Assembly (NCBI RefSeq): GCF_902459465.1
Contig: NC_047078.1
Span: forward strand, 8,494,001-8,558,000
Source: Asterias rubens
Lineage: Eukaryota
Length of the DNA: 64,000 nucleotides
Reading direction: 5' to 3'
In this document: positions 1 through 64,000 of the stretch, piece by piece
Position numbering within the stretch: position 1 is the first letter of the stretch
Layout of the letters: every line of letters begins with the position of its first letter
Notes under the pieces: generated by a model
Told to the model about the DNA's origin: nothing
What the model saw: only the letters and a program-made list of their open reading frames with translations
Database searches by the model: none
Position numbers and translations under genes: made by a program

Positions 1-202
1 CGTGAATACTCCTCGTTACTAGTTATTCTACGCAAGCATTCTATTAGGCGTTCTACAAAATTTGGCGTGGTGTGCAAGCAGAGAATGGTGATCGTAAGCC
101 AAGTATTTGGCGGTTAGGAGACTAGCCATGAAACTAGGCAGCTGTCACATAGTAGGAGGGTTGAAATTTTCTGTCTGTAATCTTAATGCAATGTTCTCTT
201 AA

Positions 203-926
203 AGGCACTGGACACCTTTGGTAATTGTCAAAGACCAGTCTTCTCACTTGGTGTTCTCAACATTATGCATAAAATAATGTCAGACCTGTGAAAACGTTAA
301 CTCAGTCATTTCAGTTGGGCGTCAAGTTGCGAGAGTATAATGGAAGACAAAACACCCTTGTCTCAAAAGGTGTGTGCTTTCAGATGCTTAAATTCGGGAC
401 CTCAGCTGAGGTCTCAAATTCAATTCAAATATTGAAGGCCAAATAAAACAAAAAAAACAGTTGATCGTCCGGATTTTTCAAAAAAGAGGATGAGGGCCTT
501 TTTTTTTCCCAAGATGGCCGCTTAGTATTTCAAATTAAACAGACCAAAATTCTTCAGTTTGAAACACCGTAAACTTATTTTATATCTATTTGCATGAGGA
601 CCCAACAGGGCCGGACTATTATACTAAAAAGATGTGCTGGTATCTGGTACATGTAGGCATTCACCTATATTGTTTTATGAAACGGACGGCTACACGTGTA
701 AAAATATACATAGTTAAAAAAAAGGATGCGGCCCCAAAAAAGGACGGGGGCGGGGACGATCAACTGGTATTTTTTTTTATTTGGCCATAGTGAGAAATTA
801 CTTTTTTTCAAAAACTATGTTACTTCACAGGGACACAACAGCTCCCCATTTCTGAGTCGTTACCAAGTAAGTTTTTATGCAAACAATTATTTTAAGTAAT
901 AAATTTACCAATAGTGTCCAGTACCT
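203..926. mobile_element. TTAA-flanked Kolobok-like MITE (family 1), interrupted by a nested MITE at 437-786
   Basis: TTAA|AGGCACTGGACAC...GTGTCCAGTACCT|TTAA; internal sequence matches the other family-1 copies. TTAA TSD with purine (AG) termini fits Kolobok rather than piggyBac (CCY termini). Confidence 0.7.
437..786. mobile_element. Unclassified MITE with ~34-bp TIRs
   Basis: GGCCAAATAAAACAAAAAAAACAGTTGATCGTCC at the left end and its near reverse complement at the right end. Confidence 0.7.
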
Positions 927-1538
927 TTAACTAAAAAAAAAAGAGTAAAAAACAACTATGTGTAATTTGTTTACCATGATTCTCTCAACATCCCCCAAAA
1001 TACATGAATGTACATTTCAGTTGAAAATTATATTTTGATTCAAGTTTAAAAAACAAAGAAATTAAAACATTGGATATACATCAGGCCTGGAATTTCATCT
1101 TTAAAAGGGCAAGGCCTTTTTTATTTTGCAAAGGGCACTTCCATTGGAAAATCTTGAAGATGCACCAAGGCCAAAACCAGTAGCCTATAATTCCAGGCCT
1201 GGCTAAAATGGTTTGGATCTGTTTTGCTATTTATAAAAAATCTACAAAAAAACATTACTAGAAAACTGTTAATTATTTCTATTTGTGGATTCTAACACTT
1301 TTTAAAAAGACAAACTTTTGAACAAAATTTCAAAATCTAACGTGAATTTTTACTATAAACCCTCCCACATCATATCAAAAATCCGCCATTCTAACTGGGC
1401 CTGAGTTCATAGAGCTGCTCAGGCAGAAAAATGAGCTAAGCACAACAAAATTATGCTTACCAGAATAACATTACCAGTCAAAATAACATAATATTTAACT
1501 AATAGCAGAGAATTTTTACCCAATACTCAAATAAGTCT

Positions 1539-1670
1539 TGGTGTGGGAGCCCACCCACGGCAGACCAGTCCGGGAAGACCCACCAAGACCATGCTCAAGA
1601 CCCTGATTGAAGACGCAGGAGTAAACAGCAAGGAGGAGCTAATCAGCTGTATGCAGGATAGAGTTGTGTG
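1539..1670 (+). mobile_element. RTE-type LINE ORF C-terminal remnant
   Basis: Frameshifted LVWEPTHGR / GRPTKTMLKTLIEDAGVNSKEELISCMQDR resembles the C-terminal motif of RTE-clade reverse transcriptase ORFs. Confidence 0.5.
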
Positions 1671-1671
1671 T

Positions 1672-1990
1672 AAGCTTGGGCGATATTACGATATTATCGA
1701 ATATCGCGATATAAATTTGGAAACGATTTCGAAATCGGATTGATTTGGTTTTAATCAATATATCGCGATATCGATTTAATATCGCGATCTATTTGCTAGC
1801 TGAGACATCTTGCACCCCATAGGTTTGGAGTAAAACCAGAAGAATAGGTCATTAGAACACCTCTCTTATGCTATGACTGTCTCTTCTACAACTTTCACTT
1901 GTATTGGAGTTTGAAGACTGATGATGTCAAATTTAATTAATCGCGATTATATCGAATATCGCGGTATTATGTCTGCGATATATCGTGAAT
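1672..1990. mobile_element. CGATAT/ATCG-rich non-autonomous DNA transposon remnant
   Basis: Dense CGATAT/ATATCG motifs at both ends of the segment. Confidence 0.4.
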
Positions 1991-2033
1991 AAAATAAATC
2001 AATAAAAAAATTACCCTTAATGATTAAACAAAT

Positions 2034-2268
2034 TACACCGTTTGAAGATAATGATAGTGGAAAGCTTCCCTGACAATATTACTTGCCGAGGTGCTGTAGT
2101 TTTTGAGAAATGAGTTAAACAATGTAATGAAAATAACTTTCGTCTCGGTGATCATGAGACGAAGATTATTTTAGCATGTAAAACAAATTTTTTTAAGACA
2201 CTGTTTTACTCATTTCTCAAAAACTACAGCACCTCAGCAAGTACTATCATTATCTTCAAACGGTGTAA
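2034..2268. repeat. Inverted-repeat core of a MITE
   Basis: TACACCGTTTGAAGATAATGATAGT...GCTGTAGTTTTTGAGAAATGAGT is mirrored by ACTCATTTCTCAAAAACTACAGC...ATCTTCAAACGGTGTA. Confidence 0.65.
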
Positions 2269-2615
2269 GTTTAATGTCAATCTGTGGACATTGTGTTTTG
2301 TGTTACAAAAAGTATCCAAATCCATTAAGCAGTCTCTATGACATTGGGTCCTAGATACCAACCCTGTTCGAATCACATTGGGGCACAACTAGGCTAGGCA
2401 CTACGTGGATTGGTTTTTCAGTCTCTACCTGATTGTTTGGGTTTTCCCTGGAATGAATTTTCTAGGATTTTCCTCCCACATCTAAAACTCAAACTTCCTT
2501 TGGTTTTTTTCTTCTTCGCTTTTCTGAGAGTCCTTGGCTTCACAACCAAAATAATGAAATATTCTGACGAGTCTGAGTTACTACATGTAGTCTGAGTAGT
2601 TATAAAACTCATAAC

Positions 2616-3329
2616 TCATGATAACGGGTTTAAATGATACTTCCTCTCAATTTTCTCTCGCTTCGTGACATTCCCACCTTCACTCAGAGTCTCGATGACA
2701 ACGTTCTCAGTGATCATGTTTACTCGATCCGCTATGACTCGTTCGAGTCTAAACTGAGTAACAGGATCCAAGGCAATGACTACTCGTTCCGGCTCTGACG
2801 AGTTACCAGTGTCGATACATTCCCTGCTACTAGCTGGTAACACAACTGTCTTAGCTGGTGACCGCGTTGTCTTGGCTGGTGAGCTCACAACTTTCGTCTG
2901 TGGCTCTTTAGGATTTCTATTTCTTCTCGGTCGTTGGATCGGAGTTTGCACCTTTAAGACTTCCTTCTTAATTTTCTTTGGTGGGATTTTGATCACCCCT
3001 GGGGCTTTAACTCGTGGCTTGACTTGTCCATCCTCCGCTACCATCGGTACTTGTTTTATATAGCGTATTTCCTGAAGATCATCACTGTGGTAGACAGAAT
3101 AGTGTTTGATGATGTCTTCCTTACGTCCGAACTCGGCCTCACATTTATTACAGGGAAAGCGAAATCCAAGGTGTTGCTCTTTCACATGGCGCTTGAGATT
3201 TTGTTTACTTGAGAACTTCCAGTTGCAGAAGGTGCAGTGCAGCGAGTTCTTGGGTATAATAGGTTCCCCCGAAGCGTCGACCTTGTCATTCAGTATGACT
3301 ACGATACTTTCCAAATTCTGATCCTCCAT
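2616..3329 (-). CDS. C2H2 zinc-finger protein (two fingers), main coding exon, 237 aa (possibly +14 aa from an upstream exon)
   Basis: CTFCNWKFSSKQNLKRHVKEQH and CNKCEAEFGRKEDIIKHYSVYH fit C-x2-C-x12-H-x4-H. Acceptor ctttctttctttgcag ends at 3332, two nt before the ATG. Confidence 0.85.
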   Translation of the reverse strand: MEDQNLESIVVILNDKVDASGEPIIPKNSLHCTFCNWKFSSKQNLKRHVKEQHLGFRFPCNKCEAEFGRKEDIIKHYSVYHSDDLQEIRYIKQVPMVAEDGQVKPRVKAPGVIKIPPKKIKKEVLKVQTPIQRPRRNRNPKEPQTKVVSSPAKTTRSPAKTVVLPASSRECIDTGNSSEPERVVIALDPVTQFRLERVIADRVNMITENVVIETLSEGGNVTKREKIERKYHLNPLS

Positions 3330-3420
3330 AACTGCAAAGAAAGAAAGTAACGGTTGTTACTTCAAGTTTGTGCTAAAAAATCTTTACAATATTCCAGTAA
3401 ATTTGCAAAGGATGACTTAC

Positions 3421-3541
3421 TACTGTCTCTCTCAGTCAAAAAGGGGATTTGAATTTTCATTCTGGGTCAAGATTAGCTTTCCCACCACCCTCAGTATGTG
3501 TGTGTTCCACATTTTCCTCAGACTTTTGACCATTAACAGGG
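3421..3541 (-). other. Probable upstream exon of the zinc-finger gene
   Basis: Acceptor ggttatag at 3542 and GTAAGT donor at 3420. An ATG at 3460 splices in frame (MKIQIPFLTERDSI-MEDQ). Confidence 0.45.
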
Positions 3542-3580
3542 CTATAACCAGTAGATTCCTCATTATATCGAGTGATTGAT

Positions 3581-4273
3581 GTCGGTCACTTTGTACCCAA
3601 ATTACTTCATATTCGTACCCAAGTCACTTTGTACCCAAATTGTCCTACCCAAGTCATTTCATACCCAAGTCGTTTCGTACCCAAGTCACTTCATACCCCA
3701 ATTGTCTGACTCTGACAGAAGTAGTTGGCCTTCAATATTTTCTTTCATGTGGACATCAACACCAACTATATTTCACTGTAATTAAAAACGACATGCAGGA
3801 AGATCAGAATAAAAGTTTCTCACTAACCTTGGTAAAAAAAGTGTCCAGTTATTATTATTATTGCTGAATTAATGTTCTTCACTTGACGCGATTTTCTAAT
3901 GGAGTCATGGGCTCCGTTTTTGACTTGTCCGACGGAGAATGGCACGCGTTGAGGGCATATTTTACACAAGCATTTCCTCCGTAAATTACTCTGTTTGCTG
4001 TTTTAAAAACTCTCCTAAAATGTGAATGTTTTATGGTTTTATTAACTGATTACCAGTGCTAATAACAAAAACGAATCCCCAACTTTGGTTTGTAAAAAAA
4101 ATGAAGGTTTGTTTCAAATTGTTTCCTTCGTCTCGACAACCTTAACCAATTCATTCACATACGACCTGAGTTGTGTACGAAATGACTAAGTACGAATGAA
4201 GTGACTTGGGTACGAAGTGACTTGGGTACGAAGTGGCTTGGGTATGAAGTGACTTGGGTACGAAGTGACCGAC
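3581..4273. mobile_element. Foldback-type element with arms built of ~17-bp tandem subrepeats
   Basis: Left arm has (CACTTCGTACCCAAGT)n variants and right arm has (GACTTGGGTACGAAGT)n; termini GTCGGTCACTT...AAGTGACCGAC. Confidence 0.75.
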
Positions 4274-5075
4274 TGCTCGAGTCTGAGCTCTCAAAATATT
4301 ATTTAGTAAGAACTTTTGTATTGGGTCTTTGTGACAACAAAAAACGTTTTTTTTTATATAATTATTAATAAATTATTAAATAAACTAGTAGTACTAGTAG
4401 GCATATGCACATCAATAACATGTCTACAACAATAACAATACATGTTGTTGCCAGCTTAAGTAAAGGTAAAGTACTTTTTGTTTACTACCACAATGAACAT
4501 TGGTAATTGATTGTAAAACAAAGGTTGAATGAATTTGTACATGTTTAAATGTAATGAATGAATGATTGAATGATACATTAAAAATTAAATTAAATATTGA
4601 ACATTCAATAATCAGACAAAATAACTTGTACATAAAAGGAAGTTTAAGCATGGTAAGACAGGAGAGGTTCAAAAATTGAGAGTAAACACAAATTGATGAT
4701 TGATATTAAGTGATAAGAAAGCAGCTGGACGATTGATGATACATGTTCAATGTGGGAAGGCGATCTAGAAATGGATCCACACTCACAAAGAAAAACACAG
4801 TGATTTCCTGCTTGCCAGTGCAGTGCACACACATGGGGGGGGGGGGGGGGGGGGGGTATACACACCGTTGGCATAGAGCAAGACCGTAGGTGTGTGAAGG
4901 CGCGGCGGCACAACACAGCAGGAAACGATAATTTCGGCTTTCTAGCTAGGGCTAGGGCTAGGCCATTTAACGGGGATTTCGTGAAGTACCCCGCCCGCAT
5001 CCGCAGCCAGCTCTTTAATCAAACCAACCCCACTACGTTATGAACTACATACCACTGCCCTTATTGTTAACTTAC

Positions 5076-5200
5076 CTTTATCGTGTAAAATCAACCAAAA
5101 AGTGAGAAAAGGACAACTTCCGAGTAGCAAAGCGACCAAACCATAGCGTTCCGATGTTTAGCAGTGTAGTCGGATACCTTTCATAATGGTGTAAGCACGT
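5076..5200 (-). other. Probable non-coding first exon of the zinc-finger gene (5' boundary approximate)
   Basis: Strong donor AAG|GTAAG at 5075 at the edge of a CpG-rich island. Confidence 0.5.
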
Positions 5201-5561
5201 TATAATCGCTATTCAAGACGTCGGGGTAGACTAGTAGCTGCAGCGCGCCCTCACGAGGCAAACAAAGACCAGGGCAAAATTGTCAGCCCCCCCCCCCCCC
5301 AATCCAAATAAATAAATAAACATGCATCAATATATACAAGTAAGGACCTAGTACGTGTTAAAAACTACTTTGCCATGGGAACGTAAGGTTTTTGAGTGGT
5401 ATTTCAACCAAAGTTTGAAGTGGACGCAGAAACAGCGATAATTGTTTCTTCAAAGACAGTGGTAGAGGGCGCCCTACTAACTTAGCGGAGAGAGTTTGCA
5501 GAGCAGAAAACAAGTTTGGTTCATTCGGCAGCGGGAGTGGGGTTTATTAAAATTAAAAACA
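5200..5561. promoter_or_regulatory. Putative bidirectional promoter (zinc-finger gene / ABCB8)
   Basis: CpG-richer patch between divergent first exons; contains an AGAGGGCGC motif at 5464. Confidence 0.55.
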
Positions 5562-5647
5562 ATGACAATTTTGTTATTTTGCGCTGCCAGCAGGCATGCC
5601 CTAAAAATGCAAATGACACCACGCATCTTCCGATCTTCAAACACAGG
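5562..5647 (+). CDS. ABCB8: ABCB8 exon 1 (presequence-like N-terminus)
   Basis: aaacaATG context; [28 protein letters not shown]; the phase-2 donor GG|GTAACG matches exon 2. Confidence 0.65.
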
Positions 5648-8600
5648 GTAACGTACAAACAATTCCTAAATTGTATAACCTTTTGGTAAAGTTATTCATT
5701 CAAAAGTCGACTAGGACTCGAGACGTGAGACTTTCAACATGTTCAACACAACATAACACAACAGCGTTCGTTACTTACAAAAAGAAGTTTTTATAAAATG
5801 GAACGTTCTTATTGTTATGCAAAATAATATGTAACTTGGCCTGCCGTATTTTGACGACAATTGGGCGTGTTTGAAGGGAAGAAGGAGGGAACTTAAACTT
5901 TGAATCAACTTTAAATTAATTCAGTTATAAACATGATAAATAAATGCTTGTTTTTAATAATATTGGTTGGCTATTAATTTTATTATAAAAATAAGCATGA
6001 TAAGTAAAAAAAGAGTTAATTAAAAATAAAAGACCGGGTGTGATGTCTGATAATCTGATGATTGTTTCATTTCTTCAATAATACTAATATAATAATGTTT
6101 GTTGAATGTCACATGGATGCTGTATAATTAATAACCCTTATACAAAAACAGTAATCTATAGAATTCTAGTTAGATTTGCTGTCACTTATTAATATTTGGT
6201 TTCATGTATTTTAAGAATTCCTATATATCCGGCTGATAATAAGGTTTATCGCGATTGAGTTGAGAACCGCAATGCATTATGGGTAGGCAGGGGGGCATTC
6301 ATCGCCGCGGTGTATGTAATGTTGTCTTACACGACATGCGCACACAGGGCCTATGTCTCTGTGTGGATAAACCTTATTAATGGGTTGTTTTTGTATGTTG
6401 TTAACAGTATAGTGGATTGTAGTTGCGATAACACAACCCTCCTCCCAACGGTCGAGAGGAGGAGTGTTCCGTTATCACAACTAAATAGATTGGTACCCAG
6501 AATTAAATTTTATTTTACCCAGTCAGTTCTGTAGCGTGTTATTCAAATGATCTCATTCCAATTTCACTGATTTACAACTTTTTAAATAATAACAATTGAC
6601 ATGATGATTATGATTATAACAATGTCTTTTGATGTTTCTATTTTTTAGATCCTTGTTTACTTCAGTTGGGACTGTCCAATGTTCCAAATCTCCAACCATC
6701 TTCAGTCAACGAGTTCTAAGATTATACAACGCTATAACAAGACAATCACTCTGTCCAAAAGATAGAAATGCATCAAAGATCATCCCACAAGTTTCCAGAG
6801 GTACATGTATATAATTTTTGCATTCCTAGTACTCCTTGTTAACTTTGAGTACATTCCTACAGACCCATTTACTCGGGGGCTGTACTCCTTTTTTCCCTTC
6901 ATTTTGTCATTCTCGCTCATACTAGCTCGGTAAGGTTAGGGTTCAGTGTGACCATCATAGATAATTGAGGTTTCGCGGTTGACTTACAAAAAGTTGAGGT
7001 TTCGCGGTTGACAAAAAGTATCTGGGGCGCTATTACAGTATGACAAATAATGACAAATTTCAAGAAATAAAGGTGTACAGTGCCCCAGTAACTGGGTCTA
7101 TTTTATTCCCTATAATTCTTTGTACTGAAAAAAAGTGATAAATGTTCGTAAAATTTAAAATATTATCAAATTGAAACACATATATCACTTCCTCCGTAAG
7201 ACGCAACTGCACCTCCAAAGTGAGGCTAGAAGTAAAAATTAGTCTGGTCACCTTTTGCTACAACTTTTATAATCCTATGAAGGATACAGGAGACCTGACA
7301 AAAATGTCGCTGCATTATTGAGTCTAGTGTCTTGTATTCTTCTACCTAATTCCAGGTTTAGTGCTCCTGGGTGGCAGTCTAAGTTGGAGCCTGTGGGGTG
7401 TCGTAGCGGAGTGTAAGATCAGAACCAAAGGAAGTTCTCGTATCTTGGATAAAGACGGCAAATATGCAGAGGATCTGAAACAGCCTCGCTTCAAAAAGAG
7501 AAAGTTTCTGAAACTGCTGTGGCCAGATTTTTGGTACTTAGTTGCTGCTGTTGTTGTAAGTAGGTTTTGTTTGTTTTATATTCTCACCAAGAAAGACCTT
7601 TTAAGGAAGAATTTAATGAAAAGTGTATTAACCTTGTTTGGGTTGTATCACAGAACAAAATTGTTGCTAGCTTATCAACAAACTTCTGTAAAGTTTATTT
7701 ATGTCGACTACTTAGGAGTATGCGACACCGGCAACAAATAAGTTAGTCTTGGTGCAAGACCATGGCCCAACAGTGCCAGCTATCTTTATATAGTAATGTG
7801 CACGTTGAATGAGAATATACAATTAATGTCTTGCACTAAGACGTGTACCAATAAGTGCATCAATCACGACAACAATCTTTAAGCTAAGAGTCCTTACTCC
7901 TTGGTGTTGAGAAGCAACAATAGTTTGTCTTGTTTTAAAGGATCCCCAGGCCTTAAATTTCACTGTTGAAGGGACACAGGTCTCTATGGAGACAACTTTC
8001 TATTGAAACCTAACAGAGGGCACCACAGCAAAAGCACAAGGCACCACAGCAATTTCTGTGGGAGCCCTCTGGGACACTTTTGGTCAGGACCAGGGCCCGA
8101 TTTTATAGAGCTGCTAAAAAAGTTAAGATGTTGCTTAACAATTGGCTGCTCAGCAGAAATAAGCAGGACACCATAGTCACAAATTTGACATGTGACAATA
8201 TGGTAGTTCATTGGATTCGTAACCTTGAATTCTGGTAATCAAAATGTTATTGTGCTTCGCTACTTTTTTGTGTTTAAGCAGGATTCGTACCCACACTTTC
8301 ATGACTTGACCAACAGACTGACAAAATTTGAGTTTGATACACTTGTGTGTAAGCTTGCTTTTACAGCTACATGTATTATTACCAAATTGTATTCATTGAT
8401 TTTCTTCTTGCAGAGTGCATTAGCTGCTGCATTGATCAACGTTCAGATCCCAGTCTTTCTCGGAGATATGGTCCAAGTTGTAGCAGAGGCAGCTGCAAAG
8501 CAATATGGGAACTATATGAGTGAGATACGAGGTCCGGCGTTGAAGCTTATCGTTGCGTACTGCCTGCAGGTAGAGTAGAATGATTGCTTTCTTTACCACA

Positions 8601-11600
8601 AAATTCAATTGTCTTCTCAAAACTTATCTCATGTCACAGGTTTTCAAGGATTCATTTTGTTTTGTCTGTTTTTGTCCTTGTTTTGTTTTGGTTTTGGTTT
8701 CACTGCGCCATGGAACACCCAGCAGGGTGAATATGTGTGCATTACAAGTCTTATTATTATAATAACTATTATTGTTAATATTAATCTCCAAAGGAACTTT
8801 GAGAAGATGGTAGGGACACTCCCCAAAAACCAACAGTACAAATTTCACCCTACCTCCCTAGGCCAACTTAACCTCAGGCAACCTCAATTCTCATTGATTT
8901 ATAATTTCCTTAAAGGCACTGTTGGTAATTGTCAAAGATTAGTATTCTCACTAGGTGTATCCCAACATATGCATAAAATAAGAGATTTATGAAAGAAAAA
9001 ACACCATTGTTGCACAAATCTGTGTGCTTTCTGATGCAAAATAAAAGGCTGGATGAGGCCTGAAGTCTTTTAATATTTGAGAGAGCGACATTATTTCAGA
9101 GGGAGCCGTTTCTCACTGTTTTATTTCATCAACAGCTTTCCATTGCTCTTTGCCAAGTTAGTTTTTATACTATGAACATTTTGAGTATATTTACCTATAA
9201 TAGTGTTCATTGCCTTTAAAGCAAGCTTTGAGATTAAAATTCTTCAAGTAATTTGTTTGTGGTCATTACCAATATTTTATTTGTTTAGGCACTTTGTACC
9301 TGTAGTTACATCTCCCTGTTGTCTGCTGTTGGTGAACGCACTGCAGTGAGGATGAGAGAAGCGTTGTTTGCCGCCCTCTTGAGACAAGATATAGCATTTT
9401 TTGACACCCATCATACGGGTGAACTAATCAACAGGTTAGTCTCCTGATGGTATTTTGATTATTTTAAAGCATGAGTAAAACTTCAGAAAAATCTATCCTG
9501 CTATTCAGGAAGATTTTTGTTTTGGACATTGTTTAATCATCAAGTGTAACAAAATCAAAATAATCAACCAGGGCCCATTTTCATAAACCTGTAAGCACAA
9601 AAATTTGTAGACTTGTAGACAAGCTGTTATTGGTCCCATGCGGTGAGGCGAGGGCGAACTGCTGGTTGCCGACTTCTACTCCCCATTAAATGGGACGGTA
9701 GTCGTGACAGCTGTAGTAGGATACCGCGGCAGAGTCGGAACACTGTCACTGCGACAGACATTTAACGACTTGTCCACAAGTCTTAAAAAACTTGCTTAGC
9801 ACAGAAAAGTTTTGCTAAGCAAAGATATTTGTCAAGCAGTACTTTCTGCCTAACAGCATATACTGCAATAACCTATCTTTCTGAAAGTTTGTATAAACTC
9901 AGCGCCTTGAGTACCTTGGTTGGTGGATATGTGCACTTTATAAGACTTTGATATTATTATTATTATTATTATTATTATCATAAGTCATAACTTTAGATGA
10001 AGTACCTTGTTCTCTCAGTGTCTTCTTCCTTTTTATTTTTGGAAGTTTCCCATCTCAAATCTTGTCTTGACGTGGTCTTTCTCAGCAAAAATCTGTTTTT
10101 GATAGTGAGAACAAAGACATGGAATTTATGATTAAAAAAGATTTTAAAAATCCTGACCAAGGTTTGTTTCATTTCAATCCAAGGCTATATCCAAACCGTT
10201 ATGGCTTTGACTACCATTGTTGCTTAGAGTAACATGATGCTCCATGTCTGTATAGCTAACATAGTGGGCCTGCATAGTAGACTTAAATGACCTTTGACCT
10301 CAGCATTCTCCAAACTTTCTTTTTTAATCATCTTGCAGATTATCAGCGGACGTTCAAGATTTCAAAAGCGCCTTCAAGCTTTGTGTAGCACAGGGTCTAC
10401 GAGGCATAACTCAAGTCCTTGGTGCTAGCGTTGCTATGTACGTCTTGTCTCCAAAGTTGACTCTACTACTCATAGCAGTCGTTCCAGGAGTTGTTATCGT
10501 CGGGACATTCATCGGAGCTTCTCTAAGATCATTATCACGACAAGTTCAAGAACAGGTCAGTACTCTCTAAGTTCTTGTTTTTCAGTCATTGATCGAGTGA
10601 GAAGAATTCCTTCCTTGTCTTCTCTCCATTGAAATCTTGACTAGTATAGTGATTAAGTTCACTTTTCTGAGAGTCCCTAGCTTCACAACTAACAAAATGA
10701 AATGAAATTAAACAACAGGTGAGTATTTTCTGAGGTCATGTTTTCCCATTAGGGGAAACTCCATCAAGAAAGAAACCAAAATAAAACATAATTTTCAACT
10801 GGCGACTCACACATGTTATCTCTGGTGTATTTTCTAAGGTCTTGTGTTTCATTAGGGAAAGCTCCATTAAGAAAGAGGCTAGAATAAAACATCATTTTCA
10901 ACTGGCAACTCACACCTGTTATCTCTGTGTATTTTCTAAGGTGTTGTGTTTTATTAGGGGAAAGCTTCATTATGAAAGAGGCCAGAATAAAACATCCTTT
11001 TTAAACTGGCAACTCACACCTGTTATCTCTGTGTATTTTCTAAGGTCTTGTGTTTCATTAGGGGAAAGCTCCATTTAAAAAAAAGGCATAAATAAAACAT
11101 TCCTTTCAACTGGCAACTCACACCTCAATTACACCTTGCACAAACCAGTAGGGCTGCCGATACTGCCCTAGGCAGGTTAACTGCTCCACCTTTAAGTTTA
11201 AGTAAATCAATGTAAACACACCTGCTAATGAAAAGGATATATAGTTTCCAAGTCTTTGTGGTGAAACTCAAAAAATCATTACTGGAGCTCTAATAGATAA
11301 TGTTGTTTTAGGTTATAATTATAACAAACTCTATCCTTCACTTGTCTTTATTTACAGGTTGCTATGGGAACCTCAGTTGCAGATGAAGCGTTAGGTAACA
11401 TGAGAACAGTACGATCATTTGCAATGGAAGAAAAGGAGCTGGAATTGTACTGCGACGAGATCGAGAAATCCAGACGGCTGAATGAAAGACTAGGTCTTGG
11501 TATTGGTCTCTTTCAAGGACTCAGTAACCTAGCTCTTAATGGTAAATGGCATTGATACTATTCTACTGATAGTGTGAACTCTATAACCGGCTGCAGTGGA

Positions 11601-14600
11601 GACTAATGCTAGTAATTAATATACTCGGATTGAAAAGAGAATTCCAGACGGCTGAATGAAAGACTAGGTCTTGGTATTGGTCTCTTTCATGGGCTCAGTA
11701 ACCTAGCTCTTAATGGTAAATGGCATTGATACTATTCTACTGATATTGAGAAGTCTACATTATATTATGCAGCTGAATTGGAGACTAGTGATGCTAGTAG
11801 TAGTAAACATATTGAGATTGAAAGGTGTATTCATGGCTGAATCAAAGACTATAACTTGCAAGTTTTCTGTTACGCCCAGACATCTAGCTCAATGTCCCCG
11901 GCTAGCAGTGAACGGTTTTTGGCACATCCCCGTCTAAGATCCGGCTAGTTATTCCAAAATCCAGGTGTGGATTCCACCAAGAGTTAAGACTTGTCTTATC
12001 TCGATTTACAAAATGTAGGACCAGTTACTCATCCCAACATAGCACTAGCCTTAAGTTTTTAATAACTCCAAAAGAGCTTTGTCTCTATCTACTCATGTAT
12101 TTTCACTTCACTGCTTATGTTACACTTAGTTACCTGTTGATGTGTGTTGTGTTGCCATTCGGCCTCTGAGAAAGACTGTGCTAGGGTTGATATTAATGTC
12201 AGGCATTTACATCATGTACTTTTTTTTTTCCAGGGATTATTGTGGGAGTGATTTACAGTGGAGGTTATCTACTAGCCAGTGGTGACATCAAACCAGGTCA
12301 ACTCATGTCTTTCCTCGTTGCTTCTCAAACTATCCAGAGATCACTAACTAGTATATCAATCCTCTTTGGTCAGGCAATTAGAGGAACCAGCGCCGGGGCT
12401 CGAGTCTTTGAGGTATGAGAGAGTAACGACCCGGTCACACAGGCCACGATAACTAGAACGAAAATGAGAACATTAATAATGCACACCCTCGATTTCTTGA
12501 ATAAGCGTGGGCATATTCTGCTTGGAGCACTTCAACCAAGAGAATGCGTTCTGTTTGCGTTGTTATCGTTATTGTTTTCATTATCGCTGCAGTGTGACAT
12601 GGCCTGCAGGCCATTTCCTCCACTATTCAAAGGAGCAGTCTAGCCATTTGACTTTCTTACTTGTACTTCATCTGTTTTCCGTTAGGCCTACATCTCTTCA
12701 AAAAAACATACATTTTTTTATGTTTCAGTATCTAGAATTGGAGCCAACAATTCCTCTGAAAGGAGGTAAACACATTCCGTTTCACAGTTTCTACGGCAAC
12801 GTGAGGTTCAACGATGTGACATTCAGCTACCCAACGAGGCCTGAACAGGTGATATATATTTCCTGCAATACTTTTTAAACTGTCTTCAAAGTTTTAGACT
12901 GCCTCGGTAATATCATTTAAAGGTTTCATACAAGACTATTTTCAAATAATTGGGGTTGAACAAAAACAAATTGACTAGAGTGGGACTTGAACCTGCGACC
13001 TCCCATTCTGGCGCTCTACCAACTGAGCTTCATGTATCTTCAGTCAAAATGCTTGGGCTAAGTGACGAAATTAACAAACCGTTCCCTACATTTAACCTAA
13101 GCTGGAATGCAGAGGCAAGATATTGCATTTTACACAGATTTCTTGTGAGGTTAAAAATTTTGAAAGGCGTTGATAAAGAGAAAAAGGCAGGTTCACTTTA
13201 AATAGCAGTGTTACACTTAACGCTTGAATGTTCCCCCTGCGAACAAATTTCTAGGTCAAAAAGCTATCAGTGTAGCTGGGCCAATGATTTGGAAGAAAGT
13301 CTTCCTACTGTCATAAGGTAATCTGTTACTCTACGTATCTACATTTCTTAAAGTCCTTAAGACTCGGTCTTTTTCCATGTTTAGTTGCCTTCTAGTACGC
13401 TATTATCTTGATGGAATAGCGACTTATAAATTTTAATTCTAATGTTATGTTATTGTCTGTTTGTTTCAAGGTTGTTTTGAGTGGATTGACGTTAGATATA
13501 CCAGCAGGACAAGTGGTGGCTGTCTGCGGCCCGTCAGGAGGGGGTAAGTTCAATGACCTCTAACAAGTGATCCACAAAGCGTAAACAGCTCCTTCGCATG
13601 TTGAAAGATGTAAAGCCTCGTGTGTAGAAGAGGAATCTGAGTGCAGGGACATCTGTGGACCGCCATTCAGGCCTGATACTTCACGGTGGCAACGAAGGCC
13701 CCCGTGCCCCCTGGTCATTGCCTTGGTTCCCTTGATAATGCTCAAGTAGAAATTGATAATTGGTTCATCATAGGGTGCCCTTTACCAAGGAGAATATGCC
13801 TTGATGCCCTTGCCCTTGAACAAAGCATAGATCGCCATTGCTTTGTGCTCTACATATTTGTAGGAAGTTAATTTCATTTTTCAATTACTAAATCTAGTTA
13901 GAGAAGCCAAGGGTGCTTGAACTTGGTTTGCAGTAACACCATGTGTGTATCTACTTGCCAGGTAGAGTTTGTTCTTAGAGAACTCTCTTTCTTTATTCTA
14001 CTACCGCGTAGTAGATTGTTCGGGTGTTCGGGAGACTTCTCAGTTCTGAAAAGAACTGTCCTGCTTTTTAACTATTACCCGGGCGGATGGTATAAAAAAT
14101 AGGCTGGGACTACTACTTTAGCTTACAGGTTCGTAATTAACTGTACTAACGCGGAGTCAGTTCTTAAATTGGTCTCAACGTTTCGACTAGCTTGCTCAAG
14201 TCATCTTCAATGTACTAGCCAAGAACCCAATGGAGAGAAGACAAGGAAGGAAGTTTCAGTTTTAAATGTGGTAGGGAAACCTCGGGGAATTGTTCCAGGG
14301 AAAATCCACACAGTTAGGTACATGTAGGAACTGAAAACCCAATCGGCATAGTGCCACAGTGGGATATGAATCGAGGGTTCTAGACATCATCAGTTGAAGA
14401 TTCTTGTAAAGGAATTAGACTTCTCAAAGCTTCGAGAACCTAGCTTCCCAAATTATTATTAATGAAATGCAGGAAAATGTCACTTACAGGTTCTAACATT
14501 TTTTTATTATTATTTTACTTCTGTACAGGGAAATCTACAATTGCTGCCTTACTTGAAAGGTTCTATGATGTCACTAAAGGCTCTGTTACTATTGACAACG

Positions 14601-17600
14601 TGAATATTAATGAGCTTGACCCCAGTAAGCTGCGAGGTCAGACAATTGGTTTCATTAATCAGGTGAGTTGTTTAATTTGTAGTAACTTGACAACCCTCCT
14701 ACTCTTTGTACCATTTTTGGAGCAAATTGGCCAACCATTATTTAAAACAATTCACCAAGGCAGGTTTTGTAATGTGGCCCTACTTTAAAAATAACTTTTC
14801 AAAGTACAGTGTACATTACACGCATTCGCTACTTTTTTTTATTTCTGATATCATATGTAATATTCAAAACCACAGTGGATGATAATAAATGGTCAGACAG
14901 TAGGAGTGTTGACTGTGCACTGTGTAGATCATCACATTTCAGGCTGGCATAGTTTATGTATCTTTCAAAACCACAGTGGATGATATTAAATGGTCAGATA
15001 GTTAGGAGAGTTAACCTTATACTGCGTAGATGCCATCACTACATGATAAATTTTTGTCCAGGCAGTCATAGTTTATGTATAATTAAAAAACCACAGTGGA
15101 TGATATTGAATGGTCAGACAGTAGGAGGGTTGACCTTATACTGTGTCGATGCCATCACCACATTGATACAATATTGTTCAGTTAGTCATAGTTTTATCTA
15201 TAAATTAAAACCACAGTGGATGATATTGAATGGTCCGATAGTAGGAGGGTTGACCTTGTTCTGTGTAGATGCCATCACCACATGATATCATATTGCAGGC
15301 CGACATAATTTATCTATAGCTCAAAACCACAGTGGATGTTATTCAATGGTCAGACAGTAGGAGGGTTAAGATAGGAAGTTACCATAATGCACAATTTAAC
15401 ATTTTACACGTATACAAATAAGAAGTTCTTAAGAACAAATTTTAAACAAACATCTCTAAATTTTAACATATAAACCAATAGTCTAATTATCTGACTATTA
15501 TTCATATTGGACCTAATTCTGAACCAAATGATTTTCAAAACAGAATGTGAAACACTTTCCTTGTAAGCACCAATAAGGGACAGCTATACAATAAAGATTT
15601 TCCTCAGAAAATAAACATCCTTTTCATCTGTGGGCGTGTTAACATTGGACTCTTTGGATCATTAAAGGCAGGTGGATGTGCAGTTATCGGCCTGGTCAGC
15701 AGCCCTACTGTTTTGCGAATGGGACGTAAAGCCATTGGTCCCATGTGTTATGTAAAGCATGTAAAAGAACACAGTGCACTTATCGAAANNNNNNNNNNNN
15801 NNNNNNNNNNNNNNNNNNNNNNNNNNNNNNNNNNNNNNNNNNNNNNNNNNNNNNNNNNNNNNNNNNNNNNNNNNNNNNNNNNNNNNNNNNNNNNNNNNNN
15901 NNNNNNNNNNNNNNNNNNNNNNNNNNNNNNNNNNNNNNNNNTGTTGTTCGCAACGAGTGTGATAGAAAATATCCGGTATGGAAATCCAGATGCATCGGAT
16001 CAAGAGGTAAGACTTAATCAAGCAGCCTGTGTACCATACAACCAAACAGGCAGTTTCGGTTGTAATGTATTAAGGGCCAGACTATATGTACTTCAAGTTC
16101 CTGATATAGCCCCGGTTTGCTCTTAAAGGCAGTAGACACTAATGGTAATTACTCAAAATAATAATTGGCATAAAACCTTTCTTGGTAACGAGTAATGGGG
16201 AGCTGTTGATAGTCTGAAACATTGTGAGAAACATCTCCCTTTGAAGTAACGTAGTTTTTGAGAAAGAAGTAATTTTCCACTAATTTGATTTCCAGACCTC
16301 AGATTTAGAATTTGAGGTCTCGAACTCAACCATCTGAAAGCACACGACTTCGTGTGACAAGGGTGTTTTTTTTTCACTTTTATCTGGCAACTTTGACAAC
16401 CGATTGAGCTCAAGTTTTCACAGGTTTGTTATTTTGTGCATATGGTGAGAAGACTAATCTTTGACAATTACCAACAGTGACCAGTGTCTTTTTAAAAGGC
16501 ACTGGATGCTTTGTCAAAACCATTCTCACTTGGTACAACATATATCCCAATATCTGCATAAAATAACAATTCTGGAAAAACTTGTACTCAATTGGTCATC
16601 GAAATAGCAAGCAAGTAATAGAAGACAAAACACCCATGTTGCAGAGATTTGTGTGCTTTTAGATGCCTAAGAAAGCATTCAGGCTTAAAGTCTTTCTCAG
16701 ATTCAAATATTTTAGTGAGAATTTTCCTTCCTCAAAAGCTACATTTTATATAATTCAGAGGGAATCGTTTCACACGAGGTTTTGTACACTTAAGAAGTGG
16801 TACAATAAGCACAAAATGGCTTAAATACTCTCCTAGACTGGCAACAAAACTGTTTTTACAAAATCATCTAAAAATCTGGTAGTACACACAACACTCAAAT
16901 TTAACTTTTTAACATTTCATTTTCAACTTTACGATGGTAAATATTTATCTGCTTAGCAGACCTAAAACGACATCTATGATTTAACAAAATCTCAACTAGT
17001 GGCAGGCTCTATATGCAAAACCTCAACATACCTATTGGATTAACAGTCGGTTTGATTTCTAAAGAATCCTACTTACTAATTTAAAGCTAATTCGTCGAAA
17101 ATCGCTGGTGTTCACTGGTCAGTTTACAGTAGTTTGCGTATTTTCACAGTAGAGCAGGTCTTTAATAGGCCTTGGAGTCTAGTATACAACTACTGACTGC
17201 TTCGAGTGCTATGGTTAAAACTACGACACCCGAGGTGATCCGAGCGTTCTATTTTTCCAAGGCGCAGCCCAACAGACTATTTATCATCTTCATACACGTA
17301 ACGTTCCTACGTGCGTTTCAGATACACAGATAAACAACTAATTGGGTTAGAGGTTGGTGAAAAGACGTCTGGGTACTGCACACCGTGTGATAGTCATCGG
17401 ACTATCACACTGCAAACGATGCACTTTCACACGACAAACGTTTACAGGACCTCGGAGTGGACTGTTCAGTTTACAGTACTTGAGAGTTTGGTGTTTAGTT
17501 TACAGGACTGCAGAGTGTGGTGTTCAGTTTACAGGAATTGAGAGTGTGGTGTTCAGTTTACAGGACTTCAGAGTGTTGTGTTCAGTTTACAGGACTTCAG

Positions 17601-20600
17601 AGTGTTGTGTTCAGTTTACAGTACTTGAGAGTGTTGTGTTCAGTTTACAGGACTTCAGAGTGTTGTGTTCAGTTTACAGGACTTCAGAGTGTTGTGTTCA
17701 GTTTACAGCAATTCAGAGTGTGGTGTTCAGTTTACAGGACTTCAGAGTGTGGTGTTCAGTTTACAGGACTTTCAGGGTGTGGTGTTCAGTTTACAAGACT
17801 TCAGAGTGTGGTGTTCAGTTTACAGGACTTCAGGGTGTGGTGTTCAGTTTACAAGACTTCAGAGTGTGGTGTTCAGTTTACAAGACTTCAGAGTGTGGTG
17901 TTCAGTTTACAGGACTTCAGAGTGTGGTGTTCAGTTTACAGGACTTTCAGGGTGTGGTGTTAAGTTTACAAGACTTCAGAGTGTGGTGTTCAGTTTACAG
18001 GACTTCAGGGTGTGGTGTTCAGTTTACAAGACTTCAGAGTGTGGTGTTCAGTTTACAAGACTTCAGAGAGTGGTGTTCAGTTTGCTGGACTTCAGAGTGT
18101 GGTGTTCAGTTTACAGGACTTCAGAGTGTGGTGTTCAGTTTACAGGACTTTCAGGGTGTGGTGTTCAGTTTACAAGACTTCAGAGTGTGGTGTTCAGTTT
18201 ACAGGACTTCAGGGTGTGGTGTTCAGTTTACAAGACTTCAGAGTGTGGTGTTCAGTTTACAGGACTTGAGAGTGTGGTGTTCAGTTTACAGGACTTCAGA
18301 GCGTGGTGTTCAGTTTACAGGACTTCAGAGTGTGGCGCTCAGTTTACAGGACTTCAGAGTGTGGTGATCAGTTTACAAGACTTCAGAGCGTGGTGTTCAG
18401 TTTACAGGACTTCAGAGTGTGCGGTCCCGTTACACAGAACATCAGAGTGTGGTGTTCAGTTTACATGACTGCAGAGTATGGTGTTCTCTGAACAGATTTT
18501 GAGTGTGGTGGTCAGTTTACAGGACTTCAGAGTATGGTGTTCAGTTTACAGGACTTCCCGTATTTTCATAGAGCAGTTCTTCAAGGAATAGACGTTGCCT
18601 CTCCAGTGTGCCCATTGTAAACCTTGTGCCCATTCCACTTGACTCTGGTTGAACCATCTGCCGTTAAGGTGTGCATGAAAACAGGCATTAAACCACCATC
18701 CTCCTTTATCACGTTGTGCACAGTCTCCACTATTGTAACTATCATTGTCCTGATCCTTGGTACTGAATGACTGGCCATTGTGCACTGCCATTGAATCACG
18801 CACTGAGCTGTCATTATTGTAGGAACCAACTAGGAGAGTGTACTTATCACCTGTTACAGCAAACTCACCATAACTGGCCCAAGCTGTGTTTCCTTCCCAA
18901 TCAGCCATATTTACCATTAATTGCCATTGTCCTGACTCAGTAAGGTTACGTAAGATGTCATTACCCAGCCAGAACTCAGTGGAGAGATCACCAAACCCAG
19001 ATTGGTATTCTGCCCATTTGCGGTAAAAGACAACTGAGCCATCTTGTCTCCTCTGGAACACGATCCAGCCTCCTCCATCTGTCTCCATATCACAGTAGAC
19101 CTTCACCCCATCAGTCAGGCCAGCAGGGTAGATGGTGTAGATGCCACTCTGACAGCTACCAGCCTGGTGTAACTTCAGACAACTGCTATTTTGTGCAGAG
19201 TCTGGTGCTGAAAGTGAAGGAGTTTCCAAGTTGCCATCATAGTAAGCAACTCCTTGCAGCTCAATGAAGTCATCAGGGCTTTGAGATTGAGTAGCATTGC
19301 TCAACTGACAAACATAGCTACATGTGTAATAGTTGAATGATGCACAGTGTGGATCCATAGTGCAGTCTCGCCCACAGATCACAGGAGATGATACACTCTT
19401 CCATTTAAACACATGATTAACCAAAGCACGGTTACTTGCTGTGTAAAATATTTGAGTGTACCTAATAGCACACTCGCTGTAGCATTGTTGTACGATAAGA
19501 GTTACAATGATGGATGTTATAAAAATAACAGACTTCATTTTCATGCCGAGTTTAAAAGTTATGGGATGGCATCAATTACATGTACCAGCACCGAGAGTCT
19601 GTCTTCACTCGACAGTGGAAACGGGTGTTATGTGACAACAAAATAGACTTGGAACTCATTAAGTACACTCGCATTGAGAATCTGTTCAAGTAATTACATG
19701 AGCTAGAAGATCAATGTTGAAATCGTAAATCTCAAAGACAAACAATTATAAACTGATTGATTTTCTCCTTGTTTACAACAGTTGCCATGGTTAGCTTAAA
19801 TTGTGGTTTTTGTCAGCCTTCTGTTTTTGTCTTCATAGTGTCTCTTTTCTATCCAAATGAAATAATTTGTTCAAGTACTTATTTATAATGAGCTAGAAGG
19901 TCAAGGTTCAAATCGTTAATCTCAAAGACAAACAATTATAAACTGATGGATTTTCTCTTTGTTTACAACAGTTGCCATGGTTATCTGATAGCGGTTTTGG
20001 TCTGCCTTTGTCTTAGTCATTGTTTTGTCCCAAATCAAAATGAAATAATTTGTTCAAGTACAGTCACATAAGCTACAGGCTCAATTTTAAAATCATAAAT
20101 ACGAAAGACAAACAATTATAAACTGATTAATTTTGTCTTTGTTTACACCAGTTTCCATGGTTATATTACCGATAATAATTTGAGCAGCCTTCTGTTTTTG
20201 TCTTAGTAATTGCTTTGTCCTCAACCAAAATGAAATTGTATCCTCCATTGATTATCTCATTATTCTAATCTCGATTTGCATGCTGTGCTTCATTACATTG
20301 AAGCCTAGTGTTAAAGTCTAACCACATGCTTAGTAAGTATTTTAATCAAAGAAGGGATAAAAAGGTTTGGGCAAGTTTTGTCCTAAAGCTCACTGATTCT
20401 AATCAAAGAAATATTTTCATCTGGAAGTTCACCGTTTCTAAAGTTCATACCAGTTACTAATCCTGCAGAGAAATATTTCCATCTGGAAACTCATCGTTTC
20501 TAAAGTTCATACCAGTACCAATCCTCCAGAGAAATGTTTCAATCTGAAAGCTCATTGATTATAAAGTTCATTCCAGTACCAATCCTCCAGATAAATATTT

Positions 20601-23600
20601 CCATCTGAAAACTCACTGATTCTAAAGTTCATACCAGTACCAATCCTCCAGATAAATATTTCCATCTGAAAGCTCACTGATTCTAAAGTTCATACCAGTA
20701 CCAATCCTCCAGATAAATATTTCCATCTGAAAGCTCACTGATTCTAAAGTTCATTCCAGTACCAATCCTCCAGATAAATATTTCCATCTGAAAACTCACT
20801 GATTCTGAAGTTAATACCAGTACCAATCCTCTAGAGAAATATTTCCATCTGGGATGAAGCCTCACTGATTCTAAAGTTCATACCAGTACCATTCCAACAG
20901 AAAAAATTTCCATCTGAAGCCTCACTGATCCTAAATTTCATACCAGTACCACTCCTCAAGAGAAATATTTCCATCAAAAAGCTCACTGATTCTAAAGTTC
21001 ATACATGTACCAATGTACAAATAATTTTATTTCCATCAAAAAGCTCACTGATTCTAAAGTTCATACATGTACCAATGTACAAATATTTCCATCTGAAAGC
21101 TCACTGATTCTAAAATTCTTATTAGTAATAATCCTCCAGAGAATATTGATGTGAAAGGGCACTCTGATTCTTCAGTTCATACCAGTTCAAATATTTCAAA
21201 GCTGATTTTGATTGATTAGATTAAAAAAAAAAATAATAATAAATTTAAAAAAAAACTTTCGTATATTTTAATTTGATGTCAACTGAAATGTGACCTACAG
21301 CGCAATTTCTTGTTAAAGGCAGTGGAAACTATGGGTAATTAGTCAAAATAACTATTAGCATAAAACCTTACTTGGTATCATGCAATGGGGAGAGGTTGAT
21401 ATTATTAAATAGTGTGAGAATTGGCTTCCTCTGAAATGACGTAGTTTTCGAGAAAGAAGTCATTTTCCTCGAATTTGATTTTGATACCTCAAATTTAGAA
21501 TTTGAGGTCACAAAATCAAGCATCCGAATGCACACAACTTCGGTTGGCAAGGGTGTTTTTTCTTTCATTATTATCTCGCAACTTCGATGACCAATTGAGC
21601 TCAAATTTTCACAGGTTTGTTATTTTATGCATATGTTGAGATACACCAAGTGAGGAGACTGGTCTTAGCCAATTACCAAAATATAGTGTCCACTGTCTAT
21701 AAGAAAATGGCTTATGTTTGTTTAATAATTCTAAAACAAAATTTTGTTTTCTTTAAGGTTTATGAGGCAGCCGCTCTAGCCAATGCTCATGATTTCATTC
21801 TTGGATTTCCAGAGGGGTACAAAACAATCCTTGGTGAGCGTGGCGTTACAATATCGGGCGGACAGAAGCAAAGGTAAACGTTATTCATAAATACCTCGGA
21901 CAGTTTTGCTATTCCTATTGGTGGAGAGCGCGTCACGTGGGTGTGTATAAACCTTTGGTCATGACCAGCAAAAATGGGTTAAAACATCATCGTGACATGC
22001 CAGCTTGCACCTGTTCTTATAAGACAGTTTCTTGATTCCTATTGGTCGAGAGCAACGGCTGAAACAGTTGTGCCACATCACGCGATACGCGCAGAAGTAC
22101 ACTGTATAACCTGGGCAACAAAGTGCTCCATAGACTTTCTCATACACAATATAATCCTCTTACTCTCACAGGTACTTATTTATACCCCCTGGGTGAGGCG
22201 AAGCAATTATTGTAAAGTATCTTGCTCAACAACACAAGTGCCATGACTGGGATTGGAACCCACGCTATGATGACTTAACCACCAGAACTTCTATTCATGA
22301 CACACCTCAAAAACATTACTTTGTAATGAGCAATGGAGAGCTGTTGATAGTATAAAAAAAATGTGAGAAACGACTCCCTCTGAAGTAACGTAGTTTTCGA
22401 GAAAGGGGTTATTTCACACTCAAAAAAACAAAATGTATACAAAGGGCAATGTCATTGGAAAATCTTTAAGTCTAAGGGTTACTTTTAAAGGGGCACTAAG
22501 GCAAGAATCAGGGCAAGAGAACATGGCCTTTGTGGCCTTCGTGTAAATCTAGGCCTGGAACATTTCCCTCAACAATGATGGTACCTTTACTTTGACATTT
22601 TGGATTGTTTTTAGCAGTTAACAATCTTGTAATTTTCTTATAACAGAATAGCAATTGCTCGAGCCCTTGTTAAGAATCCCTCCATTCTGATTCTTGATGA
22701 GGCGACCAGCGCCCTCGACACCGAGTCTGAGAGAGTCGTCCAAGAAGCAATCGACAAAGTCTCAAAAGGTAGGTTGAAAATTAGAAAAATGTTTTGACTA
22801 CATTGAATACTAATATAGGCATTGGTTGGAATTGTGTCTCGGTATCTTTTGGACAACCTGTTTTAAGTTTATAAAATTTCCAGCAATTTTGGAAACCCTT
22901 TTACCAAATCTGGAAACCTTGAAAAGCTGGTATAACATTTTCCAACCCTCGTACTCTTGCTTATATTTTCTTCAGAAGTTGATATAAAATTTGCATCAGG
23001 GATAGAGAATATTATTTTGTTTTCCCCATAACATCAACACTATTAATCAAGTTGTTTAGCAAAGTGGAAGTGTCGTGGCCGAGTGGTTAAAGGAACACGT
23101 TGCCTTGGATCGGTCGAGTTGGTCTTTGAAAAGCATTCTGTAACCGTTTGTTATGAAATGCATATGGTTAGAAAGTTATTGTAAAAGTAGAATATATTGA
23201 TCTACACAAATATGCCTTGAAATTGTGTGGTTTACTTTTAACCTTGTCGACTAACGCAGTCGGCCATTTATGGGAGTCAAACTGTTGACTCCCATAAATG
23301 GCCGACCGGGATAGTTCGCGACATAAAAGGAAAACCATGCAATTTTGAGTGATACTTACTTGTGTGGATCATTATATTCTACTTTTAAAACATCTTTCTA
23401 ACCCTATGCATTTCATAACAAACGGTTTCAAACGCTTTTAATAGACCAACTCGTCTGATCCAAGGCAACGTGTTCCTTTAAGAGCACTGAACTGAATTCA
23501 AACTCTGGTATTCTGACAGCAGATTGTGGGTTCGAGTCCCAGTTGTGGCACTTGTGTCCCTAATAAGCAAGACACGTAACCATTGCGACGTCATTCGGAT

Positions 23601-24653
23601 GGGACGTAAATCCATTGGTCCTTTGTGTTGTGTTACGCATGTAAAAGAACCCAGTGCACTTTATTGAAAAGAGAAGGGGTTCGCTTTGCAGTGTTCCTGG
23701 TTTGATATGCAGCATATTGTGCCACAGCACCTTGTAAACCATTACATGGTGCGTTTTAGAATAATAGGTCTCATACTTCTAAGCGTAGCTCCACATACAT
23801 ACACTAAACCTTGCAGGACAAAATACTGAGTGCTTTGATACGCCCTTTGTCGTGACAAAGCGCTGTTTAAGAATCTAGTATTATTATCTCTACATGTATA
23901 TAAAGACGCTAGTATTATTGAAGAGAAGGTAATGCTGTTGTTTTTCTTCAATCCATTATTTCTCCTAGGAAGAACAGTTCTTGTCATAGCACATAGACTG
24001 AGTACAATCAGAAACGCTGATCTTATAGCTGTACTTAATCATGGAAGTATTCAAGAGGTAGGTTAAAATGAAATTCTGCTTACCAGAATAAGGTTACCGA
24101 CCAAACTACCATGTCACTCTGCTAAGCAGAAAATTCTGTTGAAGGAACATTACAGAATTGGTTTTTGCTAATAAAACAAGTAGAGGTTGATTTTGTGTTG
24201 TGTATGAAAAAGCATTTGGAGCGCCACAGCAGCCCATCCAGGGCTGTATAACCCCCATGGAGCTGAGAAAGATTAAAGGAATGTTATTGGCCCAACCAGG
24301 GCACTAATGTAAAGCGCATTGATACGGCTATTGTAAAATGCCCTATATAAGAACAAGTCACTATTATTATTATTTGTTACAACTTCAGTTACTGATGACA
24401 GTGACAGACTGAACTCATGTATTAAAACGTCTCATTTACTTCACAACAAAACAAGATGGATGCCATCCACAACAACACATGGCATGGACACGTCTAATCA
24501 ACAGAGGGTGCTATAATATATCTCACACTGCAGGTAATCACATAATAAAATTTTCATCTACTTGTCTTCCCATAGATTGGAACACATGCAGAGCTGCTAA
24601 AGAAAGGCGGTGTCTATGCTGATCTTATAAAGGGACAAGCAGCAAAGACATGA
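5562..24653 (+). CDS. ABCB8: Mitochondrial ABC half-transporter ABCB8 (16 coding exons, about 707 aa)
   Basis: Exons splice GT-AG in phase. The translation aligns by eye with human ABCB8: [62 protein letters not shown], Walker A GPSGGGKS, signature ISGGQKQR, Walker [14 protein letters not shown]-loop IAHRLST. Confidence 0.95.
6267..6285 (-). promoter_or_regulatory. ZNF143/Staf-binding (SPH/SBS) consensus site
   Basis: The reverse complement reads TACCCATAATGCATTGCGG, matching the selected Staf consensus TACCCATAATGCATYGCGG as I recall it. Confidence 0.55.
6649..6800 (+). CDS. ABCB8: ABCB8 exon 2
   Basis: ttttttag acceptor, AG|GTACAT donor, phases 2/1. Confidence 0.75.
7356..7555 (+). CDS. 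ABCB8: ABCB8 exon 3
   Basis: GLVLLGG...[21 protein letters not shown] donor. Confidence 0.85.
8414..8569 (+). CDS. ABCB8: ABCB8 exon 4
   Basis: [13 protein letters not shown]...AYCLQ. Confidence 0.92.
8914..9215. mobile_element. Kolobok-like MITE (family 1)
   Basis: TTAA|AGGCACT...TGCCT|TTAA with family internal sequence. Confidence 0.65.
9289..9434 (+). CDS. ABCB8: ABCB8 exon 5
   Basis: [18 protein letters not shown]...GELINR. Confidence 0.92.
10339..10555 (+). CDS. ABCB8: ABCB8 exon 6
   Basis: [13 protein letters not shown]...RQVQEQ. Confidence 0.92.
10722..11125. repeat. Intronic tandem repeat, ~105-bp unit, ~4 copies
   Basis: Recurring TATTTTCTAAGGTCTTGTGTTTCATTAGGGGAAAGCTCCAT...TTTCAACTGGCAACTCACACC. 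Confidence 0.85.
11358..11541 (+). CDS. ABCB8: ABCB8 exon 7
   Basis: [24 protein letters not shown]...LSNLALN. Confidence 0.92.
11469..11840 (+). repeat. 174-bp tandem duplication containing the 3' half of ABCB8 exon 7 and its donor
   Basis: CCAGACGGCTGAATGAAAGACTAGG...AATG|GTAAATGGC repeats at +174 with two substitutions in the exon-derived part; a third, degenerate copy follows. Confidence 0.9.
12234..12412 (+). CDS. ABCB8: ABCB8 exon 8
   Basis: [11 protein letters not shown]...SAGARVFE. Confidence 0.92.
12729..12848 (+). CDS. ABCB8: ABCB8 exon 9
   Basis: [13 protein letters not shown]...FSYPTRPEQ. Confidence 0.92.
12950..13030 (-). mobile_element. tRNA-derived SINE head (related copies ~31745-31850, 33805-33890, 43722-43785, 50075-50145)
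   Basis: Box A GCTCAGTTGGTAGAGC and box B GGTTCAAGTCC on the minus strand, without a proper cloverleaf. Confidence 0.6.
13200..13440 (+). mobile_element. L2/CR1-type LINE 3' remnant (similar tails at ~9890-9980, 24220-24375, 62320-62440)
   Basis: Decayed SVAGPMIW...LP...LKT coding motif; the other fragments end in (TAT)n or (TGTTA)n tails. Confidence 0.45.
13471..13543 (+). CDS. ABCB8: ABCB8 exon 10 (Walker A start)
   Basis: [24 protein letters not shown]. Confidence 0.92.
14529..14662 (+). CDS. ABCB8: ABCB8 exon 11
   Basis: [14 protein letters not shown]...IGFINQ. Confidence 0.92.
14864..15368. repeat. Intronic tandem repeat, ~100-120-bp unit, 5 copies
   Basis: AAAACCACAGTGGATGATATTGAATGGTCAGACAGTAGGAGGGTTGACC recurs. 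Confidence 0.9.
15789..15941. other. Assembly gap (153 N)
   Basis: Run of N between a SINE fragment and ABCB8 exon 12. Confidence 1.
15935..16006 (+). CDS. ABCB8: ABCB8 exon 12 (5' end hidden in the N gap; start inferred)
   Basis: (EPV)[24 protein letters not shown]|GTAAGA donor. Confidence 0.8.
16127..16790. mobile_element. Two adjacent Kolobok-like MITEs (family 1; the second is partial)
   Basis: TTAA|AGGCAGTAGACACT start; family internal palindrome TTTCGAGACCTCA...TGAGGTCTCGAA in variant form. Confidence 0.65.
17441..18557. repeat. 29-bp minisatellite, roughly 38 copies, with higher-order structure
   Basis: Unit TTCAGTTTACAGGACTTCAGAGTGTGGTG, head-to-tail without spacers. Confidence 0.97.
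18546..19544 (-). CDS. Predicted secreted PAN/apple + fibrinogen C-terminal domain protein (ficolin/tachylectin-like FReD), intronless, 332 aa
   Basis: Hydrophobic signal peptide; PAN Cys pattern CGRDC...CASFNY...CQLSN; FReD motifs [60 protein letters not shown]. Confidence 0.92.
   Translation of the reverse strand: MKMKSVIFITSIIVTLIVQQCYSECAIRYTQIFYTASNRALVNHVFKWKSVSSPVICGRDCTMDPHCASFNYYTCSYVCQLSNATQSQSPDDFIELQGVAYYDGNLETPSLSAPDSAQNSSCLKLHQAGSCQSGIYTIYPAGLTDGVKVYCDMETDGGGWIVFQRRQDGSVVFYRKWAEYQSGFGDLSTEFWLGNDILRNLTESGQWQLMVNMADWEGNTAWASYGEFAVTGDKYTLLVGSYNNDSSVRDSMAVHNGQSFSTKDQDNDSYNSGDCAQRDKGGWWFNACFHAHLNGRWFNQSQVEWAQGLQWAHWRGNVYSLKNCSMKIREVL
19680..20235. repeat. Three diverged ~180-bp tandem copies upstream of the FReD gene
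   Basis: TTGTTCAAGTA...AAAGACAAACAATTATAAACTGAT...TTGTTTACAACAGTTGCCATGGTTA, three times. Confidence 0.85.
20388..21190. repeat. ~59-bp tandem repeat, ~13 copies
   Basis: AGCTCACTGATTCTAAAGTTCATACCAGTACCAATCCTCCAGATAAATATTTCCATCTGAA. Confidence 0.92.
21317..21698. mobile_element. Kolobok-like MITE (family 1)
   Basis: TTAA|AGGCAGTGGA...TAGTGTCCACTG; ends about 60 bp before exon 13. Confidence 0.7.
21758..21873 (+). CDS. ABCB8: ABCB8 exon 13 (ABC signature)
   Basis: [14 protein letters not shown]...[14 protein letters not shown]. Confidence 0.92.
22647..22768 (+). CDS. ABCB8: ABCB8 exon 14 (Walker B / D-loop)
   Basis: [24 protein letters not shown]...VSK. Confidence 0.92.
23066..23760 (+). 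mobile_element. tRNA-derived SINE split by a TTAA-inserting MITE
   Basis: Box A TGGCCGAGTGG, then TTAA[MITE]TTAA, then box B GGTTCGAGTCC at 23529. The body matches the SINE fragment at ~15715-15788. Confidence 0.7.
23091..23477. mobile_element. Kolobok-like MITE family 2 (other copies 39439-39814, 55964-56346)
   Basis: TIR AGGAACACGTTGCCTTGGATC with TTAA on both sides; internal palindrome GGCCATTTATGGGAGTCAA...TTGACTCCCATAAATGGCC. Confidence 0.8.
23969..24057 (+). CDS. ABCB8: ABCB8 exon 15 (H-loop)
   Basis: [18 protein letters not shown]...SIQE. Confidence 0.92.
24576..24653 (+). CDS. ABCB8: ABCB8 exon 16 (terminal coding part)
   Basis: [25 protein letters not shown]-stop. Confidence 0.92.
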   Translation: MGTHAELLKKGGVYADLIKGQAAKT

Positions 24654-24654
24654 G

Positions 24655-25600
24655 TCTGGGAAAGAAGACATCCTTAGACTGGGACGTCCTTGTACTGAGA
24701 CATAAGGCCTGTTACTGAACCACTCTCTTGGTCTAGAATAATCATGGGATGAAACATTTGTGTCAGTACTTCTTAGGGCTGGGGCATTGTAGGCTAGGAC
24801 AGACTTGGGCTAAAACATCCTCCCACCTAAGATATGACTAAGGTATCATTGGCCTGCAACATCCTAGGCTTGACATCCGTGGCTGGACATTATTGGGCAT
24901 AAAAACCATTGAGCTGATTGGGCCTACTTGTATACCACTCCCTTGGGCTAGAACATTCATGGGATGAGTATACTTGTGTCAGTATTTCCTTGGGCTAAAT
25001 TCCTGTAGGCTAGGACATACTTGGGCTAGAACATCCTTCTGCGTAAAGTATGGCTAAGTATCGTTGGCCTGCGACATCCAGGGCTGGACATTCTTGGGCT
25101 AGGACATTATTGGGCGTAGCCATCATTGGGCTGATTGGGTCTATAACACTCGTGGTCTAGAACATTCATGGCATGAAACAAACTTGTGTCAGCACTTCCT
25201 TGGGCTAAAACATTGTAGGCTAGGACAGACTTGGGCTATTTCATCCTTCTGACTAAAGGTATGACTAAGGTATCGTTTGCCTGCAACATCCTAGGCTGGA
25301 CATCTTTTGCTGGACATTCTTGGGCCATGACATTCTTGGGCTTAGACATCATTGGGCTGATTGGGCCTATACCACTGACTCCCTCGGGCTAGAACATCCG
25401 TGGGACGAAACAAACTTGTGTCGGCACTTCCTTGGGCTAGAACATTGTAGGCTAGGACAGACTTGGGCTAGGGCATGTTTAGGCTAGGGCATGTTTAGGC
25501 TAGGACAGACTTGGGCTAGTGAACAGCCTTCCGACCTTCCTTGGTACTGTTGGCCTGCGACATCATTGGCAGGGATATTCTTGGGCTAGGATATCCTACA
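24655..25600. repeat. Degenerate ~230-bp tandem repeat built of GGGCTAGGACAT-like subunits, starting right after the ABCB8 stop
   Basis: About four units, each with CTTGTGTCAGTACTTC...GGGCT...CATTGTAGGCTAGGACAGACTTGGGCTA. Confidence 0.8.
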
Positions 25601-28600
25601 TGTATAAGGACTTGTCTCTATCTTTGATCTTGGAGAGATTGAGAGACTAGGCAAGTCAATAATAGCTTTCCTTTTAACACTGCCCATAGATGAGTTTTTG
25701 AAGTAGAAATGGGTAAAATACATATTTTTTGAAAGAATTTAAAAAAATTGACAACCTTTGCTTTTAAACATGTACACATTCTCAGACCAGTACAATTTCC
25801 ATCATTGTCTGGTAACAAAAATCATTCCGAAGTCATGGTTTTCAATCTGTTGTCATGGTTACTGAGGAGGCCTTTGTTAACTGCCCTCTATTAGTATTGT
25901 TTACTCGTTCTCCAGAACTGCTCGTAACCAAAACTGTTACTCATCACAAAAACAACTTTACTTGACTGAAACACGTTGTTACTCGTTACTCAAATGAAAA
26001 TGTACTTTGACTCGATCTTAGGAGATTTTGTTCAAAATAAAGTTGTCTAATTTATGTTGCGTTAAAATAAACTAAATGCCATTGCTATCCGAGATAATAA
26101 GAATAAAGCACTGGGAAAAGTAAATTGAAATTGTCTCTGATTGATTTATGTTTAAATGATATTTATCATAACATTCTCACATTGTCGACATGCAACTCAT
26201 TTCAATATAAAATTTGTTGGTTAAAACTACCAAATTTGGTAGTTGAAACTAACAGACTATACTATTAGTACTTGGCGATTTTTTTAAATGAAACCTAGTA
26301 ACTTTTGGAATCTAAAAAAATAGCGGTTTTATATTTAAAGACAGGTTTATACTCGTCTAACACAAGTACGTATTTTCACTAATGTCCCAACTCATGCAAA
26401 AATAACAAACCTGTGCAAATTTGGGCCCAGTTGGTCATTGGAAGAAAGTAATGAAAGAAAAAACACTTAGATAGTTGGAGTAATTATCAAAGGTTTAGAT
26501 ACAATTTTTGGGGTTAACTGACCAAACCTTTATCATAGAACCTTCAATTTATGGGTATCAAATCGTTTTGCTGTACAAGTGCCTGTTTCTTGTTTAAGTA
26601 TGGAAGTGTGATCAATACCTGGGCATGATTTCATTTGTAAGCAGGAAATACTGCTCAGCAAAATTCTTTGCTAAGCACAGATTGAGTAGGGCATCAGTTG
26701 CAACAGTGTAAACCTTATGGAATCTTGGCTGGTAACCAGTTTCTGTAAAAGCAACATACATGTATTTCTGTGCTTAGCAAGTTGTTATGCTTATTCAGGC
26801 TTTATGGAATGGGTAACTCTTGGCCTGTATGCTTCAAGGCATTTTCTCCTTGGTAAAGGGCACCCTATGAGGAAATTGTAAATTTCTATTGTAGCATTTC
26901 AAGGGCACCAAGGCAATGACAAGGGGGCATTGAGGCAATCACCGTTAAGCTTATTGCCTCCATGAAGTAACAGTGGCCCGGGCACCCAAATTAACAATAA
27001 TTCAAGAGAAAAGAAAACGGTTAACTTACAAACTTCTTGGACTTGATCTTGATATGAAACAGAAGTTCTTGATGGGTTTAGGAAACTGCAAAGCAAAATC
27101 TGTCATCCTGAGGTGGTCTCATTGTCCAGATTCTCACAAAATGTCATCATCTTTCACTGTCAGTCCTCAGAAACATGCTCCAAACGAATGAGTGATAACT
27201 GTTGAATGTCATTAGCATGTTAATTTTAGTTAATAATACAATTTATTTATCTGGCTGGTCTCATCTGTCAGACTGTCAAGAGTTCCATGTCCTTGCCCAG
27301 TCATAGTCTTCGTCTGTGAAAGGGAACATCTTAATAGAATTTCCCCCTGTGTATTGATAGTCCAGGTCCTTTTTCAATCAATTTTTAAACAGGGATACCT
27401 CATTGAGGTAAATAAGACACTATATTACTTCATATCGAATGAAAAAGTGGTGGCGCCATACAGAAACTTTTCAAAATATTTGTTCGTCTGCACGAAGAAA
27501 AATTGCCACTGTCTTATTTAAAACAGGGTTGTTTCATCTTTTATCTTGATCGATTAAAAAGGGGATTACTAAATAAAACCAGGAAAGTTCTTGAGGATGG
27601 CCATTTTGATGTTCAGACAAACACATTGTGTACGGGACGGGGAGACACAATCTCCGTGGGGAGCAGCCTAAAAAAAATAACCGCAACACCAGATGGTTCA
27701 ATTAATTCACCCGCTAAAACATCCATTAATTTAAACTTTTCACCAAAAGTCCTAAATCTCAAATAACATTCAGAGTTAAAACTTACCTTGACTGGTTTCG
27801 GTTATGTACTAACATCCCTTGACGTGTTTCCCCCTCAAATATTCTGCATTTTGGTGTGATTTTAAGGGTATATCTCATCTGGCTACCGGCGCACATGTGA
27901 TTTGAAAAAACTCGCAAAATATCCCGCCCTCAATAGTGCGGTTTAGCCAGGTGTAGACTAGCCACACGGGTCCTGTCCAAAGATTATTGAGTGCCGAACG
28001 AAGACGCAAAATGAGTAATCGTTGGAAATTGAAGTAATATTTCCATCAAGCAATTTCGATTCATTGAGAGCAAACCCTCTTTTAAAACAACCTCCTCCAA
28101 CCTTTCTTTCTTGTTTACCCATAATCAATTTTCTTCCTCCATGATTTGACAGAATGACAGACAGAATCATTTGAGGCTCCGATGCTATTTGTATTTCTGT
28201 ACCTCAAAATTACCAATTCGTAGTGCTTCTCAATGGGGATTTTTCTTTCTTCTTAACTCGATTTAAAAAAGGGAAACCTTAAACAAAGAAATCAGGAAAA
28301 CTTTTGAGGATGGCAATTCCATATACTCACAGAAAAAAAGAAATTGCCTCCGGGGGACAGATATACCTAATCAGGGCCAATCTCTGGCGAAACTCGAACC
28401 CGAAAAGTGTTATGTCAGTTGTTTAGGCTACTGCATTTCATGGGCCTTTTCGAAACTTCGGCTCTTTCCAGTGTGGCAGTGCATCCCCCCCCCCCCCCCC
28501 CCCCAGAGATTCGTCCCACCATGTGGCAAACTGTGAGAAATTGAAGGAAAGACGACCGGCGTCCTCAGAACCGACGCATGGGGGAGTGAGCAGATGACGT

Positions 28601-28651
28601 TTCAAACGTCATTGTGCAGAATGATACGTCTTAACGAAAACTCCCTATTAA

Positions 28652-29290
28652 AGCCAGTGGACACTATTGGTAATTGTCAAAGACTAGCCTTCACAGTTGG
28701 TGTATCTCAACATATGCAATAACAAACCTGTGAAAATTTGAGCTCAATCGGTCATCGAACTTGCGAGATAATAATGAAAGAAAAAACACCCTTGTCACAA
28801 GTTGTGTGCGTTTGGATGGTTGATTTCGAGACCTCAAGTTCTAAATCTGAGGTCTCGAAATCAAATTTGTGGAAAATTACTTCTTTCTCAAAAACTATGG
28901 CACTTCAGAGGGAGCCGTTTCTCACAATGTTTTATACCATCAACCTCTACCCATTACTCGTCACCGAGATATGTTTTATGCTAATAATTATTTTGAGTAA
29001 TTACCAATAGTGTCCATCACTGCCTTTAAGGGAAGGTACACGTTTGGTACATTGTCAAAGACCAGAAGCTGCGAGAAAATGATGAGAGAAAAAACACCAT
29101 TGTTGGACGAATTTGTGTGCTTTCAGATAGGAATAAAAGACTTCTGGCTAGAATTCTTTTATTATTTTAGTGAGAAATTACCTCTTTCTCAAAATGTATG
29201 CTACTATCAACAGCTCTCCAATGCTCGTCACCAAGTCAGTTTTTAAGTTAGTATTTGTTTTGCGTAACTACCAAACCTGTACCTTCCAAG
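28652..29290. mobile_element. Two abutting Kolobok-like MITEs sharing a TTAA
   Basis: Family-1 copy 28652-29025, then the AGGGAAGGTACACGTTTGG subfamily from 29030. Confidence 0.7.
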
Positions 29291-31350
29291 CCACTCTATA
29301 ATGTAGAGGGCGCACTTCAGTATCACAGACCACATCATCCGTTGCGTTCGTTTATTACTGACTGCTGGGGATTCCCTTGTTCGCTTCCTGTTCTGAATAA
29401 ACCGTTGGATTAGCAAATAGGGCGGAGGTTTCAACAGAAATGGACCTGTACAACGAAATCAGTAATCTATGGGCAACAACGATTACTGAAGAAAGGGTCG
29501 TTTGCCCTGAAGGTTCGTTTTGGAGCCAGTCTCCGGTGTTACCGGATCTGTTAATCGGGGGGGGGGGGGGGGGGTCAATATACTACTGCAATATTTTGTA
29601 AAAAAAAGAATCGGTTGTTGCAAACAACCAACCAAAAATGTAATTGCAAAAAATAGTTAATGGCCTCACGTTTCAACACTATAGCAAAGTCTTTCTCGAA
29701 GGCTAATACATTTGGGTGTTTTTATAATTGGGTGTTTTTATAATGTTTTCTTTCATGTCAATATTGTTATTATTTTTTTAATGTATTAGTTTTAAAATCA
29801 TTGTAATTAAACTTTTGGCTACATTACTGCAGTAATGGCGTGGATGTAAATGGTTTGGAGTTAAGTTCAATTTCGGCATTGGGGGAAAATATTCATTAAC
29901 AGAATGGACGGAAACAATCTTTGGCACATTGAAACTGGTCGAATTCGCCCGGTGTTTCCTGGCTAGTCTGAGTCCAAGACGCTCCCGTTGTTAAATACCC
30001 TCCCCGCGAGAGGGCGCGCCATCAACCACGTAATAAACAACAACAATTTGCGTCTTGAACTAAGACTAACATCAGCATGGTTATAAGGTTGAATAATGGT
30101 ATTTCACTCAATGCCTTTTGAATGAATGCAATTTGATTGTTATCACATTGGACTTCGAACATTGTCTGTTGGTTTAGTAAGCTGGAACAAAATACCAAAG
30201 GTAACACGTGACACTGAACATCCACCAAACCCATAATAGTAATATGATAACACTGCGAAGAGCTATAATTATAGGACAGAGGTGCAAGGCCGTTCGTCCA
30301 ATTCGGTGTACTCAGCGTGGCGCTTGCAGGCTCGCTGGAAAGTCCCCGTCACCCAATTTGCCGTTGCCCATCCAAGGCCAAATTTCAAAAGAGCTTGGCC
30401 CAATTGCATAAAGCCTGTAAGCACAAACTTGCTTAGCACAGGCATGGGGCATTTATTGCTTAACGGAAACGGGTTACCAAATTACCTTGTTGTGACTGTT
30501 GAAAATACAATTTAGAAATTGCCTCTGTAAAATTAACTGAGTGAAACGGTGTTAATAAATAATTTGTGGTCGTAACACGAGTAATACAATTGCAAAACTA
30601 TTGATTTACAAAGCGTGCATTTAAATAAAACAAAAAAAATAGCTGTACTATTGTTATAAAATAATTAAAAAAACGTAGCACAACAAAATGTTGTGGTTTT
30701 CAGACTAAAAATAACCGTTCTTTATATGACCTCTAAGAAATAGCCATGAAAGAATTCCCAAAAAACACAAAGGTGTAATACCGAAAATGTTTCCAGTGTT
30801 GTTTAGTGAAGCGCATGGTCTCAAATAAAAACCCATTGTTGCCTACTCATGCTTGCACATTGCACTGTACGGTATACCATTCCAGTAAATCAGAACCTTG
30901 ATAAACAGAAAACCCGGGTGATTTCGTGTAACACACCCCCGGTGGCAATTTTTTTTCTCTGTATTTTAATCTTGCTAAGTTACACAAAAACCCTGGTTTT
31001 CCTTATAATGATTTAATGGGTTTAGAAGAGGAAGAAAAATCCCCATTAAAAAGCACCACGACAGTGCATTTTCGCTGTACATAAAAAAATGCAATATTTT
31101 ATTTTGTAGAATCGTATTGTTTTGGGTGGGTTTTTTGGTTTTTGTTTTGTTTACCTGGCGACATTACTAAGCACAGAAAGCAGCTTTGCAAAACATTGCT
31201 TACCGAAACAAGGTTACCACCCCAAAACACCACTCTTATCTGTAAAAATCGGCCTCTGGCAGCAAAGATCAAAATGAGACCACTGACATCGGTTCCCCGT
31301 GTCCCTTTACTCTTTAGCCACACTGCTTATGAAGTATAGATTCATTTTAA

Positions 31351-31717
31351 GACACTGGACACTATTAGTATTATTGTCAAAGACCAGTTTTCTCACTTGG
31401 TGTATCTCAACATATGCATAGAATAACAAACTTGTTAGAATCTGAGTTCAATCGGTCGTCGAAGTTGCGAGATGAAAGAAATACACCCTTGTCATACGAA
31501 GTTGTTTGCTAGCATGATTTCGAGACCTCAAAATTCGAAATCTGAGGTCTCGAAATCAAATTCGTTGAAAATTACTTCTTTCTCGAAAACTACGTTACTT
31601 CACTAGAGGGAGCTATTCTAACTGTGTTATACTATCAACCTCTCCCCATTACTCATTACCAAGAAAGGTTTTAGGCTAATAATTATTTTGAATAATTACC
31701 AATAGTGTCCACTGCCT
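31351..31717. mobile_element. Kolobok-like MITE (family 1)
   Basis: TTAA-flanked; TIR ...CCAATAGTGTCCACTGCCT. Confidence 0.7.
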
Positions 31718-34700
31718 TTAATAATTCATTAAAAAAAAAACTGGGTTTTGAACAAAGAAACATTGTTACTGGAGCGGGATTTGAACCAACGACCTCCGGA
31801 TTAACGTACCGGCACTGTAACAACTGTGGGCTATCCAGCCGTGTGTTGGCAATCATCTTTTTTTCTGGGTGCACATTACCCCTACCTGCTGTGAAGCCAT
31901 GGATCACACCCAAGTTTACGATACAACCTGGGAAGCGGCAGTCAAAGCGGATGAATGACCTTTTTGACTCAAAACATAACTTCAAAACATAGCAGAGCTG
32001 GTTATTACAAAATGTCAAGGGAACGTCTGCAGTCGAAGCTATCAGAAATCAGTCAGACACTATTCAAACACAACTTGCTTAAAGGAACTGGTCCGTTTTA
32101 GTATTTACTTAAATTTTAGTACATTTACTTAAATTGAATTTGTTAGCATAAAAACTGACAAGCAATGGAGAGCTGTTGATACTATACTGTCTAAAAGCAC
32201 ACAAAATTGTGTTTTTTCTTTACGTATTCTCTTGCAACTTCGATTACCAACTGAGCCCAAATTTTCACAGGTTTTTCATTTTATGCATGTTGGCATGTTG
32301 GAACACACAAAGTGAGAATACTTGTCTTTGACGATTATCAAAGGTGTCCAGTGCCTTTTAATTGTAATTCATGTTCAAATAATATTATGGCTATAGTAAT
32401 ATAATTACAGGAAGTGTGACTGACTATCAAATTAACAAAGCGCACAATGCCACGGCCGACCGGAAGACCGAATTACATTAACTCAAGAAATGTAGACAAC
32501 CTTAATAAAACGAACATCTGATCAATAACTTACTGAAAATGACCTTTATCCGTGCACTGCACATTTGATTCCGTTCACACATAATTATTTCCATACTGTC
32601 AAAAACAGTCAACCGATGTGGTAGCAAACAGAGTAGTGTAAGATTTATACAGTCAAAGAAATGGAACACTATGGGTGCCGATTTGAAGAGCTGAGGCTTG
32701 TAGTATTCAGCTTGTGGACTCGACAGTAGAGACTAAATAAACGAACAAACAGAGACATGGTTTTCAATTCATGTGTTATTTATTTAGGCACGCACCGAGA
32801 CAACCGTTGTAAAAACCGTTAAAAAAATATCGTGGGCCTACATTATCAAGATGTAAACAATCTACACATACCTGAGTAGTATAGTTTACTCCAGCAAAAA
32901 AACAAAAAAAAGAGTTATACTTTGATGGTTTGTATCACTGGAAAATGCACCAAATGGGCGTTACACTCGAACTTTACTGTAAAACCACAGCCCCAGTATT
33001 CCGCGCATTGACTGACCTATACAGGGAATTTCCAGGTTTAGTGACATGATCAGAGCCCTTGCCCCAGATAAGTTTGTTTTATTGATAACGCGTCAGGGTG
33101 CCACGTTACATTGCACGGAATCGCCAGGTAGTACGGGGTATTGGGTTTCTGTGTAGGCCTTCAATCTATTGTTTGCTCTTAGTCTATTGTTAGTTTCTCC
33201 CTACCGCCCTCACCTGGGCTACCTGGAACCCAGAGCCTGGATTATTTCTAGGTGCTCGTGATAAGGTGGCAGCTCGCATCATTTCGGTTTGAGATGCTGC
33301 CCTGTTCGGACCCCACAACGAGAGCTAGATAAACTTGAGAGAGAGATGTATAGCTGACCTTACCTCAACTTTATGAGAATACTTGAAACTTGAGAGCTCT
33401 CTGCATCTGAAACATCCGCTGATGCGCCTGTACCATCTCCATCTCAGATTTTTCTGCTGGCATCCTGGACTTGAAAACTCTGCAAGAAAGACAAGGTAGG
33501 ATTTACAAATTATACAAATTCTAGCTCATTTTAAATAAGTTATTGAGGCCAGATGTACTATATATAGAACAAGGAACCAGTCCATAGCCCTTTTCTACGT
33601 ACGTACTGCATCTCTTTGGAACCACTAAGACAGTCAACGTGTCCTGTGCAATTTGTTGTAACGTCAGGTCTAATGCATCTTAAGCCTGGCTGAAGAAGAC
33701 AGAACGTCAGGTCTAATGCATCTTAAGCCTGGCTGAAGAAGACAGTATATAAGGCCTACTCAAGTTGTTGAGCTCAGTCTTCCATGAATATGGGATGAAA
33801 GGAAAATCAAATGGTCCCCATTGGGATTTGGACCCAAGACCCCCTGACACTCCGGTCAGATGCTCGACCAACTGAGCTATGAGGCACAGCGAAGTACTCC
33901 CTCAAGTTTTCCACGAGAACCGCATTTTCTCTCGGTGTTGCGTGGATACACAACTGGGCAAAGTAACACACGCAATTATTTGATTATTTCACTTCTATTG
34001 GGTGATTAGGCTACCAAATCGCATTGTGTTTCTTTCCATGAATAGTATTTCTTATAAGAAGTAGTCATAAATACTATAGTAAACTTGCGGGTACAACCAT
34101 GTATTAAATCTCTTTTGTTTGAGTGTTGGCTCTGAAAAGAGCCGGTGTGGTATCGACGTTTCGAACGGTATACTCTGCTCGTCTTTAGGAGAATGCTAGA
34201 CTACTACAGTGGTGGTTAAGTTTAGGTATTTTTTATCTCCCAAAAGTACAGACGTGTACCTGTAGCACAGCCACCAACCACGCAGGTCCAAATTACGCAG
34301 AGCTGCTTAGCAGTAAATATTGCTTAAACCATTTCTCATTGGTTTAGCGTATATTTAAGCGTATTGTAGCCGTATTAGAAATTTAGTAAGCGCGCAGTTC
34401 TTTATTGTCATAAAGGAACATGTATTAGTAAGCTGCTAAGTGTAGCTCTCTTGTAACTTTCTTTTAGGCATGATCAACTTAACAGTTCTAGTATAACGTT
34501 TGAGACCTGGTCTAAATTTCATAAGCACAACAACTTAAGCAACAATAGTAGTACTTAACAGAAACATGTTTACCAGCCCAATGACATTAAGTTTACATTT
34601 TGCTTAGCAAAGAAATTTGTTAAGCAAATTTGTTAGTGGTACTTAACAGAAACAGGTTTACCAGCCCAATGACATTAAGTTTACATTTTGCTTAGCAAAG

Positions 34701-35171
34701 AAATTTGTTAAGCAGTACTTTCTGCTAAACAGTTTTATGTAATTGAGACCAGCATGCAAAAATATAATGTTTACAGCATGGCAGTACTTGTATTTCTCCT
34801 CAGTAGGTCCCTGATGGATACATTTGTGATAGACCTTTATCACTCTGTCACCATCTTGTCCATGTTCCCTGTTTCCGAACAGTAATGAATGCTAACATTA
34901 AGTGCGCAAACATGGCACCAGACTATTATTTAGCCTCAGTTTGGTTACAAAGAGCTGGAATGGAGTAAAATCAAGATGGCAACACCGTGGTAAAGGTCTA
35001 TTAACAAAGACCAGTGTTCTAACTACGTGTATCACATCATTTTGCATAGGCTGATAACAAACCTGCAAAACCTGCATCCTTGTTGCAAAAATTTGTGTGC
35101 TTTCAGATGGCTAAAATGCTTTATAGGCCTGAAGTCTAGGTATTAAGAGTTTTGCCCTTCCGTAGTAATAA

Positions 35172-35303
35172 TAGGCCGTGTCCGAAACGGCGACTTCGGC
35201 TACAGCTACGGCTAGATCGCGCGCGTCTGCTATCCTTTAACACTGGTAGACGCGCTGATCTAGACGTAGCTGTAGCCGAAGTCGTCGTTTCGGACACGGC
35301 CTA
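35172..35303. mobile_element. 132-bp hairpin MITE
   Basis: TAGGCCGTGTCCGAAACGGCGACTTCGGCTACAGCTACG with a near-perfect inverted copy; TA at both ends. Confidence 0.8.
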
Positions 35304-35312
35304 AGACACAAT

Positions 35313-35502
35313 TGTAGAGTCTTACTAGACATACGGATTAAACCAATACTATAGACGAATTCAATCTTATGTGCATCAACATGTGTCTTTATTCCGTTCC
35401 TCGGTTTTCCACCCCTTTTCCATGTACTCTTACACGAGGCCAACTCATTTGCATAAATGTATAACATTACATGTATTACAGTGTGATCACGTGAACACTA
35501 CA
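35313..35502 (-). repeat. 3' LTR (190 bp)
   Basis: TGTAG...CTACA inverted ends, AATAAA inside, PPT immediately upstream; its first 25 nt recur at 38704-38728. Confidence 0.85.
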
Positions 35503-35823
35503 TTCTCTCCTTTCTTAAAATAACAAACCCTTAGTTAAACTGGAAAGTAAACGCACAGTATCAAACTTTAACTTTTAACAACATCATCAAGTTTAAACAA
35601 TGTTAACCATTTAACAAAACAATTGTGTTTCTTTTAAAATACAGTAGTCCATACTATGACTTATCATATTAGACTTAGACCGGGATATTGCAAATTTTAT
35701 GTTGGTGAGATATTTAAAACTATCCCAGAAAACATTTGTTACTTATCTTGTATCTCCTCTGGTAAACAATATTTACCCTTACATCCTGTGCTTACTGCTT
35801 ATAACACATACTTTAAGTTTTAT

Positions 35824-38690
35824 CTAAACATCCATTACAAAATCATCAAAACGCTTAGGGAGACAGTTTCTCGTTGTACGAACTGCCCTTGGTGAACCTA
35901 GCATTGGACTTGAGATGGAGACTTGTGGGTCTACAATGTCTCCACTAATATCCTCATTCTGTATTGGATCTTCGATACTCTCCTGACTAGTGTCAGACTC
36001 TGTTTGCTGGTATTTCTTTACATGAGTGCTATTTCTTTTGTATTTCACTCCCTCTGGAGATTCAACAGTGCAACTGTTACCCTGTTTCTCCACTAATGTG
36101 TATGGCACTGCATGAAATGGTGTACTCATTTTGTTTTGTTGACTTTGCTTCACCAGTACAGCATCTCCCTTTTTCAGATCACTTTCTTCTGCTCTTCTTT
36201 TGTTATCTACATACAACTTATTTTTGTGTTTCATCAGAGCATCTCTGTCTTGAACTTCCTCATCATTTCTGTACTCTAACTCCTCTATTTGTGGCAATTT
36301 TGTTCTGAGTTTTCGCCCAAACATTAACTCAGCTGGGGACACACCTGTAGTGCTATGAGGAGTTGTTCTGTACGCAAACATGTATGACCGGATTTCCCTT
36401 TTCCAGTCCTGTGACTGAGCATGAGCTATTCTAATGCGCTTCATCAGCGATCTGTTTTGTCGTTCAACTTCACCATTTGCTGCAGGGTGCAGAGGTGTCA
36501 CTAATCTATGGTTAATACCATTTTCATTTAAGTATTCCTTGAACACTTCTGACCTGAACTGTGGGCCGTTGTCCGAGGTAATTGACCTTGGTAGCCCATA
36601 ACGAGAGAACATATTCTCCAGTGCATTCACAATCTTAGCTGTTGTAGTATCTTTCATAATTTCTACTTCATAAAATCTACTGTAATAGTCTACCACAACA
36701 AACACATAGTGTTTTGATGGGAGAGGTCCCAGTAGGTCAATGGCCAAGTCCTGCCAAGGACCCGTAGGCATTTGCGTTGGATGCAATGGTTCTGGGTTGG
36801 GCATCGCACTTACTAGTTAACATCCATGACATGATCGAACTAATCTCAAAACATCTTTATCCATGTTTGGCCACCACACTTTACTTCTCAACCTTTGTTT
36901 TGTGCCTACTATGCCCAAATGACCACGATGTGCTAATTCTACACATTTTGTACGTAACGTCTTAGGTATGACTAATCTTGTTCCTCTCAACACCAGGTAA
37001 CCGATTGAACTCAACTCATTCCTGATTGGAAAATAATTAACACTGGATTTATCAAAATCACCTTTCGCTAGACACTTTCTAACTTTGATCAATTCTGCAT
37101 CGTCCTTTGATGCTTCTTCCACTTCACGTGTAGTTAAAGCTTTGGGTGTTGCCTGTTCTGCAACAAACTTAACATACTCCTCAGCTTTATTTGCTAGTGT
37201 GTTTGGTTTATCAGCTACATTGCTTTTTTCCAACCTTGACAACACATCTGCAATGTTTTGTGGCCCAGGTGCATATCGAATTGTATATGTGAATGGCATT
37301 AATCTTAACACCCATCTCTCAATTCTGGCATTTGGTTTTGACTTTGGCCCATACAACACTTCTAGTGGTTTATGATCTGTGATCAATTCGAAATTCAATC
37401 CATATAGATATATCTGAAATTTCTCACATGCCCACACAACGGCAAGTGCTTCTTTCTCAGTAGTAGAGTACCTTGTCTCCACATCACTTAATGTCCTACT
37501 GGCATAACTAATGACTCTAGTTTCCCCTTCATATTCTTGAAGTAACACAGCCCCTAAACCAACATTACTTGCATCCGTAACAAGTTGTGTACGTGTAGCA
37601 TCAAGACGGTAATACCCTAATGTCTCAGTCTTAGTTAGGCAATCCTTCAACACATCAAAACTGTTTTGTTGTTCTTTGCCCCATGTGAACTTCTCATTTT
37701 TTCTAGTCAGCCTACGCAATGGTTCAGCCACAGTGGCCAAATTTGGAATGTATCGTGCTGAGAAATTCACAAGTCCCAGAAAACTCTTGATTTCGGCTGC
37801 ATTGTTGGGGGGTCTTGCCTCTTTCATGGCTTTGATTCTCCCCTCTGTGGGCTCAACTCCGTTTTTGGATAACACATGACCCATGAAACGTAATCTTTGT
37901 CAAACCAAACTGACACTTTTCCTTATTTAAGGTCAAGTTCTTTTCCTTCAGTCTCTGCATGACTTTCACTAGTCTTTCATCGTGCTCTGCTTGGTTTTTT
38001 CCATAAACAACAATATCATCTGATATGTTTTGAACTCCTTCACAATCATGTAGTACCTGAGCTATTACTTGCTGGTACTTCTCTGGTGCTGCACTTATGC
38101 CAAACATCAATCGTGTATACCTATACAGGCCTTTATGGGTTACAAACGTTGTGATTTCTCGTGAATCTTCTTCCAATTCTATCTGGTGATACCCATACTT
38201 CATATCTAACTTACTGAAAACTTCACTACCATTCATATTGTACAAAATCTCATCAACAGTAGGAATAGGATGCCTTTCTCTGATTATGGCCTTATTGGCT
38301 TGTCGCATATCAACACACAGTCGAATATCGCCATTTGGTTTGGGTACAACAATCACTGGGCTTACCCACGAAGTTGGGTGATTAACTTTCTCTATTATAC
38401 TTAGTGACTCTAATTCATCTGACCTTCTCTCTTAAGGTGTATGGTACCCGGTACATGTGTTGTGCCACTGGTCTAACCTCTTTGTCAATGTGCAACTTCA
38501 GCTTATGGTCCTTCAACTTTCCTACCCCTTGAAAACATTCTGGATAACTATCTATCACTTCTCCAGCCACAAGGTTTACACCAATCTTAAGCACACCCAG
38601 TTCAACACTTGTATCTTTACCTAGAAGTGCAGGCCCTTTACTTTCTGTGACATAAAAATCTGCTTCTACTTCAGTGTCTTCATGACTCAT
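35824..38690 (-). pseudogene. Gypsy pol pseudogene (protease C-terminus, RT, RNase H, integrase)
   Basis: RT CVDMRQAN / LMFGISAAPE / NISDDIV; RNase H TDASNVGLGAVL; HHCC HRGHLG...CHGC; integrase DLLGP, DNGPQF, NGEVER. Lesions: frameshifts near 38420 and 37880, and an in-frame TAA at 36817-36819. Confidence 0.92.
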
Positions 38691-39124
38691 ACCATCAACT
38701 TTAACAGTGTGATCACGTGAACACTACAACAATCAAGGCCCGAGGAGGTGTTTTGATTTAACCTTTGACCTCCGCCAAAAAAGGGGGTCAGGGTACCACA
38801 CAGAAAGTACATACAGAGATGATAGAACACTGCAAGAAAACACCTCACCATGGATCAAATATCGCTTCACACTGAGAAAGGCGTGATTTTGTTTCTGAGC
38901 GATTTCATTGCGTTACTCATGTCCTTAACAATAAACATTGTTTTAACATTATTGCTACTATTATAAGCGTACACAAAGTGTCATGTCGCGATAGTTTATA
39001 GACACTGTGGACTCGGTTCTTGCAGTGTTGGAGTGGCCGGCCTTGGTTGTATCATTTTAATCATAATTTGCTTCACTTAATCCAGGAGTATAAATGGGAG
39101 GGTCTCCCTCGCTGCCTTGAGTTA

Positions 39125-40223
39125 ATTGCCAAAAACCAGTCTTCTCACTTAGTTTATATATCTCAACTATGTACAAAATAACAAACCTGTGAAAATTTTG
39201 AACTCAATTGGTCGTCGAAGTTGCGAGATAATAATGGAAGAAATAACACCCTATTTCTGAGGTCTCGAAATCAAATTCAAATATTTTTTAGTGGAAAATT
39301 ACCTCTTTCTCAAAAACTACGTTACTTCAGAGGGAGCCGTTTCTCACAATGTTTTATACTATCAACAGCTCTCCATTACTCGTTGAGTCGTTAGGCAAGT
39401 AAGGTTTCATGCTAATAATTATTTTGAGTAATTTTTAAAGGGACACGTTGCCTTGGATCGGTCGAGTTGGTCTTTGAAAAGCGTTTGTAACCGTTTGTTA
39501 TAAAACTCATTTGGTTAGAAAGATGTTGTAAAAGTAGAATACAATGATGCACACAAACATGCCTCGAAGTTCCACGGTTTTCCTTTTACCTCGTCGACTA
39601 ACACGGTCGGCCATTTATGGGAGTCAAATAATTTTTAACTCCCATAAATGGCCGACCGTGTTTGTTCGCAAAGTAAAAGGAAAACCACGCAATTTCGAGG
39701 CAAATTTGTGTGGATCATTGTGTTCTAGTTTTAAAACATCAACCATATGCATTTTATAACAAACGGTTACGCTTTTTATAGACCAACCCGTCCGATCCAA
39801 GGCAACGTGTTCCTTTAAAGGCAGTGGACACTGTTGGTAATTACTCAAAATAATTATTAGCATAAAACCTTTCTAGGTGACAAGTAATGGGGAGAGGTTG
39901 GTGGTATAAAACATTGTGAGAAACAGCTCCCTCTGAAGTGCCATAGTTTTGGAGAAAGAAGTAATTTTCCACAAATTTGATTTCGAGACCTCAAGTTTAG
40001 AACTTGAGGTCTCGAAATCAACCATCTAAACGCACACAACTTCGTGTGACAAGGGTGTTTTCTTCTTTCATTATTATCTCGCAACTTTGATGACCGATTG
40101 AGCTCAAATTTTCACAGGTTTGTTATTTTATGCATAGTTGAGATACACCAACTGTGAAGGCTAGTCTTTGACAATTACCAATAGTGTCCACTGCCTTTAA
40201 TACCAATAGTGTCCACTGCCTTA
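39125..40223. mobile_element. Stack of three Kolobok-like MITEs
   Basis: A family-1 host is split in its right TIR by family 2 (39439-39814) plus family 1 (39819-40196); the host TIR resumes at 40201. Confidence 0.75.
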
Positions 40224-41574
40224 AACTTAAATTATGCAAAATACTTAACAATCTTATATACCATCCGGGTAATGGTTTGTTTTTTTGTCAATGTAGGTTT
40301 TCAAAATGTTCATAAATTGGAAAAAGAATTGCAATAAAAGTCACAGTATGTGAAAGTTTCGGCAGAAAATAGTTTGTCTATCTTGCTGAGAAAACTGGAA
40401 AAATCGTAACGGTATTCAATTAAATTAATATGCTAACCAGGTTGCAAGCCAAACTACAATGTCACATGTTGTGACTGGTATCCTGCTCATTTCTGCTTAG
40501 CAGATCGTTAATACTTTCTGATACCGGGTCCTGGTGTTAGTTGTTTGTGTGGGCTACTGTTGGTCGGTTGCCAGCCAACCTTAATTCCAATAGCAATAAT
40601 TTTCTTTTCTAATGTGGTTTTTGTACGAAGCACATGGGGTGTGTTCTCTCGTCGCTAGCCTTTCCGACCCTTAAAACGGGATAAACAGGTGAGATTTTCT
40701 CATTTTTAATGATCTCGAACAAAACCAAACGTTTGTAAACGACTCTTTGCTGCAATGTCGGTGTTTATTGGTGTTCGTGTGTTTCCGAAGGAGAGCAGGA
40801 GCAAACACATGCCGTTCATAACAGCACGAGACGCCATCACGATGTGGAGGGGAAATCACGCTCGCCACGAAATACCGTACATTAGATGTGCCGACTAAAC
40901 TTTAAACCAATATTGTGACAAACTTATAATAGTTGTTGTCCTTAATATTGTTTACTTCAAGTTTGTAATTGGCCAATTATACAAAATATCATAATATAAC
41001 ATTTTGGCCTGTAGCATGAAGGCAGAGGGCCTACGTTAGGATCACCAGATTTAAATTAAGGTTCGAAAATGTTTAAATTTGAGAAGTTTGTTTAGTATCA
41101 ATAAATTAAGGTCACATTAAATGTAAATCCACTTATGGAACAAAATGCATACCTAATGACTAAGAGGGAATTACATCATTGATAATTGTCTTGTATTGTT
41201 CGAGAAAATCTGGATTTTAGGATAAAATTTAATATATAACATGGTTCAAACGAACTGTTGACATATTTTTCCTTCTGTGTTTGCTGAAAAGAGAGCAAAT
41301 AATTATGAAATTCAAAAGTCAGAAAAAATGACAGGTTCAAACGACGATCAGCCGACCATCGTTTCAAAGCTAGAATTGAAATGTTCATTAAAATGAAATA
41401 ACACTCGCGAAACAACTTCGCTGGCAACCTGTAAATCAAAAATAATTATGTAATTTCATTCAAGTGAGTTATTTTGAATTAACTTGGAAGTACATTTTTT
41501 CATCCAAATCCATAATTATACTAGCTGCCAACATTTGCATCTTGTCATTTCGCTCCGGAGAATTTTGTACAAAG

Positions 41575-41870
41575 ACCAGGGAGATATTTAGAAACCTATT
41601 CAACACAACAGGGAAGATGTTTCCATAATATCAGGAAGATTTTAAATCATGTTCATCAGAACATGGACATATTATTTATTTTATTTTAAGTTTCTGCAGA
41701 ATCAGGAAGAGTTAAAGTTTGTTGAACAAAAATCAGGGAGTAAATTAGAAACACATTCACCACAACAGGGAAAATGTTTCCATTGATATCAGGGAGATGT
41801 TCAAAATGTGTTCATCAGGAAATGGACAGATTGGTTCATTTTCAGTTTCTGCAGAATCAGGGAGAGATGG
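41575..41870. repeat. Two diverged ~165-bp tandem copies
   Basis: CAGGGAG...CACAACAGGGAA(G/A)ATGTTTCCAT...GTTTCTGCAGAATCAGG, twice. Confidence 0.75.
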
Positions 41871-42139
41871 CTATACGTAGCTCTGTTCATACCTTTAGTT
41901 TGACAGCATTTCATCGGCTTTTCATACAATGTGATAGAGAAGGTGAACAATAGTTAGAATATATATTCACAAAAACAACTTTACTTGTTAAAAAAAACAA
42001 TTTTACGTTCCCTAATTTTGGGGCACCAAAACGGGCCAGGAACTTACACGGGAGTCCATAAGGCCATGCCCTCTGATGCACCTGATCCTATAGCCTTGGT
42101 GACCCTAAAAATTTCTCTTATATGACTCTTTAAGAAACT

Positions 42140-43944
42140 GGGGATTACTATTGTCAAAGACCAGTCTTCTCACTTGCTGTATCTCACATACGCATACAAT
42201 AACAAACCTGTGAAAATTTGAGCTCAATCAGTCATCAAAGTTGAAAGATAATAATGAAAACTACGTCACTTCAGGGGGAGCCTTTTCTCACAATGTTTTT
42301 TTTACTATCAACAGCTCTCCATTACTTGTAACCAAGTGAGGTTTTGTGCTAATAATTATTTTGAGTAAATACCAATAGTGTCCACAGCCTTTTAGACTTT
42401 CCAATGGGAGTACCCTTCGCAAAGTGAAAATTACCTTGCTTTGAGTGTCAGTTTGCACGAGTATAATATCTCAATATTGGCCTCTAAAAAAATGCCCCAT
42501 CCCCTTTGAAGCAGAACAGTTAAAAATGACAGGCCTACATTTTAAAGGGGAAGGTACACGTTTGGTAATTACTCAAAACAAATATTAACTTAAATACTGA
42601 CAAACTAGCATTGTAGAGCTGTTGAGAGTATAAAACATTGTGAGAAACGGCTCCCTCTGAAGTAGCATAGATTTAGAGAAAGGGGTAATTTCTAACTAAA
42701 ATAATAAAAGACTTCTTTAGCCAGAAGTCTTTTATTCGTCCAACAATGGTGTTTTTTCTCTAATCATTTTCTCGCAACTTCGATTACCAACTAAGCTCAA
42801 ATTTTCACAGGTTTGTTATTTTATGCTTACGTTGGGATACAACAAGTGAGAAGACTGGTCTTTGACAATTAAACGTGTACCTTCCCTTTAGAAGAGGACA
42901 AAAACAAAAATAAATCAGTCTAAAATTGTGTATGTTTATTTTGCTCATATCAACCATGGATGAAGTTGAAAAAACAAAACTTGATCCACGACATAACTAC
43001 TTGCGTTTGAGAGGCTAAACTTATGATTTTTACATTAAAGAATTGTATGTTGTACCTGCCTTTGTCTTCTACAAAAGGTGGTTATACAATAATACAAACA
43101 ATTCAATTCAATTATTTATTCATCATGCCAGCATGAAAATCATTAAAGCTCAGTTTGCACATACAAAATATTAAAATGTAAAAAATACACAATATTTTTA
43201 AGCGAGACAAAACAAAACTTGACAATAAGTGAAGGATTTAAATACGAAATCAAGATTACTATACTTATCGATAATTAATCATCAATACAGGGAAGTAGCC
43301 TAGTCAGTAGTCGATGATGTATTAAAGCCACGTCACCGACTTCCTTCATAAAACATTGATAACTCAAAACAACATTGGTTGATTGTTTTTGAAATTGCGG
43401 ACATGACATGACTTGATTTGGAATGATTTGTAAATGCAGCTGGTTGTTTATCACATTTTTGTGTGGGTTGCGTGGGTTGTTGCCACCCAACCTTGAAGGC
43501 ACTGGACACGTTTGGTAACTGTTATAAAGACCACTATTCTCACTTGGTGTATCCCAACATATGCATCAAATAACAAACCTGTGAAAATTTTGGCTCAATC
43601 TGTCATCAAATGTGCAAGAGAATAATGACAGAAAACACTCTTGTTGCATTACTTTGTGCGCTTTCGGATGCATAATAAAATGCGTCAGCTGAAGTCTTTT
43701 AATTATTATTTGAAATGATTTTTGGGGTTAAACAAAGAATTGACTAGAGTGGGATTCGAACCAACGACCTCCGGATTAACGTATAATTATTATTTGAGTG
43801 AGAAATTACCTCTTTCTCAAAAAACTAATTCAGAGGGAGCCGTTTCTCACAATCTTTTACTCAACAGCTCTCCATTGCTCGTATACCAAGTAAGTGTTTA
43901 TGCTAACAATTATTTTGGGTAATGACCAATAGTTTCCAGTGCCT
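42140..43944. mobile_element. Cluster of Kolobok-like MITEs (~42140-42395, 42545-42888, 43497-43944) with a LINE-like tail near 43100-43490
   Basis: Family internal motifs; (TTGAA)n-type tail on the minus strand. Confidence 0.6.
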
Positions 43945-46900
43945 TTAAACCCACGTGAACCATCATAGCCATTTCCGATTAGTGTGGGGTATGAAGCGCA
44001 TGGGGTTTGATCTCTCGGCGTCCATGTTGTCTCATTTGCCCGTTACCTCAGGTGAGTTTGTCACATTTTAAGTTGATCTCCAATAAAACAGAAATTAACA
44101 GTCGATCAATCAAAATATTATCAGCTGAAAGTTATGTAGAAAATAATAATAGTATTCATATCCAAAGCCAGTTTGAAATCACGAATCATAACGTTGTACG
44201 TACGACATTGGTCAAGAAATACATCAACCAAAAATAGTGGAATTTAAAAAAAGTTAAACATGAGCCAAGTTTGGGTTAATTTATGGTATTTTTTTCAACC
44301 ATGAGTTCATGGGGGAAAGAGAAATAACTGTAGGCCTAGCCAAAATGGGAAAACTTTGCACCATCAGTTCACATGAAAAGACGTCATTTTGGTTCGGACG
44401 GGGGCGAACGGTGGCAGACAAAATCCTCAAAAAGTTTCATTTTAAGCATTTTAATCCAAAGGAAATCCCCTGCTTTTATTTGAATTTTTCTCGACAGTAT
44501 TTTGTTATATCTAGGGATTTAATTGAAGTTGTTGTGTGCATGTGCCAAGGTCACAATGTCTTAACTGTTGAAGTGTAAGTTTTGTCAACTGTGTGGGCCG
44601 CCATTTTGTTTTTCATCACGGAGACCGCAGAGCACTGGCTCGCACGGACAAAAACACGCCGTTCAAAATCGCACGAGCCCCCACTAAGTGTTAAAAACAA
44701 ATCACGCTCGCTACCGAGTCCGAAGCTAGTATGCAATAACGTTCGTTACTTATCATCTGTATCTGTTTTAAAACCAAAAGTGCAGGCTTCATATACTTCA
44801 GCAAACATAAAAAGCACAAATCAATTATAACATTATAATAGTTGACAAGTTACATATACAAGGTTGTCATCAAGCCTTCGAGAATTAGACCATCAAACCC
44901 TAGTTTTTGCATTTATACCATCCGTCTTTTTGGTTGATAAGTTGTTTGCAACAGCTTATTTTGTTTTCCCAAGTTAAAAACTGCATGGAGTCTACGGGAG
45001 GAGGAGGACATGAGACAATATTGAGCCAACTTCAAGTTATTATTAACAAGGTGTTTGAAACCATTATGTACAACAAACCATCAGTGTCAGTTGAGGATAC
45101 TGACAATTATTTAATCTTTTAAATTAAAACCAGAAATCAACCACACAAGATAGGATTCATGTTCGACTAAAAATCAAACACAAAAATGCATTAAAAAAAT
45201 ACGTTTCTCGCTAAATATTATTCAAAAAGACAAAAAAGGTATCAACTTCTCCCCCATTACTCGCAACCAAGTATTGCTAATAATTATTTTGAGTAATTAC
45301 CAATAGTGTCCACTGCCTTTAAATTGCCCAAAGAACTTTGTACAGTTTTCTCACCAGTGGTGTAAACAAAAACTGTTTACGAAAAAAGAAATGTTCAGTG
45401 TATCACGGTAACTATGATGAAGCCCACAAAGTCTGAAGGGGCGTTGTTAGTCACCCGAAACACCAAAAACACAAAACCATATTGTTAAATATAATTTAAA
45501 TGGAACACAGTCAAAGAATAAGCCACTTATAGTAAACAACATGAAATATTTTGTATAGGCTATTATACGATCTAATAAACAAGGATCTAGGATCCAGCGG
45601 CGTAGCTAAAAAAAAAAGGGCAAATACTATGATGGAATAATTAAAGCTCCATACAACATCACTTATTACTATCCAGAAATACATAGCCCCAAATCAACAG
45701 CAAAAGGGAACGTATTTGCAAAAAGCCACGAATTGAATGAAAATTGAAATATTGCTTTTATTTAGACATTATAACAAAGGTGAACCAAATGCCTAAAAAG
45801 CTAAAACTAAAATAGTACCCTGGTGAGCTCAAGTATCTAATCATGAACGCCCATGACTGGCAAACAATTTTACCACAAAAACAGCAACAAAAACTCAAAT
45901 ACAGCCACTACAAATAGAATTTAAAAAAAAAAGCTAAAAAGAAATAACGTTATAAAGAACCAGTATCATATGACCACAACACTTATAGCAATAATCAATA
46001 TTCAAAAACTAATCATGAACTACATAGTTAAGGAATTTGAATAAGAAAAAAATTAATAAACACGAGCGAACAAAACGTTACTATAGTTTGTTAAAGTGTT
46101 CCAAAATGTACCCCACGAAAAAAAAACTCAAAATCCAAATCTAATGAAAACTGACATAATTATGTTCTACGCCACCAAAGTCAATCTTACACACAACATA
46201 ATTTTATATCTCAGTGGCCATGCAACAATCCTTCATTGCGTTCTTTAAACAAAAATCCAACATTATCCATGCAAATGAAGAAAGCTAACAATACCTTGAA
46301 ACATTATGAAAATGTTGCGCAGTAACTTCACGGATGAAGAAAAACATCACGTTCATCAGAGAAAAAACCCCTAAAGATCCACTGCTGAAGAAACGTCATG
46401 ATAAAACAAGAAAATCAACTTCTGCAAGAACTAAATTTCTTCTGGCTCACCTACAAACTTTGACCAACACAACGTCTAAAGCAATGACAGTTGAAACATT
46501 ATGTACGTTAAGTACAGCAATATTCTTCGAAAACAACCAGGCTGAAAGTCTAACAGACTTCAAATGGAGCATGCCAATATTAACAAACACATGAAAAATG
46601 TATCGGTTAATGTATAATGATAAGTTTATGGTTGATTTCTGGATAAGGGGAAATCCCAGATGTGAGAAATAGAGGGGGAGGGGGGGCACACGGCTCGAAC
46701 CTCCATTCACAATGCCCTTACATGGCTATATACACTTTCAGGAAATGGCTTTCAGATTTTTTTAAGAATCTAGGAGTATTGCAAACAATAAGTCCGCAAA
46801 TATTTGATTTGAATTATAAAACCCCGCGTTCTGAGAAAGTGAGGGTACTGGTTTTACAACATCCATGTTTAGATTTTTGAGGGTAGTGAACCTGTGTCCT

Positions 46901-46989
46901 TTATTATGCCGTCTCTGGTATATTTGTTTTGATTTCAATGTTTTGAACATCTTTGCTTGCGATATTTTTTTCACAGGATTAGGGGGAAT

Positions 46990-49900
46990 ACTGTGACAGT
47001 GCTAACACACATCGGTGTATGGGTAAAAATATATATTTTGTGTAGGCCTATATATATTTTTTGATGTATCCCAACGTACGAATAAAATAACAAATCTGTG
47101 AAAATTTGGAACCAATATTGACCATCGAAGTTGCAAGAGAAACAAAAGAAAAGAAAAAACCCTTGTCGCACAAAATTGGGTGCTTTTAAGATGCAATGCT
47201 TCAGCTGAAACGGTCTTTGAGTGAAACTACCTCTAACTCAAAAACTATGTTACCTCAGAGAGCTGTTTCTCATATCAACAGCTCTCCGTTGCTATATTAC
47301 CGAGTACGTTTTTACAATAACAATTATTTTGAGTATACCAATAGTGTTCAGTGCCTTTAAATTGTGTTTGTGCGGAAGGAGAGCTATCATAGGTATTTTT
47401 TCTTGGTTTTCTGTTGACAAACTTCCGGGCATTTTCCTGGTCGTTGCGCTTCAATTGTCGAACAATATAGACATGTTTTGGCAATTAGGTCGCCCACAAC
47501 CATGACCGTCATATATAAATACATGACCGAGTGAGAAAATAGAGTTTACTGTTGCAAACAACTTACCAACCAAAAGAACCGAGGGTTAATAATGCAGACA
47601 AATAGCAATGGCCTGACGTTTCGACCCTAGCAGAGTCTTTCTCGAAGGCAAATGACAACACAACAAACATGAATAAGTCATGTCAATCTGTACTGTTTAT
47701 TGTTGTTGTTTTTGGCTTCTATGTTTCAATAAAGCTGGGTGGATGTTTTTGGTTTTAGGATAAGCCCGGTTCATACTTCCTGCCAATGCTGAGCTCTACA
47801 AAATTGGGCCCTGATTTTTGCCTAGTTGGTGGAAGTGCACTTTGCAAAATGAAAATGGCTTTTCCCTTTTAGTACTTCTTTCTGTATCAACTAAATGTTG
47901 CTTTTGTATTTACTTCACATCTCAAAGCGCATAATATAGAGACTTCTCTGTGATTGTGATATGCGCTATAAAAAAATTGTTCATTTTTTTTTTTTTTTAA
48001 GATGAAATTTCAAGCCATGTTTGTGCCAATAAAAAGTGCATGTTACAAAGAAACACAAGGCTTCGGTTTCAATTGTAAACTTATCCTGAAACCCACGGTA
48101 CCAACCTGTATTTCTATGTCTGGGGATTCCAATCTATATGCAATATTCAGCAGACGCGAATAACCAACCAAAGACAGCTGTTGTAAGGTTCAACGTTCAC
48201 GCAGCTTTGCCACAACATTCCCATCACGGACTTACTAAACATGGCCAGCGCCTTTAAAGGCACTCGGATAATATTGGTAATTACTCAAAATAATTATAAA
48301 CATAAAACCTCACTTGGTAACGAGTAATGGGGAGAGGTTGATGGTATAAAACATTGTGAGAAACGGCTCCCTCTGAAGTAACGTAGTTTTCGAGAAAGAA
48401 GTAATTTTCCATCAAAAATTTGATTTCGAGACCTCAGATTTATAATTTGAGGTCTCGAAATCAACCATCTAAACGAACACAACTTCGTGTAACAAGGGTG
48501 TTTTTTCTTTCATATCTTGCAACTCCGACGACCAATCGAGCTCAAATTTTCACAGGTTTGTTATTTTATGCATATGTTGAGACACACCAAGTGAGAAGAC
48601 TGTTCTTTGACAATTACCAATAGTGTCCAGAGTCTTTAAAGGCACTTTGACACTATTGGTAATTACTCTAAATAATTGTTATAGCATAACAAATTACTTG
48701 GTGTAACAAGCAATGGAGATATGTTGATAGTTTACAAAATTGTGAGAAACGGCTCCCTCTGAAGTGACATAGTTTTTGAGAAAGGTAATTTCTCCCTCAA
48801 ATAAAAAAATACTTCGGCTGAAGCCTTTTATTATGCATCTGAAAGCACACAATGTTGTGCAACAAGGTGTGTTTTCTTTCGTTATTCCCTCGCAACTTCG
48901 ATGACCAAATGAGTCCAAATTTTCACAGGTTTGTTTTTATGCACTTGTTGAGATACAGCAAGAGAGAATACTGGTCTTTGACAATTACCAAACTTGTCCA
49001 ATGTCTTTAAAACAATTTCACACAGCATCAACCACGACTAACTAACTCCTGCTTCCAAAGCGTAACACTAGAGGTCGCCTGTTGCAATTCTATCTTGACA
49101 TGACCTTTATGTTCTTTCTTTTTTGCAACGCAAGAATTTTCTGTGTCCACCAAGCAAACTGTTGGACTTGTCGCAACTTTAGGTGTTGGGGTGGGGTGGG
49201 GGTCATGGTTCATAATATGTACATCCACATGTAAATTTAAAGTCTAATCATGGCTTAATTTCATAGAGCTGCGCTTAAGCAGCAAATGTTGCTTAACAAG
49301 TTTCTGCTTAGTAGAAATTAGCAGGATAGGCCTACCAGTCACAAATTGTACATGGGACATGGTCGTTTGGTTGGTAACCTTATTCTAGTCTAGTGATATG
49401 ATACTGATCTAGATCTGCCAAGGTCGTGGGTTCGAATCCCACCGAGTAATATTTGTTCACAGAACTCGTGAGAAATTTAAAAGTATATAGTGCTGTACCA
49501 CACATTGGTGTAAATGGGTAAATCCAAAATGAATATAATTTTATGCTGAGCATCAGACATAAGCAGGGTAGCTGGTAACCTTATTCTGGTAAGCAAGTTT
49601 TTGTGCTTAGCTTATTTTTGTGCTCAAACCGCTCCATGGAATTTGGCCCAGAACAATAATGATTACTATTGGTGACATTCAGCAGAGCCAACACGGAAGT
49701 CGACTTACAGATCATTTCCGTTTGTTTTTTCTATGTGAATGTTGTATTACATGAATAGATTGTGTGTTTGTTTTCCCATCAAGGGAACTCAGCACACTCC
49801 CACAAGGTGGAAATAAACACCAAGCCGGCAACAGGTCTAGGGTTATGAATTTCACAAATCAAAAAATAGACGAAAATATTCAGAAGTCATTGTGACATCA

Positions 49901-50785
49901 GCAGTTAGCTTGGTAGGATTCGAACAAGGGGATATAAACACCAAGCTGGCAACAGCCAATCTTTCGCATACAAAGGCATTGGTTAAATGTATTTTGATCA
50001 TGAATTGCACAACTCAACAAAATTGTGATTCAGTTAACAAGACGAAGATATTTATTCATATAGTCATTGTGAAATCAGCGGTTAGTTTGGTAGGATTTGA
50101 ACCCACAACCTTGAAATGGCAAGTCCTGCTGTCTAACCACTGAACAAAGATAATAACAACATTTTGGTATAAGCTTACAACACCTTCCGATAGCATACAT
50201 CATTATGAGAAACATTTCACTTGGAAGATTGTAAATGCAGTAATAAAAAATAAAAAAAATATTCACAGATTAGTGTTATTGAACATCTACATTTTATATA
50301 GAATTAAAATAATCGAACGGTTCCAAAAACCAAATGTAAACTTTGCCAGATAGTTCGATTTGTAATTATTACAGTACCCATATGCAGGGTAATTGTAGTC
50401 AAAAGTAGACTGTACAACAACATCACTATTGGTTATTATTCAAAATTATATTATTAGCATAAAACCTTTCTTGGTGACGAGTAATGAGGAGAGGTTGATA
50501 GTATCAAACAATGTGAGAAACGGCTCCTTCTGAAGTGCCATAGTTTTCGAGAAAGAAGTAATTTTCCACGTATTTGATTTCGAGACCTCAAATTTAGAAC
50601 TTGAGGTCTCGAAATCAACCATCTAAACGCACACAACTTCGTGTGACAAGGGTGTTTTTTTCTTCCATTATTATCTCGCAAGTTCGATGACCGATTGAGC
50701 TCAAATTTTCACCGGTTTGTTATGTTATGCTTATGTTGAGATACACCAACTAGTCTTTGACAATTACCAACAGTGTCCACTGCCT
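46990..50785. mobile_element. Kolobok-like MITE copies at ~46990-47356, 48258-48635, 48640-49006, 50425-50785
   Basis: Shared TIR and internal sequence; most have TTAA flanks. Confidence 0.65.
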
Positions 50786-51420
50786 TTAAGAAAAGTACAT
50801 CCTATTTTGTTTTAACATCACCCAAAAGGGGGTTCCCCACTATTCATCGAAAGTCCCCCTGAAGCAAGTCAGTTGCAACAGTTTACGCGGGAGCCCTCGT
50901 AGCTGAGTGGTATGTCGCAATGCCACGTCCTAACACAGCGCATCCCTGGGTACGAGTGTAATCACACACACTGATGCCAGTGATTATAACATGGTACGGA
51001 AACACAGGGATTGTATAATAAGTAATAGCAACCATGATTTTCAGAGGCTCAGTTGTGAAGTCAGTGTTCTAGGACAGGGTGTTGTGTAGTCTTGAGTCAA
51101 GGGGTCATGTTGATGTCGCAGACAATTTGTTTTAAAAACATTTTAGTTTTGTGAAACTTTTTTGTTTTTATGATGTCAACCTTCGTTAAAGGTAAGACCT
51201 ATGGTTTTAAAAATCTTTGTTTGTTTGTTTTTATAAAATGTTTATAATTATTAATTTGTTATCACTTTTTAATAGCGTTGTTTTTGTGATGTTTACATCC
51301 AATTAAATGGCCTGAAGTTTGAAACTGTTTGTATAAAACGGTCATAATTTTATATTTTTAATAGCGTTGTTGTTTTTGCTATTTACATTGACTCAAATTA
51401 TCTGTTTGTCAATAAACTAA

Positions 51421-51895
51421 AAGTCACCTGGAAATAGAATTGTTTTTCTTTCAAACATAAAAGTATATGCTTACTAATTGTTTGTCACGATGTATATGTT
51501 TAAAAAATATATAAAGTTGTTTGAGGGGCTGACTCCGCCTACCCCTTTTGTGACGTCAATCGAGGCAGACTTTGCCTGCAATGCGTATAGTAAACACACG
51601 TGCAAAGTACATGTACGTCCATGTCGTGAGTTGGTACATTTCAAAAAGTGTTTTTCTGCATTCGTACATGTACTTTGCAATTATTGTGTTTACTCTACGC
51701 ATTACAGGCAAAGTCTGCCTCGATTGACGTCACGAACAGCGCCCTCTCGGGTCGGGGTCTACTCTTAAATTTGTAAATAACATAAGAACTGATTTTTTAA
51801 AACCTTAGCTAACTGTTTATTCACATTCCACTCATCAAAACACATATACTAGTGACAAAAGCTTTATTTTGAAAAAATACCACTTCCAGGTGACT
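51421..51895. mobile_element. TTAA-type MITE (TIR AAGTCACCTGGAA) with a long internal inverted repeat carrying two TGACGTCA sites
   Basis: GTGACGTCAATCGAGGCAGACTTTGCCTG at 51550 and its inverse ending at ~51733. Confidence 0.75.
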
Positions 51896-52609
51896 TTAAG
51901 TCGGTGGTCATTTTTTTAATAGTGAAATCAACTGAATAATAGAAGTTTATTTCGAATGTACATATCGAAATAAGCCATGAGCTGTATGATATTTTTTAAA
52001 ACTCATATACATTTTTTTGTTGCCAATTTTTTTAATGATTCATTTGTTTTTCTAAAATGTTTCCTTTTTTTCCTTTCATTTATGTCTTATTAATGTACCT
52101 CAATGAATTGCTCCTTTGGATTGTGATTTGGTTCGTTTTTGGGCAATCCCTAGGCTTCTTTTTGCTTTGTGTTTATTTTATATGGTTTTTTTTAAGCCTG
52201 AACGAATAAATCAACAAATAAAGAAGTCGATAAATCAATAAATGTCAATGATCCGAACAGTATCTGGTATTATAGTTTAAGATAATCTGATAAACGTTTC
52301 TCAGATTGAGATTAAATTGTTTTTGCATCCCTTTCTCTACCACATTTGTTAGAAGTAAGTTTTAGCCAGGATTTGGTAAAGAAAAAGCGTGTCCAAATTT
52401 GCTGGAAATTAATTACAATACATTTTTACATGGAAATGACAGATACAACAGGGTGTCAACATTTCAAACATGTCTTGAGGAAGGGAATATTTTTTTCAAA
52501 ATATTTTACTTTAATATCGGATCAACAGCTGCAGTAATGTATTACCAAGGAACTTCTTTACAGTCATTAATTTTTGAATAATTATCAAGAAGGTATAACC
52601 TCCCTTTAA

Positions 52610-55185
52610 AGGCAGTGGACACTATTGGTAAATACTCAAAATAATTATTGGCATAAAACAACTTCGTGTGAGAAGGGTGGTTTTTTTCTTTCATTATTAT
52701 CACGCAAGTTCGATTACCAATTGAGCTCGAATTTTCACATCAGGTTTGTTATTTTATGCATGTGTTGAGATACACCACCTTGAAGGCTAGTCTTTGACAA
52801 TTACCAATAGTGTCCACTGCCTTTAAGCAGCTTCAGTTCTGTGTATGGCCCAAAGCGGTTTAGCAGAAAATACTGCCAACCAAAATTGACTGGTGCACCA
52901 GTCACACCAAATTGTAAACAAACTTTACTGTAACCTGTTTCTGTTAAGCAATACTTTTCTTGGCTTAGCAAGTTTTTGTGCGTACGAGGCCTTATGAAAT
53001 TGGGCCATCAGGCCGTTTGCAACCCCCCCCCCCCCCCCATAAGGCATATCTTTTTATTTGAAACAATTCAATTTTATTGGTCCTACCATGGAGGATTTAT
53101 AATAATAATTATAGAAAAACGTTGCTTACAAAACATCTGTTCACGAGAGTACTTCTCAATGCTTAGTTGGTTGGTAAGCAGAAAATATTGTTTAATATTT
53201 TTCTGATCTGAGCAGGATCAGTCATAAATTGTACATTTTGTGACATGGTAATTTGGCTGGTATGTTTTGGTAAGCATATTATTTGTTGCGCCTATAGCTA
53301 TTTTTTGTTCTGAAGCAGCTCTGAAAGTAGGCCCTCATTGGTCAATTTCAGTACACAATATAATGCTCAAGTAAAAATGTGAACACAAGAAAAAACAAAC
53401 ATTCGACAAAAACAAACTACACAATATGTTTTTTCGGCTTTTGGCCCAAAACAAACATTTTGTTTCTACATCGATGTGTATATAAGCACTGTATACTGAG
53501 TACTTTCCCGAGTTATAAAACAAATCAACTGGCAAATCACTCTATGGGAGTCGAACCAAAGGCCTTTCAAATTAATTAAAGGCAGTGAACACTATTGGTA
53601 ATTACTCAAAATAATTTTTAGCATAACAACTTACTTGGTTACAAGTAATGGAGAGTTGTTGATAGTATAAAACATTGTGAGAAACGGCTCCCTCTGAAGT
53701 ATCGTAGTTTCGAGAAAGAAGTAAATCTCCACGAATTTGATTTCGATACCTCAGATTTAGAATTTGAGGTCTCGAAATCTCGCATCTGAAAGCACACGAC
53801 TTCGTGTAAACAAGGGTGTTTTTTCTTTCATTATTATCTCGCAACATCGACAACCAATTGAGCTCAAATTTTCACAGGTTTGTTATTTTATACATATGTT
53901 GAGATACAGCAAGTGAGAAGACTGGTCTTCGACAATTACCAATAGTGTCCAGGATCTTTAAAGCCATTGGACCCTTTCGGTAAACAGTGTTGTCCAAGGC
54001 CCACACTTTGTGTACCACAACTTCTATATCAAATAACAAACCTGTGAAAATTTAGGCTCAATCGGTCATCGGAGTCGGGAGAAAACAACGGAAAAACCCA
54101 CCCTTGTTTCCGCGCGTTTCGCCGTGTCATGACAATTGTGTTTAAAATAAATCCGTAATTCTCGTCAACGAGAATTTATATTGTTTTGCTGTTTTCTCAA
54201 AAAGTAAAGCGTTTCATGGAATAATATTTCAAGAGAAGTCTTTCACCATTGCCTTCTGTAAACCCTCTAAGTTATTTGTAAATCTGTGAACTTTTTTTTT
54301 TCCAACTAGACAACCGAGTTAGAGCCTGTTCGAATCCTTTATTTTACTATTGAAACGCACTGGACAATATATACACATGTTGAGATGCACCAGTGCCTTT
54401 AAGAGATTCAGCCTTAGATATTAATCTTTAACCTTTAGAGAAAGGACGCTATTATGATATTATGGTTATTATTAATGAGGGATTTCCCTGCGTCAGAGCA
54501 ATGCATGACTATACAGGGGCCACAGGCACGTACTGAACGCGGCTCTTTGATCGATATCACATGATATGGGAATCCCCAAACATGTAAACAAAAAATTATG
54601 TTTGCGTCCAAGTTCCGAAAAAAAAGGGAAGCGTGTTTTTTTTTTTTTCAAACTTCGCCATTCTTGTTAAAATTTTAAACAACCATTGATATACACAATC
54701 ATGGAATCATCCTCCAATTGCAGACAAAACTCTTTGTCGGCAATTGCTTTCTTTACATGTCCCTGTGGTTCGCTTAGAAAATGTATCCATAGTCAGACCA
54801 TAGCACTTCAAAAGCATAGAGCAAGATATACTGGACATTGGTGACTACAAAAAAATAATTGTTAACGTATAGTTATGTGTTAAGCATGAATGGAGAACTC
54901 ATTGATGGTATAAAACACTTGTGAGAAACGACTCCCTCGGAAGTGTAGTTTTTTAGAAAGAGGTACTCACTCAAGAATATTTGTACATTCCAAGACTTCA
55001 TGCTTGAAACCTTTTACATCAGGCATCTGAAAGTTTGCAACAAGGGTGTTTTTGTATCTTCATTCTCTTGCAACTTTGATAACCAACTGAGCAACAAAAT
55101 TCACAGGTTTGTTATTTTGTGCATTTTTTGGGATACACCAAGTTGAAATACTGGTCTTGACAAAATTCGTGTCCAGTACCTTTAA
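52610..55185. mobile_element. Kolobok-like MITE copies at 52610-52822, 53580-53957, 53962-54398, ~54830-55185
   Basis: TTAA-flanked TIRs; the second and third copies share a TTAA. Confidence 0.65.
54479..54577. promoter_or_regulatory. Distal NF-kB site pair with an adjacent CRE/AP-1-like site
   Basis: GGGATTTCCC at 54479-54488, TGCGTCA at 54489-54495, GGGAATCCCC at 54568-54577. Confidence 0.5.
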
Positions 55186-56600
55186 AAAAGGCAGAGCATT
55201 GAATATAATTAATTACCGAATACCGGTAACAGAGTCAAACGCCCATGGCCACATCTAGCACTACACCCGGCCCGACAGTCGTCCCGCCCACAACCGACCC
55301 TGCCCTTGTGTGTGGCAAACAAGCAGACAGCAACAAGGCCATTAACAAATTAAAAAAATGTTTGGCGTTATCCTGTTGATCCTAAAGAATCAATCGTGTT
55401 TTTTTTCCATAGTACTTGACCTTCTTTCTCAGTCTCAGTCTTTTTTAAACACTAAAACAAGACTGTACAAACTGCTGATCAATACTAATAAATTTGTTTA
55501 GACTAAGGGTTTTCAAAATTACCGTATTTTCGTGTTTTATAATAATACTTGACATTGTGTCTGTTATTGTCATCATGTGTCGAGACATTTTGAGATATTT
55601 AGCTCTTGTGCACCACTGTGTAGAAAGATGTTGCCATATGGCATGATGTTTACTCGTACCTGTGTCCAGTGGTTTTTGAAACCGTTCGAGTTGTTTAAAT
55701 CATACAAATATACAACTATATAGGAACTAATAATGTGAACAATCATTCCAAAAGGTCGTAGGGTTTTTGAGTTATCGTTTAAAATAATCCGTAATTGGAA
55801 AACACAATCTGAGTAACATTTTTCAGATTCAAATTTTGGGGGATAACAACCTATTATTTGTTCTCTATAACCACATAAATTCAAAGTGAAATGATCTTCA
55901 AAATGCTCTATCGAAAGCTACTGTACTTATTACCAAGCAACTCTTTATTGTCATTAATTTTAAAGAAACACGTTGCCTTGGGTCGGTCGAGTTGGTCTTT
56001 GAAAAGCGTTCTGTGACCGTTTGTTATAAAATGCATTGGTTAGAAAGATGTTGTAAACGTTGAATACATTGATCTACACAAAATATGCCTCGAAATTGCG
56101 TGGTTTTTCTTTCACCTCGTCGGCTAACACGGTCGGCCATTATGGGAGTCAAATTTTTGACTGCCATAAATGGCCGACTGTGTTAGTTCGCGACGTAAAA
56201 GGAAAACCGTGCAATTTTGAGTAATACTTGTGTGGATCATTATATTCCACTTTTAAAACATCTTTCTAACCATATGCATTTTATAACAAACGGTCACAGA
56301 ACGCTTTCTATAGACCAACTCGTCCGATCCAATGCAACGTGTTCCTTTAAGAGTGATAACCAAACGTACCTTTCCTTTAAAGGCACTGGACATCTTTGAA
56401 AAGTGTCAAAGACCAGTTTCATTACCTGGTGTATCCCATAATATGCATAACTAAACAATTATTTTGAGAAGTAACCAATAGTGTCCGATGCCTTTAAATA
56501 TAAATAAAAAGTCCAGCCTACGACCCTAATATCTAGGTCCCATTACGCGGAACATAATTTAGTTTTTCACAGGCCTATATTAATTGTTCGTTAGAGACTT

Positions 56601-56636
56601 GGGGATTTCCAGTACACGTGAAAGTGGGGAATTCCC
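56601..56636 (+). promoter_or_regulatory. Proximal NF-kB / E-box / IRF-NF-kB composite module
   Basis: GGGGATTTCC, CACGTG, GTGAAAGTG and GGGGAATTCCC packed into 36 bp. Confidence 0.65.
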
Positions 56637-57187
56637 AGCGTTTAAAGATAACTGCGTCGATAAAATCCAACAATGTCCTTTGTGTTTCAGGGTCTTTGAA
56701 TTGTTTTTTTGTAAAGTAATTATATGGACTCCATAATCTGGTGTGTTAGTGCGTACAGGCCAACAGAAACAATTATTTGCCTTTATTAAACTAACAAATT
56801 AATAGCAAATAAATAAACACTGAAATAGGGGAAAGTAAAATTCAGGTTGACAGATGTAATGGTCATCATTTCAGAAATGAGGTACACAGGAAAATCCTTG
56901 TAATTTTAATATTTGTCCATTGAATTGTTATTTTAATAATAAAATCAAAAATTAACCGATTTTGTCTTTCAATAATTTTAATCAATGATAAAACAATTGC
57001 ATAAAGATCTTCACTGAAGTGTGTGTATGTACTTACCATCAACATAATTTATGTGTTTTCCAGGGACGCATGACTGCCAGTTGTTCTGGAATTCCCCACT
57101 TCTGAGTCTTGAATTGTTGTTCACTGTTCTCCAAGAAGACACATCGTCCATTTTCGGTTTGGATAGTTTGGTTGAGAAGGTGTCCGA

Positions 57188-59039
57188 ATGGAGTTGATGG
57201 TATCGGGTTTAGTCGTCACCCATAGCGGGGGAATGCGTGGTTCCGGCGGGGGGCTTCTAGCCATGATGGAGCCGATTAAACCAAACTCACTGCAGGAACA
57301 AAAGGTATTGTTTTATTTGTTTACTTATTTTTTTATTTTTTTTCGCAGGGGGAGTACAAAAGAAAGTTACTCGTTATCACGTATAGGGCATGGTGGTTTG
57401 GAACCACCCCCCTCCCGCCCCTCCTTGTGCCTTAACTGTGTGCTTGGAATCGTAGAGGGTTTTTATTTTCAAGGGTACCATCGAGCTGCTTAGCGGCCAA
57501 CTTTGTGCTTACTGTGTAATTTCTATTTCATAGAGATGCTGACGAAAAGTAAGCATACAAAAAGGCATGCTAACCTTCCGTTGCTTTACTGCACAAAACA
57601 ATGATCGCACAATGCAAACCAGTGAAATACGCTTACGCCTTAACAAATTTGTCTGCTATAGTTGCACGAAAACTTGCTTACCGTTAGCAGCTTTATATTT
57701 CATAGCACAGCAAAATTATGCTTATCAGAATAAGGTTACCAGCCAAACTACCATGGTACATGTACAGTTTGTGACTGGTATCCTGCTCATTTATTTTTAG
57801 AGGAAACCTGTTCAGCAAACTTTTCTTCTTATGAAGCTCTATAAATTTGAGCTATGTGAGTTAAGTACACAACCTGCTAAGTTAAGTAATACCTTGCTTA
57901 GCGAAATAGGCTATTATCCATCACTCTGTATATCCCAAATGAATAACAGTGTTTCGACTGCTATAGTGCCCCACTCACTTTTTGCTTAGCAAAGAAACTT
58001 GTTTAAGTAGCATTTTCTGCTAAGCAGCTTTATGAAACTGGACCCTGGGCCGTCTTTGTAGCTTTTAATAATACTGAAATATTTCCTCAGTTTGTATTGT
58101 CTACCAACGGGAAAACCGCAAGCAATACACTTTATTACTTTCAGTATCGACAGATACATGTAATACTATTCCAATCAAGTAAAAAACAAAATGGACTGAA
58201 CTGCTTCCCCTACCCATCCTGGTTTATCTTTATCTTCTATTTATATGAAGACATTCTGAACATGGATTGAAACGTCGAGTAGTCCTTGCTCACCAGTGAT
58301 TAAAGGGTATTTTAAATTGTTTGTTTTATTCTTCAGGTTTTGAAAAGTGAAATTAAAAGAGACAAGAACAGAGAGTCTTCAGCTCGGAGCAGACAGCGGA
58401 AGAAAGACGAAGATGCACATAACCAACAGGTACGTATAGTAGTTGAAGGAAAACAAAAACATGTATCATGTAAAGAGTTTATTTATTTATTTTTGTGTTT
58501 ATTTGGCAGTACAATTTTAAATTAGTAAATAATTATGTCAGGGCCATCGCCAAGACATGTGATACTTATTATTGTTTTACAAACACAGTGAACCAGATAT
58601 TTTTTTATAAGTTAGAATGCGGGCATTCAGGACAAAGACTATATAGGGGATATTCTAAATGTCTCGGACAATTCATTTGGGGACTTTATTTGTACCTCCA
58701 GAGGGTGCCCGGTTCCCATGCCCCACCCCCCTTTCTGGTTAACCCTTCCATGGACGTGTAAACTGTAAATCCTGAATTCTTGACCCATATTCTTTGGTAT
58801 TTTCTAATTTATAGGAGGTCATTCGGCTACAAATCGCAAACGAGGAACTTCGTAAAAGAGAAGAGATGTTACTCCAAGAAGGTAGAGATATTCTCAGTCA
58901 AGTTGATCCATCCTATTATGATAATCCGAGATGTTCCGGATGTCCTGAGGAAGTTGTTGAAACGGAACCTTGTGATGTTCCGTCACCTCCACATCTATCC
59001 ACCCCTCAAACACCACCGGATTTTATGGAATCCTCATAA
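57188..59039 (+). CDS. Small bZIP transcription factor (BATF/ATF3/Fos-like), 3 coding exons: 57188(or 57263)-57304, 58337-58429, 58815-59039
   Basis: All junctions are phase-0 GT-AG; basic region KRDKNRESSARSRQRKK (N-x7-R); heptad L-L-L-I zipper in register; 119-144 aa. Confidence 0.85.
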
Positions 59040-60615
59040 GAAATATTGATGTACTGTATTAATACCACATGAAAGACGACTCCGCGTTGGAATAGACTCC
59101 ACAAGGCTATTACTTTACACCTCATGAAAGACGACTTGAAGCAAGACTATTTCAGGCGTTCAGGGTGAGCCGCCTAATGGAGTTTAAGTGCGTGTCATCT
59201 GCATTGGGATAGACTCCACTCAAAGCTGTTAGAATTGAATAGAATAGAATAATGTTTTATTGTCACTTGGGGAAAAAAAATGGATTACGTTATTTTCAAG
59301 CCGGACTTTATGGAACTATAATGGAGTTTGAGTACATCCGCGTTGGGGTAAAGACTCCGCTCAATGCTGTAACAGGGATTCTGTCACTATCAAGCTACAA
59401 CAAGTTGCTTCCAAACGGATAAAGAAATTGACACTTTGGATGGTGAACTTTAACTTTGCTTTTAAGAAGAAGGCCAGTACCTATGTGTTCCTTGCTTTGT
59501 CCATTGGTTGTTAGTCAAACCAGTCTTGGGATTCGGTCAGGCGACATTTAAATCATACAAGAATTGTCCCGCCTACTGGCTATTATTTTATTTATGATCA
59601 AAGAACAATTGTGAGAGTGCGGTAACTTTAGTTAATTTTTTGTTTACTCCACAACGATTGCATCATTAACCGTTAGATTGGTTTATAAATCCAGTTAAAA
59701 CTACATGTAACTGTAAAAAGTAATGTCATTACAAAAAAATGGTTGCGTTTTTGACATTATCAGGAACGAGCAGTTATGGAAGAAAAAATGTAAACAATCT
59801 GAGAAATATATCTGACAGTAACGTTTCTCAAATGCAAATTTTGGGGTGATAAAAACTAAAACCTTATTCGGTTTTTTCCAGAATACATTTTCTTTAAAGT
59901 GAAATAATTTCAAAGTGATTTATACAATGGAACCCCTGCAGGCTCTTAAAACCAAGTAATTTTTATTGCCATTAATGTTTATAGAGTAATCACCAAACGT
60001 GTACCTCCCCCTAAGTATGGCAAGGAGTTGGAAGACCATTTTTTTTTTTGGGGGGGGGGTGTTCCTCTAACACCACCAAAAGATGTATAATTATGATCAA
60101 TCCAAATTGATATTTGGGCATTACATTTTGTATAATGTATAGGAAGAAACTACCTTGGTATAGTTTTATGTGTAATGAGGAATCTGTGCTAATGGGATTA
60201 TTAGTTTACTTTAGTTATTAATAATGTGCTCTCGTGAGTGGGCATCTGAGAAAAGCGCCCTCTATGTAAAAGATGGATAAGGCTCAGTATTTTGTTCCAT
60301 CCATTGGTATTGGTAAACTTTGACAATATTTTTGTCCAGATGAGCATGAAGTTTAATTAATGTACAGTGTAGAGTTTAATATTTAAGAAATTGGTTGTAT
60401 ATAAAAGTATGAAAAGAAATAAAAACTGAGTAGTAATGGGTTGCATGACTTGATTCACTTCAGACTTTTGGGCACTAAAAATATCTGAAACTCCCCAGGG
60501 CTATCATCGGTCTAGGACCAATATTGTAGCTGTTTAGCAGGAAAAAAACTGCTTGACAAAATATTTAAGCAAAATATGAGTGGGGCACCAGTCACAACAA
60601 TTAATGCAAACTTAA

Positions 60616-60995
60616 AGGCAGTGGACACTATTGGTAATTACTCAAAATAATTATTAGCATTAAACCTTAATTGGTAACTAGTAATAGGGAGAGGTCGATA
60701 GTATAAAACCTTGTGAGAAACGGCTCCCTCTGAAGTGATGTAGTTTTCGAGAAAGAAGTAATTTTCCACGAATTTGATTTCGAGACCTCAAGTTTAGAAC
60801 TCGAGGTCTCGAAATCAAGCATCTGAAAGTACACAACTTCGTGTGACAAGGGTGTTTTTTTCTTTCATAGTTATCTCACAACTCCGACGACCGATTGAGC
60901 TCAAATTTTGCACAGGTTTGTTATTTTATGTACATGTTGAGATACACCAAGTGAGAAGACAGGATTTCGACAATCACCAATAGTGTCCACTGCCT
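60616..60995. mobile_element. Near-consensus Kolobok-like MITE (family 1)
   Basis: TTAA|AGGCAGTGGACACTATTGGT...ACCAATAGTGTCCACTGCCT|TTAA. Confidence 0.8.
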
Positions 60996-61565
60996 TTAAT
61001 ATAATTTTGGATGGGAAACTGTTTGCTAAGACAAATCTATTGTGCTTAGGGAGTTTATGTACTCACACAAGGGATATTATTGTCAAATTAATTCTTACTT
61101 GCAATAATAATTGTACATACCCCACCATCCTAACTAAAATGAGAGGGTAGTCCACGCACTGGGGAAAGAAGCTTCGCCGAAGTTTGTGTACTGAAGGGCG
61201 TCCCAATATTTGTCAACGCATTTTCGCACCTTCGCTGTGTACAAGCACAGGGTAAAAGTGGGCAAGCCATAACTGTGGGAAGGAGATGGGGAAGTAGGCA
61301 AGACCTCCTCCCACCCCCTGCTCAGAACCCCTGCCCCCCCCCCCCCCCCCGATTCCAAGGAAGACGGCAACAAGTGCCCCGTTGTGGACTCCTCAACTGG
61401 CATCTTGTTGGTGGGTTTGTCCGGTATGCTTTGTGCAGGCATGAAAGCAAACAATCAAAAACAAATCAAATGCAGGCAAAGGGTAGTGACTTACCATCTC
61501 AAACGTTTGGGTGACCGGGTGGTTTGAGTGTGGGTTTCCGTCTTTGAGCATGCAGTGACTCTTAA

Positions 61566-61943
61566 AGACAGTCTGGACACTATTGGTAATTGTCAAAGAC
61601 CAGTCTTCTCACTTGCTGTATCTCAATGTATGCCTAAAATAACAAACCTGTGAAAATTTGAGCTCAATCGGTCATCAAAGTTGCAAGATATTATTGAAAG
61701 AAAAAACACCCTCGTCATCACACGACGTTGTGTGCTTTCAGATTTCGTGACCTCAATATTTCTAAATCTGAGGTCTCAAAATCAAATTCGTGAAAAATTA
61801 CTTCTTTCTCAAAAACTATTCCACTTCAGAGGGAGCCGTTTCTCACAATGTGTTGTACTATCATTAGCTCCCCATTACTCGTTACCAAGTAAGGTTTTAT
61901 GCTAATAATTATTTTGAGTAATTACCAATAGTGTGAACTGCCT
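61566..61943. mobile_element. Kolobok-like MITE (family 1)
   Basis: TTAA on both sides, family TIR. Confidence 0.75.
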
Positions 61944-63741
61944 TTAACTGAATTATTGCTTACTATTTATTAGCATTATTGATGGACTCAAATTTCCTAG
62001 AAAACAATGATCATCCACACCGTGTTTATCTTTATACAAAAACATTATGCGAACTGAACTCATGATGGCTGGCCTTTATAGCGCCAAACTTAAAAACTCC
62101 GCGAGGGATAAAACCATTATTTGTATTCAAGATAACTGTTGTCTTAATATTCACTGATCTAGCAAATAAGGATTATCTATAGTTTTATGTCAATGGAATA
62201 TCTATTTTTGTATAATTCAAATAAAATAAAAATGAAGCGGCAGGTAATGCTGATTTGTGCTTCCCTTTACAACAAGTGTTTACAGTGAGTTGTTGTTGTT
62301 GTTGTTGTTGTGTACTACTCTTTCTGCTTTTCGTAAAGTCCTTAAGACTCACCTTTTTCCAAGTTAATTTCTTTCGAGTGCGCTATGATCTTGACGAAAT
62401 TGCGCCATATAAATTTTAATTGTTATGTCATGTTATGTTACACACACCGAAGTAGGGGAGGCGGGGCTTATTAAATTTATTTGTGAGGGTATAAATCACT
62501 AGAGGAAAGAGTCTTTGAAGTTGTCAATCAATGGCGCTATTTTGCTTAACATACTTTGCTCTGAAAAATCATTATGACTGGAACATAAAATTTTGCGTTT
62601 CGTCCTATTCATTCTATATTGGTGTTGTAATAAGGTCATAAACGGTGCCACATAAATCTTCTTAGTCAACAACACGACCAAGAAAAAGTTTTTGATCCAC
62701 TTTGTCAACAGCGCCCTCTTCGGAAAAACTGAAGTATTTCTTCGGATCTGTTATCTGTCGTAGCTTATTGATTTTTTGTTATCGCCGCACACTCCGTATC
62801 CGAACGGTTGCCTGTTATTATTTGCAAAGATTTTGTCAATGACAGTTTTTAGAAAGAAAAAAAAGTCTTCATACAAGAGTTACAATTTGTCACACATGCA
62901 CAGGCAGCAGGCTTGGAAGGACATCGGTGGTGTGAAGGGTGGACGATCTGACTATATAAAAAGGAATGAATGGCAGGCCTGAGCTTTTTTAACGGTAGTT
63001 TTCATGATAGTTTGTTTGTTTTTCAGTTACTTTTTATTTAATATTTAGCATGTTTCTTTCCGTACGTAGGCCTACATCGTATTCGTAGCGTAGTGTCACT
63101 GAGCTGTCACTTGTCAGTCACACTGACACTGACAGCGGCAGCCGGCTGTAATTTCAGTTCAGCCTGAGTATGCATAGATTGATTTTGTGTTGTTAAATTG
63201 TTGTTTGCATCGAATTACAACTTATAACAATTACATTAATGTTTTTTGTTTTTTTATTATCATATAAATCAAAATCATGACTCAGTCTCATTCTCAATGC
63301 ATGGATGTTGGATTGTTGACTGAGTCATGTTACAAAATAAATATAGGCATGCTTCGCAGTGCTACTGCTAGTTCAGTTGCGATTAAACGTAACCCTCCTC
63401 CTGTAGCGCCGGGAGGAGGGTTACGTTATCGCAATTTCAGTGCTTGACTCCTGACAAAAAAAAGTTTTGTGCTTACCTTTTGTCTACGTCGTTGGCCTAA
63501 ACCATCATATCAATATCATACATTCTTAACTAAGTTTAAAGTAGGCTTAACAAACTTTATTAAATGAAATTGGTCCCCAGGTTAGCAAGGCCAAGGTTAG
63601 ATTTAGAATAGTTAGTTAGCTGCTTCACAAATTTAACATGTTGAAGTTTTCAGCGAAGTATTTATATTAACTAATTGTGGTCTAAATTTCTTTCCAGGTG
63701 TTCAGAGACAGATACGTTGGATTAAAAAAAATTAACCAATC

Positions 63742-63922
63742 ATGGGACCCGGATTGAAGAAACGACCAATGCGATTAAGATGTGAATGGGACAACTGCAC
63801 CATCACGCACAGCAGCATGGGGATGTTTCTGTCCCACATTAACGACCACATCAATAAGATATTGCCTACTTGTGTTAATGCAGAAAACTACAAAAACTAC
63901 GATATTGTCCTATCAACAGAAG
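63742..63922 (+). CDS. HINFP: HINFP-like (histone H4 transcription factor / MIZF) first coding exon; the gene continues beyond the window
   Basis: LRCEWDNCTITHSSMGMFLSHINDH resembles the human HINFP N-terminal finger LQCEWGSC...MEKFFEHVTQH; acceptor tttccag at 63697, donor G|GTATGT at 63923. Confidence 0.75.
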
Positions 63923-64000
63923 GTATGTGACATTTGGATACTTTTGTATCGAGGGTGTCCTTTTTTTGTAGTAGGTCTAAGGAGCAGCCAGCCCTGTTTG

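What the first reader, a model, noticed from the sequence alone, without database searches (positions are those of the whole stretch)
54479..57097. NF-kB site cluster with an IFN-beta-enhanceosome-like IRF/NF-kB composite driving a small bZIP gene
Five kB consensus sites lie within 2.6 kb (54479, 54568, 56601, 56627, 57088), and five more lie across the upstream desert (29367, 30337, 33024, 44461, 46648). A rough estimate is about 2 expected per window. Bases 56618-56635 read GTGAAAGTGGGGAATTCC, 17/18 identical to the human IFN-beta PRDI-PRDII junction GTGAAAGTGGGAAATTCC (quoted from memory). Invertebrates lack interferon genes, so this may be an ancient or convergent IRF+NF-kB switch wired to an AP-1-family regulator. 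Function is inferred from motifs only.
Basis: partly seen in the sequence, partly recalled or inferred. Interest (0 to 1): 0.75.

Follow-up and report, generated by a model that had tools for sequence, protein, structure and literature searches.

The report
Conserved NF-kB sites at starfish bZIP gene
A small DNA-binding regulator gene found only in starfish is preceded by an unusually dense set of docking sites for the immune switch NF-kB, and several of these sites have been kept in place across distantly related starfish, so the gene is a strong but untested candidate for an infection- or stress-induced regulator.

Summary
The window is Asterias rubens.

**Observation: confirmed.**
- kB loci number 13, against about 2.3 expected.
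- The 18-mer at 56618-56635 matches the published human IFN-beta PRDI/PRDII junction at 17 of 18 bases.

**New evidence: the sites are conserved.**
- The gene's orthologues in A. amurensis, Patiria miniata and Acanthaster planci carry the same enrichment: 20 kB loci in 30 kb upstream, against 1 in 36.7 kb of gene and downstream DNA.
- At least six sites align as orthologous islands in DNA that otherwise does not align between starfish superorders.
- One of these sites lies inside the 5'UTR.

**The gene.** It is a 144-aa bZIP with three coding exons, confirmed by RNA contigs. RefSeq calls it "C/EBP alpha-like". An exhaustive profile search finds clear relatives only in starfish.

**Interpretation: partly supported.**
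- A GAAAGT half-site abuts a promoter-proximal kB site in every species.
- No full ISRE, PRDIII or PRDIV/AP-1 element exists, so this is not an enhanceosome. A Blimp-1-type factor fits the half-site as well as an IRF does.
- AP-1 family membership is unproven.
- The transcription start is only partly resolved. An exon beginning just after the kB pair is in A. amurensis mRNA, but the main A. rubens 5' exon could not be placed.
- Inducibility is untested.

The scan had noted kB modules at other immune-type clusters of this genome.

The parts
56601..56610 (+). Proximal kB site 1 (GGGGATTTCC), the first of a tandem pair
   Evidence: Identical in A. amurensis at L001:9410. A tandem pair is also present in Patiria (L002:9547 and 9566) and Acanthaster (L007:9585 plus a near-kB about 9605).
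56618..56635 (+). 18-mer that matches the human IFN-beta PRDI/PRDII junction at 17/18. It comprises GTGAAAGT plus the kB core
   Evidence: PMC4743414. The E-box CACGTG at 56615-56620 overlaps it and is found only in Asterias.
56620..56625 (+). GAAAGT half-site abutting kB site 2; a candidate IRF-type or Blimp-1-type half-site
   Evidence: The 13-mer GAAAGTGGGGAAT is shared with Patiria L002:9541 and Acanthaster L007:9579. This composite accounts for all four exact 11-mers shared between the proximal promoters (three on the same strand, plus AAGTGGGGAAT again at Asterias site E in opposite orientation). GAAAGTG occurs once per promoter, apart from one extra copy in A. amurensis.
56626..56636 (+). 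Proximal kB site 2 (GGGGAATTCCC). It contains the palindrome GGGAATTCCC
   Evidence: GGGAATTCCC is the kB probe used for cnidarian NF-kB in PMC5700166.
56641..56647 (+). TATA-like TTTAAAG just 3' of the kB pair
   Evidence: Read from the sequence. It resembles the Patiria TATAAAGATGAC at L002:9646. It is not conserved in Acanthaster, and its role is inferred only.
56652..56845 (+). 5' non-coding exon; the start is approximate (56652-56671) and the donor is CAG|GT at 56845/56846
   Evidence: In A. amurensis run X3, depth equals 129 nt plus 47 nt at mRNA depth in this interval, and is zero in unique upstream and intron bins. Its contig has 198+2 nt 5' of exon 2. An A. rubens X6 contig ends exactly at 56845. 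This exon is not part of the abundant A. rubens mRNA in X1 and X2.
57064..57304 (+). Exon with the 5'UTR and the first 39 codons (ATG at 57188)
   Evidence: RNA contigs in four runs align from 57062, which is an AG ambiguity with the acceptor, and join 57304 to 58337. The N-terminus M-E/D-x-x-x-SGLVV is conserved in Patiria and Acanthaster.
57088..57097 (-). kB site E, inside the transcribed 5'UTR exon
   Evidence: Orthologous sites follow the same acceptor at Patiria L002:9888 and Acanthaster L007:9887.
58337..58429 (+). Coding exon for the bZIP basic region
   Evidence: Pfam bZIP_2 E 6e-6 and bZIP_1 E 8e-6. The splice joints appear in RNA contigs.
58815..59039 (+). Coding exon for the leucine zipper and C-terminal tail, ending in the stop codon. 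The 3'UTR runs on to at least 60399
   Evidence: RNA contigs cover 58813-60399.
54479..54488 (+). kB site A of the upstream pair, with the conserved flank TAATGA
   Evidence: It aligns with Patiria L002:9152 and Acanthaster L007:9190, and the columns TAATGAGGG are invariant. In A. amurensis the site is kept although a palindromic repeat copy is inserted a few bases 5' of it.
54568..54577 (+). kB site B of the upstream pair
   Evidence: It aligns with Patiria L002:9280 and Acanthaster L007:9329. The pair lies 2.1 kb from the proximal pair in Asterias, against about 0.3 kb in the other two. Most of the extra DNA is repeats.
46648..46672 (+). Distal kB site plus the conserved flank TGAGAAATAG, 10.5 kb upstream of the ATG
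   Evidence: It aligns with Patiria L002:3002 (7.0 kb upstream) and Acanthaster L007:3783 (6.2 kb upstream). Both the kB core and TGAGAAATA are invariant.
29367..50838 (.). Span holding the other distal kB sites: 29367, 30337, 33024, 44461 and 50828
   Evidence: All lie in single-copy DNA. Site 50828 is kept in A. amurensis at L001:3940. The rest could not be compared because the A. amurensis locus ends at window 47061.

Best explanation
The region is the control landscape of a small bZIP transcription-factor gene that is found only in starfish. The protein is 144 aa, and RefSeq names it 'C/EBP alpha-like'.

**Layout of the sites**
- A tandem pair lies just upstream of a 5' exon (56601 and 56626).
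- A second pair (54479 and 54568) was pushed 2 kb away by repeat insertions.
- One site lies inside the 5'UTR exon (57088).
- One lies 10.5 kb upstream (46648).
- Several more lie further out.
- Six of these positions are orthologous in Patiria and Acanthaster, so they are kept by selection.

**Proposed mechanism (inferred)**
1. On immune or stress signalling, the starfish NF-kB/Rel protein enters the nucleus and binds these sites. Many are GGGGA-type, p50-like half-sites.
2. Binding switches the bZIP gene on as a primary-response gene.
3. The bZIP then acts as a second-tier regulator, either amplifying or damping the response. NF-kB-induced C/EBP-delta, ATF3 and BATF do this in vertebrates.
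4. A conserved GAAAGT half-site next to one proximal kB site, and a conserved TGAGAAATAG next to the distal site, suggest partner factors. Their identity is open.

**Shown:** motif excess, orthologous conservation, gene structure and transcription.
**Inferred:** which protein binds, and that the gene is inducible.
For: **Motif excess**
- 13 loci against 2.3 expected in the window.

**Independent replication at the orthologues**
- Patiria: 8 loci against 1.1 expected; 20 strand hits against 2.28.
- Acanthaster: 7 loci against 1.3 expected; 16 strand hits against 1.56.
- A. amurensis keeps all five proximal sites.

**Position bias**
- 20 loci in 30 kb upstream against 1 in 36.7 kb of gene and downstream DNA, P about 1e-6.

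**Islands of conservation**
- Window and Patiria DNA do not align by blastn.
- Sites A, B and the proximal pair and the distal site align with invariant cores and flanks. Site E corresponds by shared flanks behind the same acceptor; MAFFT did not place its kB core in register.

**The sites are not repeat-borne**.

**The gene is real and expressed**
- Spliced RNA contigs occur in four runs.
- Orthologues of 46-50% identity share the basic region, the zipper and the terminal motifs.

**NF-kB specificity is ancient**
- Its DNA specificity is conserved from sponge and anemone to human p50 by protein-binding microarray (PMC5700166).

**Parallels elsewhere**
- In crown-of-thorns starfish, bZIPs and NF-kB are co-expressed in a stress module (PMC11093393).
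Against: - No expression data under immune challenge could be obtained, and no binding data exist.
- The abundant A. rubens mRNA contigs (runs X1, X2, X6) do not contain the exon that starts after the kB pair. They carry 0 or 42 nt of an unplaced 5' exon. In those samples the main start may therefore be elsewhere, and the proximal pair may act from an intron.
- The TATA-like box is not conserved in Acanthaster.
- kB-type decamers can also be bound by other Rel-homology proteins or by zinc-finger proteins.
- The gene is expressed in unchallenged samples at some level, so it is not strictly off at rest.
Confidence: 0.6

Rival explanations
1. The GTGAAAGT-plus-kB junction is a true IRF/NF-kB composite switch. 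It would be homologous to, or convergent with, PRDI-PRDII of IFN-beta, with an IRF and NF-kB binding side by side and acting together.
For: - 17/18 identity to the human junction.
- The 13-mer GAAAGTGGGGAAT is shared by Asterias, Patiria and Acanthaster.
- Patiria has the full IRF core AANNGAAA plus GT at that place.
- A second conserved GAAA-containing flank sits next to the distal kB site.
- IRF and NF-kB signalling are both present and respond to poly(I:C) in the sister phylum, and are reported for urchin larvae (PMC10210618).
Against: - It is a single half-site. No promoter has GAAANNGAAA, a second IRF pair, or a PRDIV, CRE or AP-1 site.
- Asterias and Acanthaster miss the AA of the IRF core.
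- MAFFT aligns the GAAAGT-flanked site of Patiria and Acanthaster with kB site 1 of Asterias, not site 2, so the junction may not be orthologous.
- A shared 6-nt flank among this many sites has a chance probability of roughly 0.004 to 0.1, depending on how the test is framed.
- An 8-nt exact flank match to one human element is expected by chance many times in a scan of this size.
Confidence: 0.18
2. The GAAAGTG element is a site for a Blimp-1/PRDM1-type zinc-finger repressor, or for another GAAAG-reading factor. That factor would gate or silence the kB-driven promoter. No IRF would be involved.
For: - The very PRDI probe that contains the human string is a Blimp-1 EMSA probe (PMC2212483).
- From my own knowledge, Blimp-1 binds as a monomer to a single (A/C)AG(T/C)GAAAG(T/C)(G/T) site. 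Asterias matches this at 10 of 11 positions.
- From my own knowledge, Blimp1/Krox is a major echinoderm regulator.
Against: - Patiria and Acanthaster match the Blimp-1 consensus less well (TAGAAAGTG).
- No binding data exist.
Confidence: 0.12
3. The decamers are real, selected sites, but a different factor reads them. Candidates are NFAT/NFAT5-type Rel-homology proteins or HIVEP/Schnurri-type zinc fingers. They would serve tissue-specific, osmotic or developmental control rather than an immune response.
For: - From my own knowledge, those families bind kB-like sequences.
- A search hit (PMC11476177) concerns TonEBP in IFN-beta expression and prints the enhancer string (not read in detail).
- The gene is transcribed in ordinary samples.
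Against: - Most sites are full 10-11-bp GGGGA...TCCCC palindromes. These fit NF-kB p50-type dimers better than the asymmetric NFAT5 motif.
- Earlier notes report kB modules at immune-type gene clusters of the same genome.
Confidence: 0.09
4. The cluster is a chance or compositional artefact, or it was carried in by repeats.
For: The window is repeat-rich. One decoy motif of 400 reached the observed count.
Against: - Shuffles and decoys both reject chance.
- The sites are in single-copy DNA.
- The same excess, and orthologous sites, appear in three genera.
Confidence: 0.01

Closest known systems
Tandem-kB primary-response promoters of vertebrates (TNFAIP3/A20, NFKBIA, HIV-1 LTR)
   Same: Two kB sites 8-15 bp apart lie close to a start site or 5' exon. 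Further kB sites are spread upstream and inside the transcribed region. In vertebrates such sites often sit on regulators of the same pathway. (The vertebrate details are from my own knowledge.)
   Different: The target here is a lineage-restricted bZIP. Neither inducibility nor binding has been shown. The main A. rubens start site is unresolved.
NF-kB to C/EBP-delta/ATF3 (and BATF) circuit of mammalian innate immunity
   Same: NF-kB would directly induce a small bZIP that then shapes the secondary response. [quoted passage not shown]
   Different: The starfish protein is not an orthologue of any of these. The exhaustive search gives only generic bZIP matches outside starfish. Its basic region reads NRESSARSR and lacks the C/EBP valine.
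Human IFN-beta enhanceosome (PRDIV-PRDIII-PRDI-PRDII)
   Same: A kB site has a GTGAAAGT element fused to its 5' side, 17/18 identical over the junction. The kB core has an AT-rich centre.
   Different: Only 18 of 57 bp are similar. There is no PRDIII, no PRDIV and no tandem IRF cores. A second kB site occupies the place of PRDIII. The target is a transcription factor, not a cytokine.
MHC class I enhancer A plus ISRE
   Same: From my own knowledge, the palindromic TGGGGATTCCCCA-type kB sequence seen at site B (Patiria L002:9280) equals the classical H-2K/MHC-I p50 site, which sits beside an IRF element.
   Different: No full ISRE is present here. The resemblance is recalled from memory and was not tested.
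Insect immune-gene promoters with clustered kB sites plus a partner motif (for example GATA)
   Same: Several Rel sites are combined with a short conserved neighbouring motif.
   Different: The partner motif differs, the phylum differs, and the target is a regulator rather than an effector peptide.

Membership tests
NF-kB/Rel-responsive cis-regulatory module | Statistically enriched matches to the kB consensus GGGRNWYYCC near the gene | tested here: met
   13 loci against 2.3 expected in the window. The three orthologous loci show the same excess.
NF-kB/Rel-responsive cis-regulatory module | Sites conserved in orthologous promoters | tested here: met
   Six orthologous positions are shared across Forcipulatida and Valvatida, in DNA that otherwise does not align.
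NF-kB/Rel-responsive cis-regulatory module | Occupancy by NF-kB/Rel and loss of induction when the sites are mutated | not testable with these tools
   This needs EMSA, ChIP and reporter assays. The only support is the conserved NF-kB specificity shown in PMC5700166.
NF-kB/Rel-responsive cis-regulatory module | Transcript induced by immune or stress stimuli | not tested
   Run metadata are coded and only one read-laying run was allowed. The supplements of PMC11093393 did not contain the gene's identifiers.
IFN-beta-type enhanceosome | kB site (PRDII) directly abutted by an IRF element (PRDI) | tested here: inconclusive
   GAAAGT abuts a kB site in all species. It is one half-site, and only Patiria has the full AANNGAAA core.
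IFN-beta-type enhanceosome | Second IRF pair (PRDIII), giving four tandem GAAA cores | tested here: not met
   No GAAANNGAAA occurs in the roughly 2-2.9 kb of promoter scanned in any species.
IFN-beta-type enhanceosome | ATF-2/c-Jun site (PRDIV) at fixed spacing | tested here: not met
   No TGACGTMA or TGASTCA occurs. The only CRE half-site, next to site A, is not conserved outside Asterias.
AP-1 superfamily bZIP (Fos/ATF3/JDP2/BATF/Jun) | Significant, family-specific sequence similarity of the bZIP domain | tested here: inconclusive
   - Profile against PDB: ATF4 2.6e-4, Jun 5e-3, Fos 0.045, C/EBP-beta 0.057.
- 27-30% identity to a JDP2/BATF fusion model, including a P-x-C motif after the zipper.
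AP-1 superfamily bZIP (Fos/ATF3/JDP2/BATF/Jun) | Intron between basic region and zipper at the Fos/ATF3/BATF position | not tested
   The starfish intron lies 12 residues after the invariant Arg, in phase 0. I recall the same position for Fos, ATF3 and BATF. The one vertebrate locus I tried returned no DNA.
C/EBP family (the RefSeq name) | C/EBP basic-region signature (N-x2-A-V-x2-S-R) and clear orthology | tested here: not met
   The basic region reads NRESSARSR. C/EBP-beta scores only E 0.06-0.12. No urchin or other non-starfish orthologue was found.

The most novel reading that the evidence does not exclude
The GAAAGT-kB junction would be a genuine IRF-plus-NF-kB composite, kept since the split of the two starfish superorders, or since the common ancestor with vertebrates. 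The two-key switch that fires IFN-beta in vertebrates would then predate interferons. Its original target would have been a transcription factor, and this orphan bZIP would be a hub of the ambulacrarian antiviral and antibacterial response.
Probability: 0.18. Interest if true: 0.75.

Novelty: new member of a known kind. Interest (0 to 1): 0.5.

Why it matters
- **An open question becomes testable.** What NF-kB and IRFs control in invertebrate deuterostomes that lack interferons is unresolved (PMC10210618). This locus offers a concrete, deeply conserved candidate target with mapped sites. These can be mutated in reporter constructs in Patiria larvae or probed by ChIP.
- **A possible reporter tool.** The compact tandem-kB promoter could serve as a native NF-kB reporter for echinoderm immunology.
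- **A link to other loci in this genome.** Earlier notes of this scan report kB plus bZIP-like half-site modules at immune-type gene clusters of the same genome. The starfish-only bZIP is an obvious suspect for the factor that reads the second half of those modules. I did not test this.

Tried and rejected
1. **First TSS model, rejected.** I had proposed exon 1 at 56669-56710, with TTTAAAG at -28 and the 42 extra nt of the contigs. All contigs carry AG before exon 2, and that exon would end in TT.
2. **Main A. rubens 5' exon, not placed.** The 42 nt are not in the unique bins of 54400-57061.
3. **More species from metagenomes, nothing gained.** A scan for the 17-mer composite returned 120 contigs. 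The only ones resembling the promoters are high-GC bacterial repeats.
4. **ENA metagenome fragments, no new species.** The fragments carrying pieces of the protein (L003-L006) are A. rubens DNA, 99.7-99.9% identical to the window.
5. **Expression evidence from the literature, none found.** No paper holds the gene's LOC or XP identifiers. The supplements of the crown-of-thorns paper lack them.
6. **Intron-position test against a vertebrate JDP2/BATF locus, no result.** The locus returned no DNA. PMC2724284 gives only a rough exon layout.
7. **Family assignment, no decision.**
   - ESM Atlas returned generic small bZIPs.
   - The 1.84-billion-protein profile search found only starfish below 1e-10.
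   - The names of the next hits are uninformative.
8. **Other distal sites.** Orthology of 50828 and 44461 with the Patiria and Acanthaster distal sites was not supported.
9. **Rfam.** Nothing in the window.


Full report
**Identity of the window and the gene**

The window is Asterias rubens. The 144-aa protein spliced from three coding exons is identical in sequence to RefSeq XP_033641034 to XP_033641037, named 'CCAAT/enhancer-binding protein alpha-like'.
- The coding exons are 57188-57304, 58337-58429 and 58815-59039.
- The middle exon carries a bZIP basic region: Pfam bZIP_2 E 6e-6 and bZIP_1 E 8e-6.
- The last exon carries four zipper heptads and a tail.
- Logan contigs of four runs that hold the spliced mRNA (three flagged RNA, one of unknown type) join 57304 to 58337 and 58429 to 58815. 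They continue through a 3'UTR to at least 60399.

**The observation**

- Strand hits number 21, against 3.46 +/- 2.12 in dinucleotide shuffles.
- As distinct loci they number 13, against 2.34 for 400 column-permuted decoys scanned on the real sequence (P about 1e-6).
- The five 'desert' sites are enriched by themselves (5 against 0.68 expected).
- Apart from 10753 the motifs are not covered by repeats.
- The upstream 'desert' itself is full of repeats and holds a broken Ty3/Gypsy-type element at 35.8-38.4 kb.
- The 18-mer at 56618-56635 is as quoted. The human string is printed in PMC4743414, so the 17/18 match is correct. The similarity ends there. Where human DNA has PRDIII and PRDIV, the starfish has a second kB site.

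**Comparative test**

Homology search found orthologues in three other species:

| Species | Identity | Length |
|---|---|---|
| A. amurensis | 95% | 144 aa |
| Patiria miniata | 46% | 197 aa |
| Acanthaster planci | 50% | 153 aa |

Their loci were fetched with 10-kb flanks. By the NCBI lineage, Asterias belongs to Forcipulatacea and the other two genera to Valvatacea.

Results:
- A. amurensis keeps all five proximal sites.
- Patiria has 20 strand hits against 2.28 expected, and all eight loci lie upstream of the ATG.
- Acanthaster has 16 strand hits against 1.56 expected.
- Pooling the three independent lineages gives 20 loci in 30 kb upstream against 1 in 36.7 kb of gene and downstream DNA (P about 1e-6).
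- blastn finds no alignment between window and Patiria DNA around the gene. Short islands do align:

| Island | Asterias | Patiria | Acanthaster | Call |
|---|---|---|---|---|
| Site A, flank TAATGA | 54479 | 9152 | 9190 | 55 |
| Site B | 54568 | 9280 | 9329 | 55 |
| Tandem proximal pair | 56601 + 56626 | 9547 + 9566 | 9585 + about 9605 | 56 |
| Site E, in the 5'UTR exon just after a conserved acceptor | 57088 | 9888 | 9887 | 19, 37, 76 (MAFFT, did not register the core) |
| Distal site, flank TGAGAAATAG | 46648 | 3002 | 3783 | 77 |

In Asterias the A/B pair lies 2.1 kb from the proximal pair, against about 0.3 kb in the other genera. The extra DNA is mostly repeats, including a 411-bp palindromic element at 55950-56360.

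**The IRF claim**

What speaks for it:
- The composite GAAAGTGGGGAAT accounts for all four exact 11-mers shared between the proximal promoters of Asterias and the two Valvatida. Three are on the same strand; the fourth is AAGTGGGGAAT again, at Asterias site E in opposite orientation.
- GAAAGTG occurs once per promoter, apart from one extra copy in A. amurensis. The copy shared by all species touches a kB site.

What speaks against it:
- No promoter has GAAANNGAAA or a CRE or AP-1 site. Only Patiria has the full AANNGAAA core.
- MAFFT pairs the GAAAGT-flanked site of the Valvatida with kB site 1 of Asterias (flank TTAGAGACTT), not with site 2. The junction may therefore have moved or arisen twice.
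- The same human probe is a Blimp-1 probe (PMC2212483), so a Blimp-1-type reader is an equal candidate.

My conclusion is that a partner half-site is conserved. 'Enhanceosome-like' overstates what the sequence shows.

**The start site**

- All contigs align from 57062. They therefore carry AG before the true exon start at 57064, so the upstream exon ends in AG.
- That fits the donor CAG|GT at 56845/56846. It rejects my earlier idea of an exon ending at 56710.
- In A. amurensis run X3 the mRNA contig has 198+2 nt upstream of exon 2. Depth in 56600-56999 equals 129 plus 47 nt at mRNA depth, and unique upstream and intron bins are empty.
- A genome-collinear exon would start near 56652. That is 16-35 nt after kB site 2.
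- In A. rubens runs X1, X2 and X6 the abundant contig has 0 or 42 nt upstream, and depth in 56600-56999 is about zero. The main 5' exon in those samples is therefore elsewhere and could not be placed.
- A low-depth X6 contig ends exactly at 56845, which suggests minor use of that donor.
- RefSeq lists four A. rubens and three A. amurensis accessions for the one protein, which suggests several transcript (5'UTR) variants.

**What kind of bZIP**

- An exhaustive profile search of 1.84 billion representatives finds only the three starfish clusters below 1e-10. Everything else is generic, with E above 5e-6.
- Against solved structures the profile's best hits are ATF4 (2.6e-4), Jun, Fos and C/EBP-beta.
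- The basic region NRESSARSR lacks the C/EBP signature.
- BLAST to a fish JDP2/BATF model gives 27-30% identity, including a P-x-C motif after the zipper.
- From memory, the intron between the basic region and the zipper sits where Fos, ATF3 and BATF have theirs. I could not test this.
- I treat the protein as a starfish-restricted orphan bZIP.

**Mechanism and context**

- NF-kB DNA specificity is conserved from sponges and anemones to human p50. GGGAATTCCC, the core at 56627, is a standard probe (PMC5700166).
- The most likely reading is a Rel/NF-kB-driven primary-response gene whose product acts as a second-tier regulator.
- Known parallels:
  - A bZIP and NF-kB stress module exists in crown-of-thorns starfish (PMC11093393).
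  - A shared NF-kB/IRF circuit has been proposed for deuterostomes (PMC10210618).
- Earlier notes of this scan report kB modules at a deaminase cluster and a methyltransferase cluster of the same genome. I did not check these leads.

Noticed in passing
window 55950-56360: A 411-bp palindromic, MITE-like element. Its arms are 87% complementary. Other copies lie at 23087-23481 and 39435-39818, and it is very abundant in RNA-run contigs. A. amurensis has an extra copy inserted a few bases 5' of kB site A, and the site survives.
   Followed up: partly
window 35824-38356 (-): A broken Ty3/Gypsy-type retroelement. Reverse transcriptase, RNase H and integrase domains are spread over three separate ORFs in different frames. 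I described it only.
   Followed up: partly
window 57070-57105 (+): An 11-codon upstream ORF in the 5'UTR exon that overlaps kB site E. It is present in both Asterias species. Patiria and Acanthaster have no ATG in the corresponding exon part.
   Followed up: partly
P0004 residues 1-10 and 99-113; alignment A1: Two motifs outside the bZIP domain are conserved in all starfish orthologues: the N-terminal M-E/D-x-x-x-S-G-L-V-V, and D-P-x-x-x-x-x-P-x-C-x-G-C after the zipper. Their function is unknown.
   Followed up: no
window 46663-46672; L002:3015-3024; L007:3796-3805: TGAGAAATA(G/C) lies 3-5 nt from the distal kB site and is invariant across the three genera. It is a second candidate partner motif, and the factor that reads it is unknown.
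   Followed up: partly
window 56615-56620: A perfect E-box/G-box, CACGTG, lies between the two proximal kB sites in both Asterias species and is absent in Patiria and Acanthaster. The bZIP's own basic region (NRES...) resembles ACGT-core binders, so autoregulation is conceivable. This is pure speculation.
   Followed up: no
window 2616-3329 (-) and 63742-63930 (+): A C2H2 zinc-finger ORF lies near the left end. At the right end is the start of a gene that, in A. amurensis, is called as a 521-aa protein with zinc-finger and FOXP-CC hits. In Acanthaster the downstream neighbour is instead a PRDM-type gene on the other strand.
   Followed up: no
L064:3780-3900, L099:4130-4250, L072:380-480 (metagenome contigs): High-GC bacterial contigs carry repeat arrays built from GGGGAATCCCC-like units and include the exact 17-mer composite. 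They are unrelated to the starfish locus, and they show that the string alone is not diagnostic.
   Followed up: partly
window 15789-15941: An assembly gap of 153 N. I left it untouched.
   Followed up: no
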